NCBI GenBank assembly: GCA_023247725.1
Contig: JAHFFW010000006.1
Span: 11,210 to 75,209 of the forward strand
Direction of reading: 5' to 3'
DNA: 64,000 nt
Source of the DNA: Candidatus Omnitrophota bacterium
GTDB taxonomy: Bacteria > Omnitrophota > Gorgyraeia > Zapsychrales > JAHFFX01
Shown: positions 1 through 64,000 of the stretch, piece after piece
How positions within the stretch are numbered: the stretch's first letter is position 1
Layout of the letters: every line of letters begins with the position of its first letter
Notes under the pieces: model-generated
Told to the model about the DNA's origin: nothing
Database searches by the model: none
The model's input: the letters and a program-made list of their open reading frames with translations, nothing else
Translations under genes and position numbers: made by a program

Positions 1-1993
1 CATGCAATCGCCGGGCAAGATTGAGCGGGGTCTGTCCCCCAAACTGGACGATGAGTCCTTGCGGTCTTTCGACCTCGACGATGTTCATGACATCTTCGAA
101 CGTCAAGGGTTCGAAATACAGGCGATCGGAGGTATCATAATCCGTCGAGACAGTTTCCGGGTTGGAATTGACCATAATCGTTTCATATCCAAGCTCACGC
201 AAGGCAAACGCGGCGTGGCAGCAACAATAATCGAATTCAATTCCCTGACCGATACGGTTCGGGCCTCCGCCCAAGATCATAATTTTCTTACGCGGAGTCG
301 GGCTCTGACGATCCAGCCGTTCGTTGGTGATGAGGGCCTCATCCTCTGTTTCATACGTCGAATAATAATACGGCGTGTAAGCTTCAAATTCCGCCGCGCA
401 GGTATCGACGACTTTAAAAGTCGCATCAATCCCCAGTTCTTTGCGCAGCGCGGCCACGGTATCTTCTTTGGTCTTCATGATGACCGCCAGCTGAGCGTCG
501 CTAAATCCATACTCCTTTGCTTGCTGCAATAAATCCGGCGGAATATTTTTTTCATTCCGATACGCCTTCACCAATTCTTGTTCCAAATCAATGATCTGGG
601 CGATGTGACCGATGAACCAGGGATCAATGCGGCTCAACTGACAAATTTTTTCAATCGACCAACCCTTTTGCAGGGCATATTTGATATAAAAAATTCGCGA
701 GGCGTTGGGTTCTTTGAGCCGAAGCTCGATTTTTTCTTCGGGAATGGAATGAAAATCCTGTTTATTATCAAGACCCGTATGACCGATTTCCAAACCGCGC
801 AAGGCTTTTTGCAACGCCTCTTTGAATGTGCGGCCAATCGCCATAGTTTCTCCGACGGACTTCATCGATACGCCCAAAATATCTTTGGCCTCAGGGAATT
901 TTTCAAAGGTGAAGCGCGGGGCCTTCACCACACAGTAATCAATGGTCGGTTCAAAGGACGCCGGGGTTTCTTTGGTGATATCATTCTGAATTTCGTCGAG
1001 CGAATAACCCACCGCCAGTTTGGCAGCGAATTTGGCGATGGGAAAACCCGTGGCCTTGGAGGCCAGCGCCGAGGAGCGCGACACGCGCGGATTCATTTCA
1101 ATCACAACCATTCGTCCATTGGCGGGATTAACGGCAAACTGAATATTGCTTCCGCCGGTTTCGACGCCAATTTCACGGATGAGCGCGAGCGCTGCATTGC
1201 GCATGGCCTGATATTCTTTATCCGACAAGGTTTGAGCCGGAGCCACCGTGATGCTGTCCCCGGTATGCACGCCCATCGGATCAAGATTTTCAATCGAACA
1301 GACGATGACCACATTGTCCTTGTTGTCGCGCATGACCTCCAATTCGAATTCTTTCCAGCCTTCGATCGATTCCTCGACGAGGACTTCATGGATCAGGCTG
1401 CTTTCAATGCCTAGCGAGGAAATGCGTTCCAGATCTTCAACATTAGTGGCAATGCCGCCGCCGGTTCCGCCCAGAGTGTAACTGGGTCGGATGATGACCG
1501 GAAATCCAATTTTCTTCGCTTCTTGTCGCGCCTCTTCCACGCTATGGGCAAAGGAGCTGCGCGGGACATCGAGCCCGATCTTAAGAACGACGTTTTTAAA
1601 ACATTCCCGATCTTCCGCCTTCTTGATGACGTCATAGGTCGCGCCGATCATCTTGACATGATATTTTTCCAGAACCCCTCGCTCACAGAGCTGCATGGCG
1701 ATATTGAGCGCGGTCTGGCCGCCGAGCGTGGGTAAAATGGCGTCGGGCTGTTCTTTCTTGATAATCTGCTCGACAAATTCCGGCGTCAATGGCTCGATGT
1801 AGGTGTGGTCGGCGATTTCCGGATCGGTCATGATCGTCGCCGGATTGGAATTGACCAACACAATTTCAAAGCCTTCCTCCTTAAGCGCCTTGCAGGCCTG
1901 GGTCCCGGAATAATCGAATTCACAGGCCTGACCGATGACAATCGGCCCGCTTCCGATGAGGAGGATTTTTTTGATGTCGGTTCGTTTAGGCAT
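1..1993 (-). CDS. carB: Carbamoyl-phosphate synthase large subunit, N-terminal ~664 aa. The 3' end of the gene lies beyond the window start
   Basis: Reverse-complement translation from the ATG at 1991-1993 gives [33 protein letters not shown]..., the canonical CarB N-terminus with ATP-grasp motifs. It lies downstream of carA on the same strand. It is absent from the ORF track only because it is truncated by the window edge. Confidence 0.9.
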
Positions 1994-2133
1994 CGCTTAA
2001 CGTGGGACGTTGGACGTTCGCTCGCTAGGGCGAAAGACGCGGTTGATGTAATTCACAAAAAGATTCCACCTTTTTTTCCATCGTGGAAAGCATGGCAAAA
2101 ATATGCTCGTATTTTTCATCTAAATTGACTTCA

Positions 2134-2168
2134 CGGGGAATTTTCATCGTCGGGGGTTACAAATTACC
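2134..2168. repeat. Family-C 38-nt motif CGGGGAATTTTCATCGTCGGGGGTTACAAATTACC
   Basis: Near-identical copies at 5407-5445 and 14728-14766. Confidence 0.55.
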
Positions 2169-2238
2169 GCGACGATTCACGCTTCACGAAGGACGCCACG
2201 TCTTAGCACCTCGTATCTCGCGAAGCGTATCTCATCTT

Positions 2239-2304
2239 ACCGGTTATCCGGCAATCTGGTAATTCGGAAATGATGACCCGGGTATCCGGATTCCCATTTC
2301 CGAC
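2239..2304. repeat. Family-B ~65-nt repeat ACCGGTTATCCGGCAATCTGGTAAT...CCGGGTATCCGGATTCCCATTTCCGAC
   Basis: Copy at 14622-14718 shares GGTTATCCGGCAATCTGGT and CCGGRTATCMGGATTYCCMTTTCCG. Confidence 0.55.
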
Positions 2305-2349
2305 GTCCCACGTCCAAACGACCTTGCGCTCTAGCGAGGAGTGAACGTC

Positions 2350-3447
2350 CTACGTCCCACGTTTATGAAGCTCCATCATCTCAATAAACTGCCTAAACAA
2401 ATACTGCGCATCCTCAGGACCCGGCGCGCTTTCCGGATGGTATTGAATGGAGAACATCGGGAATTTCTTGTGCCGCAGGCCCTCGACGGTATGGTCATTG
2501 AGATTAACATGCGTAATTTCCACATCAGCCGAATTAAGGCTTTTGAGGTCCACACAAAATCCGTGATTCTGAGAAGTGATGCCGATGCGGTTGGCCGGCA
2601 TGTCGAGAACGGGATGGTTAGCCCCATGATGACCAAATTTCAATTTATAGGTCGAGCCGCCCAACGCCAATCCCAAAATCTGATGCCCTAGGCAAATGCC
2701 AAAGACCGGAACTTTGCCCAAGGCCTGCTGCACCGTCTCGATGACATACGTCACGACCGCGGGATCGCCTGGACCATTGGACAAAAATAATCCGTCGGGA
2801 TTAATGCTAAGAATTTCTTTTAAACTGGCCGTGGCCGGAAAGACATGAATTTCACAGCCTAGACTCGCGAGGATTCGGAGAATATTGAATTTAATACCGC
2901 AATCGATCGCAGCCACCCGAAAATGCATCGTTCCCTGCGCCGGCCAGACGTATTTCTCTTGGGTCGTGACGCTTTTGACCCAGTCATAACCGACCATATC
3001 CGGGACCGCCTTCATTTTTTCCGCCAGTGATTGCGGATCAAAATCTTCCGTCGAAATAAGACCCTTCATCGCGCCAAACAAACGCAAATGCCGGGTGAGG
3101 GCGCGGGTATCGACTCCCTCGACGGCCATAATCTTATTTTCGTTCAAATAGTCGATGAGGCTTTTGGTGGCGCGGAAATTAGAATGGTGACGACAAAATT
3201 CCTTGACGACAAAGGCCTTAACATGGATCTTTTTAGATTCGATATCTTCGGAATTGATGCCGTAATTCCCAATCAAGGGATAGGTCATGACCACGATTTG
3301 CCCGGCATAGGAAGGATCGGTGAGAACTTCTTGATAGCCGGACATGGAGGTATTAAAGACAACTTCTCCGGCGGTCTCACTGGTTGTCGCTAATGACTTT
3401 CCGATGAAGGATTTGCCATCTTGCAGATACAGAATCGCTTTTTTCAT
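2350..3447 (-). CDS. carA: Carbamoyl-phosphate synthase small subunit (glutamine amidotransferase)
   Basis: Full-length similarity to CarA: GICLGHQ GATase catalytic Cys, HPE motif near the C-terminus. The ORF track starts at a GTG (3456). ATG at 3447 gives the typical MKKAILYLQDG N-terminus. Confidence 0.9.
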   Translation of the reverse strand: MKKAILYLQDGKSFIGKSLATTSETAGEVVFNTSMSGYQEVLTDPSYAGQIVVMTYPLIGNYGINSEDIESKKIHVKAFVVKEFCRHHSNFRATKSLIDYLNENKIMAVEGVDTRALTRHLRLFGAMKGLISTEDFDPQSLAEKMKAVPDMVGYDWVKSVTTQEKYVWPAQGTMHFRVAAIDCGIKFNILRILASLGCEIHVFPATASLKEILSINPDGLFLSNGPGDPAVVTYVIETVQQALGKVPVFGICLGHQILGLALGGSTYKLKFGHHGANHPVLDMPANRIGITSQNHGFCVDLKSLNSADVEITHVNLNDHTVEGLRHKKFPMFSIQYHPESAPGPEDAQYLFRQFIEMMELHKRGT

Positions 3448-3543
3448 GTGAAGCACCTACGGAGGGCGTTAACCGTCAGGCAAAAAGAAGGGGATTTTAT
3501 AAAACCCAGGCGGTTAGGGAAGAAAAACTTCCAGGCCCCCAGC

Positions 3544-3571
3544 ACTATAACATTGGGCAATCTTTTGTCAA
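3544..3571 (-). promoter_or_regulatory. Sigma70-type promoter upstream of carA (-35 TTGACA, 16-nt spacer, -10 TATAGT on minus strand)
   Basis: Plus-strand TGTCAA at 3566-3571 and ACTATA at 3544-3549, about 90 nt upstream of the carA ATG. Confidence 0.4.
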
Positions 3572-3615
3572 GCCTTATCAAAGTGAAAATCTTCCCAATA
3601 TTCTATTTTTCAAAA

Positions 3616-3882
3616 CTAAATCCCTTTTTCAGCCACTGGTTTACCCTGGCCTGAGCGAATTCTTTCTTTTTCGGTTTTTCGGTCGGCGATTGTCAGCATG
3701 ATGATCATGGCGATAATCCAAATAAACATGAGGATCGTTGGAACAGCAAAAAAAACCGCCAGCGCCAGCATTTTGTCTTTTTTCAAGGCAAACAGTGTGC
3801 CCGCGATCCAACCCACGACCCCGACAATGATCAAACCTAGCATAATCTGATTGCTCATAGATTTTCTTTTAGGCAAACTCAA
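3616..3882 (-). CDS. Small hydrophobic membrane protein (88 aa), function unknown
   Basis: Two predicted TM helices. 4-nt overlap with the glpD stop suggests translational coupling. Confidence 0.4.
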   Translation of the reverse strand: MSLPKRKSMSNQIMLGLIIVGVVGWIAGTLFALKKDKMLALAVFFAVPTILMFIWIIAMIIMLTIADRKTEKERIRSGQGKPVAEKGI

Positions 3883-5393
3883 ACCACGCCTGTCTCATTT
3901 CTATTTTTTACGAATTCTTCTATGACCCGGCGACATTGGCCCGTCGGGCATTTTCGATATCCGAGTGAAAGTCGCCGCCAGATGATATCCTCGGCCTTTT
4001 GAGCCATTTCCACGTTCAAGGCATATACAATCTGCGCCTTAATTTCCATCCCACAGTCGCAAATCGATTCTTTGAGGTGGGAATCTTTTTGAATAAAGTC
4101 CAGAACGTTTCGATACCGGATCCCGTATCGATCCATTAAGGATTGAACCACGGCCGGGGAAAGACCGTAAGAATGAGCGACTTCGGCCGCTTGTTCCTTG
4201 ATGGGACCGCTCCCATACAAAGGGTAATCCATTTTTCTGGATAAAGGCTGTTTGAATATCTTCTCCAATGTCTCCAGCGCCATAACCCGATAGGTGGTGT
4301 ATTTCCCTCCGGCCAGGTAAACGATCCCGCCAAAACTTTCAAAGATGAGATGCTTCCGAGAAATCGCGGAAGGGTGCCCTTCTTCCCACACGAGGGGCCT
4401 TAACCCGGCAAAGGTGGTGATGATCTTGGCGCGCTCAAAATTGACATCCGGAAAAACCCGGGAGGATTCGCCAAGCAAGTATTCGATATCTTCCGACGAG
4501 GGCTTTACACTGTCCGGACTGGCGGAAAAATCAGTGTCGGTCGTTCCGATGAGGGAATGACCCATCCAAGGAATGATAAAAAAAACGCGGTTGTCCTGCC
4601 GGGATGGAATGAGTAATGCCCGTCGGGAAATCTGGCCTTCATAAACAATATGAACCCCTTTGGTCGTACGCACGCGCGGCCTGGCCTGAGGGTGTTCCAA
4701 AGTCAATAATTCATTGGTCCAGGGGCCAACCGCGCACACGATCTTCTTTGCCTTGATGAAAAATGTTTGGCCGCTCAGGGTATCCCGCGCCTTGACGCCC
4801 GTGGCCTTGCCATTCTCCTTGACAAAGCCGGTTGATTCGACATAGTTCGCGACGATAGCGCCTTGGGTCCGGGCACAAAGAATGTTTTCCAAAACCAACC
4901 GCGCATCATCCATCTGCGCGTCATAATAAATGACGCCGCCTTTTAATCCGGCCTTTTTTAATCCGGGTTCCAGCTGCAAGACCTCGTCGATCTTAAGGCT
5001 GCGATGCGGTCGAATCTTGTGGTTAAAACTCAAAAAGTCATATAAAAAAACGCCCAGCTTTAGCATCCATCCTGGACGGGCATCGTCTTCATAAATGGGA
5101 ATCAAAAATTCGAGAGGTTTAACCAAGTGCGGCGCACTTTTCAATTGGATGGAACGTTCACGCAGGGACTCGAAGACCAAATCGAATTCGCCGTGTTCCA
5201 GATAACGAATGCCGCCGTGGATGAGTTTGGTGGATTTGCTCGAGGTGCCGCTGCCAAAGTCATTTTTTTCAATAAGCGCAATCCTTTTGCCCATGCCCGC
5301 GGCCAAGTTCGCGATCGCGGCCCCATTGATCCCGCCGCCGATGATCAGAAGATCGAATGCGCCATTGTATAACGACGATATATCTCTTGGCAT
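3879..5393 (-). CDS. glpD: FAD-dependent glycerol-3-phosphate dehydrogenase
   Basis: N-terminal FAD fold DLLIIGGGINGAAIA. Length and overall similarity to GlpD/GlpA family. Adjacent to glpK. Confidence 0.85.
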   Translation of the reverse strand: MPRDISSLYNGAFDLLIIGGGINGAAIANLAAGMGKRIALIEKNDFGSGTSSKSTKLIHGGIRYLEHGEFDLVFESLRERSIQLKSAPHLVKPLEFLIPIYEDDARPGWMLKLGVFLYDFLSFNHKIRPHRSLKIDEVLQLEPGLKKAGLKGGVIYYDAQMDDARLVLENILCARTQGAIVANYVESTGFVKENGKATGVKARDTLSGQTFFIKAKKIVCAVGPWTNELLTLEHPQARPRVRTTKGVHIVYEGQISRRALLIPSRQDNRVFFIIPWMGHSLIGTTDTDFSASPDSVKPSSEDIEYLLGESSRVFPDVNFERAKIITTFAGLRPLVWEEGHPSAISRKHLIFESFGGIVYLAGGKYTTYRVMALETLEKIFKQPLSRKMDYPLYGSGPIKEQAAEVAHSYGLSPAVVQSLMDRYGIRYRNVLDFIQKDSHLKESICDCGMEIKAQIVYALNVEMAQKAEDIIWRRLSLGYRKCPTGQCRRVIEEFVKNRNETGVV

Positions 5394-5406
5394 AACAATC
5401 TGACTC

Positions 5407-5445
5407 CCCGGGGAGTTTTCATCGTCGGGGGCGACAAAACTTCCT
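5407..5445. repeat. Family-C motif CCCCGGGGAGTTTTCATCGTCGGGGGCGACAAAACTTCC in the glpK-glpD intercistronic gap
   Basis: Read directly. Ends 14 nt upstream of the glpD start. Confidence 0.55.
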
Positions 5446-5455
5446 CCTCAACAAT

Positions 5456-6949
5456 CTACGGGAGTAAGGACTTCTTCACGGCTCTCTGCCAGCCTGCGTA
5501 CAAGGCGTTCTTTTTTGCCGCCGGCATGGACGGATGAAAAACGCGTTCGGTTTCAAAAAGTTTTTGCAAATCGCTTTTGCCCTGCCAAAGGCCAGCGGTG
5601 ACCCCGGCCAAAAAGGCCGCGCCCTGCGCGGTTGATTCCACGGTCTTGGGCCGGCGGATCCGGCAGTCCAAGATATCGGCCTGAAACTGCATGAGGAAAT
5701 TGTTTTTGCAGGCGCCGCCGTCGACATTGAGCTGCCGCAAATTTTTCCCGGATTCTTTTTGCAGGAGAGAAAAAACATCCTTTGTTTGGTAAGCGATGGA
5801 TTCCAGGGCCGCGCGGATGATGTGACGGACATTTGCTCCCCGAGTCAAGCCGCAGATCAGGCCGCGGGCTTGCGAATTCCAATAAGGCGCACCCAAACCA
5901 GTAAAAGCTGGAACAAAATAAACGCCTTGGGTATCGGACAATCCCTTGATCGCGGATTCACTATCGGCCGATTTTTGAATGACCTTGAGTTCATCGCGCA
6001 GCCATTGGATGACTGCCCCGGCGATGAAGACCGCACCTTCCAGGGCATAAACCGGTTGGCCGCGATCATCGCAGGCCAAGGTTGATAACAAACCATTTTG
6101 GGAGTAGATGAGTTTCTGGCCTGTATTCAAAACTAAAAAGCATCCGGTACCATAAGTATTTTTAACGCTGCCGGCTTCAAAGCAGCCCTGTCCGTAAAGC
6201 GCCGCCTGCTGGTCGCCCATCACCGCGGCAATGGGAATTCCCGACGGCAAACCCGCGACGCCGGCGGCGGTCTTGCCGAAGACGCTGCCGGAATGGCGTA
6301 CCTGCGGCAAGACCGCCGCCGGCACCTTCAATAATTTCAAGATCTCCTCGTCCCATTGGAACTTGCGGATATCAAAAAGCATGGTCCGCGAGGCATTGGT
6401 CATATCGGTCGCGTGGGACTGACCCCCGGTCAATTTCCAAATGAGCCAGCTGTCGATTGTCCCAAAACACAATTCGCCTTTTTGGGCCCGCACCCGCGCT
6501 CCTCTAACATGATCCAAAATCCATTGGATCTTTGTTCCGGAAAAATACGGATCGAGGACCAATCCCGTTTTTTTTCGAATCAGCCCGGCGTACGGTTTTA
6601 ATCCGGGGCTCTGACACATCGAAGCGGTCCGTCGGCATTGCCAGACAATGGCTCGATGAATGGGACGAGAAGTCCTTCGATCCCACACGACAGTCGTCTC
6701 GCGTTGATTGGTGATGCCGATAGCCACAATCATTTGGGGGGAAATTTTTGCGGCGCGGATGGCGTTCTTAACGACATTCTCACATGAGCGCCAAATTTCT
6801 TCGGCATCATGTTCCACCCATCCGGGCTGTGGATAATATTGGGGGAATTCCTGATAACTGCTGGAAATGATTTGTCCGCGGCGGTCAAAAATAAAGGCCC
6901 GCGAGCCGGTCGTTCCCTGGTCAAGGGCTAGAATATATTGATTTTTCAT
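5456..6949 (-). CDS. glpK: Glycerol kinase
   Basis: ILALDQGTTGSRAFIFD N-terminus, FGGY sugar-kinase signatures, 497 aa. Confidence 0.9.
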   Translation of the reverse strand: MKNQYILALDQGTTGSRAFIFDRRGQIISSSYQEFPQYYPQPGWVEHDAEEIWRSCENVVKNAIRAAKISPQMIVAIGITNQRETTVVWDRRTSRPIHRAIVWQCRRTASMCQSPGLKPYAGLIRKKTGLVLDPYFSGTKIQWILDHVRGARVRAQKGELCFGTIDSWLIWKLTGGQSHATDMTNASRTMLFDIRKFQWDEEILKLLKVPAAVLPQVRHSGSVFGKTAAGVAGLPSGIPIAAVMGDQQAALYGQGCFEAGSVKNTYGTGCFLVLNTGQKLIYSQNGLLSTLACDDRGQPVYALEGAVFIAGAVIQWLRDELKVIQKSADSESAIKGLSDTQGVYFVPAFTGLGAPYWNSQARGLICGLTRGANVRHIIRAALESIAYQTKDVFSLLQKESGKNLRQLNVDGGACKNNFLMQFQADILDCRIRRPKTVESTAQGAAFLAGVTAGLWQGKSDLQKLFETERVFHPSMPAAKKNALYAGWQRAVKKSLLP

Positions 6950-6996
6950 AGAACGAGCCCAGAATCAATGATGAAATTATTGAATTGTCCTCGTCT

Positions 6997-7338
6997 TTAT
7001 TTTTCTTTATAACCGATTCTTTTCAACTGGTATTGATCTCCGGAAAAATAACGATTCAAACTCTCCAGATTAGACATGGCTTCCTTTATAAAATTTTGCA
7101 ATTCCTGGGTCGAGGCCGTCAAAACCATTTGCGGTGCATAGTCTCCCTCGGACACACGGTCATTGTTAATAATTTTAAAAGCGAGGTCGATTTTTCCAGA
7201 ATTCAATTCGTCTTGCAGAAGGGTATCACTCAATAAATTTAAGGTCAACCGAAAGGCCTGGACGAGGAAATGGATCTCGACTGGCTTAGACGGTTGCTGT
7301 TTCGAATTCCTTGTATCGCCCTTTAAAATGAGTTCCAT
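6997..7338 (-). CDS. Hypothetical protein. The start is uncertain: the ORF track begins at TTG 7422, and the first ATG is at ~7338
   Basis: ORF with no recognisable domain. Overlaps the stop of the upstream secreted-protein gene. Confidence 0.3.
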   Translation of the reverse strand: MELILKGDTRNSKQQPSKPVEIHFLVQAFRLTLNLLSDTLLQDELNSGKIDLAFKIINNDRVSEGDYAPQMVLTASTQELQNFIKEAMSNLESLNRYFSGDQYQLKRIGYKEK

Positions 7339-7418
7339 GCTATGTCCGTCTAATTCTTTAAAAATGAACGTCGGAGGATTTTGGGTTCGATCAGGATCTG
7401 GCAAAAGCGAAACTTTCC

Positions 7419-7916
7419 TCAACCCTTTGAATAGGAAATCTCTTCATAAATGCCCCAGCCGCCCCGCGGCCTGGGTCCCACCAAAAGCTCGAATGGGGCT
7501 GCATAATCCTTGTGCTGCCAGTGACGGGTGGCGTTGATGCGCACCTTGTCGCCTTCCATCCCATACGTCACATCCGAATAGTTGACATCTTCCATATTCG
7601 CTGCCGCCGCTGGCATGGTCACCGCCAACCGATCCGTATATTCATCCTTCGTTAGGAGAAATGCTCCTTTTTTTCCGTCAGGGTAAATGCGGATATTTTT
7701 GATGACTGCCTCGTCGGCATAAAGGTCGACGATGTCCGGTTCGAAGACGGCTTCCAATTGGATGTAGCGATGGAACAGGCGTTTTGCTTCTTCAATAGGG
7801 GTTTGCGGCGCATTTTCCGCAATCGCAGGAAGGGCCCAAAAAATGAATAGGAATAAAAATGAAAGAAGAAAATTTTCCCAGACACGAAACCGGATCCCAT
7901 CGCGCATCGCGATCAT
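7419..7916 (-). CDS. Secreted hypothetical protein (N-terminal signal peptide)
   Basis: Hydrophobic N-terminus ending in an AIA-E cleavage-like site. No recognised domain. Confidence 0.45.
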   Translation of the reverse strand: MIAMRDGIRFRVWENFLLSFLFLFIFWALPAIAENAPQTPIEEAKRLFHRYIQLEAVFEPDIVDLYADEAVIKNIRIYPDGKKGAFLLTKDEYTDRLAVTMPAAAANMEDVNYSDVTYGMEGDKVRINATRHWQHKDYAAPFELLVGPRPRGGWGIYEEISYSKG

Positions 7917-7926
7917 TCCCTTTTTC

Positions 7927-8481
7927 CTATGGCAATCCTAGACGCTGGCGGTTTTGCCGGTATTGCTCCTGTCCCAAGAATCGGTGCGCGAGTTGATCGG
8001 GGTTCTCCCCATTGTCGAAATCATATTCCAAGATGGCGACCAGCGTCATAATTTTATCAAAGGGATTACTCAACAACGGCGGGCTTTCCGCGGCCATGGC
8101 GTCAATCATGCCCACATAAAAAGTCGGCGGCTTTCTTATTTTGGTCCCTTGCCGGGCAAAAAAATCCACATAATGCGCCACGGTCATGACCTTGGCCTCG
8201 GGATCGGCAATAAGCATCCAGGCCTCGCTGGTTGTCTCGAATTGTTTCCATAACTCATTGATATCGACGACGTCCTCTATTTCCGATTCATCGACCCGGG
8301 GGGCGGCCTGGGGAGGGGCCTGTTGCCATTGCCTTTGCTGCATCTGCTGCTGAAGAAGTTTTTGCTGTTGTCCGGCGACCGCCTGTTTCTGTTTGGTCGC
8401 GGCGACTGCTCCGCCGGCCAGGATTTCGCCAGCGTAACCTAACATAAAAAATAAAACCATAAAAAAATTTATTGGTTTCAT
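7927..8481 (-). CDS. Secreted hypothetical protein with a Q-rich low-complexity region
   Basis: Signal peptide MKPINFFMVLFFMLGYAGEILA, then a Gln-rich stretch. The ATG at 8481 is preferred over the TTG at 8484. Confidence 0.45.
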   Translation of the reverse strand: MKPINFFMVLFFMLGYAGEILAGGAVAATKQKQAVAGQQQKLLQQQMQQRQWQQAPPQAAPRVDESEIEDVVDINELWKQFETTSEAWMLIADPEAKVMTVAHYVDFFARQGTKIRKPPTFYVGMIDAMAAESPPLLSNPFDKIMTLVAILEYDFDNGENPDQLAHRFLGQEQYRQNRQRLGLP

Positions 8482-8497
8482 CAATGACCCACCGCCT

Positions 8498-8521
8498 GGG
8501 CATCCGGATAACCGGATGCCC
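8498..8521. repeat. Perfect 10-4-10 palindrome GGGCATCCGG-ATAA-CCGGATGCCC. It belongs to the GGTTATCCGG repeat family
   Basis: Read directly from the sequence. Lies between the lnt stop and the downstream gene start. Confidence 0.6.
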
Positions 8522-8540
8522 TATGAACTAGGGATAGATT

Positions 8541-10250
8541 TTACGTCGACCGATCGAAAAAAAATATGAACCAATTCATTATAACAAAACCTCCGCAGAA
8601 AAAAGCGAAAATGTCACCGGTTTGCTGATAAAAAGTCTGGCTCTGTGTCACATAGGGAGTAAAAACTGCAAATCCGGCCTCATTGAGGCCTAAACCATTG
8701 TGCTCTTTGGAGTCAATCCATCCGTGCGGATCCACGGCGAACGTCCATCCGGAATTCGTCGCCTGCACGATCCAAAGGCGATTCTCCACGGCGCGCATGA
8801 TGGCTCCCTGAGCATGCAGCAGAAGAGCCTCGGGTCGCTTGAACCAGGCATCATTAATCATGACAATGCCAACCTCTGCCCCTTGTTGCGTGAGCGATCG
8901 CCAAAGTTGAGGATAAAGACTTTCAGAACAAATCCCCACGGCTAATTTTATTAATAGATCTTTCCTCAAAATCACCCTCTGTTGCCGGATGGAAAAAATC
9001 CCAAGACCTGTGCCCGAATGAAAACCAATGCCTTTGAAAGCAAAAATCTGCCGAAAAAAAGGAAAAAACTTGACCTGAGGTGCATATTCGCTAAAAGGAA
9101 TCAGATTCCTTTTCCGATAGATATTCAAAACCACGCTCCGCTTATTCAAAAGCACGGCACTATTATAATAGTGGCCCGCTTCCTTGATCGCCGCTCCGAC
9201 GAGGAGATGAGTCCCGATTTGCTGGGTGATCGCTCCGACCCGTTCCCGCAATTCAAAGTCCTTAAGAAAATCGTCGGGGATAGCGGTTTCTGGCCAGACA
9301 ACCAAATCCGGCCGCTCCGTCTTTAGGCACATTTGGGTCAGATGGATGTGCTGTGCGATCACCTCTGACAAAAGCTCTTTTTGCCATTTGACTTGTGGGT
9401 CGATATTCGGCTGAATGCAGCAGATTTTATAAAAATGGGGGGGGCTTTCTCCAAACGATCGAGTCAGCGAATGGACCGCATCAAAAGACAAAACCGTCAA
9501 CAAGGCCAACGCGGCTGTGGCATAAAAATACGGTAAAACCCGACGACCGGCTGAAGCAGGAACAGCATGTTCTTTCCATCGCAGGTTAAGAGCCCGAAAT
9601 AAACAGTAATTGAAGGTGATCAAAACAAAGGAAATTCCGTAGGATCCGGTTCGGTCAGCGATTTGGACGCTGAAGGGGAAAAATGCCTGAGAATATCCAA
9701 TGGTCCAGGAAAATCCGCCCAGATACCACGAACGAAAAAACTCCGTCACCACCCAGAGCGCGCCCGGATAAAAGAGATCGGCAATCCAGACCCCGACGAA
9801 AAAAAAATATTCTTTCCATCCCCGCCTTTCCCGCGCTGGCCAGGGCAGAATTTGAGTCCGAAAAAAAAGGCAGAATAAAATCGGCTGCAGGGCAAACAAA
9901 CCAACCAAGGCCAGAAAGCCCATGACATTGAGCTCGAGAATCCAATTCCACAGTAAGGCAAACGCGGCCCAGCCAAAAAGTACACCCACCTTGAAATGAT
10001 TCAACCGTGAATGGCCCGAAAAAATTTTTTCTCGATTCGTTTTTATCCATGAGCGGAAATTTTTTGGTTGACCCCTCGGAAAGATCTTTTCTCTATAAGG
10101 GCCATTCTCCAGACTCCAAAAAAGTGGCAGGGCAAAAATCCAGGCCAATGGCCAGAATCCAAAAGGATGGATAACATTGGGGAATGATAAATAAAGAAGA
10201 AAAGCGGAACAAACACTCAACGCGGCGTTCCGGAAAAAATTTGTAGGCAT
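8541..10250 (-). CDS. lnt: Apolipoprotein N-acyltransferase
   Basis: N-terminal polytopic membrane domain followed by a CN-hydrolase domain (VVWPETAIP...E-K-C triad context). 569 aa. Confidence 0.8.
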   Translation of the reverse strand: MPTNFFRNAALSVCSAFLLYLSFPNVIHPFGFWPLAWIFALPLFWSLENGPYREKIFPRGQPKNFRSWIKTNREKIFSGHSRLNHFKVGVLFGWAAFALLWNWILELNVMGFLALVGLFALQPILFCLFFRTQILPWPARERRGWKEYFFFVGVWIADLFYPGALWVVTEFFRSWYLGGFSWTIGYSQAFFPFSVQIADRTGSYGISFVLITFNYCLFRALNLRWKEHAVPASAGRRVLPYFYATAALALLTVLSFDAVHSLTRSFGESPPHFYKICCIQPNIDPQVKWQKELLSEVIAQHIHLTQMCLKTERPDLVVWPETAIPDDFLKDFELRERVGAITQQIGTHLLVGAAIKEAGHYYNSAVLLNKRSVVLNIYRKRNLIPFSEYAPQVKFFPFFRQIFAFKGIGFHSGTGLGIFSIRQQRVILRKDLLIKLAVGICSESLYPQLWRSLTQQGAEVGIVMINDAWFKRPEALLLHAQGAIMRAVENRLWIVQATNSGWTFAVDPHGWIDSKEHNGLGLNEAGFAVFTPYVTQSQTFYQQTGDIFAFFCGGFVIMNWFIFFFDRST

Positions 10251-10454
10251 ACGCCGTGTATCTTAAAGGAACTTGGCTGGCTTTTCCAGAAGCGTTTTAC
10301 CCCGCCTGAAACGCAAAATCTCTTCGAGATTTTACCCGGCGGCCCTTCGGGCGGATTTTGCTTTGCAAAATCCGGGTTTAACAAAGTGGCCAGATGATCA
10401 CCGTCGGAGGGAAACGGAAAGCTGATCATCTTTGGCCCAGGAAGCTCGGAGGTT

Positions 10455-12977
10455 TTATTTTCTGAAAGAAGGTGAAGGTTCCATCGGTTTGGCAGCGGAA
10501 GACATCAGGGCCGCAGATTCAACCAGGCGAATGAATTCCGCTCGGTAGCCCTGAGGATCTTCACCGCGAGCAGCCCGGGCGCGCTGCAAAATCTGTTCGT
10601 AAGATGCATTGTGTCTGTAGGGTGATTCGCGCAGGAGCAAACCGAATTCTGCCACGCCAGAGGCAAATTGAAAATTGGCCGACGGGGCTCGAGACTTCGG
10701 ATCCTTGGCCTGAACCGCCCTGGTTATCAAATGACTTTGATTCTCATCCGGCTTTTTATAACGGAGCTTAATCGTGAGGAGTTCCTGGCTGTCGATGATT
10801 TTTACAGGCTGGGGCGTTTCGATTCGCTGGTATTTGAGCGGGTCAACACTGGCGAAATTTTCGGAAGAATGAGTATCGACGATTTCATACAACGCCGTCA
10901 CGCTGTGACCCGCGCCCATGTCTCCGGCGTCTTTCATGTCGTTATTAAAATCTTCTTTGGCTAAGCCACGGTCCTCAAACCCAAGCAAACGATAGGCCTT
11001 GACCTGGCCGGGGTTAAATTCAATCTGAATCTTGACGTCCTTGGCAATCGTTAACAACGTGCCGCCGAGTTGCTGGACAAAAACTTTCTGGCCTTCCAGG
11101 ATATTATCGATGTAACCATAATTGCCGTTGCCATGATCGGCGAGTTTTTCCATCTTGGAATCTTTGTAGTTCCCGGTCCCGAAACCCAGGACACTCAAAA
11201 AAATCCCTTCGTTGCGCTTCGATTCGATGAGATTGATCAACTCATCGTCACTACTGACCCCGACATTAAAATCTCCATCGGTCGCAAGAATAATCCGATT
11301 GTTACCGCCGGAAATAAAATGTTCCGCCGCTAAACGGTAGGCGAGCTTGATTCCCTCCCCGCCGGCAGTCGAGCCACCGGCATAAAGGGCATCGATCGCG
11401 GACAAAATCTTTTCCTTATCGCTGCCAGCCGTCGGCGGCAGGGCCACTCCGGCCGCGCCGGCATAGGTCACGATCGTAACACGATCACTGTCGCGCAGTT
11501 GATTCACTAAAAGTTTGAACGCAGATTTAAGCAGAGGCAATTTTTTGGTTTCATCCATAGAACCGGAGACATCAATAAGAAAAATGAGATTGGCTGGCGG
11601 CAAACGGTCCACGTCCACATTCTTTCCCTGCAGGCCGATGAGGACCAGATTGTGCTGGGGATTCCAGGGACAGGGCGCTACCTCTGTTGTGATCGTCAGG
11701 GGATCCTCCCCTTCGGGCTGAGGGTAATCGTAATGAAAATAATTAATCATCTCCTCGATGCGCACGGCATTCTTGGGCGGCAATTGCCCCGCAGAAATGA
11801 ACCGGCGGACATTGGTATAGGAAGCCGTGTCCACGTCGATCGAAAATGTCGATAAGGGATTACTGTTCGCTTCCAAAAAATTATTCTCCACGATCTGATC
11901 GTACTGTTCTGTATTGGCAGGATACGAAGGCACGGGATATCGGACTAAATCCGACGAGGGCGCAGGTGCAGGCGGGCAAGGCGCAATCACGCAGGAATAA
12001 ATCCTTCGCGATCGTGATAAGACATCTTGCGGCATGGCCTCACCTAACTCATTATTGTTTTGGGAGCCATCCTCGGTGGACATCGCTGATTTGGATTGTC
12101 TTTCCTCCAGTGCACCCATCCGATCAAATTCACCACCACTCGGCATCAAGCCTCCAGCAGGCATCGGCTGATCAGCTCTTAAATCGGCCCTTATTTCCTT
12201 GTAACCATGTTGCGGCAAGGGTTTCATTGATCGATCCCTGCGACCATTTTCCTCATCCGATGCCAGGGGTTGTTCCTGGTCCCTAGATTCTTGTTCCGGT
12301 GATACAAACGCCCGCTTATCCCTGGAGCCTCCTTGGCCGCTGGTTAAACCCTCAAAGGATTGGGAGGAAGATTTTTCTGCGACTTTCGCTAGCTCCATTC
12401 GACCCTCGGAAGGCAATATGGGAATCGGTTGGCTCGCCGGTGCGGAAGTTTCCACCGAAACCGTATCTTCGGTTTGCATCTTTTGTTTGGACGAAATCCC
12501 TTCCTTTTTATTTTCAGAAATTTTTGATTTCTCGCGCTCGGCGGCCTCATCGGCTTTTACAAAATTTTTGGAGGGCTCATGATGAAGAGGCTTAGTGCGG
12601 GCGGCCACCTGTATCCTCGTTTTATTCCGTGCCTGCAGGTTCCTTTGAGTCTGCCACTGGAGGAAGCCAAACACCGCCACTAAAAGAGCCAAAACACTGA
12701 CGCTTAACCCCATCGTGAACCACGGGCCTCGATGCAAGGGTCTCTGAGAAATTTTATCCTGTTCCCATTTCTTTTGAATCTTCTGCTCCAAATCCGGCGA
12801 AAGTTCCTCATCCGGCCACAACGTTAAGGTCGCAAAAATTTTTTTCAACTGGCGAAAATAACTCTGACAGGAAGAACAGGAAACCAGATGCTCTTCGACG
12901 ATTTTCTTTTCTTGAGGCGATACCTCTTGATCGCTATAGGCGCACAGCAATTGTCGTAAATTTTCATGATCAATCAT
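10455..12977 (-). CDS. Anti-sigma factor fused to a YfbK-like extracytoplasmic module: zf-HC2, one TM helix, a ~330-aa disordered linker, vWA, DUF3520
   Basis: N-terminus: CxxC...HxxxC zinc-finger anti-sigma motif (HLVSCSSCQSYF) and a TM helix (LSVSVLALLVAVFGFL). C-terminus: vWA MIDAS DVSGSMD...ATDGDFNVG and the YfbK-type tail. 8-nt overlap with the upstream ECF sigma gene. Confidence 0.75.
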   Translation of the reverse strand: MIDHENLRQLLCAYSDQEVSPQEKKIVEEHLVSCSSCQSYFRQLKKIFATLTLWPDEELSPDLEQKIQKKWEQDKISQRPLHRGPWFTMGLSVSVLALLVAVFGFLQWQTQRNLQARNKTRIQVAARTKPLHHEPSKNFVKADEAAEREKSKISENKKEGISSKQKMQTEDTVSVETSAPASQPIPILPSEGRMELAKVAEKSSSQSFEGLTSGQGGSRDKRAFVSPEQESRDQEQPLASDEENGRRDRSMKPLPQHGYKEIRADLRADQPMPAGGLMPSGGEFDRMGALEERQSKSAMSTEDGSQNNNELGEAMPQDVLSRSRRIYSCVIAPCPPAPAPSSDLVRYPVPSYPANTEQYDQIVENNFLEANSNPLSTFSIDVDTASYTNVRRFISAGQLPPKNAVRIEEMINYFHYDYPQPEGEDPLTITTEVAPCPWNPQHNLVLIGLQGKNVDVDRLPPANLIFLIDVSGSMDETKKLPLLKSAFKLLVNQLRDSDRVTIVTYAGAAGVALPPTAGSDKEKILSAIDALYAGGSTAGGEGIKLAYRLAAEHFISGGNNRIILATDGDFNVGVSSDDELINLIESKRNEGIFLSVLGFGTGNYKDSKMEKLADHGNGNYGYIDNILEGQKVFVQQLGGTLLTIAKDVKIQIEFNPGQVKAYRLLGFEDRGLAKEDFNNDMKDAGDMGAGHSVTALYEIVDTHSSENFASVDPLKYQRIETPQPVKIIDSQELLTIKLRYKKPDENQSHLITRAVQAKDPKSRAPSANFQFASGVAEFGLLLRESPYRHNASYEQILQRARAARGEDPQGYRAEFIRLVESAALMSSAAKPMEPSPSFRK

Positions 12978-13551
12978 GGCGTTCCTCCTTCAGGAAGGCC
13001 GGGACCCCTGTGCGTAAGCCCTCCCGGGCGCGAAAGATCAAGACCTTGACCTTGTCCAAGGAACATCCCAGTACCGTCGAGATTTGCGCATAGCTCAGCT
13101 GATGATATTCCCGTAGGATCAGCGCTTCTTTTTGTTCGTCGGGCAATTGCACAATGGCCATCCGGATATATTTGGCCAGCTCCTGCCGGTCCAATTCTTC
13201 CACGACCTCTTCCCCGCTGGAATCTGTAATCTCCCATTCCTGCCATTCATCGGTTTCATTCTTAGACCATAAGGACAGCAATTTTTTTCGCTGCCGAATT
13301 TTGCTAATGCAGCTATTGTGCGCCACCGTATACAGCCACGTGGAAAATTTTGCCCGGGGATCAAAACGGTATCGCTTGCCAAACACAGCCAGGAAGACTT
13401 CGCCTACGATATCTTCGGCATCGGCACGGTTGCCCAAAAATCTTAAAGCGTAATTGAAAATGGGCATTTTGTAGCGGGAAAAGATCATACTCAGGGCCTC
13501 TTGGTTCCCTTCGGAATATTCCCTCATCAGATCTTCGTCGGGTTTATCCAT
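12970..13551 (-). CDS. ECF (sigma-24 family) RNA polymerase sigma factor
   Basis: Sigma70 region 2 (FLAVFGKRYRFDPRAKFSTWLYTVAHN) and region 4 HTH (LSYAQISTVLGCSLDKVKVLIFRAREGL). Co-operonic with the anti-sigma gene. Confidence 0.85.
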   Translation of the reverse strand: MDKPDEDLMREYSEGNQEALSMIFSRYKMPIFNYALRFLGNRADAEDIVGEVFLAVFGKRYRFDPRAKFSTWLYTVAHNSCISKIRQRKKLLSLWSKNETDEWQEWEITDSSGEEVVEELDRQELAKYIRMAIVQLPDEQKEALILREYHQLSYAQISTVLGCSLDKVKVLIFRAREGLRTGVPAFLKEERHD

Positions 13552-13572
13552 CCGTCCTTGGTCTCCATCCCT

Positions 13573-13600
13573 TTAACGCCTGAAAGGAAGAAAAGTTACA
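13573..13600 (-). promoter_or_regulatory. Possible autoregulated ECF-type promoter (-35 GTAACTT, 16 nt, -10 CGTTA) just upstream of the ECF sigma gene
   Basis: Minus-strand TGTAACTTTTC...CGTTAAAG resembles the GGAACTT/CGTCT class of ECF promoters. By eye only. Confidence 0.25.
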
Positions 13601-13686
13601 ACCATTGGGCAGGCCGCGCAAGTCATACAAAAAGAAGAATAAAAAATTTTTAAGGAGCAAAACAGGGTCTGGGCGAAGATAAGCCT

Positions 13687-14589
13687 TTAACTCAATTTCT
13701 TTATAGCGTCACGCAATTCTTCTGGCGTGGCGGATTCGTGGGATTCAATGACCTTGATGGCCGCCCGGCGGATGAAAGGCATAATCCGATCGAGATCGAA
13801 ATCTCCGGCAAAGGGGGCCAGATGATCTCTCAAGCCGCGGACTCCATGGATGTGCATTCCATACAAATGCCCGCTATACCGATTCAGATAATCGAGGTGT
13901 TTGGCCAGCCCCAGGCGTTCATTGACCTCGGCGTGTCCGTTGTCGTGCCAATAGACCAGACCCTGGGAAGCAAAACGCTGCAGGAAAAACTCCACCTCAT
14001 CGACATTCGGAATCTCGTGGGGATAATAGCGGGTTTCCAATCCGATCTTGATAGCTTTTTCTGCAGCGTAAGGAAGAATTTCTTTGAAACTTTCCTCGAT
14101 GGCCATGAGATAGGGTTCGGCTTTTTGTTTGCGCTTTTGGCGAAAATCTTCTCGCCAATGGATGAATTCCTCCGTCGCAGTCTTTCCTTCCTGATAAAGC
14201 TTGATGAGATTTCGTTCCGGTTCGCCCTCGAGCATAATGGTGCCCGCGTGAATGACCAGGACCTTGGCCCGGATACGGTCGGCGGTATCAATGGATTTCT
14301 TCGTCCAAAAAATTGCTTTTTCTCGTTCCTGTGGATCAAGGGCAGAAAGAAAATGCAGGTTAGAGACATGCCGGCCGGGTTGGCCGTCATCCGGACAAGG
14401 ACAATAATTATGGACACTCGAAACCTTTAAAGGAATTTTGGGGAGAAAGGACATCAGTTGTTCTAGGCGATCGGCGGGAAAATTGTAGCCCAGCTCAACG
14501 TACTCGAAACCCAGCTGCTTGATGTCATTCAAAAGCTGACGCGGATCGGTTTGCCGTTGGGAATTCCAGGCCGTGGAGAGTGATAACAT
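13687..14589 (-). CDS. Sugar phosphate isomerase/epimerase (xylose-isomerase-like TIM barrel)
   Basis: Family-level similarity (AP-endonuclease-2/TIM-barrel fold, conserved His/Glu/Asp pattern). 300 aa. Confidence 0.55.
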   Translation of the reverse strand: MLSLSTAWNSQRQTDPRQLLNDIKQLGFEYVELGYNFPADRLEQLMSFLPKIPLKVSSVHNYCPCPDDGQPGRHVSNLHFLSALDPQEREKAIFWTKKSIDTADRIRAKVLVIHAGTIMLEGEPERNLIKLYQEGKTATEEFIHWREDFRQKRKQKAEPYLMAIEESFKEILPYAAEKAIKIGLETRYYPHEIPNVDEVEFFLQRFASQGLVYWHDNGHAEVNERLGLAKHLDYLNRYSGHLYGMHIHGVRGLRDHLAPFAGDFDLDRIMPFIRRAAIKVIESHESATPEELRDAIKKLS

Positions 14590-14621
14590 ATTGAACTAAA
14601 ACGGCAAAATGAAAATAAATT

Positions 14622-14718
14622 ACAGGTTATCCGGCAATCTGGTCATCACCGAAATGCCGGCCCGGATATCAGGATTTCCCTTTCCGGATCTGCGGTTGAC
14701 CGGATTGCCGTTTGGTAA
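14622..14718. repeat. Family-B repeat copy
   Basis: ACAGGTTATCCGGCAATCTGGTCATCACCGAAATGCCGGCCCGGATATCAGGATTTCCCTTTCCGGATC... Confidence 0.55.
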
Positions 14719-14727
14719 CTCAATGAC

Positions 14728-14766
14728 TCCCGGGGAATTTTTGTCGTCGGGGTTCACAAAACTCCC
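14728..14766. repeat. Family-C motif CTCCCGGGGAATTTTTGTCGTCGGGGTTCACAAAACTCC
   Basis: Read directly. Adjacent to the family-B copy, as in the carA/carB element. Confidence 0.55.
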
Positions 14767-14773
14767 CGATCCC

Positions 14774-15592
14774 TCAATAGATATTTTTCTTGACCCTGCC
14801 CGTGGAAAGAACCCGCGGACCCTTCTTTTTAGCCGGTTCTTTTTTCTCCGGTGTTGCGGCGGCCGCCGGGACAGGTTTGGATGTTGTCAAATCCGGAGGC
14901 TTGGGTAAAGGATTGTCCTTCGGGGGGGGTTCCTTGCGAGCAGGATTTTCATTTTGCAATTCTGCATCCTGTTTACGGATTCGGTCGGTGAGCTCCTTCA
15001 TGGACTCATTTTCCCGCTGCAATTGATCTTTCTGGATAGAGGCCTTTTGCCGCGGCGTCAATTCCTCCGGCGGGCCCTGACGCCTTAAATGCAAAGCCTC
15101 TTCGCGGTCTTTAAGCAAATCAATCTTCTGTTTGTATTCCTCCAGCATTTTGCTGCGCTCGGCGATGGCCTCATCCATGAGGCGAGCCTTGGCGGCCGTA
15201 TCTTCCGGCGAATTTCCCAACCGATTGAGTTTCTCTAAAAGATCCTTCTCGAAGGCGGCTTTCTTCCGGTTATAATTTTCAATCACCTTGTTGGACTCTG
15301 CGCGGATCTCCTTAAGCCTCGTCGTGTATTCCTCGATGGTAAGAAGAGAAGGGGCTGCCTGGTTGGCGGCGGGGGCCGCTTCCTTGTCCTTGGCATTGGA
15401 TCCCAAAGCCAAAAGACAGGACGAGTCAACAATCGAAGGTTCCGTCATGGAATGGAATCTTTGCGGCAGGCTGGCTGTGCTTAAAACCTCGGCGAGATTA
15501 TTTTCCGCCAGGGCTTGCTGGGTCATGTGCCCGGAAAGAAGAAATGTGACCATAAAAATCTTGCTCAGCATAATGTTCCTTTCGCGAATCAT
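14774..15592 (-). CDS. Secreted coiled-coil protein with a Pro/Lys-rich C-terminus
   Basis: Signal peptide, heptad-rich central region, PPKDNPLPKPPDLTTSKPVPAAAATPEKKEP tail. Start overlaps the upstream stop (TAATG). Confidence 0.45.
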   Translation of the reverse strand: MIRERNIMLSKIFMVTFLLSGHMTQQALAENNLAEVLSTASLPQRFHSMTEPSIVDSSCLLALGSNAKDKEAAPAANQAAPSLLTIEEYTTRLKEIRAESNKVIENYNRKKAAFEKDLLEKLNRLGNSPEDTAAKARLMDEAIAERSKMLEEYKQKIDLLKDREEALHLRRQGPPEELTPRQKASIQKDQLQRENESMKELTDRIRKQDAELQNENPARKEPPPKDNPLPKPPDLTTSKPVPAAAATPEKKEPAKKKGPRVLSTGRVKKNIY

Positions 15593-16167
15593 TACTTGCG
15601 TCTACTGCCTTTCTCCAAATCTTGCAATTGATTATTGAGAATCGGGCGACCCGCAGCCGTCGAAGACACACTTTTTTCATCGACCGCCTTCATCTGCTGT
15701 AAGGTCAAAAGGGCTCGTTTAAAATCTTCCTCGTCGCGTTTCTGTTGAAAAATCACGGCGCTGCGCTCAATGGCCTTCTGTGCCGTCTCTTGATCTCCCG
15801 CCAGGCCGTAACACAGCCCCAATAGATAAAAGGCTTGGCCATTATCGGGCTGAACCCTCACCACATTTTCAAAGCTCGCGATGGCGCCCTTGATATTATT
15901 GGTCCGCATATAAACCTCGCCGAGGATGAAATGAGGTTCGGGATCGTTGGGGTTTTGCTTAACCGCTTGATTGAAGGCCATGATGGCCCGAGAAAAATCT
16001 TTTTGATTAAGGAACTGGACTCCCTGTTTAACCAGGCTTCCTTGGGAAGATCCCACGAGGGTACTGGCGCCGAGTTGGGGACTGGATTGAGACGAACGGG
16101 ATTCGTTCTTTGAGCCGCATCCGACGAGCAGAAAAACAACCGCGATAAAGATAAAAAAATTTTTCAT
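15592..16167 (-). CDS. TPR-repeat lipoprotein
   Basis: Lipobox LLVGC after a signal peptide. Three TPR-like repeats (AIMAFNQAVKQNP, ILGEVYMRTNN, YLLGLCYGLAGD). Confidence 0.6.
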   Translation of the reverse strand: MKNFFIFIAVVFLLVGCGSKNESRSSQSSPQLGASTLVGSSQGSLVKQGVQFLNQKDFSRAIMAFNQAVKQNPNDPEPHFILGEVYMRTNNIKGAIASFENVVRVQPDNGQAFYLLGLCYGLAGDQETAQKAIERSAVIFQQKRDEEDFKRALLTLQQMKAVDEKSVSSTAAGRPILNNQLQDLEKGSRRK

Positions 16168-16193
16168 ACTTTGCCCCCTTGGGTAATGTGCTC

Positions 16194-17642
16194 TTATATG
16201 GAAACCTTACTGGCTTGTGCCAATAAATATTGATGAACCCCCTCGGCGGCGGCGCGCCCTTCGGCTATGGCCCAGACCACGAGCGATTGGCCTCTGGCCA
16301 TATCTCCGGCGGCAAAGACCCCTGGAACCGAAGTCATTTTTGCAAGGTTCGTTTTGACATTGCCGCGGCCATCCAATTCCACACCGAGTTCTTCCAGCAA
16401 TCCCTTTTTGACCGGACCTGTAAAACCTAAAGCCAACAAAACCATATCGACATCGACGACAAAATCGGATTCCGGAATCCCTTGGAAAGACGACCGTCCG
16501 GTCATTGGATCTTTCGGAGCGTATTCCAGACGAACGGCGTGCAATTTTTTTAGCTTCCCATGCTCACCGCTGAATTTTTTGGTCAGGATGCCATAATCCT
16601 GCTCGACGCCCTCTTCGTGCGAGGTCGATTTTCTTTGAATGAACGCCCAGTTAGGCCAAGGATTATCCGCGGCTCTTTCTTTGGGAGGTTGGGGCAGAAG
16701 CTCATATTGTTTGACCCAGATGGCACCTTGGCGATTGGCAGTGCCTAAACAGTCAGAACCAGTATCTCCGCCTCCTAAAATAATAACCCCTTTTCCCTCG
16801 GCCGTCACGCTCAATTTGCGATCGATCGCCTGTCCTTGATTGCGTCGGTTCTGTTGAGGCAAATAGAACATCGCCTGATAAATTCCTTCGAGTTCCCGTC
16901 CAGGAATCGGTAAATCGCGCGGCTCTTCGGCCCCGCCGCACAAGACCAGCGCATCAAAATTTTTCTGCAATTCTTTTGCGGAGACATCGACGCCCACATT
17001 AACCTTATTTTTGAAGGCAACACCTTCAGCCTGCATGCGATTCAATCGTCGCTGTATCACCCATTTTTCCAATTTAAAATCCGGGATGCCCAGCCACAAC
17101 AATCCGCCGAAATATTCGTTCTTTTCGTAAACGGTGACCTTATGTCCGAGCTTATTGAGTTGATCGGCGCAGGCGAGCCCCGCCGGGCCAGAACCGATGA
17201 CCGCAGTTTTCTTGCCTGTGCGGATTTTCGGAGGCCTTGGCTTGATCCAATTGTTCTCATAGGCCTTTTCAATGATGGATAGTTCAATATTTTTGATCGT
17301 GACAGCGGGTTGATTGATACTCAGAACGCAGGAATTCTCACACGGGGCTGGACAAATACGGCCGGTAAACTCTGGAAAGTTGTTGGTCTTATGCAGCCTT
17401 TCGATGGCCTCTTGCCAACGGTCGTTGTAAACCAGATCGTTCCAATCCGGAATGATGTTGCCGATGGGACACCCGGATTGGCAAAAGGGAACCCCGCAAT
17501 CCATGCAGCGTCCGCCCTGGCGCCTCAATTCCTCGACGGGCATGGGCAGATAAAATTCTTTCCAATGTTTCAAACGCTGCGGGATTGGCTGTTTGGCGAA
17601 ATCCTTGCGTTCCCATTTCATGAATCCTTTGACGTCACCCAT
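16194..17642 (-). CDS. gltD: Glutamate synthase (NADPH) small subunit
   Basis: N-terminal Cys cluster CMDCGVPFCQSGCP, FAD/NAD Rossmann GSGPAGLACA. 482 aa. Confidence 0.9.
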   Translation of the reverse strand: MGDVKGFMKWERKDFAKQPIPQRLKHWKEFYLPMPVEELRRQGGRCMDCGVPFCQSGCPIGNIIPDWNDLVYNDRWQEAIERLHKTNNFPEFTGRICPAPCENSCVLSINQPAVTIKNIELSIIEKAYENNWIKPRPPKIRTGKKTAVIGSGPAGLACADQLNKLGHKVTVYEKNEYFGGLLWLGIPDFKLEKWVIQRRLNRMQAEGVAFKNKVNVGVDVSAKELQKNFDALVLCGGAEEPRDLPIPGRELEGIYQAMFYLPQQNRRNQGQAIDRKLSVTAEGKGVIILGGGDTGSDCLGTANRQGAIWVKQYELLPQPPKERAADNPWPNWAFIQRKSTSHEEGVEQDYGILTKKFSGEHGKLKKLHAVRLEYAPKDPMTGRSSFQGIPESDFVVDVDMVLLALGFTGPVKKGLLEELGVELDGRGNVKTNLAKMTSVPGVFAAGDMARGQSLVVWAIAEGRAAAEGVHQYLLAQASKVSI

Positions 17643-17694
17643 TCCCTAATCCATTTTTAAACACTGGCCTTTTAAACTTTCTTATCCCGCGAGC

Positions 17695-17910
17695 TCATCG
17701 TTTTATATGCTCCGTTAACGCCATCTCGACTTGAAGTTCTTTGCGTCCACCGAAGAGTTTTGCTGCATCGAGGGATTCAATGCCCACCGCTTTGCCCGAG
17801 GCATCATAATCAACAATAATGCCTTCGGCAATCTCATCACTTTCCTCAATTTTTGCTTTTCTTAATCGAAGATATAAAGCGTCGGCCTTGGGATCATAAC
17901 TCATTTTCAT
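17695..17910 (-). CDS. DUF2283-family small protein (71 aa)
   Basis: MKMSYDPKADALYLRL...GKAVGIE matches the DUF2283 consensus. This family is often antitoxin-like, and no partner is seen adjacent. Confidence 0.55.
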   Translation of the reverse strand: MKMSYDPKADALYLRLRKAKIEESDEIAEGIIVDYDASGKAVGIESLDAAKLFGGRKELQVEMALTEHIKR

Positions 17911-17948
17911 ATTTTATTCCTTCTCATAAATCATCTGCAAATCCCCCC

Positions 17949-18272
17949 TTAAATCCGCACACCCGTTACCAGCACTTCCTCAAGAAAACTTGCCGGAGTT
18001 GCCGACTTAATTTCCTTTTCTGTGTAGCCCTTCGCCTCAATTGGCCTCATGATTCTTGCCGCGGCCATCCCCAAAATTTCGAGTCTTTCTCTTAGATTCA
18101 ATTTCGCAAAATCGTTCGAGATGACGACCAAATCGATGTCGCTATCCCTTCTTGGATTTCCTTTTGTGAAGGATCCAAATAAAATTACGCGCTCTACATG
18201 AATACCCAAATCGAAAAGTACTTTTTTATATTCCCTAATTATTTCTTTAATCTTTTGTCTTGTTTTAGACAT
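17949..18272 (-). CDS. Minimal nucleotidyltransferase (MNT), HEPN/MNT toxin-antitoxin component
   Basis: GSFTKGNPRRDSDIDLVV = canonical GS...DxD polymerase-beta-like NT motif. 107 aa. Confidence 0.7.
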   Translation of the reverse strand: MSKTRQKIKEIIREYKKVLFDLGIHVERVILFGSFTKGNPRRDSDIDLVVISNDFAKLNLRERLEILGMAAARIMRPIEAKGYTEKEIKSATPASFLEEVLVTGVRI

Positions 18273-18631
18273 TGAATGATCTCCTGTGTTTTGTCTAAAT
18301 ATTTTCCAGCAATTATCTTTGGATAACTTGAAACTAACTTTGACAAATCTTCCGGATATCTGGTCACAATACTGACGTTATTGATCATACCCAGAAAATC
18401 TAACAACTCTTTGGATAATTGGATTTTTCCTTGATCTAATAAGTAAATTAGGTCGTGGGTTTTAGGTGGGATTTTCTTAGTCTCGGCAGAAACAAAGGCT
18501 TTTAAAAGTTTTTCCAGGGCCAAATGACACATGAATATGACATACACATACCGCCCTGTTTTCAACATTCGGTCGGCGGTCGTTAAATCATATTCCACCA
18601 TCGCCAACCAGTTTTTTATTTCCTTGTTCAC
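18239..18631 (-). CDS. HEPN domain protein, partner of the MNT
   Basis: HEPN (PF05168-like) helices NWLAMVEYDL...CHLALEKLLKAF. Overlaps the MNT gene by ~34 nt. GTG start with AAAGGT 7 nt upstream, 3 nt after the gltB stop. Confidence 0.65.
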   Translation of the reverse strand: MNKEIKNWLAMVEYDLTTADRMLKTGRYVYVIFMCHLALEKLLKAFVSAETKKIPPKTHDLIYLLDQGKIQLSKELLDFLGMINNVSIVTRYPEDLSKLVSSYPKIIAGKYLDKTQEIIQCLKQDKRLKK

Positions 18632-18634
18632 TAA

Positions 18635-21600
18635 TTAAACCTTTACCTTTTCCCCATTCTGTGTTGCGATTTTTGCGGCCTCTTCCAAAACCCGGCGGTA
18701 ATCCTGCGGGTAAACTTTGACAAATTGGGCGACGGTCCTCTCCCAGTCCCGCAGCAACCCTTGAGCCACCGTACTTTTGGTATAACGCGCATGATTTTCC
18801 AAAAGCGTGCGCACCTCGACCAAGTCCTCGGGTTCCGTCAACTTAACCAAATCCACCATTCCCTTATTGCAGCGTTGAGAAAAAGTACCGTCTTTATCCA
18901 AAACATACGCGAGGCCTCCGCTCATCCCGGCGGCAAAATTACGCCCCGTCGGACCAATGACGACCACGCGTCCGCCGGTCATATATTCGCAGCCATGATC
19001 GCCAATGCCTTCCACCACCGCCCTGGCGCCGCTATTGCGCACGGCAAAACGTTCGCCGGCAAGCCCGCGCAGATACACTTCTCCCAACACCGCCCCGTAA
19101 AGCACGACATTGCCCACCAAAATATTTTCTTCGGGAACGAACGTGGCATTTCTCGGCGGATAAACAATAATTCTGCCTCCAGAAAGCCCCTTCCCTAAAT
19201 AATCGTTGGCATCGCCTTCCAGGGTGAGTGTCACACCATTGGCCAAGAACGCACCAAAGCTCTGTCCGGCGGAACCAGTGAATTTGATCTCAATCGTATC
19301 CTCTGGCAAACCGGCGAGGCCATACCGGCGCGCGATCTGCGACGACAGCATTGTGCCCACCGTCCGATTGGTATTTCTGATCGCCATCTCGAATTGAACC
19401 GGCCCTTTCCCTTCAATGGCGTCTTTGCATCGACCAATGAGTTCATGATCGAGGGCTTTTTCCAATCCATGATCCTGACGACTCACGTGACGGACGGCGA
19501 CATGAGGAGGAACATCTGGTTTATGAAGAATATTGGTCAGGTCCAATCCTTTGGCTTTCCAATGATCAACCAACTCCTGCGTCTCCAGCATATCGACCCT
19601 GCCGATGAGCTCTGCGAATTTCCGAAATCCCAATTCCGCCATAATCTCCCGGCATTCCTCGGCGATGTAGGTGAAAAAATTCACCACGTATTCCGGTTTC
19701 CCGTCAAATTTTTTGCGCAGTTCGGGATCCTGGGTTGCAATGCCCACCGAGCACGTATTCAAATGGCATTTGCGTAAAAGAATACAACCCAATGAAACCA
19801 AGGCCGCCGTCGAGAATCCAAACTCGTCGGCCCCCAGCATCGCGGCAATGACCACATCGCGGCCCGTCTTTAATTGGCCATCGGTCTGCACGCGAATGCG
19901 GCCCCGCAGATCGTTCATCACCAACACTTGCTGGGTTTCGGCGATGCCCAATTCCATAGGAAGCCCCGCATGTTTGATTGAGGTTTGCGGAGATGCGCCG
20001 GTTCCCCCTTCGTATCCACTGATCAAAACATGATCGGATTTTCCTTTAGAAACACCGGCGGCAACCGTGCCCACGCCAATCTCCGAGACCAGCTTGACGC
20101 TCACATCGGCCTTCGGGTTGGAATTTTTTAAATCATGAATCAACTGCGCCAGATCTTCAATCGAATAAATATCGTGATGCGGCGGCGGAGAAATGAGCTG
20201 CACTCCCGGCATCGTGTGCCGGGTTTTGGCAATTTCCTTACTGACTTTGTGCCCCGGTAGTTGACCGCCTTCGCCGGGTTTGGCGCCTTGGGCCATTTTG
20301 ATTTGCAATTGATCAGCATTAACCAGATATTCAATCGTCACGCCAAAACGTCCTTGAGCCACTTGCTTGATCCGGCTGCGGCGCCAGTCGCCGTTGGGAT
20401 CTTTTCTGAAACGTTCGGCATCTTCGCCGCCCTCGCCGGTATTCGAAAATCCGCCGAGGCGGTTCATGGCAATGGCCAGGGTCTCGTGGGTTTCCTTGGA
20501 AATAGAACCATAGCTCATGGCTCCGGTCGCGAAACGTTTGACGATCTCTGAGCCAGGCTCAACGTCTTCCAACGGCACCGGGGTTCCCTTTTTAAAACGC
20601 AAAAGCCCCCGGATGCTGGCCAAATTTTTCGTTTGCGAATTCACCAGCTCCGCATACTTCTTATAAATCTGATAGTCGCCGCTTCGAACCGCGTGCTGCA
20701 ACATTCCGATTGTTTGCGGATTGAATTGATGATGTTCACCATCGCGCCGCCAATAGTAATCGCCTCCTTCATCCAACATGTTTTCATCCTCGTTTTGGGA
20801 AGGATAGGCCTTGGCGTGCCGGCGCAACACCTCCTCGGCGAGGGTTTCGATTCCGATTCCGCCGATCCGCGAAGGAGTCGCGGTAAAATATTGGTCAATC
20901 AATTCCTGGCCCAATCCGACCGCCTCAAAAATTTGCGCCCCGCAGTAGGAATGGATGGTGGAAATGCCCATTTTGGAAATGATTTTAAATAAACCTTTTC
21001 TCGCCGCCTTGATGAAATTCTTTTGAGCCTCTTTCATCGTGATCTCCAGCGGAAAATAGGCTTGTTTGATCTGATGCTCGATCGTTTCAAAGACAAGATA
21101 GGGATTGATCACGTTGGCGCCATAACCAATGAGGACCGCAAAATGGTGCATCTCGCGGGCTTCTCCGGTTTCGATCACGAGACTCACTTTCGTGCGAGTG
21201 CCTTTGCGGATCAAATGGTGATGCAATCCGGAGCATGCCAGCAAAGAAGGAATCGGGGCATTCTGCTCATTGAGGCTCCGGTCCGAAAGAATCAAAATAG
21301 AATAACCTCCTTCAATCGCTTGATCAGCCTGCTCACATAATCGCTGTAAGGATTTTTCCAGGCCGGCGGCGCCTTCTGCCGCTACGAAAATAATGGGCAA
21401 TGTCGTTGAGCGCAAGCCTTCCTGATTGATGTGCCGGATCTTTTCTAATTCTTCGTTAGTGACAACCGGATGCGAAACCCGCAAACGGTGGGCATGCTCG
21501 GGGGTTTCATCCAAAAGATTGCACTCGGCGCCCAGCATGACGTCTTCGGCCATGATGACCTCTTCGCGGATCGCATCAATGGGAGGGTTCGTGACCTGAG

Positions 21601-23224
21601 CAAAGAGCTGTTTGAAATAATTGAATAACGGTTGCGCCCGGTAAGAGAGAATCGCCAACGGCGTATCGGTCCCCATGGATCCAACGGCCTCTTCTCCATT
21701 GATGACCATCGGGCTAATGAGAAGTTTAAAATCTTCCAGCGTATAGCCAAAGGCTCTTTGCCGGGCCAACAGGGTTTTTTCGTTGAGACCTTGAGCCTTT
21801 TTGTTTTCCGGGAGACTTTTCAATTCGACAAGCTTTTCCTTAAGCCACTGTCCGTAAGGTTGACGTGTGCTGTAATCGTGCTTGAGTTCTTTGTCGTCGA
21901 TGATACGTCCTTCCTTGATGTCAATCAAAAACATCTTTCCCGGCTCCAGGCGTCCTTTTTTCAAAACGTTTTCCGGCGGAATAGGCAACACTCCGGTTTC
22001 CGAGGCCATGACCACCATATCGTCTTTCGTGACCAGATACCGCGACGGACGCAGGCCATTGCGGTCGAGCACGGCGCCAATATAACGTCCATCGCAAAAC
22101 GCAATGGAGGCCGGCCCGTCCCAGGGCTCCATTAAACACGAATGGTATTCATAAAAAGCCTTTTTCTCCTCGGGCATGCTCTCATGTCCGCTCCACGCCT
22201 CCGGAATCATCATCATAATCGCGTGCGGCAGGGAACGGCCGCTTAAGACCAGCATCTCAAGCACATTATCGAAGGTCGCCGTATCCGAACCATGCGGAAC
22301 GACGATCGGCAAAACTTTTTTAATATCCTTACCAAAGGCCTTGCAGGAAAATTGTGCTTCGCGGGCGTGCATCCAATTGATGTTACCCCTCAAGGTATTG
22401 ATCTCACCGTTATGGGCGATCATCCGATAGGGATGAGCCAGCGCCCAGGTGGGAAACGTATTCGTGCTATAACGAGAATGAATCATGGCCATGGCCGACA
22501 CCATCGTCGGATCAGCCAAGTCCGCGAAGAACCGGTCCAGCTGTTCGGCCATCAACTGCCCTTTATAAACGAGCGTGCGGCTCGACAAGCTGCAAAAGTA
22601 ATAATAATTGCGCTGCCCCAGCGTCGAGGCCTGGACCTTGTTATAAAGGCGTTTGCGGATGACATACAGTTTCTGTTCAAATCGATCGGCGGGCGTGTTC
22701 TTTCCGCGGCCGATAAAAATCTGCTTGAATTCCGGCATCACCGAACGGGCAACCTGGCCAATCTTGGTCGGATCATGCGGCACCTCCCGCCAGCCAAGGA
22801 ATTTTTGGCCTTCTTCATGCACCAGATGTTCAGTCCACTGCTCAATCATATTTCGGTCGCCGGGATCCGGCGGCAAAAAGACAATCCCAGCCCCATAATC
22901 GCCTTCTTTGGGCAGATTCAGGTTAAGCCTGGCCGACTCTTTTCTAAAAAAGGCATCCGGCATTTGGATCATAATCCCGGCCCCATCACCCGTCTGCGGA
23001 TCACAGCCGCACGCGCCCCGGTGTGTCAAATTTTCCAAAATCTGGATGGAATTGCGGATGATTTCATGCGATTTATTTCCTTTGATGTTGACAATAAATC
23101 CAACCCCGCAACTGTCATGCTCAAAGGCCGGATGATACAGTCCCTGCGGTGCCGGTAAACCCGCAACTGTTTGCGACCGGACAGGTTTTATTTTGGCTAA
23201 AAAACTTTTAGATTTTTTATTCAT
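18635..23224 (-). CDS. gltB: Glutamate synthase large subunit (1529 aa)
   Basis: N-terminal Ntn amidotransferase CGVGF, central FMN/3Fe-4S domain, C-terminal GXGXG domain. Unambiguous. Confidence 0.95.
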   Translation of the reverse strand: MNKKSKSFLAKIKPVRSQTVAGLPAPQGLYHPAFEHDSCGVGFIVNIKGNKSHEIIRNSIQILENLTHRGACGCDPQTGDGAGIMIQMPDAFFRKESARLNLNLPKEGDYGAGIVFLPPDPGDRNMIEQWTEHLVHEEGQKFLGWREVPHDPTKIGQVARSVMPEFKQIFIGRGKNTPADRFEQKLYVIRKRLYNKVQASTLGQRNYYYFCSLSSRTLVYKGQLMAEQLDRFFADLADPTMVSAMAMIHSRYSTNTFPTWALAHPYRMIAHNGEINTLRGNINWMHAREAQFSCKAFGKDIKKVLPIVVPHGSDTATFDNVLEMLVLSGRSLPHAIMMMIPEAWSGHESMPEEKKAFYEYHSCLMEPWDGPASIAFCDGRYIGAVLDRNGLRPSRYLVTKDDMVVMASETGVLPIPPENVLKKGRLEPGKMFLIDIKEGRIIDDKELKHDYSTRQPYGQWLKEKLVELKSLPENKKAQGLNEKTLLARQRAFGYTLEDFKLLISPMVINGEEAVGSMGTDTPLAILSYRAQPLFNYFKQLFAQVTNPPIDAIREEVIMAEDVMLGAECNLLDETPEHAHRLRVSHPVVTNEELEKIRHINQEGLRSTTLPIIFVAAEGAAGLEKSLQRLCEQADQAIEGGYSILILSDRSLNEQNAPIPSLLACSGLHHHLIRKGTRTKVSLVIETGEAREMHHFAVLIGYGANVINPYLVFETIEHQIKQAYFPLEITMKEAQKNFIKAARKGLFKIISKMGISTIHSYCGAQIFEAVGLGQELIDQYFTATPSRIGGIGIETLAEEVLRRHAKAYPSQNEDENMLDEGGDYYWRRDGEHHQFNPQTIGMLQHAVRSGDYQIYKKYAELVNSQTKNLASIRGLLRFKKGTPVPLEDVEPGSEIVKRFATGAMSYGSISKETHETLAIAMNRLGGFSNTGEGGEDAERFRKDPNGDWRRSRIKQVAQGRFGVTIEYLVNADQLQIKMAQGAKPGEGGQLPGHKVSKEIAKTRHTMPGVQLISPPPHHDIYSIEDLAQLIHDLKNSNPKADVSVKLVSEIGVGTVAAGVSKGKSDHVLISGYEGGTGASPQTSIKHAGLPMELGIAETQQVLVMNDLRGRIRVQTDGQLKTGRDVVIAAMLGADEFGFSTAALVSLGCILLRKCHLNTCSVGIATQDPELRKKFDGKPEYVVNFFTYIAEECREIMAELGFRKFAELIGRVDMLETQELVDHWKAKGLDLTNILHKPDVPPHVAVRHVSRQDHGLEKALDHELIGRCKDAIEGKGPVQFEMAIRNTNRTVGTMLSSQIARRYGLAGLPEDTIEIKFTGSAGQSFGAFLANGVTLTLEGDANDYLGKGLSGGRIIVYPPRNATFVPEENILVGNVVLYGAVLGEVYLRGLAGERFAVRNSGARAVVEGIGDHGCEYMTGGRVVVIGPTGRNFAAGMSGGLAYVLDKDGTFSQRCNKGMVDLVKLTEPEDLVEVRTLLENHARYTKSTVAQGLLRDWERTVAQFVKVYPQDYRRVLEEAAKIATQNGEKVKV

Positions 23225-23498
23225 GCTTAAATTTCCCGGTAGGGATATTAAATTTTTTTATCTTGGCACGCAAGGTGTTCCGGTTAATCCCCAAGAGCTT
23301 GGCCGCTAAGATCTGATTGCCATGGCAACGCTGCAAAGCCTTTTCGATCAAGATCTTTTCCGTCTCGCCAATCACCGACCGATAGATCTGGCCACTGGCC
23401 GAGGCAAAAACCGATTCGATTTCCTGCACCCAATTGTCTGTGTGAATCCAATCCATTGTACTAATTTTCAGTGAATCTTCAACGGAAAATTCGGGCAC
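23217..23498 (-). CDS. Fis-family (NtrC C-terminal-type) helix-turn-helix DNA-binding protein, 93 aa
   Basis: C-terminus EKILIEKALQRCHGNQILAAKLLGINRNTLRAKIKK is the Fis/NtrC HTH_8 signature. Overlaps the gltB start by 8 nt. ORF-track start is GTG, and an alternative ATG lies at ~23456. Confidence 0.55.
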   Translation of the reverse strand: MPEFSVEDSLKISTMDWIHTDNWVQEIESVFASASGQIYRSVIGETEKILIEKALQRCHGNQILAAKLLGINRNTLRAKIKKFNIPTGKFKHE

Positions 23499-23575
23499 GG
23501 CTCATGGTCACCAGAGTCCCAGGGCTCCAGCGACCCAGAAACTGGAACTCTGGGGGCCTGGGGCGCTGGGCACTC

Positions 23576-25252
23576 TTAAAACTCTTTATACTTATTCGTA
23601 ATCGGCAGCCGCCAGTCCTTACCAAAGGCTCGCGGAGATATTTTCACCCCCGGCGCGGCCTGGCGCCTTTTGTATTCACTGCGATCAACCATCTGGATCA
23701 CCTTCTTCACCGTCGCTGCATCCTTGAATTCCTTCACCAAATGCGCGAAGGAATGATGTTGTTCCACATAACCCTTCAATATTCCATCGAGCAGAGGATA
23801 CGGCGGCAGGGTGTCCTGATCGGTTTGCCGATGGCGCAATTCCGCGGTGGGCGCCCGGTCGAAAACCGAGGCCGGAATAATTTCGCGGCCGGCCGATGCA
23901 TTTTTAAATCGACAAAGCTCGTAGACCTTGGTCTTGGGAACATCCTTGATGACACAAAAGCCGCCCGACATATCACCATAAAGGGTGCAATAACCCACGG
24001 CGATTTCGCTTTTATTTCCCGTCGTCAGGACCAGCCATCCAAATTTATTGGAAAGGGCCATCAAGAGATTCCCCCGGATGCGCGCCTGAAGATTTTCTTC
24101 CGCTAAATCAAAAGGTCTTTCGCCAAAGGGCTCCTTGAGAAGTTCCAGGTAAGAATCAAAAATGCCGTCGATGGGGATCGCATAGAGCTTGAGGTTAAAA
24201 TTCTGTGCCAGCGTTTTGGCGTCGGCACGCGTGCCCACCGAGGAAAAGCGGGAAGGCATGGTCACACCAATGATATTGTCTTCGCCAATGGCATCAATGG
24301 CCAATGCCGCCACGAGCGCCGAGTCAATTCCACCGCTTAAACCAACGACGGCTTTTTGAAATGCGTTTTTGCGAATGTAATCCCGTGTACCCAAAACCAA
24401 GGCTTTATAAACACTTTCCGTCGGACCAAGCGATTGATGCAATGGCGATTCCAAAGGAGGCTTATTCGTTTCATTTTTCTTCCACGGCAAAAAAATCGTC
24501 TTGGCGGATTTTTTTTGACCGGAGGCTTCAATGTCAGTGACAATAAGATCTTCTTCAAACTCCTTTCCTTGCGCCATCCATCGTCCTTTGGGATCAACGA
24601 TCAAACTGGCGCCGTCAAAAACCAATTCATCCTGACCTCCAACGATATTGGCATAACAAATATAAGCCCCGGTTTCCCGCGCCCTGGCTTTGAGTAACTT
24701 TTTTCGAATCTCGAGTTTGCCTTCGTGATAAGGAGAGGCCGAGATATTGATCAACAAGCGAGCGCCCTTTTTTGCCTGGCGCAAATAAAGACCATCATCG
24801 GCCCAGATATCTTCACAGATATTGAGGCCGAACGTGGTTTGACCCAGCGCAAATACAAATTCATTTCGACCGGGCGTGAAATAACGTTTCTCGTCGAACA
24901 CGCCATAATTCGGCAATTGCTCTTTATGGCAAACCGCGAATCGTTTGCCTCCATAAATAACCGCCGCGGCGTTGTACATCTGACCTTTTTTATCCTGGTC
25001 AACAAAACCGATCATCGCGGTAAGATTCAGAACTCTTGGTTCAATGGATCGTAAGGCTCGAAGATTATCTCGGACAAAATTTTCTTTATAAAGCAAATCC
25101 TCCGGCGGATAGCCGCACAGGGACAATTCCGGAAAGACGACGAGATCCGCAGCCTTTGCTCTGGCTGCTTCGATATACTCAACGATCTTTTTGGCATTGC
25201 CGTTCAAATCGCCAACCGTCGGATTGATCTGGGCAAGAGCTATACGTGGCAT
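23576..25252 (-). CDS. nadE: Glutamine-dependent NAD+ synthetase (nitrilase domain + NAD synthase domain)
   Basis: N-terminal CN-hydrolase domain. C-terminal PP-loop SGGIDS ATP-pyrophosphatase motif. Confidence 0.9.
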   Translation of the reverse strand: MPRIALAQINPTVGDLNGNAKKIVEYIEAARAKAADLVVFPELSLCGYPPEDLLYKENFVRDNLRALRSIEPRVLNLTAMIGFVDQDKKGQMYNAAAVIYGGKRFAVCHKEQLPNYGVFDEKRYFTPGRNEFVFALGQTTFGLNICEDIWADDGLYLRQAKKGARLLINISASPYHEGKLEIRKKLLKARARETGAYICYANIVGGQDELVFDGASLIVDPKGRWMAQGKEFEEDLIVTDIEASGQKKSAKTIFLPWKKNETNKPPLESPLHQSLGPTESVYKALVLGTRDYIRKNAFQKAVVGLSGGIDSALVAALAIDAIGEDNIIGVTMPSRFSSVGTRADAKTLAQNFNLKLYAIPIDGIFDSYLELLKEPFGERPFDLAEENLQARIRGNLLMALSNKFGWLVLTTGNKSEIAVGYCTLYGDMSGGFCVIKDVPKTKVYELCRFKNASAGREIIPASVFDRAPTAELRHRQTDQDTLPPYPLLDGILKGYVEQHHSFAHLVKEFKDAATVKKVIQMVDRSEYKRRQAAPGVKISPRAFGKDWRLPITNKYKEF

Positions 25253-25270
25253 GGATTTGTGAGTGTGAGT

Positions 25271-25696
25271 TTATTCAATAGGCTTATCGCCGTATTCAAA
25301 CAGTTTCCATCCCGACTGCTGCGTTTTGACGAAACGCAGATAAGAACTATTTGTTCGTAATAGGTAAATATCCGGTGCATCCTGGCGGACAGAGAGGACC
25401 TCGGCGCTAAATCCCGATTGCGCGAAAGAAAGATTGATGTCAGTGCCGTATTCTTCCTTGTCTTTGGCGCGGGGTTCTGCGGTGATTTTGACCGTATCCC
25501 CTAAGATAAATTCCTGAATCGCCTTGGAATCACCAGAGCGGAACGATTGGACCAATTGATGGTAAGCCTCACTGAGATCCTGCGGTTCCTGGGCCTCATT
25601 CTGCACGAGCGCCAGATCTTCGGCGGCAAAAGCAACCGGGGTCAATGTCAAGATTACGGCCAAGGCCCATCCAAATCCTGGAAAAATTGTTTTCAT
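25271..25696 (-). CDS. Secreted hypothetical protein
   Basis: Signal peptide ...TPVAFAAED. No domain recognised. 18 nt downstream of nadE. Confidence 0.4.
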   Translation of the reverse strand: MKTIFPGFGWALAVILTLTPVAFAAEDLALVQNEAQEPQDLSEAYHQLVQSFRSGDSKAIQEFILGDTVKITAEPRAKDKEEYGTDINLSFAQSGFSAEVLSVRQDAPDIYLLRTNSSYLRFVKTQQSGWKLFEYGDKPIE

Positions 25697-25748
25697 GCTG
25701 TTCTCCTTTCATCCGATCATTAAATCACCCAATAGAATTAATTTTATC

Positions 25749-26144
25749 TTACTTGAATCCTCGGCCCATCCATAAAATGAAGACCGGGATAACAAGCCCT
25801 CCCAAAAGCCATAACCATACAACGATTGGCCGGACCATTTTCAAGGCCATCAACACTCCTAAAAGCGTGGTCACCGCAAATCCAATCGTCATCATGAAGA
25901 TAAAGTACCGGAATAATTTCGAGGACTTCGGACGAACATCACCCGTCGGGAATCGCTGTTCTGTGTGCACCTCGGAAAGAACCGCTAAGGCCTTCGGCGC
26001 TTTATAACTGCCGTCCTTTTTGGAACGGTGCATATCAAATGTCTGCCAACAACCACTCACCGCAAAAAAAAGCAAAAGCGGAGTAAAAAAGCAACCCAAA
26101 CAAAGATGCCAAGTCCGCAGAGTTTTAAGATTCATGGGAAACAT
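25749..26144 (-). CDS. Small membrane protein with a PepSY-TM-like N-terminus
   Basis: LKTLRTWHLCLGCFFTPLLLFFAVSG resembles the PepSY-associated TM helix start motif. Confidence 0.4.
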   Translation of the reverse strand: MFPMNLKTLRTWHLCLGCFFTPLLLFFAVSGCWQTFDMHRSKKDGSYKAPKALAVLSEVHTEQRFPTGDVRPKSSKLFRYFIFMMTIGFAVTTLLGVLMALKMVRPIVVWLWLLGGLVIPVFILWMGRGFK

Positions 26145-26431
26145 AAACGCGCTGATGTCAGCAAAAAAAGGATCAGGCTTAAGAACATCGTCGCTTTAAA
26201 TACCGGAACGTGCTGTTTTCGATATCCCCAAAGCGAGGCCAAAAATGCCGCCACCGTGAAGATATTGGATCCCATGATAAAAATAAAGGCGACGATAAAA
26301 TTCTTCCCTGAAGGTGCGCTCAAAAAATTATTAATCGTCGAATCCCGCGAATAATCGCCCCAAAAACTGCCAACGAGGGATAAAATCGCCGCGAGAAGAA
26401 AAATCAAACTGACAATGAGCTTCGGAATCAT
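26132..26431 (-). CDS. Small membrane protein, start uncertain (TTG at 26509 or ATG at ~26431)
   Basis: Three hydrophobic helices. Overlaps the downstream membrane-protein gene by 13 nt. Confidence 0.35.
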   Translation of the reverse strand: MIPKLIVSLIFLLAAILSLVGSFWGDYSRDSTINNFLSAPSGKNFIVAFIFIMGSNIFTVAAFLASLWGYRKQHVPVFKATMFLSLILFLLTSARLCFP

Positions 26432-26557
26432 GGGATTACTGACCAACGCATAAATAATAGTTCTCGTCTTATTGTCATAATCTGTTGCCTGAACTGGGGT
26501 GCGAGTCAAGAGACCGGCCTGCCTAATTATTGGGCAGAAATTTAAAAAAAAATTTAT

Positions 26558-27259
26558 TTATTCAATCTTTTCCATCATCAACTTCTCAAAATTCCGATAA
26601 ACCGTCTTTGCCTGACGATTAAAAATATCCTTTTTCTGATCATACGTCTCCAGCATTTGCTTGGCCTTATTTTGTTTTTCCCTATCGTTACTTTTGAAAT
26701 ACGACCGGCACCAACTCTCGATCATCCCCCGGGTGATTTCGACATGAAATTGAAGGCCATAGGCATTGCCTCCGACTTTAAAGGCCTGGTTCGGACACGC
26801 CGGTGCGGTCGCAAGCCGTTCTCCTTGGCCAGGAATGCTAAACATATCCTCGTGCCAATGATAGACCTCCATGGTTTTATCGAGGCCAGCAAACAAAGGA
26901 TCGGATTTCTCGATGAAAACTTTAAACCACCCGACTTCTTTCATCGGGGATTTAACGACGGGGGCCTGACAGGCCTTCGCTAACAATTGCGCCCCCAAAC
27001 AGATTCCTAAATAAGGGATTTTTTCTTTTAAAACGTTCTGAATAAAAATATTTTCTGCTTTGAGCCAAGGATATTGATCTTCTTCATACACATTCATGGG
27101 GCCCCCCATGACAATCACGGCTGCAACATTGGATAATTCCGACACAAGGGCTTCGCCACGGCCAAGATCAATATGCTTCGGCTTATAGGCGCGTTCCTGA
27201 AAATATTCTCCCAGAGTTCCGGGGCCTTCGATATCGATGTGTTTGAGGATAAGAATCAT
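26558..27259 (-). CDS. Class I glutamine amidotransferase-like protein (GATase1)
   Basis: GICLGAQLL nucleophile elbow, HWHED...QFHVE His/Glu region. ATG at 27259 is preferred over the GTG at 27289. Confidence 0.7.
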   Translation of the reverse strand: MILILKHIDIEGPGTLGEYFQERAYKPKHIDLGRGEALVSELSNVAAVIVMGGPMNVYEEDQYPWLKAENIFIQNVLKEKIPYLGICLGAQLLAKACQAPVVKSPMKEVGWFKVFIEKSDPLFAGLDKTMEVYHWHEDMFSIPGQGERLATAPACPNQAFKVGGNAYGLQFHVEITRGMIESWCRSYFKSNDREKQNKAKQMLETYDQKKDIFNRQAKTVYRNFEKLMMEKIE

Positions 27260-27446
27260 ATCGCTTATGGCGTATATTGCACCCGCCACGGAAATTGATC
27301 AGCTATCACAAATATCTTCTCACAATATTTTAGCGCAAGATCCCATATTTCCAAGGTCTCAAATCTGAACATCGTCTTCTCCCATTTTTTCAACGGTCAT
27401 ACGCATAAGCCATACGCTATATGTCATAAAAAGCCGAGGTCCTAAG

Positions 27447-27486
27447 AAAAAAGGCTCAAGGGTGTATGGGAGAACGCCCCTGAGCC
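27447..27486 (-). terminator. Rho-independent terminator downstream of the GSIII gene
   Basis: Minus-strand GGCUCAGGGGCG-loop-CCCUUGAGCC followed by UUUUUUUCUU. Confidence 0.55.
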
Positions 27487-27511
27487 CATTATTCAACCGA
27501 TCAAATAGATT

Positions 27512-29659
27512 TTAATTCATCAAAAGCATTTCTGCATAAGAAGGCAACGCCCATTTTTCCGCCGGGACCAGGCCTTCCAATGCGTCGATGGAATTGCGCA
27601 GCGTCAGCATAGCGGCGTTGGTTTTGGCCGCATCGTGCTTGGCGGTCGCCGCTTCCAAGGACTCTGTATTGGTGATGGCCGCCTCCGTCAGCAGCGTGAC
27701 TTCTTTCAGCAATTGCTTCGTTTTGGTGGTTTTAGCCGCGGTTCCGATGGCCTTGATCGTTTCCGCCAATTCCTTGGCGAAGGCTAAGGCCGCTGGGATG
27801 ATCTGCGTACGGGCCATCGTTGCGGCGCAATTTCCCTCCAATTGCACGGTTGTTTCATAGGCATGCTTGTAAATTTCCCGACGGGAAGCAAGCTCCCGAG
27901 GATTCAGGACGCCGTGCCTTTCAAAAAGACGGATCATTTTTTCTTCTTTTAAAACCTCCAATGACTCCGGAGTGGATTTCAGATTCGGAAGTCCTCTTTT
28001 CTTTGCCTCTGCATGCCACTCATCGGTGTAATTATCGCCGTTAAAAATGACGCGTTTGTGTTTCTTGATAATATCCTGAAGAACTTTTTGCAAGGCATGA
28101 TTGAAATCCTTCTTCGCGGCCACCTCTTTCTCTAGCTGCGTGCAGATTTCATCCAGGGCTTGCGCCACAATCGTATTCAAGACCACATTGGGACCGGCCG
28201 GGCTCATGTTGGAGCCAACCGCGCGGAACTCAAACTTCGCTCCAGTAAAGGCAAAGGGCGAGGTCCGGTTGCGGTCGGTGGCATCGCGCGGCAGGACGGG
28301 TAAAGAATCCACGCCGATTTCAATAACGCCGCCTTCTTTGGAATGCTTGGCGGTTCCTTTCTCGATCTGTTCAATGATATCGGTCAATTGATCGCCTAAG
28401 AAAATCGAAATAATCGCCGGCGGCGCTTCATTAGCCCCCAGACGATGATCATTGCCGGCGGTGGCAACCGAACAGCGCAACAAATTCGCGTATTCATCCA
28501 CGGCCTTGATGACGGCACACAAGATCGCCAGGAATTTCGCATTATCATGCGGGGTTTTGCCCGGATACAGCCAATTTTTTCCGTCGGGTCCGACAATCGC
28601 CCAGTTATTGTGTTTGCCCGAACCATTGACCCCGGCAAAAGGCTTTTCGTGCAACAAACACACCAGCCCGTGTTTGTCAGCGAGTTGGCGCATCACTTCC
28701 ATGCCAATCATGTTGTGATCGACGGCCAGATTGAGTTCTTCAAAAACCGGCGCAATTTCGTATTGGGCCGGCGAGACTTCGTTATGCCTGGTTTTTGCCG
28801 GAATTCCCAATTTCCAAAGCGTCCGATCCAGATCCTCCATGAAGGCGAGCACCCTTGGCTTGATGGCACCGAAATAATGATCTTCCTGCTGCTGGTGTTT
28901 GGCGGGTTTTCGTCCGAACAGGGTTCGACCGGTTTGTACTAAATCCAGACGGGCCTGATAGTAAGATTTATCAATGAGGAAATATTCCTGCTCCGGACCC
29001 AAGGTTGCGTAGGCCCGTTTGCCTTTGGTGTCAATTCCGAAGAGCCGGGCAAGGCGACAAACCTGTTTCGATAAAGCCGCCATCGAGCGAAGCAAGGGCG
29101 TCTTTTTGTCCAGGGCTTCTCCATGATAACCGCAGAAAATCGTCGGAATGCACAGAGTCGCGCCCTCCGGCCCTTCCTTAATAAAGGCGGGGCTGGTCGG
29201 ATCCCAGGCCGTATAACCGCGGGCCTCGAAGGTCGCGCGCAAACCGCCGGAGGGAAAGCTGGAGGCATCCGGTTCACCTTGAATCAATTCCTTACCAGAA
29301 AACTTCAGGATGACGCCTCCTTCCGCGTCGGGAGAAATAAAGGAGTCGTGTTTTTCGGCGGTGGTGCCGGTCAAAGGCTGGAACCAATGGGTAAAATGAG
29401 TGGCCCCTTTGGCGATCGCCCATGATTTCATGGCATCGGCCACTTCGTCGGCAATACTCGGATCCAGCCGCCCGGCTTCCCGGATGGTTGCCGCCAAGGA
29501 ATTGTAGGCATTTTCGGAAAGATAATTCCGCATGGTTTTCAAGCTGAATACATTTTCACCATAAAAATCAGGAATGGATTTTCCATTTGAACCGCCGACT
29601 TCCTCCAAAATGGCGCGATCAAATTCGGTGACCGTCTGCCTTCGGGTGGCTTCGCTCAT
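27512..29659 (-). CDS. glnN: Glutamine synthetase type III
   Basis: ~715 aa, GSIII-specific N-terminal domain, catalytic-domain motifs (NEVSPAQYE, KPFAGVNGSGKHNNW). ATG at 29659 with AGGAGA SD. The ORF-track TTG start at 29677 is not preferred. Confidence 0.85.
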   Translation of the reverse strand: MSEATRRQTVTEFDRAILEEVGGSNGKSIPDFYGENVFSLKTMRNYLSENAYNSLAATIREAGRLDPSIADEVADAMKSWAIAKGATHFTHWFQPLTGTTAEKHDSFISPDAEGGVILKFSGKELIQGEPDASSFPSGGLRATFEARGYTAWDPTSPAFIKEGPEGATLCIPTIFCGYHGEALDKKTPLLRSMAALSKQVCRLARLFGIDTKGKRAYATLGPEQEYFLIDKSYYQARLDLVQTGRTLFGRKPAKHQQQEDHYFGAIKPRVLAFMEDLDRTLWKLGIPAKTRHNEVSPAQYEIAPVFEELNLAVDHNMIGMEVMRQLADKHGLVCLLHEKPFAGVNGSGKHNNWAIVGPDGKNWLYPGKTPHDNAKFLAILCAVIKAVDEYANLLRCSVATAGNDHRLGANEAPPAIISIFLGDQLTDIIEQIEKGTAKHSKEGGVIEIGVDSLPVLPRDATDRNRTSPFAFTGAKFEFRAVGSNMSPAGPNVVLNTIVAQALDEICTQLEKEVAAKKDFNHALQKVLQDIIKKHKRVIFNGDNYTDEWHAEAKKRGLPNLKSTPESLEVLKEEKMIRLFERHGVLNPRELASRREIYKHAYETTVQLEGNCAATMARTQIIPAALAFAKELAETIKAIGTAAKTTKTKQLLKEVTLLTEAAITNTESLEAATAKHDAAKTNAAMLTLRNSIDALEGLVPAEKWALPSYAEMLLMN

Positions 29660-29759
29660 GTGATTCTCCTCGCACAATAGTTTATCTAAAAAATGAACGG
29701 CTTCCGGTATCTTAAAAATTTTTCCGGGATAAAATTCCTTACAAATCAGGGTTATTTCT

Positions 29760-29797
29760 GGGGGGCCAGCCCAGTGGAAATCGCCGGCTGGCCCCCC
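29760..29797. repeat. 12-bp perfect-stem hairpin GGGGGGCCAGCC-N14-GGCTGGCCCCCC between glnA and the GSIII gene
   Basis: Read directly. No U-tract on either side. Confidence 0.5.
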
Positions 29798-29820
29798 ATC
29801 GCTAATATTAAATAATTTTT

Positions 29821-31284
29821 TTACACATCGTAATACAAATGAAACTCATAAGGATGCGGACGCAAACGAATCGCATCGATTTCCACTTCATGCTTGTATT
29901 CGATCCAGGTATCGATGACATCTTCGGTAAAGACGCCACCGGCCAACAGGAAGTCGCGATCTTGGTCCAATGCGGCCAAGGCCTGCTCGAGGGAACGCGG
30001 CACGGTTTTGATTTTCTTGGCTTCTGCTTCCGGAAGGGCATAGATGTTTTTGTCAATGGGTTGACCGGGATCGATTTTATGCTTGATCCCATCCAATCCC
30101 GCCATGAGCATCGCCGAAAGCGCCAGATATGGATTACAGGAAGGATCCGGCGGACGAAATTCGATGCGCTTGGATTTTTCGCTGGCCGAATACATCGGAA
30201 TCCGAACTGCGGCGGAGCGATTGCGCTGCGAATAAACCAGATTGACCGGGGCTTCATAACCCGGAACCAGGCGCTTATAAGAATTCGTCGTCGGAGCCGC
30301 AAAGGCCAAAATGGCATGGGCATGCTTGAGCAAACCGCCAATGTAATATTTGGCCAGGTCGCTTAAAAGCGCATAGCCTTTTTTGTCGAAGAAGAGATTC
30401 TTGCCGTCCTTCCATAAACTTTGATGCACATGCATGCCGGAGCCGTTATCCTTGAAAATTGGCTTGGGCATGAAGGTGGCCGACATATTGTACTTTTTGG
30501 CTGTATTCTTGATGATGTATTTATAGAGAAGCAGGTTGTCGCACATGCGCACAAGCGGACTGTAGCGGATATCGATCTCGCATTGCCCGGCGGTCGCCAC
30601 TTCGTGATGGTGAACCTCGACGGGAACGCCAACCTTGCGCAGGGTCATCATGATCTCGCTGCGGATATCCTGCAGGGTATCGTGCGGCGGAACCGGGAAA
30701 TAGCCTTCTTTGTAGCGCGGTTTGTATCCCAGGTTTGGATTTTCCTCGCGCCCGGTATTCCATTCTCCTTCGTTGGAATCGATGTAATAATAGCCGCTGT
30801 TTTCGGTCTGATCGAATCGGACGTCATTAAACAAAAAGAATTCGGCCTCGGGGCCCCAGTAACTGACATCCGCAATTTTGCTCGTTTTGAGATATTGCGC
30901 CGCTTTTCTGGCAATGTAACGCGGATCCCGGGAATAAGGTTTTTTTGTCAGTGGATCATAGACGTCACAAATAATGCTAACGGTCGGGTGCTGGGCGACC
31001 GGATCGATGAACGCGCTCGTCGGATCCGGCATGAGGATCATGTCGCTTTCATGAATCTTTTGGAAACCCCGGATGCTCGAACCGTCAAAACCGATCCCTT
31101 CCTCCCAGATGCCCCCCTCCTTGTCCAGATCGTCGGTGGGAATTGAAAAATGCTGCCATAATCCAGGAAGATCATTGAATTTAAAATCGACGACTTGGAT
31201 TCCATTCTTTTCGATTAGCTTGGCAACATCCTTGGAATCCGCAGGATGCCCATTGTCCTCTTTTTTGGTGACGAGTGTGCTCAT
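29821..31284 (-). CDS. glnA: Glutamine synthetase type I
   Basis: GSI signatures (beta-grasp FDGSSI, catalytic [19 protein letters not shown] site). 487 aa. SD AAGGGAGA. Confidence 0.9.
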
Positions 31285-31371
31285 AGCATTCTCCCTTTGC
31301 TTATAACGAACTTTTATAACAAACTTTATAAAGATTAACGCTGTGTGCGGATTTTTTTTAACGCAGATTTT

Positions 31372-31388
31372 CGCGGATTGAATCCGCG
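31372..31388. promoter_or_regulatory. Perfect 8-1-8 palindrome CGCGGATT-G-AATCCGCG ~90-105 bp upstream of the glnA start. Candidate operator
   Basis: Read directly. Flanked by further GCGGATT/CCGCG copies. Confidence 0.35.
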
Positions 31389-31552
31389 ACCATCCGCTGG
31401 CTATCGGCGATGATCCGCGTTAAATCTGTCTTGTGAAAAATACTCGCACATCACGTTAAAGATTAAAACCCTTTAAAAACAAATTTTCAGGAACCCAATT
31501 GAATTTTTGGGACGAATTTCATTGCCTTGAGAACTTTGATCTTCAAAGAGGC

Positions 31553-31589
31553 TGCGCGGGCTTTTTTTGCAAACAAAAAAAGCCCGCGC
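31553..31589. repeat. Perfect palindrome GCGCGGGC-T7-GCAAAC-A7-GCCCGCGC (15-bp stem) 19 nt downstream of the glnK stop
   Basis: Read directly. The U-tract lies inside the stem rather than after it, so this is not a canonical intrinsic terminator in either direction. Confidence 0.5.
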
Positions 31590-31607
31590 CTCCCAAACTT
31601 CCTGAAC

Positions 31608-31949
31608 CTACCCAATCGCCAAAGGACCCTCGTCGCCAGTTCTGATCCGGATGCAGCGCGGAAGATCCACAACGAAAATTTTTCCGTCACCAATTTTTCC
31701 GGTACGGGCACCCTTAATGACGGCTTTGATCGTCCTATCGACGAAATCTTCGTTCACGGCAATATCGATTCGAATCTTGCGCAGGAGGTTTCCCGTTTCC
31801 TTGCTTCCGCGATAAAATTCATCCACGCCCTTTTGGCGGCCGTGCCCCAAACATTCGCTGACGGTAATCAGATTCACATCCTGCTCATAAAGTGCTTTTT
31901 TGACTTCCTCCAACCGGTGCGGTTGGATAATGGCCGTAATCAATTTCAT
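31608..31949 (-). CDS. glnK: Nitrogen regulatory protein P-II
   Basis: 112-aa P-II with T-loop RGSKETG-like region and C-terminal GDGKIFV. Immediately downstream of amtB, SD AAGGAGA. Confidence 0.85.
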   Translation of the reverse strand: MKLITAIIQPHRLEEVKKALYEQDVNLITVSECLGHGRQKGVDEFYRGSKETGNLLRKIRIDIAVNEDFVDRTIKAVIKGARTGKIGDGKIFVVDLPRCIRIRTGDEGPLAIG

Positions 31950-31981
31950 CGGAGTTCTCCTTAAATAAAATGTTCGTCAAA

Positions 31982-33226
31982 TTACTCGAGGATCGTATAA
32001 GCCCGTTCGTGATGTTGGGTCAAGTCCAGCCCCAGCACTTCTTCTTCTGGGGAAACCCTTAAGCCTACCATCACGTCGATGATCTTTAGTAATATAAACG
32101 AGCCGAACCCGGACCAGAGAATCGTTATCCCAACGGCCTTCAGTTGAATAAGCACTTGTGCAGGATTGCCGTAAAAGAAACCATCCGCGCCACCGGAGTT
32201 GACCGCTTTGGTCGCGAACAATCCTGTCCCAATGGCACCCCACATTCCTCCCACACCGTGCACGCCAAAGACATCCAACGTATCGTCGTAACCGAATTTA
32301 GCCTTAATGACGCTAACCGCGAAAAAGCAAAATACGCTGACGAGGAGCCCGATCATGATTGCCCCCCTCACATCGACAAATCCCGACGCGGGGGTGATGG
32401 CAACCAGACCCGCAACCGCTCCTGTGATCACACCGAGCGTGGTGGGCTTGCCATTTTTAATCCATTCGATCACGGCCCAGCTAAGGCCCGCCGCGGCGGT
32501 CGCCACGTGAGTGACCACAAAGGCACTCGTGGCTAATCCTCCGCCTGCTGCCAGAGCACTGCCGGCATTGAACCCAAACCAGCCAAACCACAACAGACAT
32601 GCCCCCAGAACCGCAAATGGTAAATTATGCGTAGACAGATGAGAGGGTCCGTGTCTCTTACCCATGACTAAACACGCCACGAGTGCGGCAACACCAGCGT
32701 TGAGATGAACGACCGTTCCACCGGCAAAATCCAGAGCCCCCATGTTACGAACATGACCACCAAAGGCCCACACCATATGACAAATCGGATCGTAGACGAA
32801 GAAAGACCAAAGGATCAGAAACAGACAATAAGCGGAAAATTTCATGCGCTCGGCGAAAGCTCCAATGGCCAAAGCCGGCGTGATGATGGCAAACATCATT
32901 TGAAATATCATGAAGGCTTGATGAGGAACGGTTGTGGCATACGGGGAGGGCTCAAAGCCAACTCCATTAAGCAAAAACCCATTGAGATTACCAATGATAC
33001 CGCCGATGAAACTTTCGGATCCCTTCCCAAAAGCAAGGCTATAACCTCCCAATACCCATTGCAATGACACGATGCACAAGGCCCCGAGACACTGGATGAG
33101 AATTCCCAAAACATTCTTGCGACGAACCAAACCGCCGTAGAAAAACGCCAAACCTGGCGTCATGAGCATAACCAGCGCCGAAGAAGTCAGCACCCACGCG
33201 GTATCTCCTGTATTAATTGCGTCCAT
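31982..33226 (-). CDS. amtB: Ammonium transporter
   Basis: 11-TM Amt/MEP signature (DFAGGTVVH, twin His HGVGG region). 414 aa. SD AGGAG. Confidence 0.9.
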   Translation of the reverse strand: MDAINTGDTAWVLTSSALVMLMTPGLAFFYGGLVRRKNVLGILIQCLGALCIVSLQWVLGGYSLAFGKGSESFIGGIIGNLNGFLLNGVGFEPSPYATTVPHQAFMIFQMMFAIITPALAIGAFAERMKFSAYCLFLILWSFFVYDPICHMVWAFGGHVRNMGALDFAGGTVVHLNAGVAALVACLVMGKRHGPSHLSTHNLPFAVLGACLLWFGWFGFNAGSALAAGGGLATSAFVVTHVATAAAGLSWAVIEWIKNGKPTTLGVITGAVAGLVAITPASGFVDVRGAIMIGLLVSVFCFFAVSVIKAKFGYDDTLDVFGVHGVGGMWGAIGTGLFATKAVNSGGADGFFYGNPAQVLIQLKAVGITILWSGFGSFILLKIIDVMVGLRVSPEEEVLGLDLTQHHERAYTILE

Positions 33227-34046
33227 GTCCGTTCTCCTTAAGTTTGATCTTCCCTAATAATATAATGAGAATAAAACCAAGAACAACAACCGGTGTTCTC
33301 CCCCTGCCGGTAGGCTCTTGGACGCCATTGCCCAAAAAAAAATTCCCCCAACAGCCTAGACGACGGCCATTGGAGGACTTCTGTGCCCTACCTAATTCCT
33401 CGAATTCCTATCACCTTGTTGCCTCAAATTTTTTGCTCGAGGGTAAAATCGAAGACGCCAATGCCTTCAACTTTTGCCCAAGTATAATAATGCGCCTTGG
33501 ACTTGTCAAGAAAATTTTCTAACGCTGACAAAGCCGAAAACATTCGCTGACAAATTTTCTTATGCGTGAATAAATTTGGAACAAAACAGACAAAAATCAA
33601 AAAACAGGATCCCGAGACTAAAGCCGATGGCAAGGCGTTCCAAACTTTTGGCCCAGGCATCGGAGTGTTCATTAGGATTGGTCATCGCCTCTATCCTCCT
33701 TACTCGTTGGTATAACAAAAAAGCCCAGCCCCAGTGTCACCCGGCGACTGAGCGTCTGCGCTTTTTTTATTTTCTAAACCCGAAGATTTAAAAAATAAAC
33801 CCCACCGAAAGCGATCCCTGCTCTCCAATGGGGCGTCATTGCCCAAAACAAAAACTCTCTAACGGAATTTCCATTAGAGAGCCACGTTGCTCTTTACTTC
33901 CAGATGAATACTTCTTGATCTGGACTCCAAGGCCTCACTGTCTTGGATGAAAGGAAGTATATCGGCTGGCTCACGCGTTGTCAAGTTTTTTGTTCCTTTA
34001 AATCGGGAGCCACCTGTGACCGCTTAACCTGGTCACAAGACACCTG

Positions 34047-34121
34047 AAAAAAAACGAGCGGCCCTCCCTTGACCCCGTTCAAAAAACAAACGCAAGCCAA
34101 GGAGGGAGAACGGGGCCGCTC
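34047..34121 (-). terminator. Rho-independent terminator 24 nt downstream of the MOSC gene (end of the nitrate-reductase operon)
   Basis: Minus-strand GAGCGGCC...GGCCGCUC GC-rich stem with alternative inner pairings, followed by U8. Confidence 0.5.
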
Positions 34122-34144
34122 TGAACGTGGTCCATTATCTAAAT

Positions 34145-34651
34145 TCATAAAGCATTCTGCGCTATCTCCATCGGGTGAGTGCGAGATTCGGAAGAATAAA
34201 CTTCCATCGACTCTCCCGAGCTTAAAATCCCTTCTTTTAAAACTCGGGCATAGTATCCGCATCGACCAACGATGGCTTCCTTAAGACGCGGATGAATGGA
34301 ATCGAGCACGTAACAGGGTCTTCGCTCTTTGGTTAATTCCAAAATGACTCCGCCGGTAAACTTTAAAACCATTCCCGGTGACATTTTCTGGACATGCAAG
34401 TCTTTGACGGTCAGATTTTCTCCAATCGTGCCAATGCCGACGGGAAATCCCTCCCGTTTCAACTCTGCCAGCAGTTCCCAGTCCTGAAGGCAAATGGCCT
34501 GCTCCGTTCGACGATGTTTTTCATGATGGTGTCCGTCGCCTTGCAATCCTTGACGAAAAATAAAAATCTCACCCATCTGCGGGCGCTTTGGAATCCCACC
34601 GGTAGAGATGCAAATCGCAACCACGGATGGTAACGTCTCTGAAATCGGCAT
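34145..34651 (-). CDS. MOSC-domain protein (YiiM/YcbX-like molybdenum cofactor sulfurase C-terminal domain)
   Basis: Conserved MOSC core GENLTV...RPCYVLD with the invariant Cys. ATG at 34651 with AAAGGA SD. The start overlaps the nitrate reductase stop by ~17 nt. Confidence 0.65.
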   Translation of the reverse strand: MPISETLPSVVAICISTGGIPKRPQMGEIFIFRQGLQGDGHHHEKHRRTEQAICLQDWELLAELKREGFPVGIGTIGENLTVKDLHVQKMSPGMVLKFTGGVILELTKERRPCYVLDSIHPRLKEAIVGRCGYYARVLKEGILSSGESMEVYSSESRTHPMEIAQNAL

Positions 34652-34664
34652 CAAAATCCTTTCT

Positions 34665-36881
34665 TCAATCATGCGGCAAGCGGGTGACATTGGCGGCGCA
34701 ATACTTATACGAGGGCTGCCGTGAATAGGGATCAAACGCGGCAAAGGTCAAACGGTTGGTTTCCGGATAGTGCATGGGCATAAACAGCTCTCCCGGCTTT
34801 ACCGTCGGAGTCACAACGGCTTTTGCCTTGACCATTCCTCTGAGACTTGAGACATGGACCCACTGCCCTGGTTCAATTTTAAGCCGGCCGGCATCTTGAG
34901 GATTGATTTCAACGTAGGCTTCTTTCGGATAGAGCTTGCGCAGCACGGCCGATTTTCCGGTGCGGGTCTGGGTATGCCACTGGACCGACGTCCCGCGGCC
35001 GGTTAAAAGGACAAAGGGATAAAATTTGTCGGGCGGCTCCGGGACCGACCGGATGTCTTCAAAGAGGAATCTGGCTTTGCCGTCGGGATGATAAAATTTT
35101 CCATCTGCAAACAATCGGCGTTCACTATTTTGATGCAGGTTGAGGGCTTCGGCGGTCATCGACTCTGGAAACGGCCATTGGATTCCGCCAGATTCTTCGA
35201 TCATCTGATAATCCCTGATTCCACTGATATCGGCCGGCGTTTGCCTTGAAATTTTTTTGAGAATTTGAAACACGGCCTCGGGTGAAGACCAATCGGTGAA
35301 CATCTCGGCGCAGCCCCAGTATTGCGCAATCAATTTGAAAATATAAAAATCTGCAAGGGCGACTCCCGGGGCCGCGGCCACTTTTCGAAAAAGCCCCAGG
35401 CGTCGTTCGGAATTGATCACGGTCCCTTCTTTTTCTCCCCAGCCCGCCGCCGGCAAAACCAGATCGGCCAATTGCGCCATTTCTGTCGTCGCATACATAT
35501 CTTGCACGACGAGGAAATCCAACTGGCTGATGACTTCCCGGAAATCGTGCTGATTGATCCAGGAATGAGCCGGGTTCGTGGCAATGACCCAGAGCCCTTT
35601 GATCTTGTGGACGGGGATTTGTTCCAAGATTTGATCGTAGGACAGGCTGTTCTGGGCGGGAATACAGTCGGGATTGATCTTAAGGATTTCCGCAATCTTG
35701 TGTCGGTGTTCAGGATTAAGAAAATCATAGCCGCCCAGAAGGCTGGTGGTATTGCTGAAAAGCCGCGAACCCATGGCATTGCACTGGCCGGTGATGGAAT
35801 TGGCCCCGGTTCCCGGCCGGCCGATGTTGCCGGTTAAAAGCGCCAGATTAATAATGGCCTGGGCCAGGCGCACGCCTTCATGACTTTGATTGACACCCAT
35901 GGTCCACCAGAACGATACCCGTTGACCGCAATGAATCAGGTCAGCCAATTCCTCAATTTCTTTGATCGCCAAACCTGTGGCGGCGCTCACCAATTCCAGC
36001 GGAAACTGGCGAACATGGTCGGTAAATTCGGAAAAGCCATTCGTGTGCCGCTCGACAAAAATCTGGTTGATCCATCCGTTGGCGATAAAAATACGGGCCA
36101 ATCCATAAAACAGCGAGAGATCCGATTTAGGCGCGACGGTATAGTGATGCGTGGCCGCCATGGCTGTTTCTGTTTTCCGCGGATCAATCACGACGATTTT
36201 GGGGTGATGGCGGTTCATGAGAACCCGCTGCCACATGATGGGATGCGCGATGCAGGGATTCGCGCCAACAAAAACCAAAACATCGGATTCTTCGAAATCT
36301 TTGTAGGTAAATGGCGGGGCATCGAATCCAAAGGATTGCTTATAAGCGACGGCGGCGGTGGCCATACATTGACGCGTATTGGCGTCACCGTGCACCATTC
36401 CCATGCCGAATTTAGCCAACGCGCCCAAGAGCGCCATTTCTTCCGTGCAGAATTGTCCCGTACTTAAAAAAGCAACCCTCTCGGCCCCGTATTTGCGTTG
36501 GATGTCTTTAAATCTTCCGACGAAGATTTTGAGTGCGGTATCCCAATCGACGGCTACCAATTTTCCAAAACGATCTTTGAGCAAAGGGGTTTTGGCACGA
36601 TCGGGAGCCGTGAGCGGCGTGAGCGCCTCCCAGCCTTTGGGGCAGGCCTCGCCCAGATTCACCGGATGATGACGGTTCGGCGTCAAATTGACAGCTTCAC
36701 GGTTGCGCAGGTGCACGGTCAGACTGCAGCCCGTCGAGCAATAACCGCAGATGAGATTGACCGCCGCCTGTGGCATGAGCCTTTTAGGCAACTGGCCCAA
36801 TCCTAACACCGAAGGTTCCAATATCAGCTCTTGAGTCAGATCGCCGTTGGTTTTGTAAAAAATATCGCGGAGTTTATCCAT
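34665..36881 (-). CDS. Assimilatory nitrate reductase catalytic subunit, NarB/NasA-type molybdopterin oxidoreductase, cytoplasmic (no Tat signal)
   Basis: N-terminal 4Fe-4S motif [10 protein letters not shown], Mo-bisMGD domains, 738 aa, C-terminal tail typical of assimilatory enzymes. Nitrogen-assimilation context. Confidence 0.75.
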
Positions 36882-36888
36882 ATTTTGT

Positions 36889-37010
36889 TCCGAGGGACGA
36901 TCGACGACCGCTCGGCCAATAGTACGGTGGTCTCGCTAGGATGAAGGACGAGAAAATGTCTTCGTCCCTCGTCCTAGCGAACGAAGTGAGCGGTCATCCT
37001 TCATCCCTCT
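36889..37010. repeat. GGGACG-core self-complementary repeat (AGGATGARGGACGA type) filling the narB / FeS-NrfD intercistronic gap
   Basis: Nested inverted repeats GACCGCTC...GAGCGGTC and GCTAGGA-TGAA-GGACGAG...CTCGTCC-TAGC. A related copy lies at 56511-56625. Confidence 0.6.
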
Positions 37011-38633
37011 TTATAAAACGTCTTTCTCCAAGCCACCACCTGGCATCTTGAGCGGAACGACCGCCCGGAAAAAAAGAAACCTTTCCAAAGATTCCCCGAT
37101 CAAAGAGAAACCTAAGATCGCTGCAACCAAAGCCCACGGGACTTCGGTCGTCGAAGAATTCAATTTTGCCGCCAACACCAAGGGCAAAATGACACCACCG
37201 AGCAATCCAAGAATAAAACGGGCATTCGTCACCCGGCGCAGAGGTCGGCTCATTAAAAAGGCCGTCTTCTTGAGCGCCGTCCATTCTTTTTCCCGTAAAT
37301 GCCGCAAAAAAATTCCCTCGGTGAGCAATTTGCCTAACACCAACGCGGCCATCAACCGACAGACGAAAATTTCCCCAACCTTCGATGATCCGCCAAAAAA
37401 TAAAAACGCCGGAAGGATCGCCGCCAATCCCAAAATCCCCGTCGTCAAAAAGAATTTCACCATCGTCTGCGGATGGTCCCAAAAAGGCCGCCGCGTGACT
37501 TTATAAACCATGATCGAACACCCAATCCCGAATAGTCCTAAAATCGCCGTTATGATCGCCAAGATTTGATTCGTCAAACCTCCCTCATGTTTCCAGGAAG
37601 CCAAAGCATAAAATGCCGTCAAAATAGCAAAAAGACCAAAAGCGATGATTTCACGGCTGAGCCACGAATGCCTTAAACCCAAAACCGCCCGAAACGCCAA
37701 GTGCGGCCGACCCAAATGAAAGATACTGACCGCCATCGCCAAGATTCCGGCGCAAAGCGCCACCAGGGCTTGTACGGCTGGTGCTAACGGATGCGAAATG
37801 ATATCCGAATAGCGGTTCAAAAATAGACCTCCCGCAAATGCCCCGACGGATAACTGAGTCAAGACCAGCATGGCCACCAACGGCCAATGGCAGTGCTCGG
37901 GCTGGAGCGTATAGGAATCGACGGCCATTGTGCCGGAAGGAAATTTCTTTTGCGTCTCGTAGCGGGTTGTCGGTAACGTATAATGCGAATCCGGCGCGTC
38001 GGGGATATTGACAAAATCCGTCGGATGTTCGTAAACGGCGGCGGTCTCAACCAGCGTGATGCGAATCGCACCGTTGGGACAGGCGCGGGCGCAGGCCGGA
38101 GCCTCGCCGACATTTAAACGGCTGATGCACATGTCGCATTTGTGCACAATGCCTTTCTTTCTGTTGTACTTGGGAACATCGTAAGCACAAGTGAAGGTGC
38201 AGTACTGGCACCCGATGCATTGGTCCTCGAGATGCCGGACGACACCACTGTCTTTCTCTTTGACGTACGCATCAACCGGACAACCATTAAGGCATGCCGG
38301 GTCCAGGCAATGATGACAGGCACTCGTCACGTGCTGGATCACCGAATCGCCGTTACGCCCTCCATATAACAATCCGACCGTACGCCAGGTTTCATCTTCG
38401 GGCAATCCGTTTTCATTGTGGCAGGCGGTCACACAGGCCTTGCAGCCGGTGCAGCGATCGAGATCGACGCTAAAGGCGTATTGCTGACCCGGGCCGGGCG
38501 CGCTTTTGGGGATGAGCTCTTCATAAAAATTCATTGCCGGAATCTGTTTTAAGTCGTGCTTCATGGCAAATGCTTCAACGGCAGTCAATTCCTGCTGTTG
38601 TTGCAAATAGGTTTCAATGAGATCTGGAGACAC
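37011..38633 (-). CDS. Fusion protein: 4x[4Fe-4S] ferredoxin domain (DmsB/PsrB/NrfC-like) + NrfD/PsrC-type polytopic membrane quinol-interaction domain, with a ~60-aa unique N-terminal extension
   Basis: Four Cys clusters (CTGCKACVTAC, CHHCLDPAC, CIGCQYCTFTC, CDMCISRL...CARACP), then ~8 TM helices of NrfD type. No signal or Tat motif. GTG start at ~38633 with AAAGGAGA SD 6 nt upstream. The ORF-track TTG at 38687 is not preferred. Confidence 0.7.
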   Translation of the reverse strand: MSPDLIETYLQQQQELTAVEAFAMKHDLKQIPAMNFYEELIPKSAPGPGQQYAFSVDLDRCTGCKACVTACHNENGLPEDETWRTVGLLYGGRNGDSVIQHVTSACHHCLDPACLNGCPVDAYVKEKDSGVVRHLEDQCIGCQYCTFTCAYDVPKYNRKKGIVHKCDMCISRLNVGEAPACARACPNGAIRITLVETAAVYEHPTDFVNIPDAPDSHYTLPTTRYETQKKFPSGTMAVDSYTLQPEHCHWPLVAMLVLTQLSVGAFAGGLFLNRYSDIISHPLAPAVQALVALCAGILAMAVSIFHLGRPHLAFRAVLGLRHSWLSREIIAFGLFAILTAFYALASWKHEGGLTNQILAIITAILGLFGIGCSIMVYKVTRRPFWDHPQTMVKFFLTTGILGLAAILPAFLFFGGSSKVGEIFVCRLMAALVLGKLLTEGIFLRHLREKEWTALKKTAFLMSRPLRRVTNARFILGLLGGVILPLVLAAKLNSSTTEVPWALVAAILGFSLIGESLERFLFFRAVVPLKMPGGGLEKDVL

Positions 38634-38765
38634 GTGATTCTCCTTTAATAACCAATTTCCAGTAGACCAATGACCAAACAAATCCAAATGTTCAAATCAC
38701 CAAAGTTCAAAACGGCTTGGCCATTTGGATTTTGGATTTTTGTGATTTGGTCATTCTTCTATAAA

Positions 38766-40106
38766 TCAAAGGCTGAAAGTGGTCTGCACATACACAAAGT
38801 CCGCATCGTCATTGGCACCGGTTTCGGCCAGATAGTCCCCCGAGAAGAAATGCGAATATCCAACCTGGATAGCGGTGGAATTATTCAATTTGTAATCGGC
38901 CGTCAAGTCGATTTCGTCGCCAAGATGATCGTCCACAGCGGTCGTGGCCGTGCGCACGACCGATCGGGCGGCGTTATAATAAGAATCCTTGACGGTATCA
39001 AGATAAAACCGATGCCACTCGGCCTGAAGCTTCAATTTTTTATGGGGTTTGGCGCTCAGCTGATAATGAAACTGGTTGGTATTCTGCAGACTCACAAAGT
39101 CGATGAACCCATAAAAGAGGTGATTCGTCGGATAAAGATTGTCGAAGGTCTTGAGTTCATTGTCGGTGGGATCATCGTCCCCGGAACCGTAGGTGAATTC
39201 AAACGCCGCTCGAGGCTGCCATGGCAACCGGAAGGTGTAGCCAACAATCGCCACGGCCATACCCGCATTCACATCTTTACCGAGAAAATCGCCAAACTGC
39301 CGGGCTGCTTCCACTTCATAATCCCAACCGCTTTTGAATGCCTTCTTGACGCGGCCACCTACTGTGTAATCATCCACCTGCCCCGAGCCGCTGGGCCCGA
39401 AGGAAATATTCTTATCGGTTTCCCGGCGGAATAAATAATGTTCCAAAAGTGTCTCGCCGAAGGCCTTGGCCGTCACGTCATATCCCCAAAGCCGTTCCCG
39501 CGATGATCCATCGTACAAATCATCAAATTCCCGCGGACTTTTGATGGAAGTTTTATCGCCTCCGAAGAGATCGACCTGGAGATGATAAGGAACGAAATGA
39601 AAACCCATCCGGCCCCCGTCAAAGGTCTGGGCCACATTCGACCAATTGAATCCGCCGATCAACCGCTGGGCGCCAAACGAAAATTCCTGACGTCCCGGCC
39701 TAATGGAAAGCTTATTCATTTGCAGCGGTTCAAAAATAATATCGTCGGTATAATCCACATATAGCTGGCGGATATCGAAGTAATTTTCAAAGAGCGCCTT
39801 ATTGACCGTATTCGATTCCCAGATTCGGGCGTCCTGACCCTGAATAAAGAATCCCAGTTCTTTGACAGGATTGTATTTGAGATTGAGGCGCGTTCGTTCC
39901 AGATGAAAGGCATCTTCATCATCGCGGGAATCGTTAAAATCAAAATTGTTCCGGTATTCCAGGCGGTAGCGGAATTCCAAATCCGTTTTCAGCTGGCTCG
40001 GCAGATATTTATTAATGACATCCCCGGCGAAAACCTCCCCGCCCAATTCCAAAAAAGCCAGGATAAACAAAAACACAGCGCTGCCCTGTCCCCAAATTTC
40101 TCGCAT
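38766..40106 (-). CDS. Outer-membrane beta-barrel of the alginate-export (AlgE-like) porin family
   Basis: Signal peptide, alternating amphipathic beta-strands rich in Y/F/G, family-level similarity to the alginate_exp domain. SD AAAGGAG. Confidence 0.6.
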   Translation of the reverse strand: MREIWGQGSAVFLFILAFLELGGEVFAGDVINKYLPSQLKTDLEFRYRLEYRNNFDFNDSRDDEDAFHLERTRLNLKYNPVKELGFFIQGQDARIWESNTVNKALFENYFDIRQLYVDYTDDIIFEPLQMNKLSIRPGRQEFSFGAQRLIGGFNWSNVAQTFDGGRMGFHFVPYHLQVDLFGGDKTSIKSPREFDDLYDGSSRERLWGYDVTAKAFGETLLEHYLFRRETDKNISFGPSGSGQVDDYTVGGRVKKAFKSGWDYEVEAARQFGDFLGKDVNAGMAVAIVGYTFRLPWQPRAAFEFTYGSGDDDPTDNELKTFDNLYPTNHLFYGFIDFVSLQNTNQFHYQLSAKPHKKLKLQAEWHRFYLDTVKDSYYNAARSVVRTATTAVDDHLGDEIDLTADYKLNNSTAIQVGYSHFFSGDYLAETGANDDADFVYVQTTFSL

Positions 40107-40229
40107 TGAAAGCTCCTTTCTCTCATAGACTTCATGCGTAAAATCTCCGGGAACATCGGCGCTCCCTCCAGCGTCTTTTCCTTCTACGGTTTAAGAACGA
40201 CTGGCCGGCCTTCATCGGTTGATTTCATA

Positions 40230-40562
40230 TCAACCCACGGCTGCCTTTGCACTCGTTTCTATCATGACGGTTTGAGAAACTTCTTTTGATTTCTTGTTCC
40301 TTCCTTCCAAAAAATTGTTGACCGGTCGCTTGCGGATAAACCTGCCGGACCCCCCAGCATGACATTTTCCATCGCCGTCAACCAGGGAAGCAGACTGGGC
40401 GCCTGGAAAACCACGCCGCGGTCCGGGCGCGCTTTTGGGGATCAGTTCCTCATAGAATCCCATCGCTTGGATCTGTTTGAAATCCTTCTTCATGGCGAAG
40501 ACTTCCACCGCCGAGAGATCCTGATACTTTTGCAGGTATTCATTGATGAGGTTCTGCGACAT
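40230..40562 (-). pseudogene. Degenerate duplicate of the 5' end of the FeS-NrfD gene (remnant or pseudogene)
   Basis: aa 5-45 match the N-terminal extension of 37011-38633 ([44 protein letters not shown] vs [44 protein letters not shown]). DNA 40420-40560 aligns with 38490-38640. The frame is lost after PGP, so the Cys motifs are lost. No SD. Confidence 0.5.
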
Positions 40563-41784
40563 ATGCTATCCCGGCTTCCGTTTTAAATGCGGTTTGCTTT
40601 GAAACAATCCTGGGAAAACTCCATCCCCTTTGAACAAACTGCAGCGTTATTAAAGCCCCGAGGCCTGTGCAGGCAAAAACCAGAAAGCCAACCCCGTAGG
40701 AACCAGCCGCATCCTTAAAGAATCCAAGGACCGTTGGAAGAATAAATCCTCCCAGCCCCCCCGCGGCTCCTACAATGCCGGTAATAATGCCAATCTCCTT
40801 CCGGAATCTTAAAGGGACCAGCTGAAAAACCGAACCATTGCCCATACCCAAACAGCTCATTCCAGCAAAAATAAGAAGCGTCACTAATCCAATGGGAGGC
40901 AGGCGACTGATGCCGATCATGAAGACCGCAATGGCGCTAAAAAGGATGGAGAGCATGCGGATGCCGCCAAACTTATCGGCAAGATAGCCTCCGACGGGTC
41001 TTAAGAAACTTCCGGCAGCCACACACAGCGCGGTGAAATTACCCGCCGCTACTTTGCTCAAGCCGTACTGGTCATGAAAAAAGATTCCTAAAAAACTTGC
41101 GAGGCCCACAAACCCTCCGAACGTAATGCTGTAAAAAAAACAGAACCAGAACGTATCCGCTTCCCGCAAGACGGAAAAATAATCCGCGAGTCGTTTGGGC
41201 GCCGGCTGCTCCGGGCTCTCTTTCGCGAATATCATATAAATAGCCAACGTTAAAAGAACAGGAATGATGGCCAGGCCGAATATATTGTGCCAGCCGTAGA
41301 CCTCCGCCAGCCGCGGCGCAAAAAGGCTGGCCAGAACCGTGCCGCTGTTTCCGGCTCCGGCGATCCCCAGGGCCATTCCCTGATGCCGGGGCGGATACCA
41401 ACGGCTCGCCAGAGGCAACGCCACGGCAAAACTTCCACCCGCAATCCCCAAGAGGAAGCCGAAAAAAATCACCTGATGAAACGACAGAGCGAAAAGCCAA
41501 ACACCTAAAAGAGGAATAAGAACAATGAGCTGGCCTAAGATCCCCGTTTTTTTGGGACCGATGTGGTCCACCAAAAGCCCCAGCGGGATTCGTACCAGCG
41601 ATCCGCCCAAAAGAGGAATGGCCGCCATAAACCCTTTCTGAGTGGCCGTAAGGCCGAAATCTTTGGCGATATAAACACCGAGGACACCCATCAGGACCCA
41701 GACCATGAAACTAATATCAAAATAGAGGAACGCCGAAAAAAGAGTGGGTGGATGACCGCTTTTGGCAAAGTCTTTTAATCGCAT
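40540..41784 (-). CDS. narK: MFS nitrate/nitrite transporter (NNP family)
   Basis: 12-TM MFS with NNP glycine-rich signatures (GFMAAIPLLGGSLVRIPLG, GAAGGLGGF). ATG at 41784 with AGGAGG SD. 10 nt downstream of nirD. Confidence 0.8.
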   Translation of the reverse strand: MRLKDFAKSGHPPTLFSAFLYFDISFMVWVLMGVLGVYIAKDFGLTATQKGFMAAIPLLGGSLVRIPLGLLVDHIGPKKTGILGQLIVLIPLLGVWLFALSFHQVIFFGFLLGIAGGSFAVALPLASRWYPPRHQGMALGIAGAGNSGTVLASLFAPRLAEVYGWHNIFGLAIIPVLLTLAIYMIFAKESPEQPAPKRLADYFSVLREADTFWFCFFYSITFGGFVGLASFLGIFFHDQYGLSKVAAGNFTALCVAAGSFLRPVGGYLADKFGGIRMLSILFSAIAVFMIGISRLPPIGLVTLLIFAGMSCLGMGNGSVFQLVPLRFRKEIGIITGIVGAAGGLGGFILPTVLGFFKDAAGSYGVGFLVFACTGLGALITLQFVQRGWSFPRIVSKQTAFKTEAGIAYVAEPHQ

Positions 41785-41811
41785 ATTAGCCTCCTCAATC
41801 AATTTCCCTTG

Positions 41812-42126
41812 TCATTTCTCCAGGATGATTTGCCCTTGTTCCTGTCGAATTTTGAAAACCGCAACGCATTCTCCGGCCTCACTCCCTTGACCGGTTTGAA
41901 AATCAAACTTATGCCCGTGCAGAGGGCACACCACCTTCCCGTCGCCAATCACCCCTTCCGACAGGGGACCCCCTCGATGGGGACAATGATTCTCGACGGC
42001 AAAAATTGTTCCGCTGCGGGAACGGAAGACCGCGATTTCCCGTCCGTGAACGACAAAACACCGGCCCTGCCCCACAGGGATTTGATCAACCGGGCCTAAA
42101 AGAACCTTTGAATTTTGACCAATCAT
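41812..42126 (-). CDS. nirD: Nitrite reductase [NAD(P)H] small subunit (Rieske-like)
   Basis: CPHRGGPL...CPLHGHKF Rieske-type motifs. ATG at 42126 immediately after the nirB stop. The longer ORF-track N-terminus would overlap nirB. Confidence 0.8.
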   Translation of the reverse strand: MIGQNSKVLLGPVDQIPVGQGRCFVVHGREIAVFRSRSGTIFAVENHCPHRGGPLSEGVIGDGKVVCPLHGHKFDFQTGQGSEAGECVAVFKIRQEQGQIILEK

Positions 42127-42130
42127 GTTT

Positions 42131-44638
42131 CTAACCGTTGTTTTCCGCTTCGTGCAAAACCTCGATGAGGCGCGGACCTTCAAATTGATGCGGATACGCC
42201 GGAAACTCCGCTTCCTGCCATGGATCCCGATAAGCCTCGACCGCTTCCGCAATCCTTTCGTCCAGCTGGGCACAAATCCCTAACGAATCCTGCACGAGGA
42301 TTCCCTTCAAGATCTCGATCCCGATCCGCTCGGCAAAGCCATAGGTTCGTTCCAGATATTTGGCATGTTCCCGGTAATACTGAATGAAGCGTCCGATATA
42401 TTTGAGAACATCGTCATGGCTGTTGACGGTGCACAAAAGATCGCCTTTGCGCACCGAACTTCCGGCGGCACCGCCGACGTAAATCTCCCATTGCCCGCCT
42501 TCGATGGCGACGGCGCCAATGTCCTTGACGTAGGCCTCCGAACAATTGCGCGGACAACCGGCGGTCGCCAGTTTCATTTTGTGCGGAGATTCAATCCCCT
42601 GAAACCGCCGTTCGATCTTCTGAGCCAGGGCGATGGAGTCCCCGACGCCGTAACGGCAGAAATCCGTTCCCACGCAACTTTTGCAGGTGCGAAAGGCCTT
42701 CGTATAGGCATGGCCGCTCGGCATTCCCAGATCTTTCCAGATCGACGGCAAATCCTCTTTCCTGACGCCCAAAAGGTCGATCCGTTGCCCGCCGGTGATT
42801 TTCACCATCTTGACTTTGTATTTCATGGCGGCCTGGGCGATCCGCATCAATTCCTCGGGACTCGTCACGCCCCCATAAATCCGCGGCACGACGGAGAAGG
42901 TGCCGTCTTTTTGGATGTTGGCGTGCACGCGGTCATTGATAAAGCGCGCGTCGCGTTCATCGACGTACTCTTTAGGCCAAATGGTTTTGAGCAAGGACGC
43001 GAGACCGACTTTGCTATCGGGGTCTTCTTTGCCGCCGGCCAATTCTTGAAAAACCGCACTGACGGATTTTAATCCGCGGCTCTTGACCTCGGCGACCAGC
43101 TGGGATTTTTCGAGCGGTATCCCGGGCACATAAAAATGTTCAGATGGATCATAGGTCACCTCGCCCAGGCAAGACTCGATCAACTGCGCAATCAGTCCCC
43201 GGCAAGAACCGCAGCCTTTGCCGGCCTTGGTCTTTTTCCCAACGGCAGCCACCGTCTTGCAGTTGGCATCGAGAATCGCGTCGGTGATTTCTTTTTTGCA
43301 AACGCCATTGCAATTGCAAATCTGGGCGTTATCGGGAAGATCGGCAACGTTGATTAAGATCGCGTTTTTTACGGATCCAAAGAATAGTTCCGAGCGTTTG
43401 CTAGGAAGCCTTTCTTCGTTTAAAAACATCTGCATCAAAAGATCGCCGCCCTGCGTGTCACCCAGGAGAATGGCGCCGTAAATCCGGTCGTCGCGGATGA
43501 TCAGTTTTTTATAAATCGCGCGGTTCGGTTCGCGGTAGGTCACGACCTCATCCGACGGCTGCCCTTGTTCTTTTTCACCAAGGGACAATAGCTCGACCCC
43601 CATGACCTTGAGCTTGGTCCCGGTCTTTGAACCGGTATAGGTGGCCTGAGGATTTTTTTCGGTGATCACATCCGCCAAGACCCTGGCCTGTTCCCAGATG
43701 GGATCGACCAGACCGTACAGCTTGCCGCGGTGCTCCGCGCATTCCCCCAAAACAAAAATGTCGGCGTCGCTCGTCCGCATTTGGTCATCGCAAACGATGC
43801 CTTTGTTGACGGCGATTCGAGAATTCTGGGCCACCTCCGTGATTGGACGAATGCCGGCACTGACGATGACCATATCTGTTTCCAGGGTTGTCCCGTCGGC
43901 AAACGAAAGGGAAGAAATCTGCCCGTCACGCGAGTGGATCTTGGCAGTTTTCGTCCCGGTCAAAACGCGCAGGCCCATCGATTCCATGGTTCTTCTCAAT
44001 AACTGTCCTGATTCCTGATCCAGTTGGGCGGCCATCAATTGAGCGGCCGCTTCGATGACGGTCACCTCGACGTTATGGGTCAATAGACCGCGGGCCGCCT
44101 CCAATCCCAGAAGACCGCCGCCGATGACCGCGGCCTTGCGGCAATCTCGCGCGTACTGCGCAATGGCAGAGCAGTCATCGATCGTTCGGAATAAAAATGT
44201 TCCCGGGGCACCGAATCCTTCCATCGGCGGGACAAAGGGCCGCGAGCCCGTAGCGATAATCACGTGATCATAGGATTCCTCGACGATATCACTTTTAGGA
44301 AGGATGTCATCGTTATGGGCATAAGGCAATTGTCCCTGAGGGACATTCACTCCTAAAACAACCCTTCGTTCGCGATCGATCTTAAAGGCCTTGATGCCGG
44401 CATGCAGATGGATGGAATTTTCTTTGTACCAGGAAAGAGGATTGAGAAAGATTTCTTGCGGCTCTTGAGTTTGGTTGAGGACATTGCTTAATAAAATCCG
44501 GTTATAATTCCCATACGGTTCGGCTCCGAACATGGAGATATCAAATCTTCCCGGCACTCGCTTGAGGATTTCCTCGACCACACGGGCTCCGGCCGTGCCA
44601 TTGCCGATCACCACCAATTTCTGCTTGAAATTTTTCAT
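42131..44638 (-). CDS. nirB: Nitrite reductase [NAD(P)H] large subunit (835 aa)
   Basis: N-terminal FAD/NAD Rossmann VVIGNGTAG, BFD-like 2Fe-2S, C-terminal sirohaem/4Fe-4S nitrite/sulfite reductase domain. SD GAGGAA. Confidence 0.9.
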   Translation of the reverse strand: MKNFKQKLVVIGNGTAGARVVEEILKRVPGRFDISMFGAEPYGNYNRILLSNVLNQTQEPQEIFLNPLSWYKENSIHLHAGIKAFKIDRERRVVLGVNVPQGQLPYAHNDDILPKSDIVEESYDHVIIATGSRPFVPPMEGFGAPGTFLFRTIDDCSAIAQYARDCRKAAVIGGGLLGLEAARGLLTHNVEVTVIEAAAQLMAAQLDQESGQLLRRTMESMGLRVLTGTKTAKIHSRDGQISSLSFADGTTLETDMVIVSAGIRPITEVAQNSRIAVNKGIVCDDQMRTSDADIFVLGECAEHRGKLYGLVDPIWEQARVLADVITEKNPQATYTGSKTGTKLKVMGVELLSLGEKEQGQPSDEVVTYREPNRAIYKKLIIRDDRIYGAILLGDTQGGDLLMQMFLNEERLPSKRSELFFGSVKNAILINVADLPDNAQICNCNGVCKKEITDAILDANCKTVAAVGKKTKAGKGCGSCRGLIAQLIESCLGEVTYDPSEHFYVPGIPLEKSQLVAEVKSRGLKSVSAVFQELAGGKEDPDSKVGLASLLKTIWPKEYVDERDARFINDRVHANIQKDGTFSVVPRIYGGVTSPEELMRIAQAAMKYKVKMVKITGGQRIDLLGVRKEDLPSIWKDLGMPSGHAYTKAFRTCKSCVGTDFCRYGVGDSIALAQKIERRFQGIESPHKMKLATAGCPRNCSEAYVKDIGAVAIEGGQWEIYVGGAAGSSVRKGDLLCTVNSHDDVLKYIGRFIQYYREHAKYLERTYGFAERIGIEILKGILVQDSLGICAQLDERIAEAVEAYRDPWQEAEFPAYPHQFEGPRLIEVLHEAENNG

Positions 44639-44648
44639 CCGCTATTCC

Positions 44649-44702
44649 TCAACAAAAGAGGCCTCACCCGCCGAGTTCTAAATCTGGTGCGGGTGAGGCC
44701 TC
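44649..44702 (-). terminator. Leader terminator/attenuator T2: 14-bp perfect stem GAGGCCUCACCCGC-N17-GCGGGUGAGGCCUC, then UUUUGUU, 11 nt before the nirB SD
   Basis: Read directly from the sequence. Confidence 0.55.
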
Positions 44703-44710
44703 ATTGCCTC
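44695..44710 (-). promoter_or_regulatory. ANTAR-type target hairpin: 5-bp stem + hexaloop GAGGC-AAUGAG-GCCUC (A1, G4) overlapping the 5' arm of T2
   Basis: Matches the published ANTAR RNA-motif geometry. The cognate GAF-ANTAR gene is adjacent. Confidence 0.45.
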
Positions 44711-44914
44711 TGGACAAAAAGAAGCTTCCTAAATGGCCCTGCTTCGCCAAATTGTCCTTCGACGTTTGCTCACGGTCCTTCGAACGGTCCTGAAGTAAGG
44801 TTGAAGGAGGTGCTGAGCGTCGTCGAAGGATCGGCTACGCAGGGTTTATCCGTCTGCCTGGGTCGAATCTTTGCCTTTTGTCTGGGAAAACCGACCTACC
44901 TAGCGGAGGCGGAT

Positions 44915-44953
44915 AAAAAAAATCCCGATGGCCATGAATTCGGCTTCATCGGG
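44915..44953 (-). terminator. Leader hairpin T1 CCCGAUG-N16-CAUCGGG followed by U8
   Basis: Read directly. Lies inside the nirB 5' leader. Confidence 0.45.
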
Positions 44954-45020
44954 CTTCTGTGTCCGTCGTTCTTCAGTGAAAAAAGATTTTTGCGACAACT
45001 CTGCCGCCAAAATCGTTTCA

Positions 45021-45048
45021 AATATAATTCAAGCGTAAATGTTTGTCA
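45021..45048 (-). promoter_or_regulatory. Sigma70-type promoter of the nirBD-narK operon (-35 TTGACA, 17 nt, -10 TATATT)
   Basis: Plus-strand TGTCAA 45043-45048 and AATATA 45021-45026. About 375-nt leader. Confidence 0.45.
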
Positions 45049-45100
45049 AGCAATCTTTTCGTTTCGATAGGAATCTCGTCGACGTTTTTGCAAAATTACT

Positions 45101-46330
45101 TTATTTCTTTTGCAGCTCATCCATCAGGATGATCGACTCAGCGATCTCTTTCATCGATCGGCAGGAATCCATACTTTTTTTATGAATCAATCGATAAGCG
45201 GATTCCTCCGAAAGACCATTTAAACGCATGAGGATCCCCTTGGCGCGCTCGATGAGCTTGCGGGTCGATAGCGCCTCGCGCGCCTTTAAGGCCTCTTCCA
45301 TGAGCTTGGTATTCTCGACCGCAACGGCCGCCTGGTTGGCGATCATCCGCAAAGCGGCAATCTCATCCTGACTGAAGTGATGCGGAGTTTTGGTGTAAAC
45401 ATTGATGATACCGATGGCTTTTTCTTTCACAATCATGGGGACCGAAAGCATGGAGGTCAATTCTTCCTTGACCGCGAGGTCGCGGTACATATAGCGGACT
45501 TCCTGCCGCACATCAAAAACGGTTAAAGGGATTTTGCTGCGAATGACTTCCCCACTTAAGGAATTATTGACCCGGACATTCGGCTTGCGCTTGTATTCTT
45601 CGCTCAGGCTCTGCGTTGCCTTGATCGCGAGCTCCTCGGCTTTTTCATCAAGGAGCATGATCGAGCAGATTTTGGAGTTGAGCATCTCCGCCGTCACAAC
45701 AACGATTAAATTGAGAATCTCGTCGAGATAGCGTTCGGAGGTGATCGTGTGGCTCACCTTGACCAAACTATCGAGCTGAGTGGCCTTCTTTTTGGTTTCG
45801 GCAAACAACCGCGCGTTTTCGATGACGCCGCCGACCTGTTTGGCGATGGTGTGGATGAGATTCACCATATTCGCCGGGTAGGCATGCGGTTTGCGGTGTT
45901 GAACATTGATGACTCCGATCGCCTTGCCTTGATAAATGATGGGGACAGACAAAAAAGCCTCGTAGCGATCCTCTGGCAGGACATCAAAATTCTTGAACCG
46001 CGGATCTTGATAAGCATTCTTCTTGATGGCAACCGGCTTATTCTCCTTGGCAACCCAACCGGTAATTCCCTCGCCGACCTTGAGAATCACCCGGCCGACT
46101 TCCTTTTTGTGCGGGGTTTTGGAAGCGGACAACACCAAGTTGGTCTTTTTGTCGTCGAAGAGATAGATAAAGACGGAATCGGCTTGAGTCGCGTCATTGA
46201 CAATCTTTACCACTTCCTGGAGAATCCAAGGAAGATCGAGCTCGGAGCTTGTAATATCAACGATCTTGCGCAAAATTTTAATTTCCTGTCTAGAAACATT
46301 TCCGCTTTTATTGCTCGTTGCCATGTCCAT
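45101..46330 (-). CDS. GAF-GAF-ANTAR RNA-binding antitermination regulator (NasT/NasR-like)
   Basis: Two GAF domains, then C-terminal ANTAR (LIERAKGILMRLNGLSEESAYRLIHKKSMDSCRSMKEIAESII). ATG at 46330 (MDMATS) with AAGGGG SD. The ORF-track extension would overlap the upstream gene. Confidence 0.8.
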   Translation of the reverse strand: MDMATSNKSGNVSRQEIKILRKIVDITSSELDLPWILQEVVKIVNDATQADSVFIYLFDDKKTNLVLSASKTPHKKEVGRVILKVGEGITGWVAKENKPVAIKKNAYQDPRFKNFDVLPEDRYEAFLSVPIIYQGKAIGVINVQHRKPHAYPANMVNLIHTIAKQVGGVIENARLFAETKKKATQLDSLVKVSHTITSERYLDEILNLIVVVTAEMLNSKICSIMLLDEKAEELAIKATQSLSEEYKRKPNVRVNNSLSGEVIRSKIPLTVFDVRQEVRYMYRDLAVKEELTSMLSVPMIVKEKAIGIINVYTKTPHHFSQDEIAALRMIANQAAVAVENTKLMEEALKAREALSTRKLIERAKGILMRLNGLSEESAYRLIHKKSMDSCRSMKEIAESIILMDELQKK

Positions 46331-46332
46331 CG

Positions 46333-46788
46333 TTACCCCTTGATCTTGGGAAGGCCAAACCACAATTGCCATTGAATCAGCACAAATAAAACCAAAAAGG
46401 TCAACGCCAGCATGAAACCAAAAAAAAACATCTGGGCCGCGAACCAGCTTGAGAAGCGCACAAACCACATGGACCCGATATCAGAGATAATGAAGACCGG
46501 AACCAAAACGGCCACCAGGCGCTTCATTTTTTCTGTGTAGCCGCTCAGCAAAAAGATGCCGAGCGTCATTCCCCAGACCCCAATCATCCAAAATAAATAC
46601 TTAAACGTATGCTCAGCCAATTCCGCGGTTTCGAAGGAGCCATACCCTTGCGCAATCAAGGCAACCTGCATCCTGGTATCCAACCAGATTTCCAACAAAA
46701 GCAAGAGATAATTGAGTCCCACCAAACACAGCCAAAAACTGACGAACCATCGGGCGCTGTGAGGCCATTGGCGGATATCGGTGAACAT
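46333..46788 (-). CDS. Polytopic membrane protein (4 TM) translationally coupled to the ANTAR regulator
   Basis: Strongly hydrophobic helices. Its stop lies 2 nt before the regulator's ATG. Start at ATG 46788 or TTG 46812. Confidence 0.5.
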   Translation of the reverse strand: MFTDIRQWPHSARWFVSFWLCLVGLNYLLLLLEIWLDTRMQVALIAQGYGSFETAELAEHTFKYLFWMIGVWGMTLGIFLLSGYTEKMKRLVAVLVPVFIISDIGSMWFVRFSSWFAAQMFFFGFMLALTFLVLFVLIQWQLWFGLPKIKG

Positions 46789-46853
46789 AAAAAAACGCTT
46801 TTTGCTCGACAATGAAAATTGCTAATTCCACGGCGCTGGTTTATACTAAATCC

Positions 46854-47024
46854 ATGACGTACGTCATCGCGATTTTAGTTTTGGCCGTTTGCTTTGGACT
46901 CCTGTGCGCAGGTCTCCTGTTTGCCCGCCGCGCCCTGCGTAAAGGCTGCTCTTTGGGTCCAGACTGTCATTGTAAAACCGAATCGACCAGGCCCACGCCC
47001 GATGAAGAGTGTGAGCACCATTGA
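46854..47024 (+). CDS. Small single-TM Cys-rich protein resembling the Na+-NQR maturation factor NqrM (DUF539)
   Basis: TM helix, then RRALRKGCSLGPDCHCK...EEC (four Cys after the helix). Convergent to nqrF. No SD. Confidence 0.4.
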   Translation: MTYVIAILVLAVCFGLLCAGLLFARRALRKGCSLGPDCHCKTESTRPTPDEECEHH

Positions 47025-47065
47025 CCTTAAAATTTCCCTCGTCGAAGTTCGCCTCTTCCTAATAA

Positions 47066-47108
47066 TCAATTCACCCTTTTTGGGGGGTGAATTGATTATT
47101 CCGTCATT
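47066..47108. repeat. 16-bp perfect-stem hairpin AATAATCAATTCACCC-N8-GGGTGAATTGATTATT between nqrF and the NqrM-like ORF (possible bidirectional terminator)
   Basis: Read directly. Confidence 0.5.
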
Positions 47109-47120
47109 AATGATCACCGT

Positions 47121-48350
47121 TTAACCAAACGAATCAAACGCGATCATGTCTTTAGGAACGCCCAAATGATCCAGCATTTTTTGAACCGCCTCGATCATCA
47201 TGGGCGGTCCGCATAGATAATATTCGCCCTCTTCCGGCTCGGGATGATTCTTTAAATAATTCTCATAAATCGCCTGATGGATAAATCCGGTCATCCCTTT
47301 CCAATTGTCCTCGGGCAAGGCGGCCGAGAGCGCCACATTATATTTGAAATTGGAATATCTGCTTTCGATGTCGTGAAAATCCTCGGTATAAAACATCTCT
47401 CTTTTGGAACGCGCGCCGTACCAGTAACTGACCTTCCGCTTGGTTTTCAGGGTGTGAAAAAGATGAAATAAATGCGCACGCATCGGCGCCATTCCCGCAC
47501 CGCCGCCGATATAAATCATTTCCCGATTTGTATCTTTAATAAAAAATTCGCCATACGGTCCGCTGAGGGTAGCTTCGTCACCGGGCTTGAGGCCAAAAAT
47601 ATACGAAGAGGCCTTTCCCGGCGGCAGGGTCATGTCCTTGGGGGGTGGCGTGGCGATCCGGACATTTAACATCGCAATGCCTTTTTCCGCCGGGGCATTC
47701 GCCATGGAATAGGCCCGGAACATCGGCTCATCATTCTTGCAGCGGAGGTCCCACAATTTGTATTTATCCCAATCCGGATGATATTCCTTTTCAATGACAA
47801 AATCCTTAAAGTGGACCTCAAAAGTCGGGATATCAATCTGGATGTAACCACCAGCCTTAAAATCTAAATGCTGGTCCTTGGGCAATTCCAAAATCAATTC
47901 TTTAATAAAGGTCGCGACGTTGCGGTTGGAACGAACCTTGCCGTGAAATTTTTGAATATGAAAAACCTCATCGGGGATCTTGATTTTGAGGTCATTGCGG
48001 ACTTTCACCTGACAAGCCAGACGATAATGCTCCTTTTGCTGCCGGCGCGTCAATTGGCCAGTTTCCGTCGGAAGAATATTCCCCCCTCCTTCCAAAATCT
48101 GGCACTTGCACATCGCGCAAGTTCCCCCGCCGCCGCACGCGGAAGGCAAAAAAATCTTTTGATTGGCTAAGGTGAAAAGAAGGTTCGTTCCGGCCGAGAC
48201 GACCAGCGGGGTGGGATCCTCATTGACAAAAATCTTGCAATCGCCGGACTTAACGACCTTGGCTTTCACAAAGGAGAGGATAACGACCAGCAACAAAATA
48301 ACGGCAGTAAAAACGAGGGTACTAACAAAAACGTAGAAAACCAATGCCAT
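47121..48350 (-). CDS. nqrF: Na+-translocating NADH:quinone oxidoreductase subunit F
   Basis: N-terminal TM, 2Fe-2S ferredoxin [19 protein letters not shown] domain. Confidence 0.9.
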
Positions 48351-48372
48351 GGCTAACCCTGTATCTAAATTT

Positions 48373-48456
48373 ATTTAAACAAATTCCGGATACACGGATA
48401 ACCGGCCAGCCGGATTCCCGCTTTCCGGATGACCAAATCACCGAATATCCGTTACA
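48373..48456. repeat. GGTTATCCGG-family repeat copy (rearranged) between nqrE and nqrF
   Basis: Shares CGGATAACCGG and CCGGATTCCCGCTTTCCGGATG with the copies at 2239-2304 and 14622-14718. Confidence 0.5.
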
Positions 48457-49060
48457 GCCGGATCCCGGCAAAACACATGAATCCGACGGACATTAACCCT
48501 GTCAGAAGCATCGTGATCCCCAAGCCCTTGAGCGGTCCGGGAATATTGGAATAACCGAGTTTTTTGCGGATGGCTGACATGGAAATGATCGCCAGGGCCC
48601 ACCCGATTCCGGAACCGGTTCCGTAAACAAAGGATTCGGGGCCATTATAATTTCTTTGGTCCATAAAAAGCGCGCCGCCCAGGATGGCACAATTGACCGC
48701 AATCAACGGAAGAAAAATCCCCAAGGCGTTATACAACGCCGGCGAGAAGCGTTCGACGACCATCTCAGTAATTTGGGTCATGGCGGCAATGACAGCGATA
48801 AAACTGATAAAGATGAGAAAGCTCAGATCAATATTAGGCAATCCGGCCCAGGCCAGCGCCCCTTTCTTTAAAAGAAAATTCTTAATCGCCCAGCATGTCG
48901 GGGTGCAGATCGCCATGACAAAGACAACGGCACAGCCCAAGCCGATGGCGGTTTCCACCTTTTTGGAACAGGCCAGGAACGAACACATCCCCAGAAAAAA
49001 GGCGAGAAGAATATTTTCCACAAAAATGCTTTTGATCGCGAGATTGATATAATGTTCCAT
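48452..49060 (-). CDS. nqrE: Na+-NQR subunit E
   Basis: Full-length NqrE/RnfA-family similarity, 202 aa. Confidence 0.9.
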
Positions 49061-49696
49061 TTATTGACCCTCCACATAACGGCTGAGGGATCGCTGGATC
49101 CAAATGATGCATCCCAAAAGAAAAAATGCCCCCGGGGCCAAGACCAGCATGCCGTTGTTGACATATCCGGCCGCGTAAAACGCCTTCGGCACGACGGAAA
49201 ATCCCAATAAGGTGCCGCTGCCAAAAATTTCCCGGATCGTTCCCAGAATGATCAAAACGCTGCTGTATCCTAAACCATTGCCAAGACCATCGAGAAAAGA
49301 TTTCCACGGCGGGTTGCCCATGGCAAAGGCCTCGAGTCGCCCCATGACAATGCAATTGGTGATGATCAGGCCCACGAATACGCTCAATTGCTTGCTGACA
49401 TCGTACATATATGATTTTAAAATTTGATCGATCGTAATGACCAGCGCGGACACGACCGTCAATTGCACAATAATGCGGATCTGCGGCGGAATGAAATTCC
49501 GAATGCAGGAAATGACGACATTCGACATCGCGGTCACAAACGTCAGACCAAAGGCCATAATCATCGCCGTTTTCAATTGAGTGGTCACGGCCAATGAGGA
49601 ACAGATGCCCAGGATCTGAAAGGTCACGGGATTCGCATCCCACAGGCCGTCCTTGATAATCTTTTTATTTTTTTGGGAAAGCAGTGCTTCTGGCAT
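49061..49696 (-). CDS. nqrD: Na+-NQR subunit D
   Basis: Full-length NqrD/RnfE-family similarity, 211 aa. Confidence 0.9.
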   Translation of the reverse strand: MPEALLSQKNKKIIKDGLWDANPVTFQILGICSSLAVTTQLKTAMIMAFGLTFVTAMSNVVISCIRNFIPPQIRIIVQLTVVSALVITIDQILKSYMYDVSKQLSVFVGLIITNCIVMGRLEAFAMGNPPWKSFLDGLGNGLGYSSVLIILGTIREIFGSGTLLGFSVVPKAFYAAGYVNNGMLVLAPGAFFLLGCIIWIQRSLSRYVEGQ

Positions 49697-49773
49697 GGAA
49701 CTCCTCCTTATATTTTTAAGCTACAAAATATTATATCATTCTTTCCGTCGGTAATAATCATTCAATCTTTCCT

Positions 49774-50499
49774 TCACGAAATTTTTCTCACTTTGCTGAA
49801 ATAAGGTTCATACAATCGCAAGGTTCGATCCAGCATTTCGGTCACACCGTTGCCGGTGATCGTGGCCGCGGTGATTCCATCGACCGCATGATTTAAGGCT
49901 TCTCCCTGCGCGTGGTTGGCGGCCTTGCCCTTGACCACGATGATCGGAGTGAGCGCTTTTTTCTCAAGGGAGTAAATCGTCTTCCCCTTAAAATTATTCT
50001 GAAACCATTCCTTTTCAATTTCAGCGCCAAGCCCTGGGGTTTCGCCGTGTTTATAAAAGGTGATGCCTCGGACCTTAACCGCATCGCCTTCTAACGCCAG
50101 ATAGCCGTACAGCGTGGACCAAAGGCCTTGTCCCACGATGGGAAAGGCGTAGGAAACCACCTCTTCGTCTTCCCTATATATATAGAGGGGAAAGAGGCCC
50201 TCTTTTCCCTTAATGTCCTTGGGCTTGATGCCTTCGACAACATTGCCGTCTTTATCAATCACGACTTCCTCAATCTTATTTTCATAAACCTTAAGAACGT
50301 CGGGTCCTTTGGCTTGGGCTGGAATCGGTTCTTTCAAAACGACGGCCTTGAGGATATTCTTTTTGATATCCAAATCAAAATTCAATTCCTGTTTCTCCCG
50401 GAACCCTTCCGAGACCGCTGATAACAGCACTCCGCACACAATGCACACGACCGCGGCAAAACCAAACACATAGCCTGTGGAATTGATATTGAACTTCAT
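49774..50499 (-). CDS. nqrC: Na+-NQR subunit C (FMN-binding)
   Basis: N-terminal TM and FMN-binding domain with the conserved Thr context (VDGITAATITG). Confidence 0.85.
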   Translation of the reverse strand: MKFNINSTGYVFGFAAVVCIVCGVLLSAVSEGFREKQELNFDLDIKKNILKAVVLKEPIPAQAKGPDVLKVYENKIEEVVIDKDGNVVEGIKPKDIKGKEGLFPLYIYREDEEVVSYAFPIVGQGLWSTLYGYLALEGDAVKVRGITFYKHGETPGLGAEIEKEWFQNNFKGKTIYSLEKKALTPIIVVKGKAANHAQGEALNHAVDGITAATITGNGVTEMLDRTLRLYEPYFSKVRKIS

Positions 50500-51749
50500 G
50501 ATTTCGAATTGGCCTTGATGGGCACGGCGCCCGCCGGCGTCAACTTTTTATTGCGTTGTTTGATATGGGCCTGCAAAACAAAATAATCAATAAGCGGCGC
50601 AAAAATATTCATCAGCAAAATCGCAAGCATAACCCCTTCGGGATAGGCGGGATTAATATCCCGGATCAAAACCGTCAAGACCCCGATCAAGATGCCATAA
50701 ATCCAGCGTCCGACGTTCGTGGCGCTGCCGGAGACTGGATCGGTCGCCATAAAGACGGCCCCAAAAGCAAATCCACCCAAAGCGATGTGCCAGTGCGGCG
50801 GCAAGGCGTAAATCCCAAATGTATTTGGTCCCCGCAAAAGATAAAAAACCGTGCTCATGCCCAGGAGTCCGAGGAAGCAACCGGCGACAATCCGCCAACT
50901 CGCCACGCGTGTGATTAACAAAAACGCCAATCCCATGAGACAAGCCCATACCGAGGTTTCGCCAATCGAACCGGGAATAAATCCATTAAAAAGATTGGCC
51001 ACGTGGTAACCTTGATTGGCCAGGGCTGCAATTGGATCCCCGCCACGGCCGACCTCCTTGAGAACCGCCAAGGGAGTTGCGCGGGTAAAACCGTCGACCG
51101 CGACCCAGACCACGGAACCTGACATGCTGGCCGGATAAGCAAAAAACACAAACGCGCGAGCCACCAATGCCGGATTGAAAATGTTCATCCCGGTCCCGCC
51201 GAAGATTTCTTTTCCAAAGACCACGCCGAAGGAAATCCCGACGGCGACCTGCCACAATGGAATCGTCGGTGGCAATGTTAAGGCATAAAGAATTCCGGTG
51301 ACCAGAAATCCCTCATTGATTTCATGACGGCGGCTGACCGCGAAAATGACTTCCCAAAATCCACCGGCCACATAGGAAACCAGAATGATCGGTAAGACTT
51401 TTTCCAGCCCCAGCCACCAGATCTGCGCATTATGGATGGCTTGCCCTTTGGCCAAAAGAATCTGGTAGCCGGTGTTATAAATTCCCATAAGGATGGCCGG
51501 AATAAGGGCAATGACCACTAACATCATGACCCGCTTCAAATCCACCGCGTCGCGGACATGCGGTCCTTTTTTGGTGACCTTGCCGGTCGTGAGCAAAAAG
51601 GAATCCAGGGCCTCATAAACCGGATAAAATTTGGCCAAGGGTTTGCCCGTTTCGAATAAAGGGGATAGTTTGTGTAATGATTTTTCGAGTAAATTCATAA
51701 TTCGCTTTGTCGCCGGGTCATAAAAGTCACCATTAATTCGATCAGTCAA
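50496..51749 (-). CDS. nqrB: Na+-NQR subunit B
   Basis: Full-length NqrB/RnfD similarity. TTG start as in the ORF track. Confidence 0.9.
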   Translation of the reverse strand: MTDRINGDFYDPATKRIMNLLEKSLHKLSPLFETGKPLAKFYPVYEALDSFLLTTGKVTKKGPHVRDAVDLKRVMMLVVIALIPAILMGIYNTGYQILLAKGQAIHNAQIWWLGLEKVLPIILVSYVAGGFWEVIFAVSRRHEINEGFLVTGILYALTLPPTIPLWQVAVGISFGVVFGKEIFGGTGMNIFNPALVARAFVFFAYPASMSGSVVWVAVDGFTRATPLAVLKEVGRGGDPIAALANQGYHVANLFNGFIPGSIGETSVWACLMGLAFLLITRVASWRIVAGCFLGLLGMSTVFYLLRGPNTFGIYALPPHWHIALGGFAFGAVFMATDPVSGSATNVGRWIYGILIGVLTVLIRDINPAYPEGVMLAILLMNIFAPLIDYFVLQAHIKQRNKKLTPAGAVPIKANSKS

Positions 51750-51792
51750 AATACTTGTGACTGGCAGGCATGTGACTGGTCACGGGTCACTT

Positions 51793-53142
51793 TTATCCCT
51801 CTCTTTCAATCTCATCCAACCCCTGCCGGATGATTCCCCCGATATCTAATTTCGAAGGGTCAGCAAACGAGCACAACGCAAAATCCTCTTCATCACACTC
51901 TAAAATTCCTAATTTCTCCGCTTCCTCAATATCCCCGGAATAAATTGCCCGAATCAAAAAAAATGTCAGGATATCCAGAGCAACATATCGATCATAGCTG
52001 TCATTGAGCACGATGGCCCTTTCGCTGCCTTTGGCATCGGTATCCAAGGAAATTTCTTTTTCCGGAAAAAAAGAAGACAAAAATGTTTTGGAAAAACTAT
52101 AAGCCTTCCATCCGGGCGTCAGCCAACCCAGAAAATGCCGTTCTCCCCCTTCGGGGATGACGGTGATTTGAGAATCATAAAATCCCAGAAAACCATTCTG
52201 GCCAGCATTGGTTCCATTGAAGACACTTCCGGAAATGTATCGCATGTCGCCTTTGAGCTTTCCGCCCATCACATCATGGATCGAGGAACCAACCAGGGTC
52301 TTGACGTAAACCCGGTTGTCGGCCCCTTCACCGGTCAAGGCCACCACGCGTTCGCCACTATAAGATCCATTTAGAAATAAAGCTGCACCCCGCAAAACAT
52401 CCGGAGCCGAAATGTACCAAACGATATCGCCTTTTTTGATCGGATCAATAAAGTGAATGTGCGTACTGACATTTCCCGTCGGATGAGGTCCGGCAAAACG
52501 GTGAATCCGAACGTTCTGAGATTGGGTTAAGGCCGGACTTGTTGCCTTGTCCGAAATACACAAATGCACCTCGCCATCGGTTAAACGGCGCAGGACTTCT
52601 AATCCGGCTTGGAATAATCCTTCCTGGCCTTGCAGCAGGAAATCGAAATCTGGTGCCAATGGCTCGCTATTCATTCCTTGAACAAAAATGGATTTGGGAT
52701 GATCGGAAGGATTAGCCAGCCTGGAAAACGGCCGCTGGCGAATGGCCGGCCACATCCCGCCGTCTAACAGCTGTTGAATGGCGTCGTGGCGGGCCATTTT
52801 TTTGATCTCCTCAACGGAAAATTTATGCAAACCCAGGGTTTCCTGCCGGCGGTCTGACTCGATGATGATTTGAAGGAGGACTCTTTTTTCTCCTCGGACA
52901 ATGGCGATGACCTTGCCGCTAACTGGAGAAACGATTTTGATTGTGGGATTATTTTTATCGGACAAAATCGGCGACCCAACCTTAATCACATCATTTTCTT
53001 GGACGTCCAGCTTGGGTTTTAATCCGCGAAAATCGGCGAGACGAATGGCAATCCTTGCGGCAGACGCAAGTGAGATGATTTGTTTTAAAGCGGCGCCTTT
53101 AAGCTTAAGATCGCGCCCCTTTTGTAGAATGATTGTTTCCAT
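51793..53142 (-). CDS. nqrA: Na+-NQR subunit A
   Basis: Full-length NqrA similarity, 449 aa. Confidence 0.9.
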   Translation of the reverse strand: METIILQKGRDLKLKGAALKQIISLASAARIAIRLADFRGLKPKLDVQENDVIKVGSPILSDKNNPTIKIVSPVSGKVIAIVRGEKRVLLQIIIESDRRQETLGLHKFSVEEIKKMARHDAIQQLLDGGMWPAIRQRPFSRLANPSDHPKSIFVQGMNSEPLAPDFDFLLQGQEGLFQAGLEVLRRLTDGEVHLCISDKATSPALTQSQNVRIHRFAGPHPTGNVSTHIHFIDPIKKGDIVWYISAPDVLRGAALFLNGSYSGERVVALTGEGADNRVYVKTLVGSSIHDVMGGKLKGDMRYISGSVFNGTNAGQNGFLGFYDSQITVIPEGGERHFLGWLTPGWKAYSFSKTFLSSFFPEKEISLDTDAKGSERAIVLNDSYDRYVALDILTFFLIRAIYSGDIEEAEKLGILECDEEDFALCSFADPSKLDIGGIIRQGLDEIEREG

Positions 53143-53263
53143 ATCAAATGAGGGGAAAAAAGGCCTGGGGTGGTAATGAAGCGCATATTAACATAGCGCC
53201 ATTTTCAAAGCAATATGATTTTGGGTTCTCTAAGTGTAGACCGGCTCGAACATCAGATAAAGG

Positions 53264-54460
53264 TTACCGATGGGATGGAATTCTTTGAATGATGACGCTC
53301 ACCGCTCCGCCCCCTCCCAGACAAACACAGGCTAGTCCTAAATCTTTTTTTAGATCCACCAGGGCATGAAGCAATGTGACGAGAATCCGCGCTCCGGCAG
53401 CACCCAAGGGATGACCCAAAGCGAGGTCACCGCCATAAATATTCATTTTATGACTGGGGATGTTCAATCTTTTTTGAGTGAAAATTGCCTGAGCGGCAAA
53501 AGCCTCGTCAATCTCAAAAAGATCGATGTCTTTCAACCTAAGCCCCGCCCTTTGCAAGCATTGTTTAATACAAGGAATGCTGGCGGTGAAAACCTTTTGC
53601 GGCTCCACACCCATGAGACTCCAGCTCACCACCCTCGCTAAGGGTTTAATTTTTAATTTTTTCACCAGTTCATCGCGGGCCAAGGCAACCAGAGCAGCGC
53701 CATCTCCTGGTGATGAAGAATTTCCGGCGGTGACAGTCCCCCCGCTCATAAAAGCTGCCGGAAGCTCGGTCAAACGTTTGCGGTTGATATGTTTTCGCAG
53801 GCGCTCATCGTAATTCAAAACCTGTCCGTGATCAATGCGCAAGGGGATGATTTCATTAAAAAATTTTTTCTTTCGTTGGGCTCGATAGGCCTTGCGGTGG
53901 CTTTGAAAAGCATAGGTATCCTGGAGCCGACGGGAAATTCCCGCCACATCAATGAGTTCTTCACATAATTCGCCCATATGCCGTTCGGACAATTGACAAT
54001 AAAGTCCGTCATACTGAAGACTGGGGATAATGCCTTTTTGATCATCTTTTTCTTGCTTGGGATGAAAGATCAAATCCGGGGTTAGGGATGCGCTCTCCAC
54101 ACCCCCGGCGAGCACAAATTGAGAATAACCCGACAACAGCGACTGGGCCCCCAGCACCACGGAGGTTAATCCGCCGGCACAAACATGGTTGACCGTATAG
54201 GCGGCGCTACGAGCAGGCAAACCGGCCTGGATCGCCGCTTGACGGGCCAAATTCTGTCCTTGGCCCGCGCCGACGGCATTCCCGAAAATAACCTCGTCGA
54301 CGATTTTACCTGATAGGCGGTTGCGGCGTAGAATTTGACGGATCAAAACGGCTCCTAAGAAGGCGCAGTCAAAATCTTTGAGGCTTTTATGCGCGCTGCC
54401 GATGGGCGTTCGCACCCCATCAATAATATAAACGAACTGGGCAGTGTTGAATTTCTCCAT
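53264..54460 (-). CDS. Acetyl-CoA C-acetyltransferase (thiolase)
   Basis: Thiolase signatures (active-site Cys NHVCAGG, C-terminal CLGGGGAVS). ATG at ~54460. Confidence 0.85.
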   Translation of the reverse strand: MEKFNTAQFVYIIDGVRTPIGSAHKSLKDFDCAFLGAVLIRQILRRNRLSGKIVDEVIFGNAVGAGQGQNLARQAAIQAGLPARSAAYTVNHVCAGGLTSVVLGAQSLLSGYSQFVLAGGVESASLTPDLIFHPKQEKDDQKGIIPSLQYDGLYCQLSERHMGELCEELIDVAGISRRLQDTYAFQSHRKAYRAQRKKKFFNEIIPLRIDHGQVLNYDERLRKHINRKRLTELPAAFMSGGTVTAGNSSSPGDGAALVALARDELVKKLKIKPLARVVSWSLMGVEPQKVFTASIPCIKQCLQRAGLRLKDIDLFEIDEAFAAQAIFTQKRLNIPSHKMNIYGGDLALGHPLGAAGARILVTLLHALVDLKKDLGLACVCLGGGGAVSVIIQRIPSHR

Positions 54461-54464
54461 CAAG

Positions 54465-55562
54465 TTAAAGCTTTTCCAAAATCATTTTGACGTCGATGTA
54501 TCTTTTGACCAGCCGGCCAGCTTCCTTAATCTTATCCTTATCGGTTTTTTCAATCTTGCAAATCAGGGATTCAACCTTACCGGCTACGGTATAAGTGTCA
54601 TCGGGGCTTAAAAGAACCGGAATCCGGCTGCGTTTCAACAAATCGATGATCTTTTCATCCGGGATCATTCCCCCCGTTAGAATGATTCCAGCAATGATCA
54701 ACCGCTTCCCGTGTCGGATCAAATGGGAGCTGATGGAAACCAAAATGTTGTCGATCCGATCTCCGGAGGTAATGACCAGCGCTCCATTACGCAAATACGT
54801 CATCATATTTTGGGGTTCCATGGCGGCGACGATCGTATTTTCCACATGCGCGCCGAGACTGTCTTTGCCGCAAAGGAGATCGAGATTCAACTGGTTCATA
54901 ACCTGTTTGACCGTTGGAGCACTGAGGATGGGATCGACCGGAAGCACACCCAAAAGTCGAATGCCCTTATGTTTTAGCCCTACGGCCAACGTTTTTTTGA
55001 TCTTATCGAATTTTTCCGGCCGGACTTTATTGATAATAACGCCCAAGACTTCCACCTTTTTGAGATCAAAAAGCGCCTTGTTGAGCATGATTTCATCGAT
55101 CGATCTCCCAATCCCGCCTTGCGCGATCATGATAACTTTCGATCCCAAAAGTCTGGCCACATCGGCATTGGAAAAATCAATGACCGACCCCACGCCCGCG
55201 TGACCGGTTCCCTCCACGATGATGGCGTCGCTGTTTTTGGTTAACCGGGCGAAGGATTTTTCGATCGCTTCTTGCAGAACACTTTTATCAGGATTGAAGA
55301 TGTATTTTTCCGTAAAACCACGTTCCAAGGTAATCGGACTCATCTCTTTATATCGACGCGAACAACGATAAACCTCGCCCATGAGATACGAATCCTTGTC
55401 CACATTTTGATTGCGAACCGTAATCACTTTTTGGCCGATTGGTTTCATGAATACGGTGCGCAAGCGGTGTTCTCGAAAAAATTTATAAAGACCCAAGGCC
55501 AAGGTTGTCTTTCCCGCATTTTGGTAAATGGAGGAAATGAAAATATTCTTCAATCTTTTCAT
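54465..55562 (-). CDS. Protein resembling the phosphotransacetylase N-terminal domain: P-loop (CobQ/MinD-like) + DRTGG domain
   Basis: Walker-A-like GKTT near the N-terminus. DRTGG-region similarity (ITSGDRIDN). 365 aa. 1-nt gap to the thiolase. Confidence 0.55.
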   Translation of the reverse strand: MKRLKNIFISSIYQNAGKTTLALGLYKFFREHRLRTVFMKPIGQKVITVRNQNVDKDSYLMGEVYRCSRRYKEMSPITLERGFTEKYIFNPDKSVLQEAIEKSFARLTKNSDAIIVEGTGHAGVGSVIDFSNADVARLLGSKVIMIAQGGIGRSIDEIMLNKALFDLKKVEVLGVIINKVRPEKFDKIKKTLAVGLKHKGIRLLGVLPVDPILSAPTVKQVMNQLNLDLLCGKDSLGAHVENTIVAAMEPQNMMTYLRNGALVITSGDRIDNILVSISSHLIRHGKRLIIAGIILTGGMIPDEKIIDLLKRSRIPVLLSPDDTYTVAGKVESLICKIEKTDKDKIKEAGRLVKRYIDVKMILEKL

Positions 55563-55604
55563 AAAATCAATTGTCGACTAGGAAATGAAAGATTACTAGA
55601 AAAA

Positions 55605-55610
55605 TATTAT
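55605..55610 (-). promoter_or_regulatory. Candidate -10 TATAAT (with a weak -35 TAACAT) upstream of the DRTGG/thiolase/nqr genes
   Basis: Minus-strand TAACAT-17nt-TATAAT. By eye only. Confidence 0.25.
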
Positions 55611-55637
55611 AGTATGTTTGGGGAGGGAATGTTACTG

Positions 55638-56507
55638 TTACTTTAATTTTTGCTGGATCCTTGCGGGGATTTCATCGGGGGAATCAACCACCTCCACGCC
55701 AGCGGCTCGCAAAACCTTTATTTTAGTCTCAGCGGTGGTGTCGCCGGAGGAGATGATGGCGCCGGCGTGTCCCATGCGTTTGCCCGCGGGGGCCGTCTTG
55801 CCGGCGATAAAACCTACGACGGGTTTTTTCATTGAGGAAGAAATAAACTGGGCGGCTTGCTGTTCGTCCTCTCCGCCTATCTCGCCGACCAGAACCACAC
55901 CCTTCGTGTCCCGATCAGCCTCGAATAGCTTTAAGATATCAATGAATCTCATCCCAATAATGGGATCTCCCCCCAGACCAACGCAGGAAGATTGACCAAT
56001 CCCACTCATCGTGAGGTTGTAAACCACTTCATAGGTCAGGGTACCGCTTCGCGAAACCACGCCGATTGAGCCGGGACGATGGATATGACCAGGAAGGATT
56101 CCTACTTTAGATTTCCCCGGAGAAATCAATCCGGGGCAGTTGGGTCCATTAAGATGAATGGAGGTTCCTTTGAGGCGATGTTTGATTCCCACCATATCGA
56201 GAACGGGAATTCCTTCCGTGATACAGACGATGAGTTCAATACCGGCGTCGATATCTTCGAGCATGGCCGCCTTGGCAAAGGGCGCCGGCACATAAATCGC
56301 CGCGGCGTTGGCCTCGGTCATTTTTTTCGCCTCTTTAACCGAATTAAATACCGGGACCCCGTGAACACTCTGGCCACCTTTGCCTGGCGTGACTCCAGCC
56401 ACGACCTTGGTGCCGTATTCGAGCATCTTTTGGGTATGGAAAGAACCGTCGCGGCCTGTGATGCCTTGGACGATGAGCCTGGTATTCTCGTCGATAAGGA
56501 TACTCAT
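55638..56507 (-). CDS. sucD: Succinyl-CoA synthetase alpha subunit
   Basis: CoA-binding Rossmann, catalytic His loop ([10 protein letters not shown]). 289 aa. Confidence 0.9.
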
Positions 56508-56510
56508 AGG

Positions 56511-56625
56511 TTTCTATTCTATCGGAATTCCGTAGGATGAGGGACGACCGCTCCCCTATTTGTGGCGCCAGTCGCTCGGACGAGGGACGTAGGATACTCT
56601 TTGAATCGTCCTTCGTCCCTCGGAC
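56511..56625. repeat. GGGACG-core self-complementary repeat separating sucC from sucD
   Basis: CCGTAGGATGAGGGACGACCGCTC...GGACGAGGGACGTAGGAT...CGTCCTTCGTCCCTCGGAC, related to 36889-37010. Confidence 0.6.
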
Positions 56626-57762
56626 TTAAATTTTACTCGCCAACGCCACGGCCTCCTGAATTGCCTCCCGCATGGTGGCGAACATCCGGAGATTAGCGCC
56701 GGACAAAAGTTCCTTAGCTTCTTTTTCGTTCGTTCCGGTCAAACGGATGACCAGAGGAACGGAGATCTTGATCTGCTGTCTGGCTTCGAGGATTCCTTTG
56801 GCAATGTCATCACAACGGGTGATTCCGCCGAAAATATTGATGAGAATACTGGTGACGTTTTTGTTCTTTAAAATAATCTTTAAGGCGTTGAGGACCTTTT
56901 CGGGATTGGAGCTGCCGCCGACATCTAAAAAATTAGCGGGTTCTCCGCCGAATAGTTTGATCACATCCATCGTCGCCATGGCGAGGCCAGCCCCATTGAC
57001 AATGCAACCCACATTGCCTTCCATTTTGACGAAACTCAAACCCTTTTGCTTGGCCTCCAACTCGTCGGGCTCTTCATAATTGAAATCGATGAGCTTTTGG
57101 ATCTCTGGCTGACGGAACAAGGCATTGTCATCAAAATTGATTTTAGCGTCAGCGGCAAACCACCGGCCTTTTTTATCCATGACCAAGGGATTAATTTCGG
57201 CCAGGGAACAATCGAGTTTATAAAAAACCTGAACGAGTTTCTGTAAAATGGCGCCGGCGGGTGCTTGCAGATTCGGTTCGGGAAAAACCTGTCGCAAAAA
57301 TCCCGGCCATTGCTGGGGATCCACTTCTTTTTGGCCGCCCATATAAATTTTGTGAATTTTTTCCGGAGACTTTTTGGCGGTTTCTTCAATATCAACCCCG
57401 CCGGCTGAACTGGCGATCAAAACCACATCGTCTTTCACATTGTCAACGGTCAAGGCCACATAAAATTCTCTTTCGATGTCCAGAGCTTTGACGATGAGGA
57501 TTTTTTCTACGGTATAATTTTTAATCCGCAGGGCCTTGATTTCGGAAAAATACTTTTCAAGCTCAATTTTATCTTTAGCTAACTTTACGCCGCCCGCCTT
57601 GCCGCGTCCGCCAACCAGGACTTGGGCCTTGAGAACAACCGGAAAGCCCAGGGTTGAAACAATATCCTGGGCCTCGTCGATGTCTTCGGCCACCTGGCCG
57701 CCCGCAACCGGAATTCCCGCATGCCGGAATAATTCGATGGCCTGATATTCGTGGATTTTCAT
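56626..57762 (-). CDS. sucC: Succinyl-CoA synthetase beta subunit
   Basis: ATP-grasp N-terminus MKIHEYQAIELFR, ligase-CoA domain. 378 aa. Confidence 0.9.
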   Translation of the reverse strand: MKIHEYQAIELFRHAGIPVAGGQVAEDIDEAQDIVSTLGFPVVLKAQVLVGGRGKAGGVKLAKDKIELEKYFSEIKALRIKNYTVEKILIVKALDIEREFYVALTVDNVKDDVVLIASSAGGVDIEETAKKSPEKIHKIYMGGQKEVDPQQWPGFLRQVFPEPNLQAPAGAILQKLVQVFYKLDCSLAEINPLVMDKKGRWFAADAKINFDDNALFRQPEIQKLIDFNYEEPDELEAKQKGLSFVKMEGNVGCIVNGAGLAMATMDVIKLFGGEPANFLDVGGSSNPEKVLNALKIILKNKNVTSILINIFGGITRCDDIAKGILEARQQIKISVPLVIRLTGTNEKEAKELLSGANLRMFATMREAIQEAVALASKI

Positions 57763-57765
57763 AGG

Positions 57766-57972
57766 TTAACGTGGGACATCGGACGTCCGCACTTGACTAG
57801 AACAGCAGGTGCTCGGACGTAGGATGTCTTCATTACAAAATGATCCTACAACTTTTTCTCCGCTACGTCCCTCATTTTTCCTTCCAAGTAGACCTCTCAT
57901 TGCTACGTCCCGCGTCCAAACGACACTGAGCATTTAGCGAGGAGTGGACGAACTTACGTCCTACGTTATTAA
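57766..57972. repeat. ~207-bp element bounded by inverted repeats AACGTGGGACAT...ACGTCCTACGTT, carrying GGGACG-core internal motifs, upstream of sucC
   Basis: Ends and inner block (ACGTCCCGCGTCCAAACGAC...AGCGAGGAGTGGACG) are near-identical to the element at 1997-2363. TTAA at both boundaries. Confidence 0.6.
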
Positions 57973-58016
57973 AAGTTGGTAAGCATCCTATCACGGGTTT
58001 AATTCTTTGTAAATTA

Positions 58017-58580
58017 CTAATGCCGGGTTGAATCTTTTTCTGGCATGAGATACTTGACCAAGGAGGAAAGTGTCTTAACACCGACCGCACCATCGGCTTT
58101 TAAATTATTTTGGCGCTGAAAATCGGCGATGGCCTTGAGTGTTTTAGGTCCGAATTTTCCATCCATGCGTCCGGGAAAGAAGCCGGCATTTTTTAAGGCG
58201 AACTGCAGTTGATGGTACTGGATTTCACCATTTTTAACCAAGCCGCTTGCCTCGAACTTATGCAATTGATTCCAGGTGGGCTGGTCGATAAAACGCGTCG
58301 CTTTCAGTCCGTTATCTTCCTGGAAGCGAGCGACGGCCATCCGCGTATTGGTTCCTAATTTTCCGTCAATTGGGCCAGGATTATAGCCATATAATTTCAA
58401 AAGTTTTTGAACATCCTTGACGGCAGGATTTTCCTGGGAGGGAATCAGATCTCCTAAAAGTTCTCGTTCCTGTGCCCCTTCCTTTTGCAGCATGCGATAC
58501 AATAAGTCACAGCCGCAACAGCACAAAACCGATGGCATGAGAAAAAAAACGGCTAATTGGGTTAAAACGTTGCGGGACAT
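58017..58580 (-). CDS. Putative peptidoglycan-binding (PG_binding_1 x2) protein, possibly a lipoprotein
   Basis: Two repeats of the LxxxGYxPGxxDGxFGxxTxxAVxxFQ type. Hydrophobic N-terminus with a Cys cluster. ATG at 58580. Confidence 0.55.
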   Translation of the reverse strand: MSRNVLTQLAVFFLMPSVLCCCGCDLLYRMLQKEGAQERELLGDLIPSQENPAVKDVQKLLKLYGYNPGPIDGKLGTNTRMAVARFQEDNGLKATRFIDQPTWNQLHKFEASGLVKNGEIQYHQLQFALKNAGFFPGRMDGKFGPKTLKAIADFQRQNNLKADGAVGVKTLSSLVKYLMPEKDSTRH

Positions 58581-58666
58581 AAAGTCGTGTATAAAAATTC
58601 CATAACGAGTCTTTTCTTGCAAAATTGTTGAATGGAGGAAGAATCGTCAATAAAATCAAATTTACC

Positions 58667-60442
58667 ATGCCAGTATCTCCAGCCATTAATCGCCGCTACA
58701 GCATCGTGGCGATTCTCATTCTCATTGTGTTGGGAGGGCTCATCTATATCTTCTCCTTGCCCAATGCCATGTTCTGGGATGATGAGGATTTCATTCTTAA
58801 AAATGTTTTCTTGCGCGACTGGCACGACTTCCCTCGATTCTTCAGCGAGAATGTGATTGCCGGATCCCATCTCCTTAGCAATTATTGGCGGCCGCTGTTA
58901 TTGACGGTATTTTCCGCCGAATGGCATCTATGGCACGGTCGTCCCGCCGGCTGGCATTTGGTAAATTTCGGTGTTCATCTGGCCGATAGTATTCTCCTTT
59001 TTTTTCTTATCCGCCGGCTTTTTGGTCTTCCGCGGCTGGCCTTTCTGGTGAGCCTCCTTTTCCTCATCCATCCGATTCAGACCGAGGCCGTCGTTTATAT
59101 TAACAGTCTGGGAGATCCTTTATCCGTTCTTTTTGTCTTTGCGGGGTTGATCTTCTACCATCGAAGCCGCACATCCAATAACGAAAATGATTATGCGCTT
59201 TCCATGTTCATGTATATCCTGGGACTACTCAGTAAAGAAACGGCGTTCATGATGCCGTCCCTTCTGTTTCTGGTCGAATTCTTTCTCCTTGATCCAGGGC
59301 TTTCAACTCGACAAAAATGGAAACAGATCCTGCGCTGGCTATGGCCTTTTATTTTGATGGCGGGCATTTATCTCGGCTTACGGGCCACGGTCTTAAATTT
59401 CAACGGGACATTCAATTTTTATAAAGAACCGGATCTTTTCTCAACCAACTGGGCCATTCGATTATTTACATTCTTCCGGGTCCTGACGGTGTATCTGGGA
59501 CTTTTGATCTGGCCGATCCATTTGCACGTTGAACGCAGTGTTCCCATCGCGACGAGCATTTTTCGAACCGATGTTTTTCTAGGATGCCTTGTTTTTTTTG
59601 GCGCCCTCATCGCCATATTCAGATTGGGCCGCAAGAGGCCGCTCATCAATTTTTCGCTCGGCTGGTTTTTCTTGACCCTTCTTCCGGCTTCCAATCTTTT
59701 CATCCCCATCAACGCCTTGCTTTATGAGCATTGGCTTTATGTTCCCATGATTGGCTTTCTTTTACCTCTCCTGGGTGAGGGACTCAAACTGGCCGAACGT
59801 TACCACCTTAAGGTCATTCTTTGTGTCTGCTTTCTCCTCAGCGCCTTTTCGTTTTCTTTTTTATCCATCCAACGAATTTTGGAATGGCGGGATCCCATCC
59901 GATTTTATGAGCTCACTCTCGAATACGCGCCCAAGAGTTACCGGGTCATCAACAATTTAGGAATGGCCTATGCGGACCGGGGATTTTTGGATAAAGCTCA
60001 AGCGGCCTATGAGCGTGCGATTTCGATTGATCCCTCTAATCCCGTCGCTCATCACAATATTGGAAATCTGTTCCTCGCACAAAACCGTTTGGAGGCCGCC
60101 CGAAAAGAATATGAAACCGCCATTCGGGTGGATCCAAAATTTCTTTTTACTTATCCCTATCTCGCCAATCTATATCTTAGGACCAACGATTATCCCTCGG
60201 CTCGGCGAACCTTGGAAAAACTCTTTCCCTATAGCCAAGATCCGTTGGGCACTCTGCAGACCCTTTTCGATATTGCCCTTCAAGAAAAAAACTATCCAGC
60301 GGCATTTACCTATATCACCCGCGCACTGGCTCTTTCGCCCCATAACTGGATGATTCAAAAATCTTTCCAAGAATTACAAATGCGGGTGAATCCCTCAACC
60401 TCACCTGCGTCCCTCTCTCCTCCGTCGACAATCCCCCGATAA
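58667..60442 (+). CDS. Polytopic membrane protein with a C-terminal TPR domain. Resembles GT-C-fold glycosyltransferases (PMT/TMTC/ArnT-like)
   Basis: ~11 TM helices, DDEDF acidic motif in the first extracytoplasmic loop, 4-5 TPR repeats at the C-terminus. One of the two plus-strand genes. Confidence 0.5.
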   Translation: MPVSPAINRRYSIVAILILIVLGGLIYIFSLPNAMFWDDEDFILKNVFLRDWHDFPRFFSENVIAGSHLLSNYWRPLLLTVFSAEWHLWHGRPAGWHLVNFGVHLADSILLFFLIRRLFGLPRLAFLVSLLFLIHPIQTEAVVYINSLGDPLSVLFVFAGLIFYHRSRTSNNENDYALSMFMYILGLLSKETAFMMPSLLFLVEFFLLDPGLSTRQKWKQILRWLWPFILMAGIYLGLRATVLNFNGTFNFYKEPDLFSTNWAIRLFTFFRVLTVYLGLLIWPIHLHVERSVPIATSIFRTDVFLGCLVFFGALIAIFRLGRKRPLINFSLGWFFLTLLPASNLFIPINALLYEHWLYVPMIGFLLPLLGEGLKLAERYHLKVILCVCFLLSAFSFSFLSIQRILEWRDPIRFYELTLEYAPKSYRVINNLGMAYADRGFLDKAQAAYERAISIDPSNPVAHHNIGNLFLAQNRLEAARKEYETAIRVDPKFLFTYPYLANLYLRTNDYPSARRTLEKLFPYSQDPLGTLQTLFDIALQEKNYPAAFTYITRALALSPHNWMIQKSFQELQMRVNPSTSPASLSPPSTIPR

Positions 60443-60543
60443 CCAACCCACAAGCGCTCCTTTTTCGCTTCCGATAGGCAGGAGGGGAAAACTTGCCCTT
60501 TCTCATTTTAAAGACACAGTTGTTGACTTTTTCTCAATCAGGT

Positions 60544-61761
60544 CTAACGATGACTGCGGTAGGGCCGCCGGGCCCTCCAGAATCCTCGGTGGGCAGAACC
60601 TCCCGAACTGCGCGAAGCTGAAATAAAATTTTCCGCGGGAATTTCCGGATGCCTTGATATCGGTAGCGTCGCCCGGATCAACCGTTCGATATCCTGCACG
60701 TCCTGTTTCTGGTCGGCGGTGGCAAAAGAGATCGCATGGCCCGACATCCCGGCGCGTCCGGTGCGTCCAATGCGATGCACATAATTTTCAGCGTCTTCTG
60801 GTAAGTCGTAATTGATCACGAGTTCAATCCCCTTGACATCAATACCCCGAGAAGCGATGTCCGTGGCGACGAGGATCCGGTACTTTCCAGTCTTAAAACC
60901 TTCTAAGGCTTCTCGCCTTTGGCCCAGGGAACGGTCGGAATGGATCTCGGCAGCCCGATGCCCGTGCTGCTTTAGATAACCGACGATCCGGTGCGCCGAA
61001 AGCTTGGTACGACAAAACAAAAGAATGCTGCCACGAAACTGTCCCAGCAGTTTGTTCAATAACGTCTTTTTCATATCGGGTTTAACAATAAAAAGCTCAT
61101 GGGTCACGTTTTCGGCCTTGGTTCCGGAGGGCGCAATTTCGATAGAAACCGGCACGCGCATATGACGGTGGACAACAGTCAAGATTTCCGAAGGCATGGT
61201 CGCAGTAAAAAGCATGGTCTGCCGTTCTCTGGGTAAGACCTTGAGAATCCGTTCAATTTGGGGGGCAAAGCCCATATCGAACATCCGATCCGCTTCATCG
61301 AGGACTAAGGTTTTAACCTCGTGCAAATGAACCTTGCGCTGTTCCATGAGGTCGATCAGTCGGCCGGGAGTTGCCACGACGACGCGGGGATGAACGGAAA
61401 GCGCCCTGATTTGTAAAGGGATGGGTTCACCGCCAATGAGGACCACGGTCCGGATTCCCAAGGGCCGACCGATCTTGGCAAAAATTTCTTCGACTTGCAG
61501 GGCCAGCTCTCGTGTCGGAACCACCACCAACGCCTTTTCTTTATTGGATACGAGTTTCTGAACGATCGGAATGACAAAGGCCAAGGTCTTCCCGGTTCCG
61601 GTTTGGGCAATGCCCATCAGATCCTTCCCTTCCAGGGCTAAGGGAATCGCTTGATGCTGAATCGGAGTCGCGTTCTTAAACTTCATCTTATGGAGGCTCT
61701 CAATGATCCTTGGCGCGATTCCTAAACCAAAGAATTGATCATGGGTTTGTTCTGGTTCCAA
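60544..61761 (-). CDS. DEAD-box ATP-dependent RNA helicase
   Basis: Q-motif, Walker A AQTGTGKT, DEAD, SAT, HRIGRTGR motifs. Arg-rich C-terminal tail. TTG start with AAGGAG SD. Confidence 0.9.
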   Translation of the reverse strand: MEPEQTHDQFFGLGIAPRIIESLHKMKFKNATPIQHQAIPLALEGKDLMGIAQTGTGKTLAFVIPIVQKLVSNKEKALVVVPTRELALQVEEIFAKIGRPLGIRTVVLIGGEPIPLQIRALSVHPRVVVATPGRLIDLMEQRKVHLHEVKTLVLDEADRMFDMGFAPQIERILKVLPRERQTMLFTATMPSEILTVVHRHMRVPVSIEIAPSGTKAENVTHELFIVKPDMKKTLLNKLLGQFRGSILLFCRTKLSAHRIVGYLKQHGHRAAEIHSDRSLGQRREALEGFKTGKYRILVATDIASRGIDVKGIELVINYDLPEDAENYVHRIGRTGRAGMSGHAISFATADQKQDVQDIERLIRATLPISRHPEIPAENFISASRSSGGSAHRGFWRARRPYRSHR

Positions 61762-61864
61762 GGAAGCTCCTTTCCAGGCTGCACAACGAATCCACTATTC
61801 TCGCTATAAAATATTCAGCATTCTTTGTCCAGCCGAATATCCCAGCGGTGAAAAAAACAAATCT

Positions 61865-61873
61865 ATTATATCA
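61865..61873 (-). promoter_or_regulatory. Extended -10 (TGATATAAT) candidate promoter for the helicase gene, ~100-nt 5' UTR
   Basis: Minus-strand CTTTACTGATATAATAG. The -35 is weak. Confidence 0.35.
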
Positions 61874-61929
61874 GTAAAGAGCAATTTAAAAAGCCTGCGG
61901 TTGCAATTGGTGCGGGCAGCCCAGGGCAC

Positions 61930-61975
61930 AAAAAAGGCTCCGCGTTTTTTCTCGGTAAAAACAGCGGAGCCTCAA
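61930..61975 (-). terminator. Rho-independent terminator: AGGCUCCGC-U-GUUUUU loop AAAAAAC-GCGGAGCC followed by UUUUUU
   Basis: Read directly. ~290 nt downstream of the PAS-GAF gene stop. Confidence 0.55.
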
Positions 61976-62263
61976 AGCCTAACCAACCCTACCGGTATGC
62001 GGCCGTCGGAGAAGGGCACATCTCTTCGGCAAATTTCTTAATTCTTTCCTTTAGAAATTTCCTCTAACGAAACCGGATACAAAAAATAAACTTTCTTTCG
62101 CCCCAATATTTTTTCGTTGGGACTTAGCAGGACCGTTCCTCCGCAACTCAAACACGAAAGTATTTGAACGAGGGAGAACGAGAATATCGTTGCGAAGCAA
62201 AACCGACAATTCTATTAGTTTTGCGTAGCAGAATAATATGGGGACAACTGTCCACCCACCTAC

Positions 62264-63247
62264 TTAATACCGATGCCGCAAACTGGCCCAAGGCTCACCT
62301 TCGGCCAATTCTTCCAGACGTTGAAACAGCCGCGTATTTTCCAAAGCAATGCCTACCGCCCTGGCCATGACACAGAGCATTTTCAAATCCAAGTCGGTAA
62401 ATACCTTCCAAGAGCCATCGAGTTTGTCCGCCATATTAATAATTCCCAACAAGCGCGGTCCAAACATTACCGGCACGCTCATAAATGAGCGGGTCGGATA
62501 ATAGGGGCGGTTGGGATGTTGGAAATGTTGATCGTATTCGATGTTTAAAACCAAAGTGGGTTCGCGTTTTTGTGCAACGATCCCCGCAATCGATTCACCC
62601 ATCTTTATATGAGTGTTGCGAATGGTCGACTCCTCCAATCCATGAGCAGCTAGGATAGAAAGCTCTTCTTTTTGTTGGTCATAAAGCATAAACGAACATT
62701 TTTGCGCTTTGAGGATACCGGCAATCTGATCGACGGAAAAATTACCAAGCTGTTGGACATCATGGATAAGACTCAAGCTTTCCTCAAAGTTTAAAATCTG
62801 ATTCAGTTCATCCTTTTCTTCTTTAAAACTTTCTTCGATTCTTTTCTTTTCGGTAATATCGTGAACGATTCCTTCCACGCCCATGATGCGATTGGCTTCG
62901 TCTTTGACCCAATTACCGGTGACCGAAAAAACCGCGACCGAACCGTCTTTGCGTTTATTGCGCACTTCGTAATCGCAAACAAATCCCGCTTTTTCCATGG
63001 CCTTTAAGAAAGACTGACGATCATCGGGGTTGGCATATAATTCCTTCGCCAAATTCTTTCCCAAAAGATCATCTTTCCGTGAATACCCGAGCATCGATAC
63101 AAACGCCGAATTGACATACATCAAGTTTCCTTGCTCATCGGCGATGTAGACGCCTGCGCGGCTTTCTTCGATAAGCTGACGGAACACTTTGTTTGGTTCC
63201 AAATAAAGCAAGGTGTAAAATTTTGTTTTGGTTAATAGGCTGTTCAT
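62264..63247 (-). CDS. PAS + GAF signalling protein without an output domain
   Basis: PAS (YIADEQGNLMYVNSAFVSMLGY...), then GAF. ATG at ~63247 with AAGGAGA SD. The ORF-track start at 63283 lacks an SD. Confidence 0.6.
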   Translation of the reverse strand: MNSLLTKTKFYTLLYLEPNKVFRQLIEESRAGVYIADEQGNLMYVNSAFVSMLGYSRKDDLLGKNLAKELYANPDDRQSFLKAMEKAGFVCDYEVRNKRKDGSVAVFSVTGNWVKDEANRIMGVEGIVHDITEKKRIEESFKEEKDELNQILNFEESLSLIHDVQQLGNFSVDQIAGILKAQKCSFMLYDQQKEELSILAAHGLEESTIRNTHIKMGESIAGIVAQKREPTLVLNIEYDQHFQHPNRPYYPTRSFMSVPVMFGPRLLGIINMADKLDGSWKVFTDLDLKMLCVMARAVGIALENTRLFQRLEELAEGEPWASLRHRY

Positions 63248-63301
63248 TTTATCGTCTCCTTTTTTTAAGGATGAACCAAACATCCTACATAAACAAAAAG
63301 T

Positions 63302-64000
63302 TCACCCGGAAATCTGATTTCTCCCCTTCTGTTTGGCTGCATATAAATGGCTATCGGCTCGCCGTATAAGGTCATGCCGGTCGGTCTGGTCATTGCCTTG
63401 AGCCAAGCCAACACTCACGCTGATGGGATGCTGGGCAGGCAATTCCGAAATTTTTGTTCGAATTTTCTCAGCCGTGATCCTGGCTTGACTTAAATCCGTC
63501 TCTGGCAGAATCACCACAAATTCGTCGCCGGCATAACGACAAACGACATCCGTTGTGCGCACATTTTGTTTAATCACTTTTACCACAGTTTTAAGAAGTT
63601 TATCCCCCTCCAAATGTCCAAAGGTATCATTATAAGACTTCAATTGATCGATATCGATCATCAAAAACGACAGATTTCTTCCATAGCGCTTGGAGCGCAC
63701 GACCTCATAATCCAGAGTTTGAGTAAGATAACGATAATTGTAAATGCCGGTCAAAGCATCAGTCATCGAAATATACTTGAGTTCACGATACAATTTGGCA
63801 TTTTCGATGGCAATCCTCACCTGACGGACAATCATAAAAAGGATTTTCAAATCCAAATCGGTAAAAACATCGCCGTGCTTCCCTTTTTTATGGGAAACGT
63901 TAATGATCCCCAATAAATGATCTTTCAATTCAATTGGAACGCTTAGAAATGTTTCGCTTTGATAAAGAGCCCCGTCTATTCTGGAAGAATGTTTGTGAGA
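63302..64000 (-). CDS. GAF-GGDEF diguanylate cyclase, 5'-truncated by the window end
   Basis: GGDEF core RYAGDEF with upstream GAF C-terminal helix. The reading frame stays open through position 64000. GAF segment paralogous to 62264-63247. Confidence 0.7.
   Translation of the reverse strand, partial: SHKHSSRIDGALYQSETFLSVPIELKDHLLGIINVSHKKGKHGDVFTDLDLKILFMIVRQVRIAIENAKLYRELKYISMTDALTGIYNYRYLTQTLDYEVVRSKRYGRNLSFLMIDIDQLKSYNDTFGHLEGDKLLKTVVKVIKQNVRTTDVVCRYAGDEFVVILPETDLSQARITAEKIRTKISELPAQHPISVSVGLAQGNDQTDRHDLIRRADSHLYAAKQKGRNQISG

Follow-up and report, generated by a model that had tools for sequence, protein, structure and literature searches.

The carA-carB junction

The window analyzed here is a stretch of 64,000 nucleotides (64 kb) from a Candidatus Omnitrophota bacterium. 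Nearly all genes of the window lie on one strand, and at the locus considered here all of them are on the minus strand. carA (2350-3447, minus strand) is full length and encodes a protein of 365 residues. The 5' part of carB occupies 1-1993 (minus strand), beginning with an ATG at 1993-1991, and the gene runs off the window. Between the two genes is a non-coding fold-back repeat of ~370 nt at 1997-2365 (minus strand). The carB start has no Shine-Dalgarno sequence, and positions -6 to -26 upstream of it fall inside a predicted stem. A single promoter-like site was found in the interval 1800-3700: the sigma-70-like sequence TTGACA-16-TATAGT upstream of carA (3544-3571, minus strand). Similar sequence is present upstream of carA in the relatives L001 and L004. 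Because this is the only promoter-like site in the interval, the repeat should be transcribed within the carAB mRNA. A very stable structure of ~370 nt is thus situated between two subunit genes of an essential enzyme, with no separate start signal for carB, which raises the question of how such insertions stay harmless.

Arms and fold of the element

The sequence-only reading of this DNA described a non-coding element bounded by perfect 12-bp terminal inverted repeats. These repeats are present (1999-2010 and 2352-2363), and the case for them is stronger than was claimed. They form the tip of a 25-nt inverted repeat (1999-2023/2339-2363) that is 92% complementary, or 27 nt once an outer TTAA is counted, and in the RNA fold their pairing runs on to a stem of ~43 bp. 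The arms match at 23 of 25 bases, a level reached by none of 200 dinucleotide shuffles, the best of which gave 18. The same reading had proposed folding the RNA, and the predicted structure is indeed a very stable stem: the fold of the sense RNA has an energy of -156.6 kcal/mol (z = -8.4), with 0/100 shuffles as good, and the DNA fold (z = -7.5) is likewise matched by none of 100. Sense RNA is favored over antisense by -13 kcal/mol, with 15 versus 8 G-U pairs.

Each arm is composed of tandem 7-nt units, which read GGGACGN in the mRNA-5' arm and as the complement of this in the 3' arm, and TRF detects period-7 arrays of ACGTAGG, GGACGTC, and AACGTCC. The mRNA-5' arm (2331-2363, minus strand; AACGTGGGACGTAGGACGTTCACTCCTCGCTAG) contains tandem GGGACGT/AGGACGT heptads together with the last carA codons and the TAG (2350-2352). 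carA ends ...H-K-R-G-T-TAG, its stop codon (2352-2350) lying inside this arm. The ...HK|RGT tail reads into the element, which supplies the last three codons (R-G-T) and the stop. That the repeat overlaps the final four carA codons and the stop had been recognized from the start; the residues, however, had been given in plus-strand order, T-G-R-K, and the order in the protein is K-R-G-T. The mRNA-3' arm (1999-2028, minus strand; CTAGCGAGCGAACGTCCAACGTCCCACGTT) ends 5 nt before the carB ATG.

A TTAA, at 1997-2000, had been placed just outside the left end of the element. It is present, but a second copy of the element at 57766-57972 carries the identical TTAACGTGGGAC, and so the TTAA forms the outer edge of the repeat itself and is not a flanking target. 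The far ends of the two copies read ACGTTTA and ACGTTAT, respectively.

Modules within the loop

Judged from its sequence, the loop has a mosaic interior in which two other repeat modules are combined with an inner heptad hairpin and a core rich in A+T, all described here for the minus strand. One family-C motif and one family-B repeat had been reported, and both were found, with matches elsewhere in the window. Module C (2237-2302) matches 14620-14686 and, in part, 48381-48440; module B (2126-2172) has counterparts at 5401-5447, between glpK and glpD, and at 14724-14769. A second heptad block, in direct orientation (2298-2329; GTCGTTTGGACGTGGGACGTCGG), is common to the other copy at 57900-57931. 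The inner hairpin (2174-2233), with CGTGAAG/CGTGAAT heptads, resembles the 68-nt carA-carB spacer hairpin of L004 (70% identity over 44 nt, including the exact 12-mer CGTGAATCGTCG), and in view of this likeness part of the structure may be ancestral, not inserted. Within the unique A+T-rich core (2029-2125), no promoter-like site, terminator-like site, or protein-family match was found.

Modules B and C were rejected as conserved RNA hairpins, since the copies of each have no common fold. Rfam gave no match at the gathering threshold in the whole window, and in the region itself, at permissive thresholds too, only chance-level matches (E at least 2.5). Both results bear on the earlier suggestion of a structured-RNA module. 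Small open reading frames of 40 codons in the element and 55 codons in the 57766-57972 copy each end at a TAA 3 bases before the downstream ATG, and both finish with ...TS(N/D)VPR*, which is the translated 3' arm. No ribosome-binding site precedes them, and they were therefore not taken as genes. The element (369 bp) contains no transposase gene, with no Pfam match in any reading frame.

The same junction in relatives

The carA-carB gap is 356 nt here versus 3 nt in L001, -17 nt in L006, 0, 10, and 22 nt in L007-L009, and 68-70 nt in L004/L005. The nearest relatives, with gaps of 3, -17, 0, 10, and 22 nt, have no such repeat at this position, and the junction is empty in L001, L006, and L008. 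Since carA and carB overlap or sit at most 70 nt apart in these relatives, the element must have been inserted between two genes that are normally neighbors, as had been proposed. At its 3' junction the sequence is TAA-GCG-ATG, and the same place in L001 reads TAA-ACA-ATG; from this comparison, TAA-GCG-ATG looks like the old stop-spacer-start of carA-carB.

The proposal of a remodeled carA C-terminus also gains support, as the element supplies the tail and, among the 120 closest carA proteins, a KRGT ending occurs only in this protein and in P0005. P0005 does not represent a sister lineage (79% identity, below P0002-P0004), and its contig (ENA ERZ27301951, 3063 nt) also has an insertion between carA and carB. 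Relatives without the repeat also lack the KRGT tail, and more than two copies and insertion polymorphism exist; the sequence-only reading had named the opposite (two copies only, no polymorphism, the same tail without the repeat) as evidence against itself. Look-ups with sucC and glpD led to contigs that match the window at 100% identity and thus to no population variants (identical contigs occur in runs SRR14366766 and SRR14366760), and those with carA and the GGDEF protein gave no match.

Other members of the GGGACG-heptad family

Three further GGGACG-heptad elements are present in the 64-kb window, all between co-directional genes. The degenerate second copy (57766-57972, minus strand) lies between a peptidoglycan-binding-domain gene and sucC. 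It had been described as a shorter element with the same ends. The element exists, but its likeness to the first is confined to the ends, at 84% over 31 nt and 81% over 68 nt, and its arms pair poorly (fold z = -1.9). The two copies have in common the 68-nt block and GTCCCACGTTAA-NNN-ATG. Such decay would be unexpected in a stem needed for function.

Another member (56526-56625, minus strand), containing GAGGGACGAAGGACG, CCTACGTCCCTCGTCC, and GTCGTCCCTCATCC, separates sucC from sucD, and a nested hairpin (36886-37010, minus strand) with a fold of -71.4 kcal/mol (z = -9.3) separates a gene for an Fe-S/DmsC-like subunit from a molybdopterin oxidoreductase gene. These two, which were absent from the sequence-only reading, have in common TTCCG..GAYGACCGCTC. 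L004, with a carA of 82% identity, contains a hairpin of 24 perfectly paired bp, ACGTTGGACGTTGGCTCC..., between purF and pyrG, genes that abut in L001. The mRNA-3' arm of the carA-carB element and the arm of this hairpin are identical at 16 of 17 positions.

The family is therefore seen at a density of four elements per 64-kb window, plus one in L004, the likeness among members going further than the heptads alone, and an arm profile matches only the window and L004. The tandem-heptad motif has 23 matches in the window, all within the four elements, versus ~13 across other loci totaling 1.37 Mb. In each of the five family members it is the mRNA-5' arm that is G-rich, an orientation with respect to transcription that is inseparable from orientation with respect to replication, since nearly all genes share one strand. 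Sense RNA is stabler than antisense in 5/6 family members. No two copies are near-identical, which leaves recent mobility without support.

A fold-back repeat proposed to act in the carAB mRNA

We consider it somewhat probable (roughly 55%) that the element belongs to a lineage-specific dispersed palindromic family with tandem 7-nt-unit arms, closest in kind to REP/BIME clusters and MITE-like fold-back elements, and that this copy inserted at carA|carB and acts in the carAB mRNA. It is read as a REP/BIME- or fold-back-like palindrome, not as a proven MITE, because there is no consistent target-site duplication and the TTAA is within the repeat.

As comparison with relatives shows, the insertion occurred immediately upstream of the old carA stop, at a junction once of the TAA-NNN-ATG type, and the carA frame now runs on through R-G-T into the element, ending at the TAG provided there. 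Since then the fold-back loop has turned into the present mosaic of modules C and B, inner heptad hairpin, and A+T-rich core. When co-transcribed in the carAB mRNA, the ~43-bp terminal stem would form, with a geometry of stop, stem, and start that is taken from the dot-bracket of the sense-RNA fold: the stem is predicted to present the carA UAG at a bulge that lies 12 bp in from the base, and to bury the 21 nt upstream of the carB AUG. A ribosome ending carA would then melt the outer stem and free the carB start, and the remaining stem would keep that start close; in this way, translational coupling could survive a 356-nt insertion. The long duplex would also be a plausible substrate for RNase III, yielding separate, differentially stabilized cistrons. 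For the carAB mRNA, the likely outcome would thus be either that initiation at carB is masked and coupled or that the transcript is processed by RNase III.

REP/BIME elements are thought to act on mRNA stability. Like the family described here, they (clusters in enterobacteria and pseudomonads, REPINs) are short imperfect palindromes in transcribed co-directional gaps, form mosaics with other small motifs, have no target duplication, and are lineage-specific in sequence (for an overview, see PMC3184786). The carA-carB element shows the same trait, a palindrome in an extragenic transcribed gap combined with arms, module C, inner hairpin, and module B. It differs in that its arms are tandem 7-nt arrays, up to 315 nt apart. 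Modular construction is also found in the pneumococcal BOX element (boxA, n x boxB, boxC), which is transcribed, spans 67-637 bp, and has complementary terminal modules and variable internal ones (PMC3184786). BOX, however, has no sequence relation to the present element, whose modules B and C also stand alone at other junctions.

Target sites and the source of mobility

A first alternative is that the element is a classical MITE, that is, a deletion derivative of an IS, moved in trans by the DDE transposase of that IS through recognition of the terminal inverted repeats. MITEs are defined by such repeats, a transposase-less core, target duplications, and a long RNA stem-loop (PMC3184786), and the terminal inverted repeats of 25-27 nt, the length of 369 bp, the lack of an ORF, the dispersed copies, and the insertion polymorphism all fit. 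The target duplications do not. Across the carA-carB element (1997-2365), the 57766-57972 copy, and the L004 hairpin, a test that rests on three junction pairs only, none was consistent under several definitions of the ends. Flanks of TAA/TAA, which would favor a MITE, appear around the carA-carB element only if its ends are set arbitrarily at ACGT...ACGT; under that reading the ancestral carA would have lacked a stop codon, and the flanks are ATA/TAA for the second copy and GA/AT for the L004 hairpin. Moreover, all copies have one orientation, and the arms, being tandem arrays in which the number of units varies, do not look like typical IS ends.

No source of transposase was found either. 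None of the 46 window ORFs scanned against Pfam is a transposase or a REP-associated tyrosine transposase (RAYT), and the 64-kb window contains no related IS. No IS with AACGTGGGACGT ends was seen, and pattern scans of public contigs for a parent IS with the same ends gave nothing related. The exact pattern CTCCTCGCTA-N(5-15)-GTCGTTTGGAC has 0 matches in genome contigs and in metagenome contigs, and a plasmid blastn gave no match. Four metagenome matches to GTCGTTTGGACGNGGGACGT were dismissed as chance, all being inside genes of organisms with 51-58% G+C, and AACGTGGGACGTNGGACGT in viral contigs proved to be a plain (ACGTGGG)7 tandem repeat of a giant virus.

Thus, a classical MITE is unlikely, and the specific label given earlier is not sustained: there is no consistent target-site duplication, the TTAA is part of the repeat, and neither a transposase nor a related IS was found in the 64-kb window. 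What stands of the sequence-only interpretation is the insertion and the supply of the carA tail; what lacks support is the specific MITE label. The lack of target duplications together with the uniform orientation argues against spread by a cut-and-paste DDE transposase and suggests single-strand or hairpin spread (RAYT, template switching).

Other families of this general kind were considered, among them the Correia elements, whose transcripts are cleaved by RNase III. Neisseria Correia elements, ERIC, and RUP are also 100-400 bp in length, with terminal inverted repeats and no ORF, and Correia elements and other bacterial MITEs form a long RNA stem, are co-transcribed with their neighbors, and can alter gene ends (PMC3184786). 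They differ in having TA or other target duplications and a fixed consensus for the terminal inverted repeats; none of these duplications was seen here, and the arms are repeat arrays. The AACGTGGGACGT... arms, the lack of a TA duplication, and the Omnitrophota host speak against a Correia element, whose terminal inverted repeats have a 26-bp consensus.

Tandem-heptad fold-backs and possible selection at carA|carB

At carA|carB and other junctions in several phyla there are further hairpins whose arms are tandem heptads, although unrelated in sequence. Like architecture is present in L095, L080, L048, L058 (three copies), L023, L019, and L046; in these, the heptad array enters the last codons of the upstream gene, and 9-30 nt separate the end of the inverted array from the next ATG. 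In all, period-7 arrays form 34 inverted pairs, in 16 of ~75 loci (this one and 15 others). A period-7 array follows carA in 11/70 loci versus 44/776 other junctions, a roughly threefold enrichment that rests on crude ORF calls. Phyla named for such fold-backs include Omnitrophota, Desulfobacterota, Planctomycetota, and Methylomirabilota, among others.

This recurrence is one argument for a cis-regulatory RNA that was selected at carA|carB and largely evolved in place, setting subunit ratio or coupling or serving as a processing site, with the other window copies being similar solutions at other subunit junctions. The enrichment after carA and the resemblance of the inner hairpin to the L004 spacer point the same way, as does the placement of the window copies: 4/4 lie between co-directional genes, and three lie between subunit genes of one enzyme (carA|carB, sucC|sucD, Fe-S|molybdopterin). 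Nevertheless, we regard such an origin as improbable. In many close relatives the two genes overlap or are just 0-3 nt apart, the enrichment is only about threefold and derives from those crude calls, the 57766-57972 copy is decayed, and the same sequence family occurs at non-homologous junctions, so that dispersal is needed anyway. Nor is there a sense-strand bias across the heptad class: sense RNA is the stabler in 9 cases and antisense in 8, which argues that RNA-level selection is not general. As a test of RNA selection, sense/antisense stability was accordingly set aside, being suggestive for the GGGACG family (5/6) and null for the class. CsrA-type GGA sites in the arms were dropped, as other heptad families lack GGA.

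Possible relation to intervening sequences

The element could instead be a degenerate, ORF-less cassette like the intervening sequences (IVS) of 23S rRNA, in which a long stem surrounds a four-helix-bundle gene (PF05635, 'S23p'/bAvd-like), situated here in an mRNA operon. In Coxiella, the IVS has been described as a selfish element of 428 nt that carries an ORF of this type (PMC4990558). The IVS of Coxiella and Leptospira resemble the present element in placing a long stem around a few hundred bases within an essential RNA, and a relative has such an ORF at exactly carA|carB: the P0005 contig reads carA (ending KRGT), 42 nt, a 130-aa PF05635/PF22296 gene, 58 nt, and then carB, a spacing that would accommodate two arms as long as those of the present element. 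A truncated PF05635 gene is also present in the window at 27286-27372. The arms in the P0005 contig, however, are inferred only from the four shared residues, and other members of the GGGACG family are without an ORF. A decayed four-helix-bundle gene within the carA-carB element was rejected, since no PF05635 remnant is found there (E = 18 with a profile of 120 family members; no Pfam match). Furthermore, the element is in mRNA and not in 23S helix 25 or 45, from which the IVS is excised by RNase III, and no rRNA was found in the 64-kb window. We consider an IVS-like origin quite unlikely.

A broader proposal, which we hold to be rather doubtful, is that inverted tandem-heptad fold-backs form a widespread, essentially undescribed class at operon junctions, with carA|carB preferred. 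Members would settle exactly from stop to start, often donate the stop, and act in mRNA, either through coupling/ribosome transfer by a stem that holds stop and start near each other or through RNase III excision, and some, with a four-helix-bundle ORF, would be the mRNA counterpart of rRNA intervening sequences.

Heptad arrays in other genomes

Tandem 7-nt units in non-coding gaps are known from the cyanobacterial STRR and the TAACTGA repeats of Beggiatoaceae, and intergenic heptamers are often within a few nt of a start codon that has no canonical ribosome-binding site (PMC4679880). Almost all of these are direct arrays (one indirect among 170 sets, PMC4679880), whereas the carA-carB element pairs an array with its inverted complement. 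The same architecture, inverted pairs of tandem period-7 arrays, is found in Geobacter metallireducens, where paired opposite-strand sites have 3-5 tandem units of 7-9 nt each at variable distance (Aklujkar et al. 2009, PMC2700814). These sites comprise several families, multi-copy and intergenic, with units such as GTTGCTYN, TCTCCGTS, and MTYCTGA (PMC2700814). They differ from the present family in unit sequence and phylum, were read as IHF/HU sites, and have no reported relation to stops or starts. That the heptads here are likewise DNA-level arrays of sites, on both strands, for a nucleoid or regulatory protein is very improbable: tandem periodicity is indeed needless for a simple stem, but the IHF/HU idea is only a guess in PMC2700814, the elements fill intra-operon stop-to-start gaps rather than promoter regions, and the unit sequence varies from genome to genome.

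Paired tandem-heptad arrays thus recur at junctions in many uncultured phyla and have so far received passing mention in one Geobacter genome paper, which suggests that a general, unstudied repeat class is behind them. For annotation, the insertion of a fold-back repeat explains both the odd carA C-terminus and the 356-nt gap in a normally tight operon, and short variable tails on proteins, such as KRGT, WVTSHNVT, and SRFRGNDE, can be translated repeat arrays.

An element inserted at the carA stop codon

The window is DNA of an uncultured Candidatus Omnitrophota bacterium; nearly all genes in the window lie on the minus strand. They include carA (3447-2350; 365 aa, full length relative to its relatives, ending ...MMELHKRGT-TAG), whose top matches are Omnitrophota MAG proteins, and carB, whose ATG is at 1993-1991 and which continues beyond the left end of the window. 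Between them lies the element in question, el1 (1997-2365). The sequence-only reading took el1 to be an insertion between normally adjacent genes, and the spacing supports this: the carA-carB gap is 356 nt here versus -17 to 70 nt in relatives. The gap is 3 nt in L001 (GCA_964372915.1), the closest relative with DNA, whose carA is 82% identical; it is -17 nt in L006, 0 in L008, 10 in L009, 22 in L007, and 68 and 70 nt in L004 and L005, respectively.

In L001, the end of carA reads ...KYGT-TAA, after which come ACA and the ATG of carB. This arrangement, TAA-ACA-ATG, is mirrored by TAA-GCG-ATG at the 3' edge of el1. On the simplest reading of these junctions, el1 would have entered just upstream of the old carA stop, leaving the old stop, spacer, and start in place. 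The element now gives carA the codons CGT-GGG-ACG-TAG. The 120 closest carA proteins vary in the short tail that follows ...MME.HK (KK, NA, NAQTR, and others), and only the window carA (P0001) and P0005 among them have the KRGT end. The latter is 79% identical to P0001; P0002-P0004 are higher, at 80-82%. On the P0005 contig, a 130-aa PF05635/PF22296 four-helix-bundle gene is inserted after carA, with gaps of 42 nt and 58 nt beside it. Since the KRGT end is limited in this set to these two proteins, both with an insertion after carA, the earlier proposal that el1 supplies the last carA codons is also supported.

A strong σ70-like site (TTGACA-16-TATAGT with a TG extension; 3571-3544, minus strand) lies upstream of carA. 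The carA-carB gap contains neither a promoter-like site nor a convincing terminator-like site. The strong promoter and a ~95-nt leader upstream of carA are conserved in three genomes (window 3448-3571, minus strand; L001 9860-10000; L004 4191-4397). This leader, which has no Rfam match, may be regulatory.

The inverted repeat and its predicted fold

The perfect 12-nt ends described previously are real. They form the outermost part of a longer, 25-nt inverted repeat (1999-2023 / 2339-2363) in which 23 of 25 bases are complementary. No dinucleotide-preserving shuffle of the 373-nt segment matched this (0 of 200; best, 18). The TTAA at 1997-2000, previously placed just outside the left end, recurs in a second copy, el2, as TTAACGTGGGAC and pairs with the far end of el1 with one mismatch, which places it within the repeat.

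Folded as gene-strand RNA, the segment reaches -156.6 kcal/mol against a shuffle mean of -108 kcal/mol (z = -8.4; 0 of 100 shuffles as stable); folded as DNA, it gives z = -7.5. The predicted outer stem totals ~43 bp, in helices of 12, 8, 8, 3, 4, 3, and 5 bp. Within it, the carA stop (U15-A16-G17) sits at a one-base bulge past the first 12 bp. Pairing in the 3' arm ends 5 nt from the carB AUG, and the predicted stem takes in the 21 nt preceding those 5 nt. No Shine-Dalgarno sequence is present in the carB start region, and el1 matches no Rfam family.

Dispersed copies of the repeat

The GGGACG-heptad repeats (family A) recur in the window. The second copy, el2 (57766-57972), lies upstream of sucC. 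It has in common with el1 a 5' block of 68 nt, within which lies the non-heptad stretch CACTCCTCGCTA...GTCGTTTGGACG, and the 3' end GTCCCACGTTAA-NNN-ATG. Its arms have decayed (fold z = -1.9). Two shorter members were missed earlier: one at 36886-37010, a nested hairpin (-71.4 kcal/mol, z = -9.3) between the genes for an Fe-S/DmsC-like subunit and a molybdopterin oxidoreductase, and one at 56526-56625 in the sucC-sucD gap. Each of the four window members has GGGAYG-N-AGGAYG-N units toward the mRNA 5' side, with their complement toward the 3' side. Matches to the tandem-heptad motif number 23 in the window, all within these four sites, and ~13 across 1.37 Mb from other loci.

In L004 (GCA_023247755.1), a perfect 24-bp hairpin, ACGTTGGACGTTGGCTCCGCCAAC-AAA-GTTGGCGGAGCCAACGTCCAACGT, has an arm identical to the el1 3' arm at 16 of 17 positions. 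It sits in the purF-pyrG gap; in L001 the two genes directly adjoin (TAA-ATG), and in L006 they overlap. Searching 1.43 Mb with a profile built from nine arms found no further match, and exact-pattern scans of public genome, metagenome, and viral collections returned chance matches only. Thus, as far as can be seen from such searches, family A appears confined to this small clade.

Modules within el1

The interior of el1 contains two other repeat modules, B (2126-2172) and C (2237-2302). Module B recurs at 5401-5447 in the glpK-glpD gap and at 14724-14769, between an unknown gene and a xylose-isomerase-like TIM-barrel gene; C recurs in that same gap (14620-14686) and, partially, in the nqrE-nqrF gap (48381-48440). 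All of these gaps are flanked by co-directional genes. Because the B/C order is reversed at 14.6-14.8 kb relative to el1, and each module is also found alone, B and C are independent modules. No predicted fold is common to the copies of either. The inner hairpin between them (2174-2233) resembles the L004 carA-carB spacer (70% identity across 44 nt, including one exact 12-mer), and therefore part of the interior may be older spacer.

Nature and possible function of el1

Taken together, el1 most likely belongs to a clade-specific family of REP/BIME-like or fold-back repeats and inserted at the carA stop, with two small repeat modules most likely accumulating later in its loop. It is a bacterial intergenic palindromic repeat, a known kind of element of which this is a new variant. 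The sequence-only reading called el1 MITE-like, and a classical MITE is one rival here, but the MITE label is too specific: no consistent target duplication surrounds el1, el2, or the L004 hairpin. Scanning 46 window ORFs against Pfam found no transposase, and pairwise comparison of family A copies found none near enough in sequence to show recent movement. As another rival, el1 could be a regulatory stem that evolved locally. It could also be a degenerate, ORF-less version of the four-helix-bundle cassette seen after carA at the P0005 locus; no reading frame of el1 has a Pfam match.

Finally, the heptads could be DNA-level protein-binding arrays, as guessed for Geobacter metallireducens, whose genome paper describes families of paired opposite-strand sites of 3-5 tandem 7-9-nt units with variable spacing as possible IHF/HU sites (PMC2700814). 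Sense RNA is more stable than antisense in 5 of 6 family A members (for el1, by 13 kcal/mol, with 15 versus 8 G-U pairs), and the G-rich arm is upstream in all five family A members, an orientation confounded with replication direction. These features hint weakly at RNA-level constraint in family A. Heptad fold-backs as a whole have no strand bias in stability (9 versus 8).

For the fold-back repeat favored here, plausible effects fall on mRNA, since el1 should be transcribed within carAB. The stem would mask the carB initiation region; a ribosome arriving at the carA UAG would unpair the first ~20 bp, making that region accessible, while the inner stem would keep the carA stop and carB start close. 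The ~43-bp duplex would also be a natural RNase III substrate.

Heptad fold-backs in other genomes

A survey of the carA-carB gap in 75 loci revealed hairpins at the same place with tandem 7-nt arms of quite different sequence. Among Omnitrophota, L095 has GTCACAA x3 within the carA codons WVTSHNVT and TTGTGAC x5 ending 15 nt before carB; L023 has CTAAACN x9 / NGTTTAG x8; L058 has GAAACCA in the carA tail / CTGGTNT plus a second nested arm pair; and L004 and L005 also have such hairpins. So do six Desulfobacterota loci (L080, L048, L046, L011, L019, L012) and one of Planctomycetota (L073). TRF detected period-7 arrays in inverted orientation, 34 pairs in all, at 16 of ~75 loci, and, by crude ORF calls, a period-7 array follows carA in 11 of 70 loci versus 44 of 776 other junctions, about threefold. 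The tandem-heptad fold-back build recurs widely and deserves a systematic survey.

L058, a groundwater MAG, has its own family (ACCAGNN / CTGGTNN), with three copies in 17 kb (1335-1511, 5222-5359, 11208-11501). In all three, the 3' array stops 9-30 nt short of an ATG; one copy extends into the upstream ORF, and two have a second nested heptad-arm pair. L058 would serve well as a second model for work on the class. Private repeat families seem to be present in each genome of the clade. L001 has its own unrelated intergenic family, ...GAAGTTCTCCTTCGCTAAAGCTTYGGAGAAATCTC..., after carB (14366-14557) and after pyrG (17570-18037).

The carA tails of P0105 (...SRFRGNDEQL) and P0016 (...WVTSHNVTLARQ) resemble translated repeat arrays, and for P0016 this is confirmed in DNA (GTCACAA heptads; L095 1290-1475). 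Such tails may mislead protein annotation.

MacGregor described direct TAACTGA heptamer arrays just upstream of start codons without ribosome-binding sites and cites Mrazek et al. for the statement that, among long simple repeats in bacteria, heptanucleotides are the commonest (PMC4679880). The paired form that fills the space from stop to start seems to have no analysis in the papers found.

Other features of the window

A fifth heptad fold-back, outside family A (38688-38766, minus strand; AAATCCA AAATCCA ... TTTGGTG ATTTGAA), lies between an alginate-export-like porin gene and the Fe-S/DmsC subunit gene, reaching the predicted start of the latter. The surrounding region (34665-46468) is a nitrate/nitrite assimilation-type cluster (molybdopterin oxidoreductase, Fe-S/DmsC subunit, porin, MFS transporter, NirB-like reductase) adjoined by a GAF-GAF-ANTAR regulator (45101-46468).

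A PF05635 four-helix-bundle ('23S rRNA intervening sequence') gene survives as an N-terminal remnant of 29 aa (27286-27372, minus strand; E = 1e-6 with a profile built from 120 family members). This remnant runs straight into the GTG at which a class-I glutamine amidotransferase gene (26558-27289) starts, and a weak heptad-like stretch, GCGTATGGCTTATGCGTATGACCG, lies just upstream of it. The gltB-gltD gap (17700-18631, minus strand) holds a HEPN (18239-18631) and nucleotidyltransferase (17949-18272) pair and a DUF2283-like small ORF; L001 has the same small genes at this position. Contigs from other assemblies of the source organism are 100% identical over an overlap that excludes el1.

Follow-up and report, generated by a model that had tools for sequence, protein, structure and literature searches.

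The locus lies on the minus strand of the window, which is the whole 64,000-nt stretch of DNA that was analysed. The ORF list places there the genes for a 540-aa fusion protein and a 738-aa Mo-bisPGD enzyme, followed by a MOSC gene. This three-gene set belongs to a cluster that also contains nirBD, narK and a porin gene and is bordered by the gene of an ANTAR regulator and, at its opposite end, by amtB-glnB-glnA. The window further encodes a type III glutamine synthetase and the quinone reducer nqrABCDEF. The features of the cluster are as follows.

~34047..34121, minus strand: intrinsic-terminator-like hairpin plus U8 (fold and sequence)
34145..34672, minus strand: MOSC-domain protein (Pfam MOSC, E 1.3e-11)
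34665..36881, minus strand: predicted cytoplasmic Mo-bisPGD nitrate reductase catalytic subunit of the Nap/Nas clade, 738 aa (Pfam, signature residues, tree, no Tat motif)
36882..37010, minus strand: structured spacer of 129 nt between the fusion and reductase genes (RNA fold)
37011..38633, minus strand: fusion protein, 540 aa, comprising an N-terminal extension, a DmsB/PsrB-type domain and a DmsC/PsrC-type anchor; proposed fused beta-gamma subunit
38766..40106, minus strand: outer-membrane beta-barrel of the Alginate_exp family (Pfam PF13372, E 1e-64)
40230..40562, minus strand: 110-aa ORF, partial copy of the fusion-gene start (DNA alignment, tblastn)
40540..41802, minus strand: NarK-family nitrate/nitrite MFS transporter (TIGR00886, E 2.7e-88; MFS_1)
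41812..42126, minus strand: NirD-type Rieske small subunit of nitrite reductase (Pfam Rieske / Rieske_2)
42131..44638, minus strand: NirB, NAD(P)H-dependent sirohaem nitrite reductase large subunit (Pfam Pyr_redox_2, NIR_SIR, NIR_SIR_ferr, Fer2_BFD)
44639..45030, minus strand: structured leader with two hairpin plus U-run elements (fold z = -7.1)
45101..46468, minus strand: GAF-GAF-ANTAR protein (Pfam GAF x2 and ANTAR)

The NirD gene probably starts with the ATG at 42126. The Alginate_exp β-barrel is a candidate nitrate/nitrite porin, and the GAF-GAF-ANTAR protein is a candidate antiterminator of the nitrate cluster. The structured leader, which matched no Rfam family, sits 3´ of a near-consensus promoter-like site (45049-45021; 11/12 matches in a promoter scan).

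The maximal ORF of the fusion gene spans 37011-38687. Its real start is the GTG at 38633, located five bases 3´ of AAAGGAGA, in agreement with the GTG start and Shine-Dalgarno sequence proposed in the initial annotation, and the resulting 540-aa product is identical to database protein P0001. The N-terminal extension (residues 1-50) is specific to the family, kept across it and therefore probably functional. Residues ~51-245 constitute a DmsB/PsrB-type domain with four [4Fe-4S] clusters, and residues ~250-520 a predicted eight-helix quinol-binding anchor of the DmsC/PsrC type. Pfam assigns Fer4_11 to residues 120-210 (E 1.6e-19) and DmsC (PF04976) to residues 267-540 (E 1.7e-16). Four Cys4 motifs and about eight transmembrane helices had been noticed previously; hydropathy gives eight helices, and all 16 cluster cysteines (C61/64/67/71, C106/109/114/118, C139/142/145/149 and C166/169/181/185) are invariant in an alignment of 19 homologues with 50–71% identity. 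The anchor, initially called NrfD/PsrC-like, is indeed a membrane anchor; its match, however, is to the DmsC family and not to NrfD proper. The two halves share 36% identity with E. coli DmsB and 28% with DmsC, and the fusion aligns collinearly with the adjacent dmsB-dmsC and ynfG-ynfH gene pairs. Single-chain models of the fusion and the reductase are of moderate confidence (pLDDT 76 and 78), and both N-terminal extensions are poorly defined in them. The modelled fold of the fusion matches FdnH/PsrB and PsrC/ActC. In the JGI resource some homologues of the fusion are named ‘formate dehydrogenase iron-sulfur subunit’.

For E. coli DmsC, quinol oxidation is reportedly blocked when H65 is mutated, E87 reportedly matters for the binding of quinol, and a model places S62 and S82 in the site (PMC8076601). 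The set S62/H65/S82/E87 aligns to S303/H306/S323/E328 of the fusion, which are invariant in the 19 homologues. No Tat or Sec signal motif was observed in the window protein or the 19 aligned fusion proteins. Similarly, no Tat motif was found in 12 reductase orthologues, including that of the window, whereas the NapA control in the same scan was positive (SRRDLL). The loops on the FeS side carry 15.6 Lys+Arg residues on average and those across the membrane 1.9, a distribution strongly inverted relative to that of E. coli DmsC (2 vs 4). The missing export signal and this positive-inside bias place the FeS domain in the cytoplasm, which is the predicted orientation that the initial annotation had proposed. 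No known route would take a signal-less N-terminal FeS domain of 250 residues across the membrane. A Nap-like periplasmic quinol:nitrate reductase, facing the periplasm like DmsABC or PsrABC, would suit the nearest relatives of the fusion halves (DmsB/DmsC and YnfG/YnfH), which belong to periplasm-facing enzymes (PMC8076601), but the missing signals, the inverted charge distribution, the lack of an export route and the NarK importer in the cluster make this the least credible explanation of all.

The reductase contains the Pfam domains Molybdop_Fe4S4, Molybdopterin and Molydop_binding. As first described, it is a 738-aa Mo enzyme with an N-terminal cluster motif and no Tat signal. The [4Fe-4S] motif (C45-x2-C48-x3-C52...C80) is preceded by a ~44-residue clade-specific extension, which the fusion-linked orthologues share and which NasA, the Cetobacterium enzyme and FdhF lack. 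Cys172-Met173 at the Mo ligand and Thr364-Gly-Gln correspond to the residues of Nap and Nas. In contrast, formate dehydrogenases have Arg-Gly-Gln/His in place of Thr-Gly-Gln, and their catalytic His and Arg are Met and Thr here. In a neighbour-joining tree of 20 sequences, which excludes characterised cyanobacterial NarB and Bacillus NasC, all nitrate reductases, including the window enzyme, split from the formate dehydrogenases at 100% bootstrap, and the fusion-linked reductases form their own clade, also at 100%. The best structural match of the model is monomeric NapA (TM 0.84–0.87), which is consistent with a NapA-like fold. The initial assignment as a nitrate reductase rather than a formate dehydrogenase is thus upheld. 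Its ‘NarB-type’ label is imprecise, since the closest annotated relative retrieved is the Cetobacterium enzyme (44% identity), whose operon is read as clostridial NarABC-like, with cyanobacterial NarB outside the comparison; proteobacterial NasA shares 33–36% identity. Public sources name orthologues of the reductase ‘assimilatory nitrate reductase catalytic subunit’.

A quinone-linked dehydrogenase or reductase acting on formate, chlorate, selenate or an N-oxide would agree with the top NCBIfam match, a broad Fdh-alpha model (474 bits, with no equivalog cut-off reached), with PDB sequence matches that score slightly higher for formate dehydrogenases than for NapA, and with the JGI label of some fusion homologues. 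The exchange of the catalytic His and Arg for Met and Thr, the very residues that Nas and Nap carry there, the 100% placement among nitrate reductases and the nitrate/nitrite-specific gene context argue against another substrate, which we consider very improbable.

The pairing of the fusion with the reductase recurs across at least six bacterial phyla. The related genome loci were those of the closest fusion orthologues (80 loci, identity at least 45%), which span Planctomycetota, Omnitrophota, Myxococcota, Acidobacteriota, Verrucomicrobiota and Fibrobacterota. An orthologous reductase gene is located directly 3´ of the fusion gene on the same strand in 78 of them, and in the other two the contig ends before the reductase position, so that the synteny anticipated in the initial annotation extends across the relatives. 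The gap between the two genes has a median of ~32 nt, with overlap in 12 of 77 pairs, and most relatives show either overlap or a gap of at most 100 nt; 4-nt junctions occur on two independent contigs with called genes. The flanks contain a NirB homologue in ~48 loci, a NarK-type transporter in ~29 and, close to the pair, an Alginate_exp porin homologue in ~20. Fusion homologues of lower identity may have other enzymes as partners. In reference operons, too, the gene of the electron donor adjoins that of the reductase: an FAD oxidoreductase in Ralstonia, and a 4Fe-4S protein plus an FAD protein in Cetobacterium.

The reductase could alternatively be an ordinary soluble Nas fed by NirB/NirD (cf. 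NasBGC), ferredoxin or a flavoprotein, with the co-located fusion serving another purpose or partner. A Rieske NirD/NasG-like gene and NirB are present within the cluster, and a CysJ-like flavoprotein adjoins the pair in one relative (L092). In Paracoccus, NADH is described as the electron source of NasC, with NasG thought to hand the electrons on (PMC6618116). The unusual 129-nt structured spacer that parts the two genes in the window was also counted against the preferred explanation. However, the fusion gene is directly 5´ of the reductase gene in the 78 loci, including loci that lack NirB or NirD in their flanks, and the reductases linked to it branch as a clade of their own and share an N-terminal extension not seen elsewhere in the comparison. 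As far as we know, four-cluster proteins of the DmsB/PsrB type work as dedicated partners of catalytic subunits of Mo/W-bisPGD enzymes or hydrogenases, and the neighbourhood offers no other conserved candidate. A different donor is therefore improbable, and the fusion most likely feeds the reductase with electrons from membrane quinol.

The best reading is a complex of DmsABC/PsrABC design whose catalytic subunit belongs to the Nas clade. We propose, with a probability of roughly 0.7, that the fusion and the Mo enzyme together make up a quinol:nitrate oxidoreductase, anchored in the membrane and facing the cytoplasm, that gives nitrite to NirBD for nitrogen assimilation. The physical complex, quinol as the donor, the direction of electron flow and the assimilatory role are what we infer from these data; the quinone type and the lack of energy coupling are guesses. 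(Mena)quinol would bind the DmsC-type anchor near the cytoplasmic face at S303, H306, S323 and E328. Electrons would run through the fused DmsB-type domain by way of its four [4Fe-4S] clusters, reach the [4Fe-4S] cluster near the N-terminus of the reductase and continue to Mo-bisPGD, where nitrate imported by NarK would be reduced, and the nitrite would pass to NirBD. Because the cytoplasmic side would both receive the quinol protons and supply those used in nitrate reduction, the step should be electroneutral, unlike the redox loop of NarGHI. A study of the DMSO reductase family states explicitly that canonical four-cluster or anchor partners are lacking throughout the Nas/Nap clade (PMC7331816), and no earlier description of the pairing was found in the searchable literature, which is consistent with the initial suggestion of a hybrid outside the Nar, Nap and Nas paradigms.

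The same complex could act mainly in dissimilation, as a quinol-oxidising sink for nitrate ammonification with NirBD at low oxygen, besides or instead of assimilation. Quinol-linked membrane enzymes are typical of respiration, and NirBD of enterobacteria also reduces nitrite in dissimilation. Moreover, the pair has no nir or nark neighbours in one relative (L093), and nqr genes are adjacent in the window. Conversely, the cluster is flanked by the ANTAR regulator and by amtB-glnB-glnA with the type III glutamine synthetase, and with its quinol site predicted near the cytoplasmic face, the enzyme would not by itself conserve energy. Many carriers (planctomycetes, Sorangium, Vicinamibacterales) are presumably aerobic heterotrophs. 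A mainly dissimilatory role appears unlikely, and assimilatory nitrate reduction remains the preferred reading.

The ORF at 40230-40562 had been regarded as a duplicate of the N-terminal extension of the fusion. It repeats only the first ~145 nt of the fusion gene (48 codons, 71% amino-acid identity; DNA alignment); tblastn detected no homologue of the remainder, and the ORF has no Pfam or NCBIfam match. The copied part is closest to the fusion of its own genome (71%), and tblastn revealed a second copy of the fusion-gene start in no other locus. The duplication is thus real over 48 codons, and the ORF, whose remainder is unrelated, is probably a rearrangement remnant. Its use as a sign of a docking role was rejected, since the truncated remnant is found only in this genome.

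The three genes had been described as tightly packed on the minus strand. Their order and strand hold, but the 129-nt spacer parts the fusion from the reductase; it folds into a very stable nested hairpin (-72 kcal/mol, z = -8.1), and its sequence is single-copy within the window. The MOSC gene, its domain identified by Pfam, starts inside the reductase stop as originally noted, the ATG at 34672 overlapping it (ATGATTGA); a second possible start, the ATG at 34651, comes with an AAGGA of its own. Apart from the window, only L003 and L005 among the loci have a MOSC gene beside the pair, and the MOSC protein is accessory rather than a core part of the system. The previously noted terminator past the MOSC gene, a GC-rich hairpin with U8 at ~34047-34121, closes the operon.

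The fusion and reductase genes lie in a nitrate cluster on the minus strand of the window (~34.0-46.5 kb). The cluster is listed below in transcription order, followed by its flanks.

45101-46468, minus: GAF-GAF-ANTAR protein, first in transcription order
44639 onward (~390 nt), minus: structured leader of nirB, between the ANTAR gene and nirB
42131-44638, minus: nirB
41812-42126, minus: nirD
40540-41802, minus: NarK-family transporter
40230-40562, minus: 110-aa ORF
38766-40106, minus: Alginate_exp-type outer-membrane barrel (PF13372)
37011-38633, minus: FeS/anchor fusion
34665-36881, minus: Mo-bisPGD enzyme
34145-34672, minus: MOSC gene
after the MOSC gene, minus: terminator, hairpin followed by U8
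downstream of the cluster: amtB, glnB, glnA and a type III glutamine synthetase
27512-29677 and 29821-31284: GSIII and GSI, adjoining, beside glnB and amtB
47121-53142, minus: nqrABCDEF, a complete operon for the Na+-translocating NADH:quinone oxidoreductase, directly upstream of the cluster's regulator

By gene content, the reductase has an assimilatory context in the window, with NirBD, NarK, the ANTAR regulator and amtB-glnB-glnA around it. Since amtB-glnB-glnA-GSIII and nqr flank the NirBD/NarK cluster, the pair sits inside a nitrogen-assimilation island. The nqrABCDEF product is a plausible quinol source, and its adjacency to the cluster may be coincidental. Two glutamine synthetases of different types stand side by side at 27512-31284. 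The MOSC start overlaps the reductase stop and a terminator follows the MOSC gene, both as described in the initial annotation. The three genes had also been called tightly packed, which does not hold for the first junction, where a 129-nt spacer parts the fusion from the reductase.

The fusion gene starts at a GTG at position 38633, five bases 3' of AAAGGAGA, which confirms the earlier choice of a GTG with a Shine-Dalgarno sequence, and its 540-aa product is identical to one database protein. Pfam matches to Fer4_11 and DmsC (PF04976) were obtained; the best NCBIfam match is DmsB (TIGR02951), with 126 bits under a cut-off of 214. The four complete Cys4 motifs and the membrane domain of about eight helices noticed at first reading were both recovered: none of the 16 cysteines in the four groups varies across 19 aligned homologues, and hydropathy gives eight peaks for the anchor. 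This domain had been termed NrfD/PsrC-like; it is a membrane anchor, as claimed, of the DmsC family and not NrfD proper. In the AlphaFold model (pLDDT 76, pTM 0.79), the first half structurally resembles FdnH, PsrB, PcrB and ArrB, and the second half resembles PsrC and ActC. Adjacent dmsB-dmsC or ynfG-ynfH gene pairs in plasmid records align collinearly with the fusion protein, which is 36% identical to E. coli DmsB and 28% identical to E. coli DmsC. Because the domains, the model folds and the collinear alignment agree, the protein is, as judged from its sequence, a head-to-tail joining of DmsB and DmsC with ~50 extra N-terminal residues. Such a natural beta-gamma fusion could help structural work.

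The side of the membrane on which the FeS domain lies was assessed from export signals and loop charges. No Tat or Sec signal was found in the fusion (19 sequences) or in the reductase (the window and 11 orthologues, 12 in all), as the initial annotation had stated; the Tat regular expression recovered SRRDLL in the control, Paracoccus NapA. Anchor loops on the FeS side carry a mean of 15.6 Lys+Arg versus 1.9 on the opposite side, a bias of the same sign in 19 of 19 sequences, whereas the outward-facing E. coli DmsC gives 2 versus 4 in the same count. By the positive-inside rule, this bias places the FeS domain, and therefore the reductase, in the cytoplasm by prediction, with an anchor inverted relative to DmsC. 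A periplasmic orientation was rejected on the lack of an export signal together with the charge bias, and the cytoplasmic FeS domain proposed earlier stands as a prediction.

A review of NrfD-like subunits gives S62, H65, S82 and E87 as the quinone-site residues of DmsC; H65 mutants are reported to block quinol oxidation, and E87 is reported to be important for quinol binding (PMC8076601). These residues align by BLASTP to S303, H306, S323 and E328 of the fusion, which are invariant in the family (19-homologue alignment). Their positions, at the helix 2 end and within loop 2-3, which is rich in Lys and Arg, put the predicted quinol site at the cytoplasmic face.

The reductase contains the three expected Pfam domains (PF04879, PF00384 and PF01568), and its N-terminal CxxCxxxC motif, seen at first reading, is the start of a [4Fe-4S] motif formed by C45/C48/C52/C80 (Cx2Cx3C...C). 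The overall sequence scores similarly for formate dehydrogenases (FDHs) and NapA, and the catalytic residues were therefore examined. In the alignment, Met comes directly after the Mo-ligand Cys (RQCMATA), a feature shared with NapA and NasA, whereas FDHs have Sec or Cys followed by His (CH/UH) and the ForC-like enzyme has CQ. A Thr common to Nap and Nas (ITGQCNAMG) occupies the position at which FDHs have Arg (RGQ/RGH). A neighbour-joining tree (713 columns, 100 bootstraps, limited taxon sample) was built with the annotated NasA of Klebsiella, Ralstonia and Sulfitobacter, each encoded beside nirBD, and with Paracoccus NapA as references; the FDH side was represented by E. coli FdhF and two further FDH-type enzymes, and a Cetobacterium enzyme was added. 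The fusion-linked, Cetobacterium, NasA and NapA sequences were split from the FDHs in 100 of 100 bootstraps. Within this limited sample, the fusion-linked reductases form their own clade with 100% bootstrap support, to which the Cetobacterium protein is sister. A formate-dehydrogenase reading was rejected on the active-site residues and the tree; the Cys-Met and Thr-Gly-Gln signatures thus sustain the earlier assignment as a nitrate reductase. The model of the reductase (pLDDT 78) is closest to the monomeric D. desulfuricans NapA (TM 0.84-0.87), with no Nas or NarB structure among its PDB matches. Orthologues are named 'assimilatory nitrate reductase catalytic subunit' or 'nitrate reductase' in public sources, and the NCBIfam equivalogs NasA_Halo and NasC are not reached (444 versus a cut-off of 1000 and 420 versus 1100, respectively).

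Both proteins of the pair carry N-terminal extensions. The N-terminal ~50 residues in the fusion contain the motif LTAVExF...Y.ELIPK..PGPGQQYAF, which is conserved in the 19-homologue alignment. The linked reductases share a conserved extension of ~44 residues ahead of the FeS motif, DGxLTxEL...FGLGQ(V/L)PxRLxPD, which is missing from NasA, the Cetobacterium enzyme and FdhF in the alignment. Paracoccus NasC has about 5 residues before the FeS motif, compared with 44 here, and NarG has a ~50-residue tail before its first FeS motif, the first ~50 residues of NarG being proposed to bind the chaperone NarJ (PMC6618116). Modelled alone, each extension was predicted with low or middling confidence. 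They may serve in subunit docking or in binding a maturation factor. No natural three-way fusion of Mo subunit, FeS protein and anchor was found among the best 120 reductase homologues, of which the only long one is P0183, a database protein of 932 aa with a partial molybdopterin-like C-terminal tail. This protein belongs to a cluster of 98 member sequences; its tail of ~190 residues is like part of a second molybdopterin-oxidoreductase domain and could reflect either a fusion or an error in gene calling.

With one genome scanned per species, at least 579 genomes were found to encode a relative of the fusion, of which the 80 best loci were retrieved. Planctomycetota account for the majority of these 80; the rest belong to Omnitrophota, Myxococcota (among them complete Sorangium genomes), Acidobacteriota (Vicinamibacterales), Verrucomicrobiota and Fibrobacterota. 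Those closest to the window come from Planctomycetales and Omnitrophota MAGs. A reductase orthologue of 60-70% identity lies directly 3' of the fusion gene on the same strand in 78 of the 80 loci; in the other two, the contig ends before the position of the reductase. The linkage of the two genes thus extends to the relatives. The gap between them has a median of ~32 nt, and 12 of 77 complete pairs overlap; 4-nt junctions were also observed, with independent gene calls, in two further metagenomic contigs. NirB is encoded in the flanks of about 48 of the 80 loci and a NarK-type transporter in about 29.

The other neighbours vary. Among the 80 loci, a MOSC gene next to the pair is confined to the window and the two relatives nearest to it (L003 and L005), which indicates that it is accessory; speculatively, it might act in cofactor sulfuration or in detoxifying N-hydroxylated by-products. 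In L093, one of the further metagenomic contigs, a MobA-like nucleotidyltransferase (12189-12827) follows the reductase in place of MOSC. In the other, L092 (4650-8314), a NirA-type nitrite reductase (double NIR_SIR) and a CysJ-like flavodoxin/FAD/NAD protein precede the pair and replace NirBD. The proposed quinol-linked reductase thus occurs together with more than one type of nitrite reductase. Homologues of the Alginate_exp barrel, which may be an anion-selective nitrate/nitrite porin (38766-40106), occur near the pair in about 20 of the fetched loci, with 26-32% identity and 60% in the closest.

The closest sequence relatives of both fusion halves are DmsB/DmsC and YnfG/YnfH, from the E. 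coli DMSO and selenate reductases of the CISM family (complex iron-sulfur molybdoenzymes). DmsABC and YnfFGH share with the pair a Mo-bisPGD subunit with an N-terminal [4Fe-4S] cluster, a four-cluster beta subunit and a haem-free eight-helix anchor, and the S62/H65/S82/E87 quinol site is kept in the fusion anchor. In contrast to DmsABC, in which beta and gamma are separate, they form a single polypeptide here. The catalytic dimers of DmsABC and PsrABC are Tat-exported and face outward, whereas the missing Tat signal and the inverted charge bias of the anchor predict that the proposed fusion-reductase complex faces the cytoplasm. DmsA is Ser-ligated and the reductase has the Cys ligand of the Nap/Nas clade; the latter scores 114 bits with the NCBIfam dmsA_ynfE model versus 420-474 bits for Nas and Fdh models. 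The polysulfide reductase PsrABC of Thermus thermophilus (PDB 2VPW) is the best solved template for both fusion halves (TM 0.70, on target, to PsrB and 0.69 to PsrC), but it faces the periplasm, acts on another substrate and has separate subunits with a PsrA-type catalytic subunit.

The one described precedent for the orientation is SoeABC, of which SoeB and SoeC are separate proteins. This sulfite:quinone oxidoreductase of Allochromatium and Aquifex is proposed to face the cytoplasm with an NrfD/DmsC-type anchor, and His65 and Glu87 are listed at the quinone site of SoeC (PMC8076601). In both systems, the peripheral subunits are predicted to be cytoplasmic and the anchor inverted, and the pair would be the second example of an inverted NrfD/DmsC-type module. 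SoeABC oxidises sulfite and reduces quinone, whereas quinol oxidation and nitrate reduction are proposed here. Compared by description only, its catalytic subunit SoeA is of another, PsrA/PhsA-related clade; the reductase, in its nitrate context, scores 162 bits with the PhsA model versus 420-474 bits for Nas/Fdh models.

NarGHI resembles the proposed complex in being a quinol:nitrate oxidoreductase that is bound to the membrane and has its active site in the cytoplasm. NarG, at about 1200 aa, is a type II enzyme with an Asp ligand, and quinol is oxidised at the outer face by NarI, a dihaem cytochrome b, hence the proton gradient. The anchor here is instead of the haem-free DmsC type, with a predicted inner-face site. 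The narH model gives 49 bits versus a cut-off of 524; no NarG-type model is among the 25 listed reductase matches, and the type II alpha model gives 69 bits.

The catalytic subunit itself shares its main features with NasA, NasC and NarB, which are cytoplasmic, Cys-ligated Mo-bisPGD enzymes with an N-terminal [4Fe-4S] cluster, encoded beside nirBD and narK and bearing the same active-site motifs; identity to proteobacterial NasA is 33-36%. In known assimilatory nitrate reductases, which are soluble, the electrons come from NAD(P)H-flavoproteins, ferredoxin or flavodoxin. Paracoccus NasC, for example, is fed by NADH (PMC6618116). Here, by contrast, a four-cluster protein with a membrane anchor is the conserved neighbour in 78 of 80 loci and the putative donor. 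The Cetobacterium enzyme is the closest annotated relative retrieved of the Mo subunit, with 44% identity and identical active-site strings in addition to its sister position at 100% bootstrap. Its operon (Mo subunit, 4Fe-4S protein and FAD oxidoreductase) is read as clostridial NarABC-like; it differs in having soluble partners, the small 4Fe-4S protein and the FAD oxidoreductase, with no anchor and no N-terminal extension.

Taken by analogy, the complex would combine the plan of the complex iron-sulfur molybdoenzymes with the orientation suggested for SoeABC, NarGHI chemistry and a catalytic subunit of the Nas/Nap clade. It departs from DmsABC and PsrABC in having neither a Tat-exported outward orientation nor separate subunits; it also lacks an SoeA-type subunit, NarG and NarI, and the soluble donors on which Nas enzymes draw. 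Wells et al. stated that no member of the Nas/AioA/Nap/FDH clade has canonical four-cluster or anchor subunits (PMC7331816), a generalisation that the fusion-reductase pairing contradicts for the Nas/Nap clade, and a review of the NrfD family lists no member from nitrate assimilation (PMC8076601). A Nas-linked DmsBC-type partner is not described in PMC10100899, PMC4013037, PMC8808070 or PMC6618116, and no description was found in the searchable full-text literature; subscription-only papers lie outside it, and an earlier account is possible there. The pair is widespread and annotated only generically, and no experimental characterisation was found in the literature searched.

Homology and genomic context suggest a mechanism in which quinol would be oxidised at the inner face of the anchor. 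Menaquinol is the probable quinol in these phyla. Electrons would pass along the four [4Fe-4S] clusters of the fusion, reach the cluster of the reductase and from there Mo-bisPGD, with nitrate delivered by NarK and nitrite converted to ammonium by NirBD. Unlike NarGHI, the quinol-to-nitrate step should by itself build no proton gradient, because protons would be released and taken up on the same side. Homology, topology signals and synteny are in line with the initial proposal of a quinol:nitrate reductase that is a hybrid outside the Nar, Nap and Nas types. A bolder reading is a distinct, undescribed class of prokaryotic nitrate reductase beside these three, in which a Nas/Nap-clade subunit was co-opted by a fused, inverted DmsBC module, so that the respiratory quinol pool directly feeds nitrate assimilation, and which is widespread in six phyla; in its strongest version, the anchor also uses the large potential drop from quinol to nitrate to move protons, or the enzyme serves as a respiratory sink as well. 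We give this reading slightly less than an even chance (about 0.45). If the strongest version is true, metagenomic 'nasA/narB' markers would not indicate purely assimilatory, energy-neutral nitrate use. An energy-coupled or dual-purpose complex would also mean that gene surveys of the nitrogen cycle have to be read anew.

To our knowledge, for most heterotrophs outside the Proteobacteria and Cyanobacteria, the donor of electrons to assimilatory nitrate reductase is not established. For several abundant soil, freshwater and marine phyla, this type of locus points to a concrete candidate, namely the quinol pool via the fused FeS/anchor subunit. Public labels place 'assimilatory nitrate reductase' beside 'DMSO reductase anchor' or 'formate dehydrogenase FeS subunit'; the two genes thus appear as unrelated activities, and metabolic reconstructions miss their link.

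Two non-coding elements of the cluster are strongly folded, and no Rfam family matches either in a scan of 29000-47500. The 129-nt spacer (36882-37010, minus) forms a nested hairpin (-72 kcal/mol, z = -8.1) with no U-run after it, and the ribosome-binding region of the reductase lies at its 3' edge. The spacer is single-copy in the window, which rules out a dispersed repeat, and most relatives have short gaps or overlaps. It could be an element for RNA processing, stability or translation control, or an inserted palindrome. The nirB leader (~390 nt, fold z = -7.1) contains two hairpin-plus-U-run elements and is preceded by a near-consensus promoter-like site at 45049-45021. Together with the GAF-GAF-ANTAR protein, in which a GAF sensor takes the place of NIT or receiver domains, this leader looks like an ANTAR-type antitermination system for nitrate assimilation.

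The N-terminal extension of the fusion had been noticed as duplicated in the ORF at 40230-40562 and considered a docking element. A copy is present; it covers ~145 nt in common with the 5' end of the fusion gene (48 codons, 71% amino-acid identity), and after a 6-nt insertion the ORF diverges into sequence without a homologue. A functional docking module was rejected for this ORF, a truncated copy with an unrelated tail that is unique to this genome: no second copy of the fusion N-terminus is found elsewhere in the 80 loci. Its identity to the fusion of its own genome exceeds that to any other genome's fusion, and it overlaps the narK stop. In relatives, narK or the porin gene directly adjoins the fusion, and the ORF is, from its sequence, probably debris of the rearrangement by which the porin gene came to lie between narK and the fusion.

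Follow-up and report, generated by a model that had tools for sequence, protein, structure and literature searches.

The intervening-sequence protein of 23S rRNA, S23p (PF05635), is a four-helix-bundle protein. REP, BIME and REPIN elements have known effects on the stability of mRNA segments, REP hairpins in the mal operon of Escherichia coli protect the upstream cistron from exonucleases, and Correia hairpins are cut by RNase III. For Coxiella, an rRNA intervening sequence (IVS) has been described in which the S23p ORF lies in the loop of a 28-bp stem of terminal inverted repeats and RNase III cuts within the stem; excision of IVSs by RNase III has been reported for Leptospira, Salmonella and Alphaproteobacteria as well (PMC4990558). 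PF05635 genes within operons were recorded in a survey of cas genes (PMC3936711). In Cyanobacteria and Beggiatoaceae, 7-nt units (STRR; TAACTGA) are repeated in tandem between genes, often near start codons; the TAACTGA heptamers are common to distant phyla, no mechanism was given for them, and all but one of the 170 repeat sets of the Guaymas genome are direct (PMC4679880). A literature search that left most subscription journals outside its reach returned no link between heptamer arrays and PF05635 cassettes. Here, we describe a palindromic element (element T) in a nitrate-reductase operon of an Omnitrophota lineage. It is probably an ORF-less, miniature IVS-like hairpin that belongs to a palindromic family spread over several phyla and is carried as a co-transcribed passenger and plausible RNase III substrate.

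In the window (the whole stretch of DNA analysed, 64 kb), a gap of 129 nt (36882-37010) separates two minus-strand genes, which encode an FeS-DmsC fusion and a NasA-type nitrate reductase. Almost the whole gap is a nested palindrome, as a sequence-only reading of this DNA had proposed when it described the gap as filled by nested inverted repeats. The features of the locus are the following:

37011-38687, minus strand: upstream cistron, a fusion of a 4Fe-4S dicluster domain and a DmsC-like membrane anchor (Pfam PF13247, PF04976)
34665-36881, minus strand: downstream cistron (nasA), a NasA-type assimilatory nitrate reductase of the molybdopterin oxidoreductases (PF04879, PF00384, PF01568)
36889-37010, minus strand (that of the surrounding genes, the element being near-palindromic): element T, the whole ORF-less palindromic element, from the fold and the orthologue comparison
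36891-36913, pairing with 36988-37010 in the MFE structure: outer arm A, CGAGGGACGA-TCGACGA-CCGCTC, a heptamer pair plus the CCGCTC box
36914-36932: 19-nt insert GGCCAATAGTACGGTGGTC, which splits the box and folds into a 3-bp side hairpin
36933-36951, pairing with 36962-36980: inner arm C, the TCGCTAG box plus the heptamer pair GGATGAAGGACGA (TCGCTAG GATGAAGGACGA)
36952-36961: apical loop GAAAATGTCT of 10 nt, the site of the S23p ORF in full-length relatives
36962-36980: inner arm C', TCGTCCCTCGTCCTAGCGA, the complement of arm C
36981-37010: spacer ACGAAGT and outer arm A', GAGCGGTCATCCTTCATCCCTCT, matching the downstream flank of an S23p gene (locus L123) together with C'

The closest homologues of the 34665-36881 product are named assimilatory nitrate reductase catalytic subunit. 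The stop codon of the FeS-DmsC gene lies 1 nt before element T, and the nasA ATG follows about 8 nt past its last paired base. Since the element sits within an operon-like run of same-strand genes and no promoter-like or terminator-like site was found in 36882-37010 on the gene strand, it is most likely co-transcribed with the nas operon, in line with the earlier description of a transcribed, intra-operon element. No U-run follows the hairpin on the gene strand, where GGAACAAAAUAUG stands instead, and an intrinsic terminator was rejected on this ground. Searching the whole window with the Rfam 15 covariance models (including ANTAR targets and riboswitches) gave 0 matches at the gathering score; the sole sub-threshold match, a snoRNA with an E-value of 0.54, was judged spurious.

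Folding of the minus-strand RNA of element T gave a minimum free energy of -71.4 kcal/mol (z -9.1), which none of 200 shuffled sequences reached, and the plus-strand RNA gave -66.2 kcal/mol (z -6.4). Among the 28 intergenic gaps in the window, this gap is the most structured. The arm pattern TCGCTMGGAYGARGGACGW has four matches in the window (with at most two mismatches) versus 0.00 expected. With this z-score and this expectation, a chance palindrome was rejected. A CRISPR-like array was rejected as well: 64-nt tandem units occur at locus L015, and none in element T.

The element contains terminal inverted repeats forming a long enclosing stem, as in IVSs. In the outer stem, 36891-36913 pairs with 36988-37010 over about 20 bp, interrupted by a 2x2 internal loop; in the inner stem, 36933-36951 and 36962-36980, each 19 nt long, pair with a single mismatch and a single wobble. 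The sequence-only reading had underestimated both. All sequence blocks to which it had pointed are present (GACCGCTC at 36906-36913 with GAGCGGTC at 36988-36995, CGAGGGACGA at 36891-36900 with TCGTCCCTCG at 36962-36971, and GGATGAAGGA at 36939-36948 with TCCTTCATCC at 36997-37006), but its 8-bp outer stem is only part of the longer one, and its inner stem of 7+7 bp gives way to the 19-nt arms. The blocks which it held to be common to element T and a copy between sucC and sucD do exist, but GAGGGACGACCGCTC is contiguous in the sucC/sucD copy only (56539-56553) and is interrupted in element T by an extra heptamer, TCGACGA.

All four arms are pairs of 7-nt units, GGGAYGA or its complement, placed 7 nt apart (heptamer matches at 36938/36945, 36962/36969 and 36994/37001). 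The element thus holds at least two head-to-tail 7-nt units in intergenic DNA. The alternative pairings noted earlier are real, because the four arms share one tandem heptamer. The only asymmetric part is the insert at 36914-36932; in relatives of the element, CCGCT is joined straight to TCGCTAG without these 19 nt.

Beyond the window, the pattern TCGCTMGGAYGARGGACGW recurs at more than 114 loci in species-representative genomes. About half of the listed matches come without further heptamers; these are chance matches, and 47 of 55 of them, among the matches listed, lie in long open frames of high-GC genomes. The remaining matches share a longer block, CCGAGGGACGA-nGGACGA-CCGCT-(0-15 nt)-TCGCTAGGACGARGGACGA, which is found at no fewer than 34 loci by a strict rule and at about 55 by inspection (among the matches listed). 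The block occurs in Omnitrophota, Desulfobacterota, Planctomycetota, Nitrospirota, Auribacterota and Margulisiibacteriota, the last being represented by locus L013, which shows the same block by inspection and stands outside the strict-rule set. Its hosts include many Omnitrophota MAGs, Desulfobacterales (among them the isolate Desulfosarcina variabilis str. Montpellier, NZ_CP159846.1, at locus L029), Syntrophus, Syntrophorhabdaceae, Planctomycetia, Nitrospirota and Auribacterota. The membership of element T in a self-complementary repeat family was thus confirmed by relatives within the window and in other genomes, but with an arm block in at least six phyla the family is not genome-specific, as had been supposed.

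Complete hairpins with the arm-box-arm layout of element T were recovered at four loci (L076, L086, L054 and L014), while at two others (L095 and L077) just the outer arm and the box are preserved. Where an arm varies, the opposite arm carries the compensating change, for example GGGACGA:TCGTCCC versus GGGAAGA:TCTTCCC. The modules of the family are mosaic, and a CTAG tetranucleotide is conserved beside the stem. The suggested restriction to intra-operon sites did not hold: among the matches listed, the classifiable copies lie between tandem genes in 19 cases, convergent genes in 5 and divergent genes in 4, a classing by crude stop-to-stop frames that is noisy, with 24 of 61 listed family matches falling 'inside' open frames which probably run through stop-poor purine arrays. 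At locus L039, a Pseudomonas-like REP adjoins one family member. Between matching arms, the loci examined gave no transposase gene; rRNA was not found in the fetched family loci, nor a clear gene cargo in the other long-loop members L111, L042, L023, L058 and L089.

In four loci (L013, L015, L088 and L113), a PF05635 gene of 120-145 aa lies directly between the arms, and it is the only gene recurring there among the matches listed. The layout of these S23p loci is a purine-rich heptamer array upstream of the gene and its complement downstream. Inverted arrays stand on either side of eight of the nine PF05635 genes in the fetched loci, even for genes lying over 1 kb from the pattern match, and the heptamer varies among copies (GGGACGA, GGACGTG, GAGGTCA, AATTACG, TAGCGGA, CCATTGA). 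Only 4 of about 55 genomic loci with the GGGACGA block adjoin an S23p gene (among the matches listed), so the arms could also be an independent repeat, within which S23p genes tend to lie, instead of a derivative of these genes.

A sample selected by protein alone, 80 metagenome loci found with a four-sequence alignment as query and covering one S23p subfamily, showed the same arrangement. Flanks of at least 100 nt on both sides were available for 71 loci, 68 of them non-redundant. In the 150-nt flanks of the 71 loci, tandem repeats were enriched 30-100 fold at periods 7 (779 observed, about 26 expected) and 8 (850 observed, about 7 expected) and absent at periods 9-11. In the 68 non-redundant loci, the upstream flanks are purine-rich (median 0.745), and their alignment to the reverse-complemented downstream flank reached a median score of 40 versus 18 for shuffled sequences. 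The own downstream arm was the best partner of the upstream arm in 14 of the 68 (1 expected) and among the top three in 29, and GGAYGW-type arrays stand on both sides in 18. In this protein-only sample of one subfamily, PF05635 genes are generally bracketed by complementary tandem 7- or 8-nt arrays.

Element T itself can be connected to these flanks. Positions 36962-37010 match locus L123 with 86 % identity over 49 nt (E-value 4e-6, search space 169 kb), with the match opening 3 nt past the S23p stop codon; similar matches exist at L121 and L126, and all seven matches of element T lie within 200 nt of S23p ORFs. Its arms are thus homologous to the flanks of S23p genes, while its own loop of 10 nt holds no PF05635 ORF and its location is between protein genes and not in a 23S or 16S rRNA helix. 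As no fetched family locus lies in an rRNA gene, the link to rRNA IVSs rests on the common gene family and architecture. Of 36 S23p ORF pairs whose nucleotide identity is 80 % or more, 24 have unrelated outer flanks, consistent with a unit that is mobile or present in multiple copies. A rough check of orientation put the upstream neighbour on the same strand as the S23p gene in 51 of 56 cases. At non-Watson-Crick positions of the S23p stems, G.U did not significantly exceed A.C (96 versus 76, p 0.15) in a test made noisy by out-of-register alignment of the tandem repeats; pairing might therefore matter at the DNA level instead.

An alternative explanation is that element T is a REP/REPIN palindrome, mobilised by a RAYT (Y1 transposase) encoded elsewhere, with a 3' hairpin that shields the upstream cistron from exonucleases. 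We consider this unlikely. In its favour are the small size, palindromic form, multiple copies and intergenic location of the element, the BIME-like mosaic of its modules, the CTAG tetranucleotide conserved beside the stem and the Pseudomonas-like REP adjoining a family member at L039. However, a REP family is as a rule confined to one species, whereas this arm block is common to several phyla, the arms are tandem heptamers instead of single imperfect palindromes, and the only gene recurring between them, among the matches listed, is PF05635.

Another alternative starts from this very gene. The heptamer arrays could be protein-binding sites in RNA or DNA, the likeliest ligand being the S23p pentamer, and element T would then be regulated in trans and modulate nasA expression. 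There is a tight linkage between the heptamer and octamer arrays and S23p genes, and the heptamer type tends to follow S23p similarity when the flanks are read by eye: loci 75-85 % identical to the S23p query carry mostly GGGACGA/GAGACGA arrays, those 60-68 % identical mostly GAAGTTG/GAGAAGAT arrays. Avd, the DGR accessory protein with its related bAvd family (Pfam PF22296), binds nucleic acid, and the three S23p proteins tested match PF22296 weakly (23-28 bits versus a cut-off of 40 bits). The arrays are, however, always placed to pair, which a stem requirement explains without any protein, and an intact S23p gene was not found within the window; altogether, this role for the arrays seems improbable.

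The window contains four related elements (T, S, B1 and B2), of which T, B1 and B2 span 122-365 nt. B1 and B2 as well as the link to PF05635 and rRNA-IVS cassettes go beyond the sequence-only reading.

1999-2363, minus strand: element B1, 365 nt, of the sister GGGACGT type, with 19-25-nt terminal inverted repeats (arms 92 % complementary)
2028-2156, minus strand: remnant of a C-terminal PF05635 (S23p) sequence within B1 (..VNLDEKYEHIFAMLSTMEKKVESFCELHQ..)
56528-56625, minus strand: element S in the sucC/sucD gap, of the GGGACGA type, with three arms (56533-56553, 56578-56590 and 56606-56625)
57768-57967, minus strand: element B2, 200 nt, ORF-less, of the GGGACGT type, ending 5 nt before the sucC start codon

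B1 overlaps the carA stop codon (2350-2352) and folds with a z-score of -9.7; its ends match the downstream flank of the S23p gene at L146. The S23p remnant in B1 was detected by tblastn (71 % over 24 aa, E-value 3e-7) and by HMM search (E-value 9.8e-5), and its DNA matches several S23p ORFs in their 3' part. An independent assembly of the same organism has S and B2 in identical form. The sucC-sucD gap holds different hairpins, one of them built from heptamers, in two of three related genomes examined. All named close relatives of the SucD encoded in the window are from Omnitrophota. Most simply, T and S, of the GGGACGA type, and B2, of the GGGACGT type, can be read as S23p cassettes lacking the ORF, and B1 as a cassette in decay.

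At the nas locus, the two closest NasA relatives (80 % and 74 % identity) keep the gene order of a porin or MFS transporter, FeS-DmsC, nasA and MOSC, and both have only 12 nt between the FeS-DmsC stop and the nasA start (in one of them TAG-ATAAGTAAGAAT-ATG). The short spacer in these orthologous loci shows element T to be a lineage-specific insertion into such a spacer in this Omnitrophota lineage, and not as a conserved nas regulator. The view of the hairpin as a dedicated part of the nitrate-reductase operon was thus not upheld. For the nas locus, this is a deflationary result: the hairpin is an insertion and not a conserved control of nitrate assimilation, and annotators should not label it a riboswitch or attenuator. 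Neither a target-site duplication nor an exact insertion boundary was definable for element T against the empty site in L002, and the flanks of B1 and B2 disagree with each other in the search for target-site duplications.

An insertion with terminal inverted repeats, related elements of 122-365 nt in the same window and longer gene-bearing relatives elsewhere could also be a classical MITE, that is, a deletion derivative of an IS with a DDE transposase and the same terminal inverted repeats, moved in trans. The fetched loci speak against such a parent: none has a transposase between matching arms, and in four of them the cargo is PF05635. As a consistent target-site duplication was not found either, we regard a MITE origin as very unlikely. 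Least credible of all is a dedicated cis-regulatory RNA selected at this locus (an ANTAR antiterminator target, an attenuator or a modulator of translational coupling), a reading that could draw on the position immediately upstream of nasA, on the GAF-ANTAR regulator encoded in the nas cluster of a relative and on redundant arms permitting alternative pairings, but is largely refuted by the absence of the element from orthologous nas loci and is further opposed by the same element type in sucC/sucD and in unrelated contexts in many phyla, by the missing U-run and by the Rfam result with its spurious snoRNA. An ANTAR or riboswitch element was rejected on the absence from orthologues and the lack of an Rfam family.

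We therefore favour the ORF-less, IVS-like hairpin. The full-length relatives are small cassettes in which a heptamer array and its complement bracket a PF05635 gene, the arms of the family being tandem heptamer arrays (GGGAYGA in element T) joined by a CCGCT..TCGCTAG box. Element T has both arms, with the 10-nt loop in place of the S23p ORF, and entered the short spacer between the FeS-DmsC gene and nasA. Co-transcribed with the operon, it is predicted to fold in the mRNA into two stacked helices of about 20 bp each. By analogy with rRNA IVS stems, which RNase III cuts, this double-stranded RNA is a plausible substrate of the enzyme, and we infer that the nas transcript is open to RNase III cleavage at this point. 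The likely outcome would be cleavage between the cistrons, or hairpin-capped ends that alter the stability of each segment; the REP-like or RNase-processing role suggested by the sequence-only reading is a reasonable guess. The insertion may also have cost the operon its tight spacing, with a structured 129-nt spacer replacing a stop-start junction of 12 nt. In our view, element T is a passenger, selfish or neutral, that is tolerated at this site, and no regulator dedicated to nas.

More tentatively, the inverted heptamer and octamer arrays together with the S23p (Avd-like) gene may constitute an unrecognised, widespread hairpin cassette that propagates itself without a conventional transposase, the arrays serving as cis sites of S23p and ORF-less copies such as element T being non-autonomous. 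We consider this possible but doubtful. If true, it would explain ORF-bearing 23S IVSs, the unexplained heptamer repeats and the intercistronic hairpins of Omnitrophota and Desulfobacterota. If the pattern holds, the origin and spread of rRNA intervening sequences and the excess of intergenic heptamer repeats would fall into one testable system, and long double-stranded RNA structures within operons of uncultured phyla could shape mRNA processing.

Compared with known systems, the family shares with the rRNA IVSs that carry an S23p ORF (Leptospira, Coxiella burnetii) the terminal inverted repeats and the long stem, the PF05635 gene in the loop of full-length members, the existence of short ORF-less versions and a sporadic distribution which suggests horizontal spread. 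The stem of element T is, by prediction, double-stranded RNA of the type that RNase III cuts (PMC4990558). Unlike these IVSs, element T lies in an intercistronic gap of an mRNA and not in helix 9, 25 or 45 of 23S rRNA, and its arms are tandem heptamers plus a conserved box common across phyla, an arm type for which no description in IVSs was found in the literature.

Like the REP, BIME and REPIN elements of Proteobacteria, the family is short, multi-copy, palindromic, extragenic (intra-operon sites included) and mosaic, and element T is predicted to be transcribed with its neighbour genes; it differs from REPs in an arm block conserved across phyla, in the tandem-heptamer substructure and in the S23p gene that lies directly between such arms in four loci. 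With the STRR and TAACTGA repeats it has in common the tandem 7-nt units in intergenic DNA and a family that spans distant phyla, but the arrays of its family are inverted, mutually complementary pairs linked to S23p genes. The Correia/NEMIS MITEs of Neisseria are likewise insertions of 100-160 nt, bounded by terminal inverted repeats and co-transcribed with genes; in contrast to them, no target-site duplication, IHF site or transposase-bearing parent was identified for element T, and its sequence is unrelated. Element T thus resembles rRNA IVSs, REP/BIMEs, MITEs and heptamer direct repeats each in part and fits none of them fully; as a feature of the nas operon it is unremarkable, and its interest lies in the family to which it led.

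The nitrate-reductase operon in the region 34145-40106 of the window carries the palindromic element T (36889-37010, between the FeS-DmsC fusion gene and nasA). The partners of the nitrate reductase encoded there are the FeS-DmsC fusion, which is anchored in the membrane, a MOSC-domain protein and a porin of the alginate-export type. The cluster of a relative (L002) additionally contains nirBD as well as genes for an MFS transporter and for a GAF-ANTAR regulator. The electron-supply arrangement is unusual for an assimilatory NasA. A further gap of this operon is also structured:

38688-38765, gap of 78 nt between the porin and FeS-DmsC genes, small AT-rich hairpin

This hairpin contains AAATCCA units in tandem as well as the complementary ATTTGGATTT, and the operon thus harbours a second heptamer-type structure besides T.

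Elsewhere in the window, three intergenic gaps showed an unusually stable fold:

8485-8540, z -5.7, 1 tandem 7/8-mer repeat position
44639-45100, z -5.5, 1 tandem 7/8-mer repeat position
33227-33980, z -4.6, 5 tandem 7/8-mer repeat positions

Tandem repeat positions are few in these gaps compared with the 10 observed in T, and the sequence of 8485-8540 is a perfect, GC-rich hairpin.

Among related Omnitrophota genomes, the hairpins in the gap between sucC and sucD differ from each other:

L198, 2404-2500, CACCCAG/CTGGGT heptamer hairpin, -55 kcal/mol
L199, 2429-2500, hairpin unrelated to that of L198, -35 kcal/mol

The corresponding gap of a third genome (L201, 2447-2500) is without a hairpin. 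The differences between these gaps point to the junction being either an insertion hot-spot or a site under selection for some hairpin.

Another small repeat family, a CGGGGAATTTT...AAAAyTCCCCG hairpin with copies that are 69-79% identical, was observed in the window:

2131-2172, hairpin copy
5406-5447, hairpin copy
14728-14769, hairpin copy

One copy lies within B1, the GGGACGT-type element at 1999-2363 on the minus strand, exactly at the truncation point of its S23p remnant, while the remaining copies occupy intergenic gaps between genes on the same strand. B1 also reaches into the neighbouring gene:

2350-3456, minus strand, carA, overlapped by the B1 terminal inverted repeat at 2345-2363

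As this repeat includes the stop codon and the final few codons of carA, the annotated ORF owes its C-terminal end to the B1 insertion.

At three loci from Syntrophus and Syntrophorhabdus, the GGACGA block, the arm sequence common to several phyla, is followed 150-250 nt further downstream by a conserved GGGGGAGGCTCCG..GGAGGGGGCGACGTGAGCCCC motif:

L007, about 5520-5590
L082
L098, motif adjoining a tRNA gene

At locus L015 of an Auribacterota MAG (3404-3620 and about 1780-1900), the GGACGAGGGACG block forms head-to-tail arrays of four or more units of ~64 nt, directly 3' of an S23p gene. Repeat finders could misassign such an array as a CRISPR.
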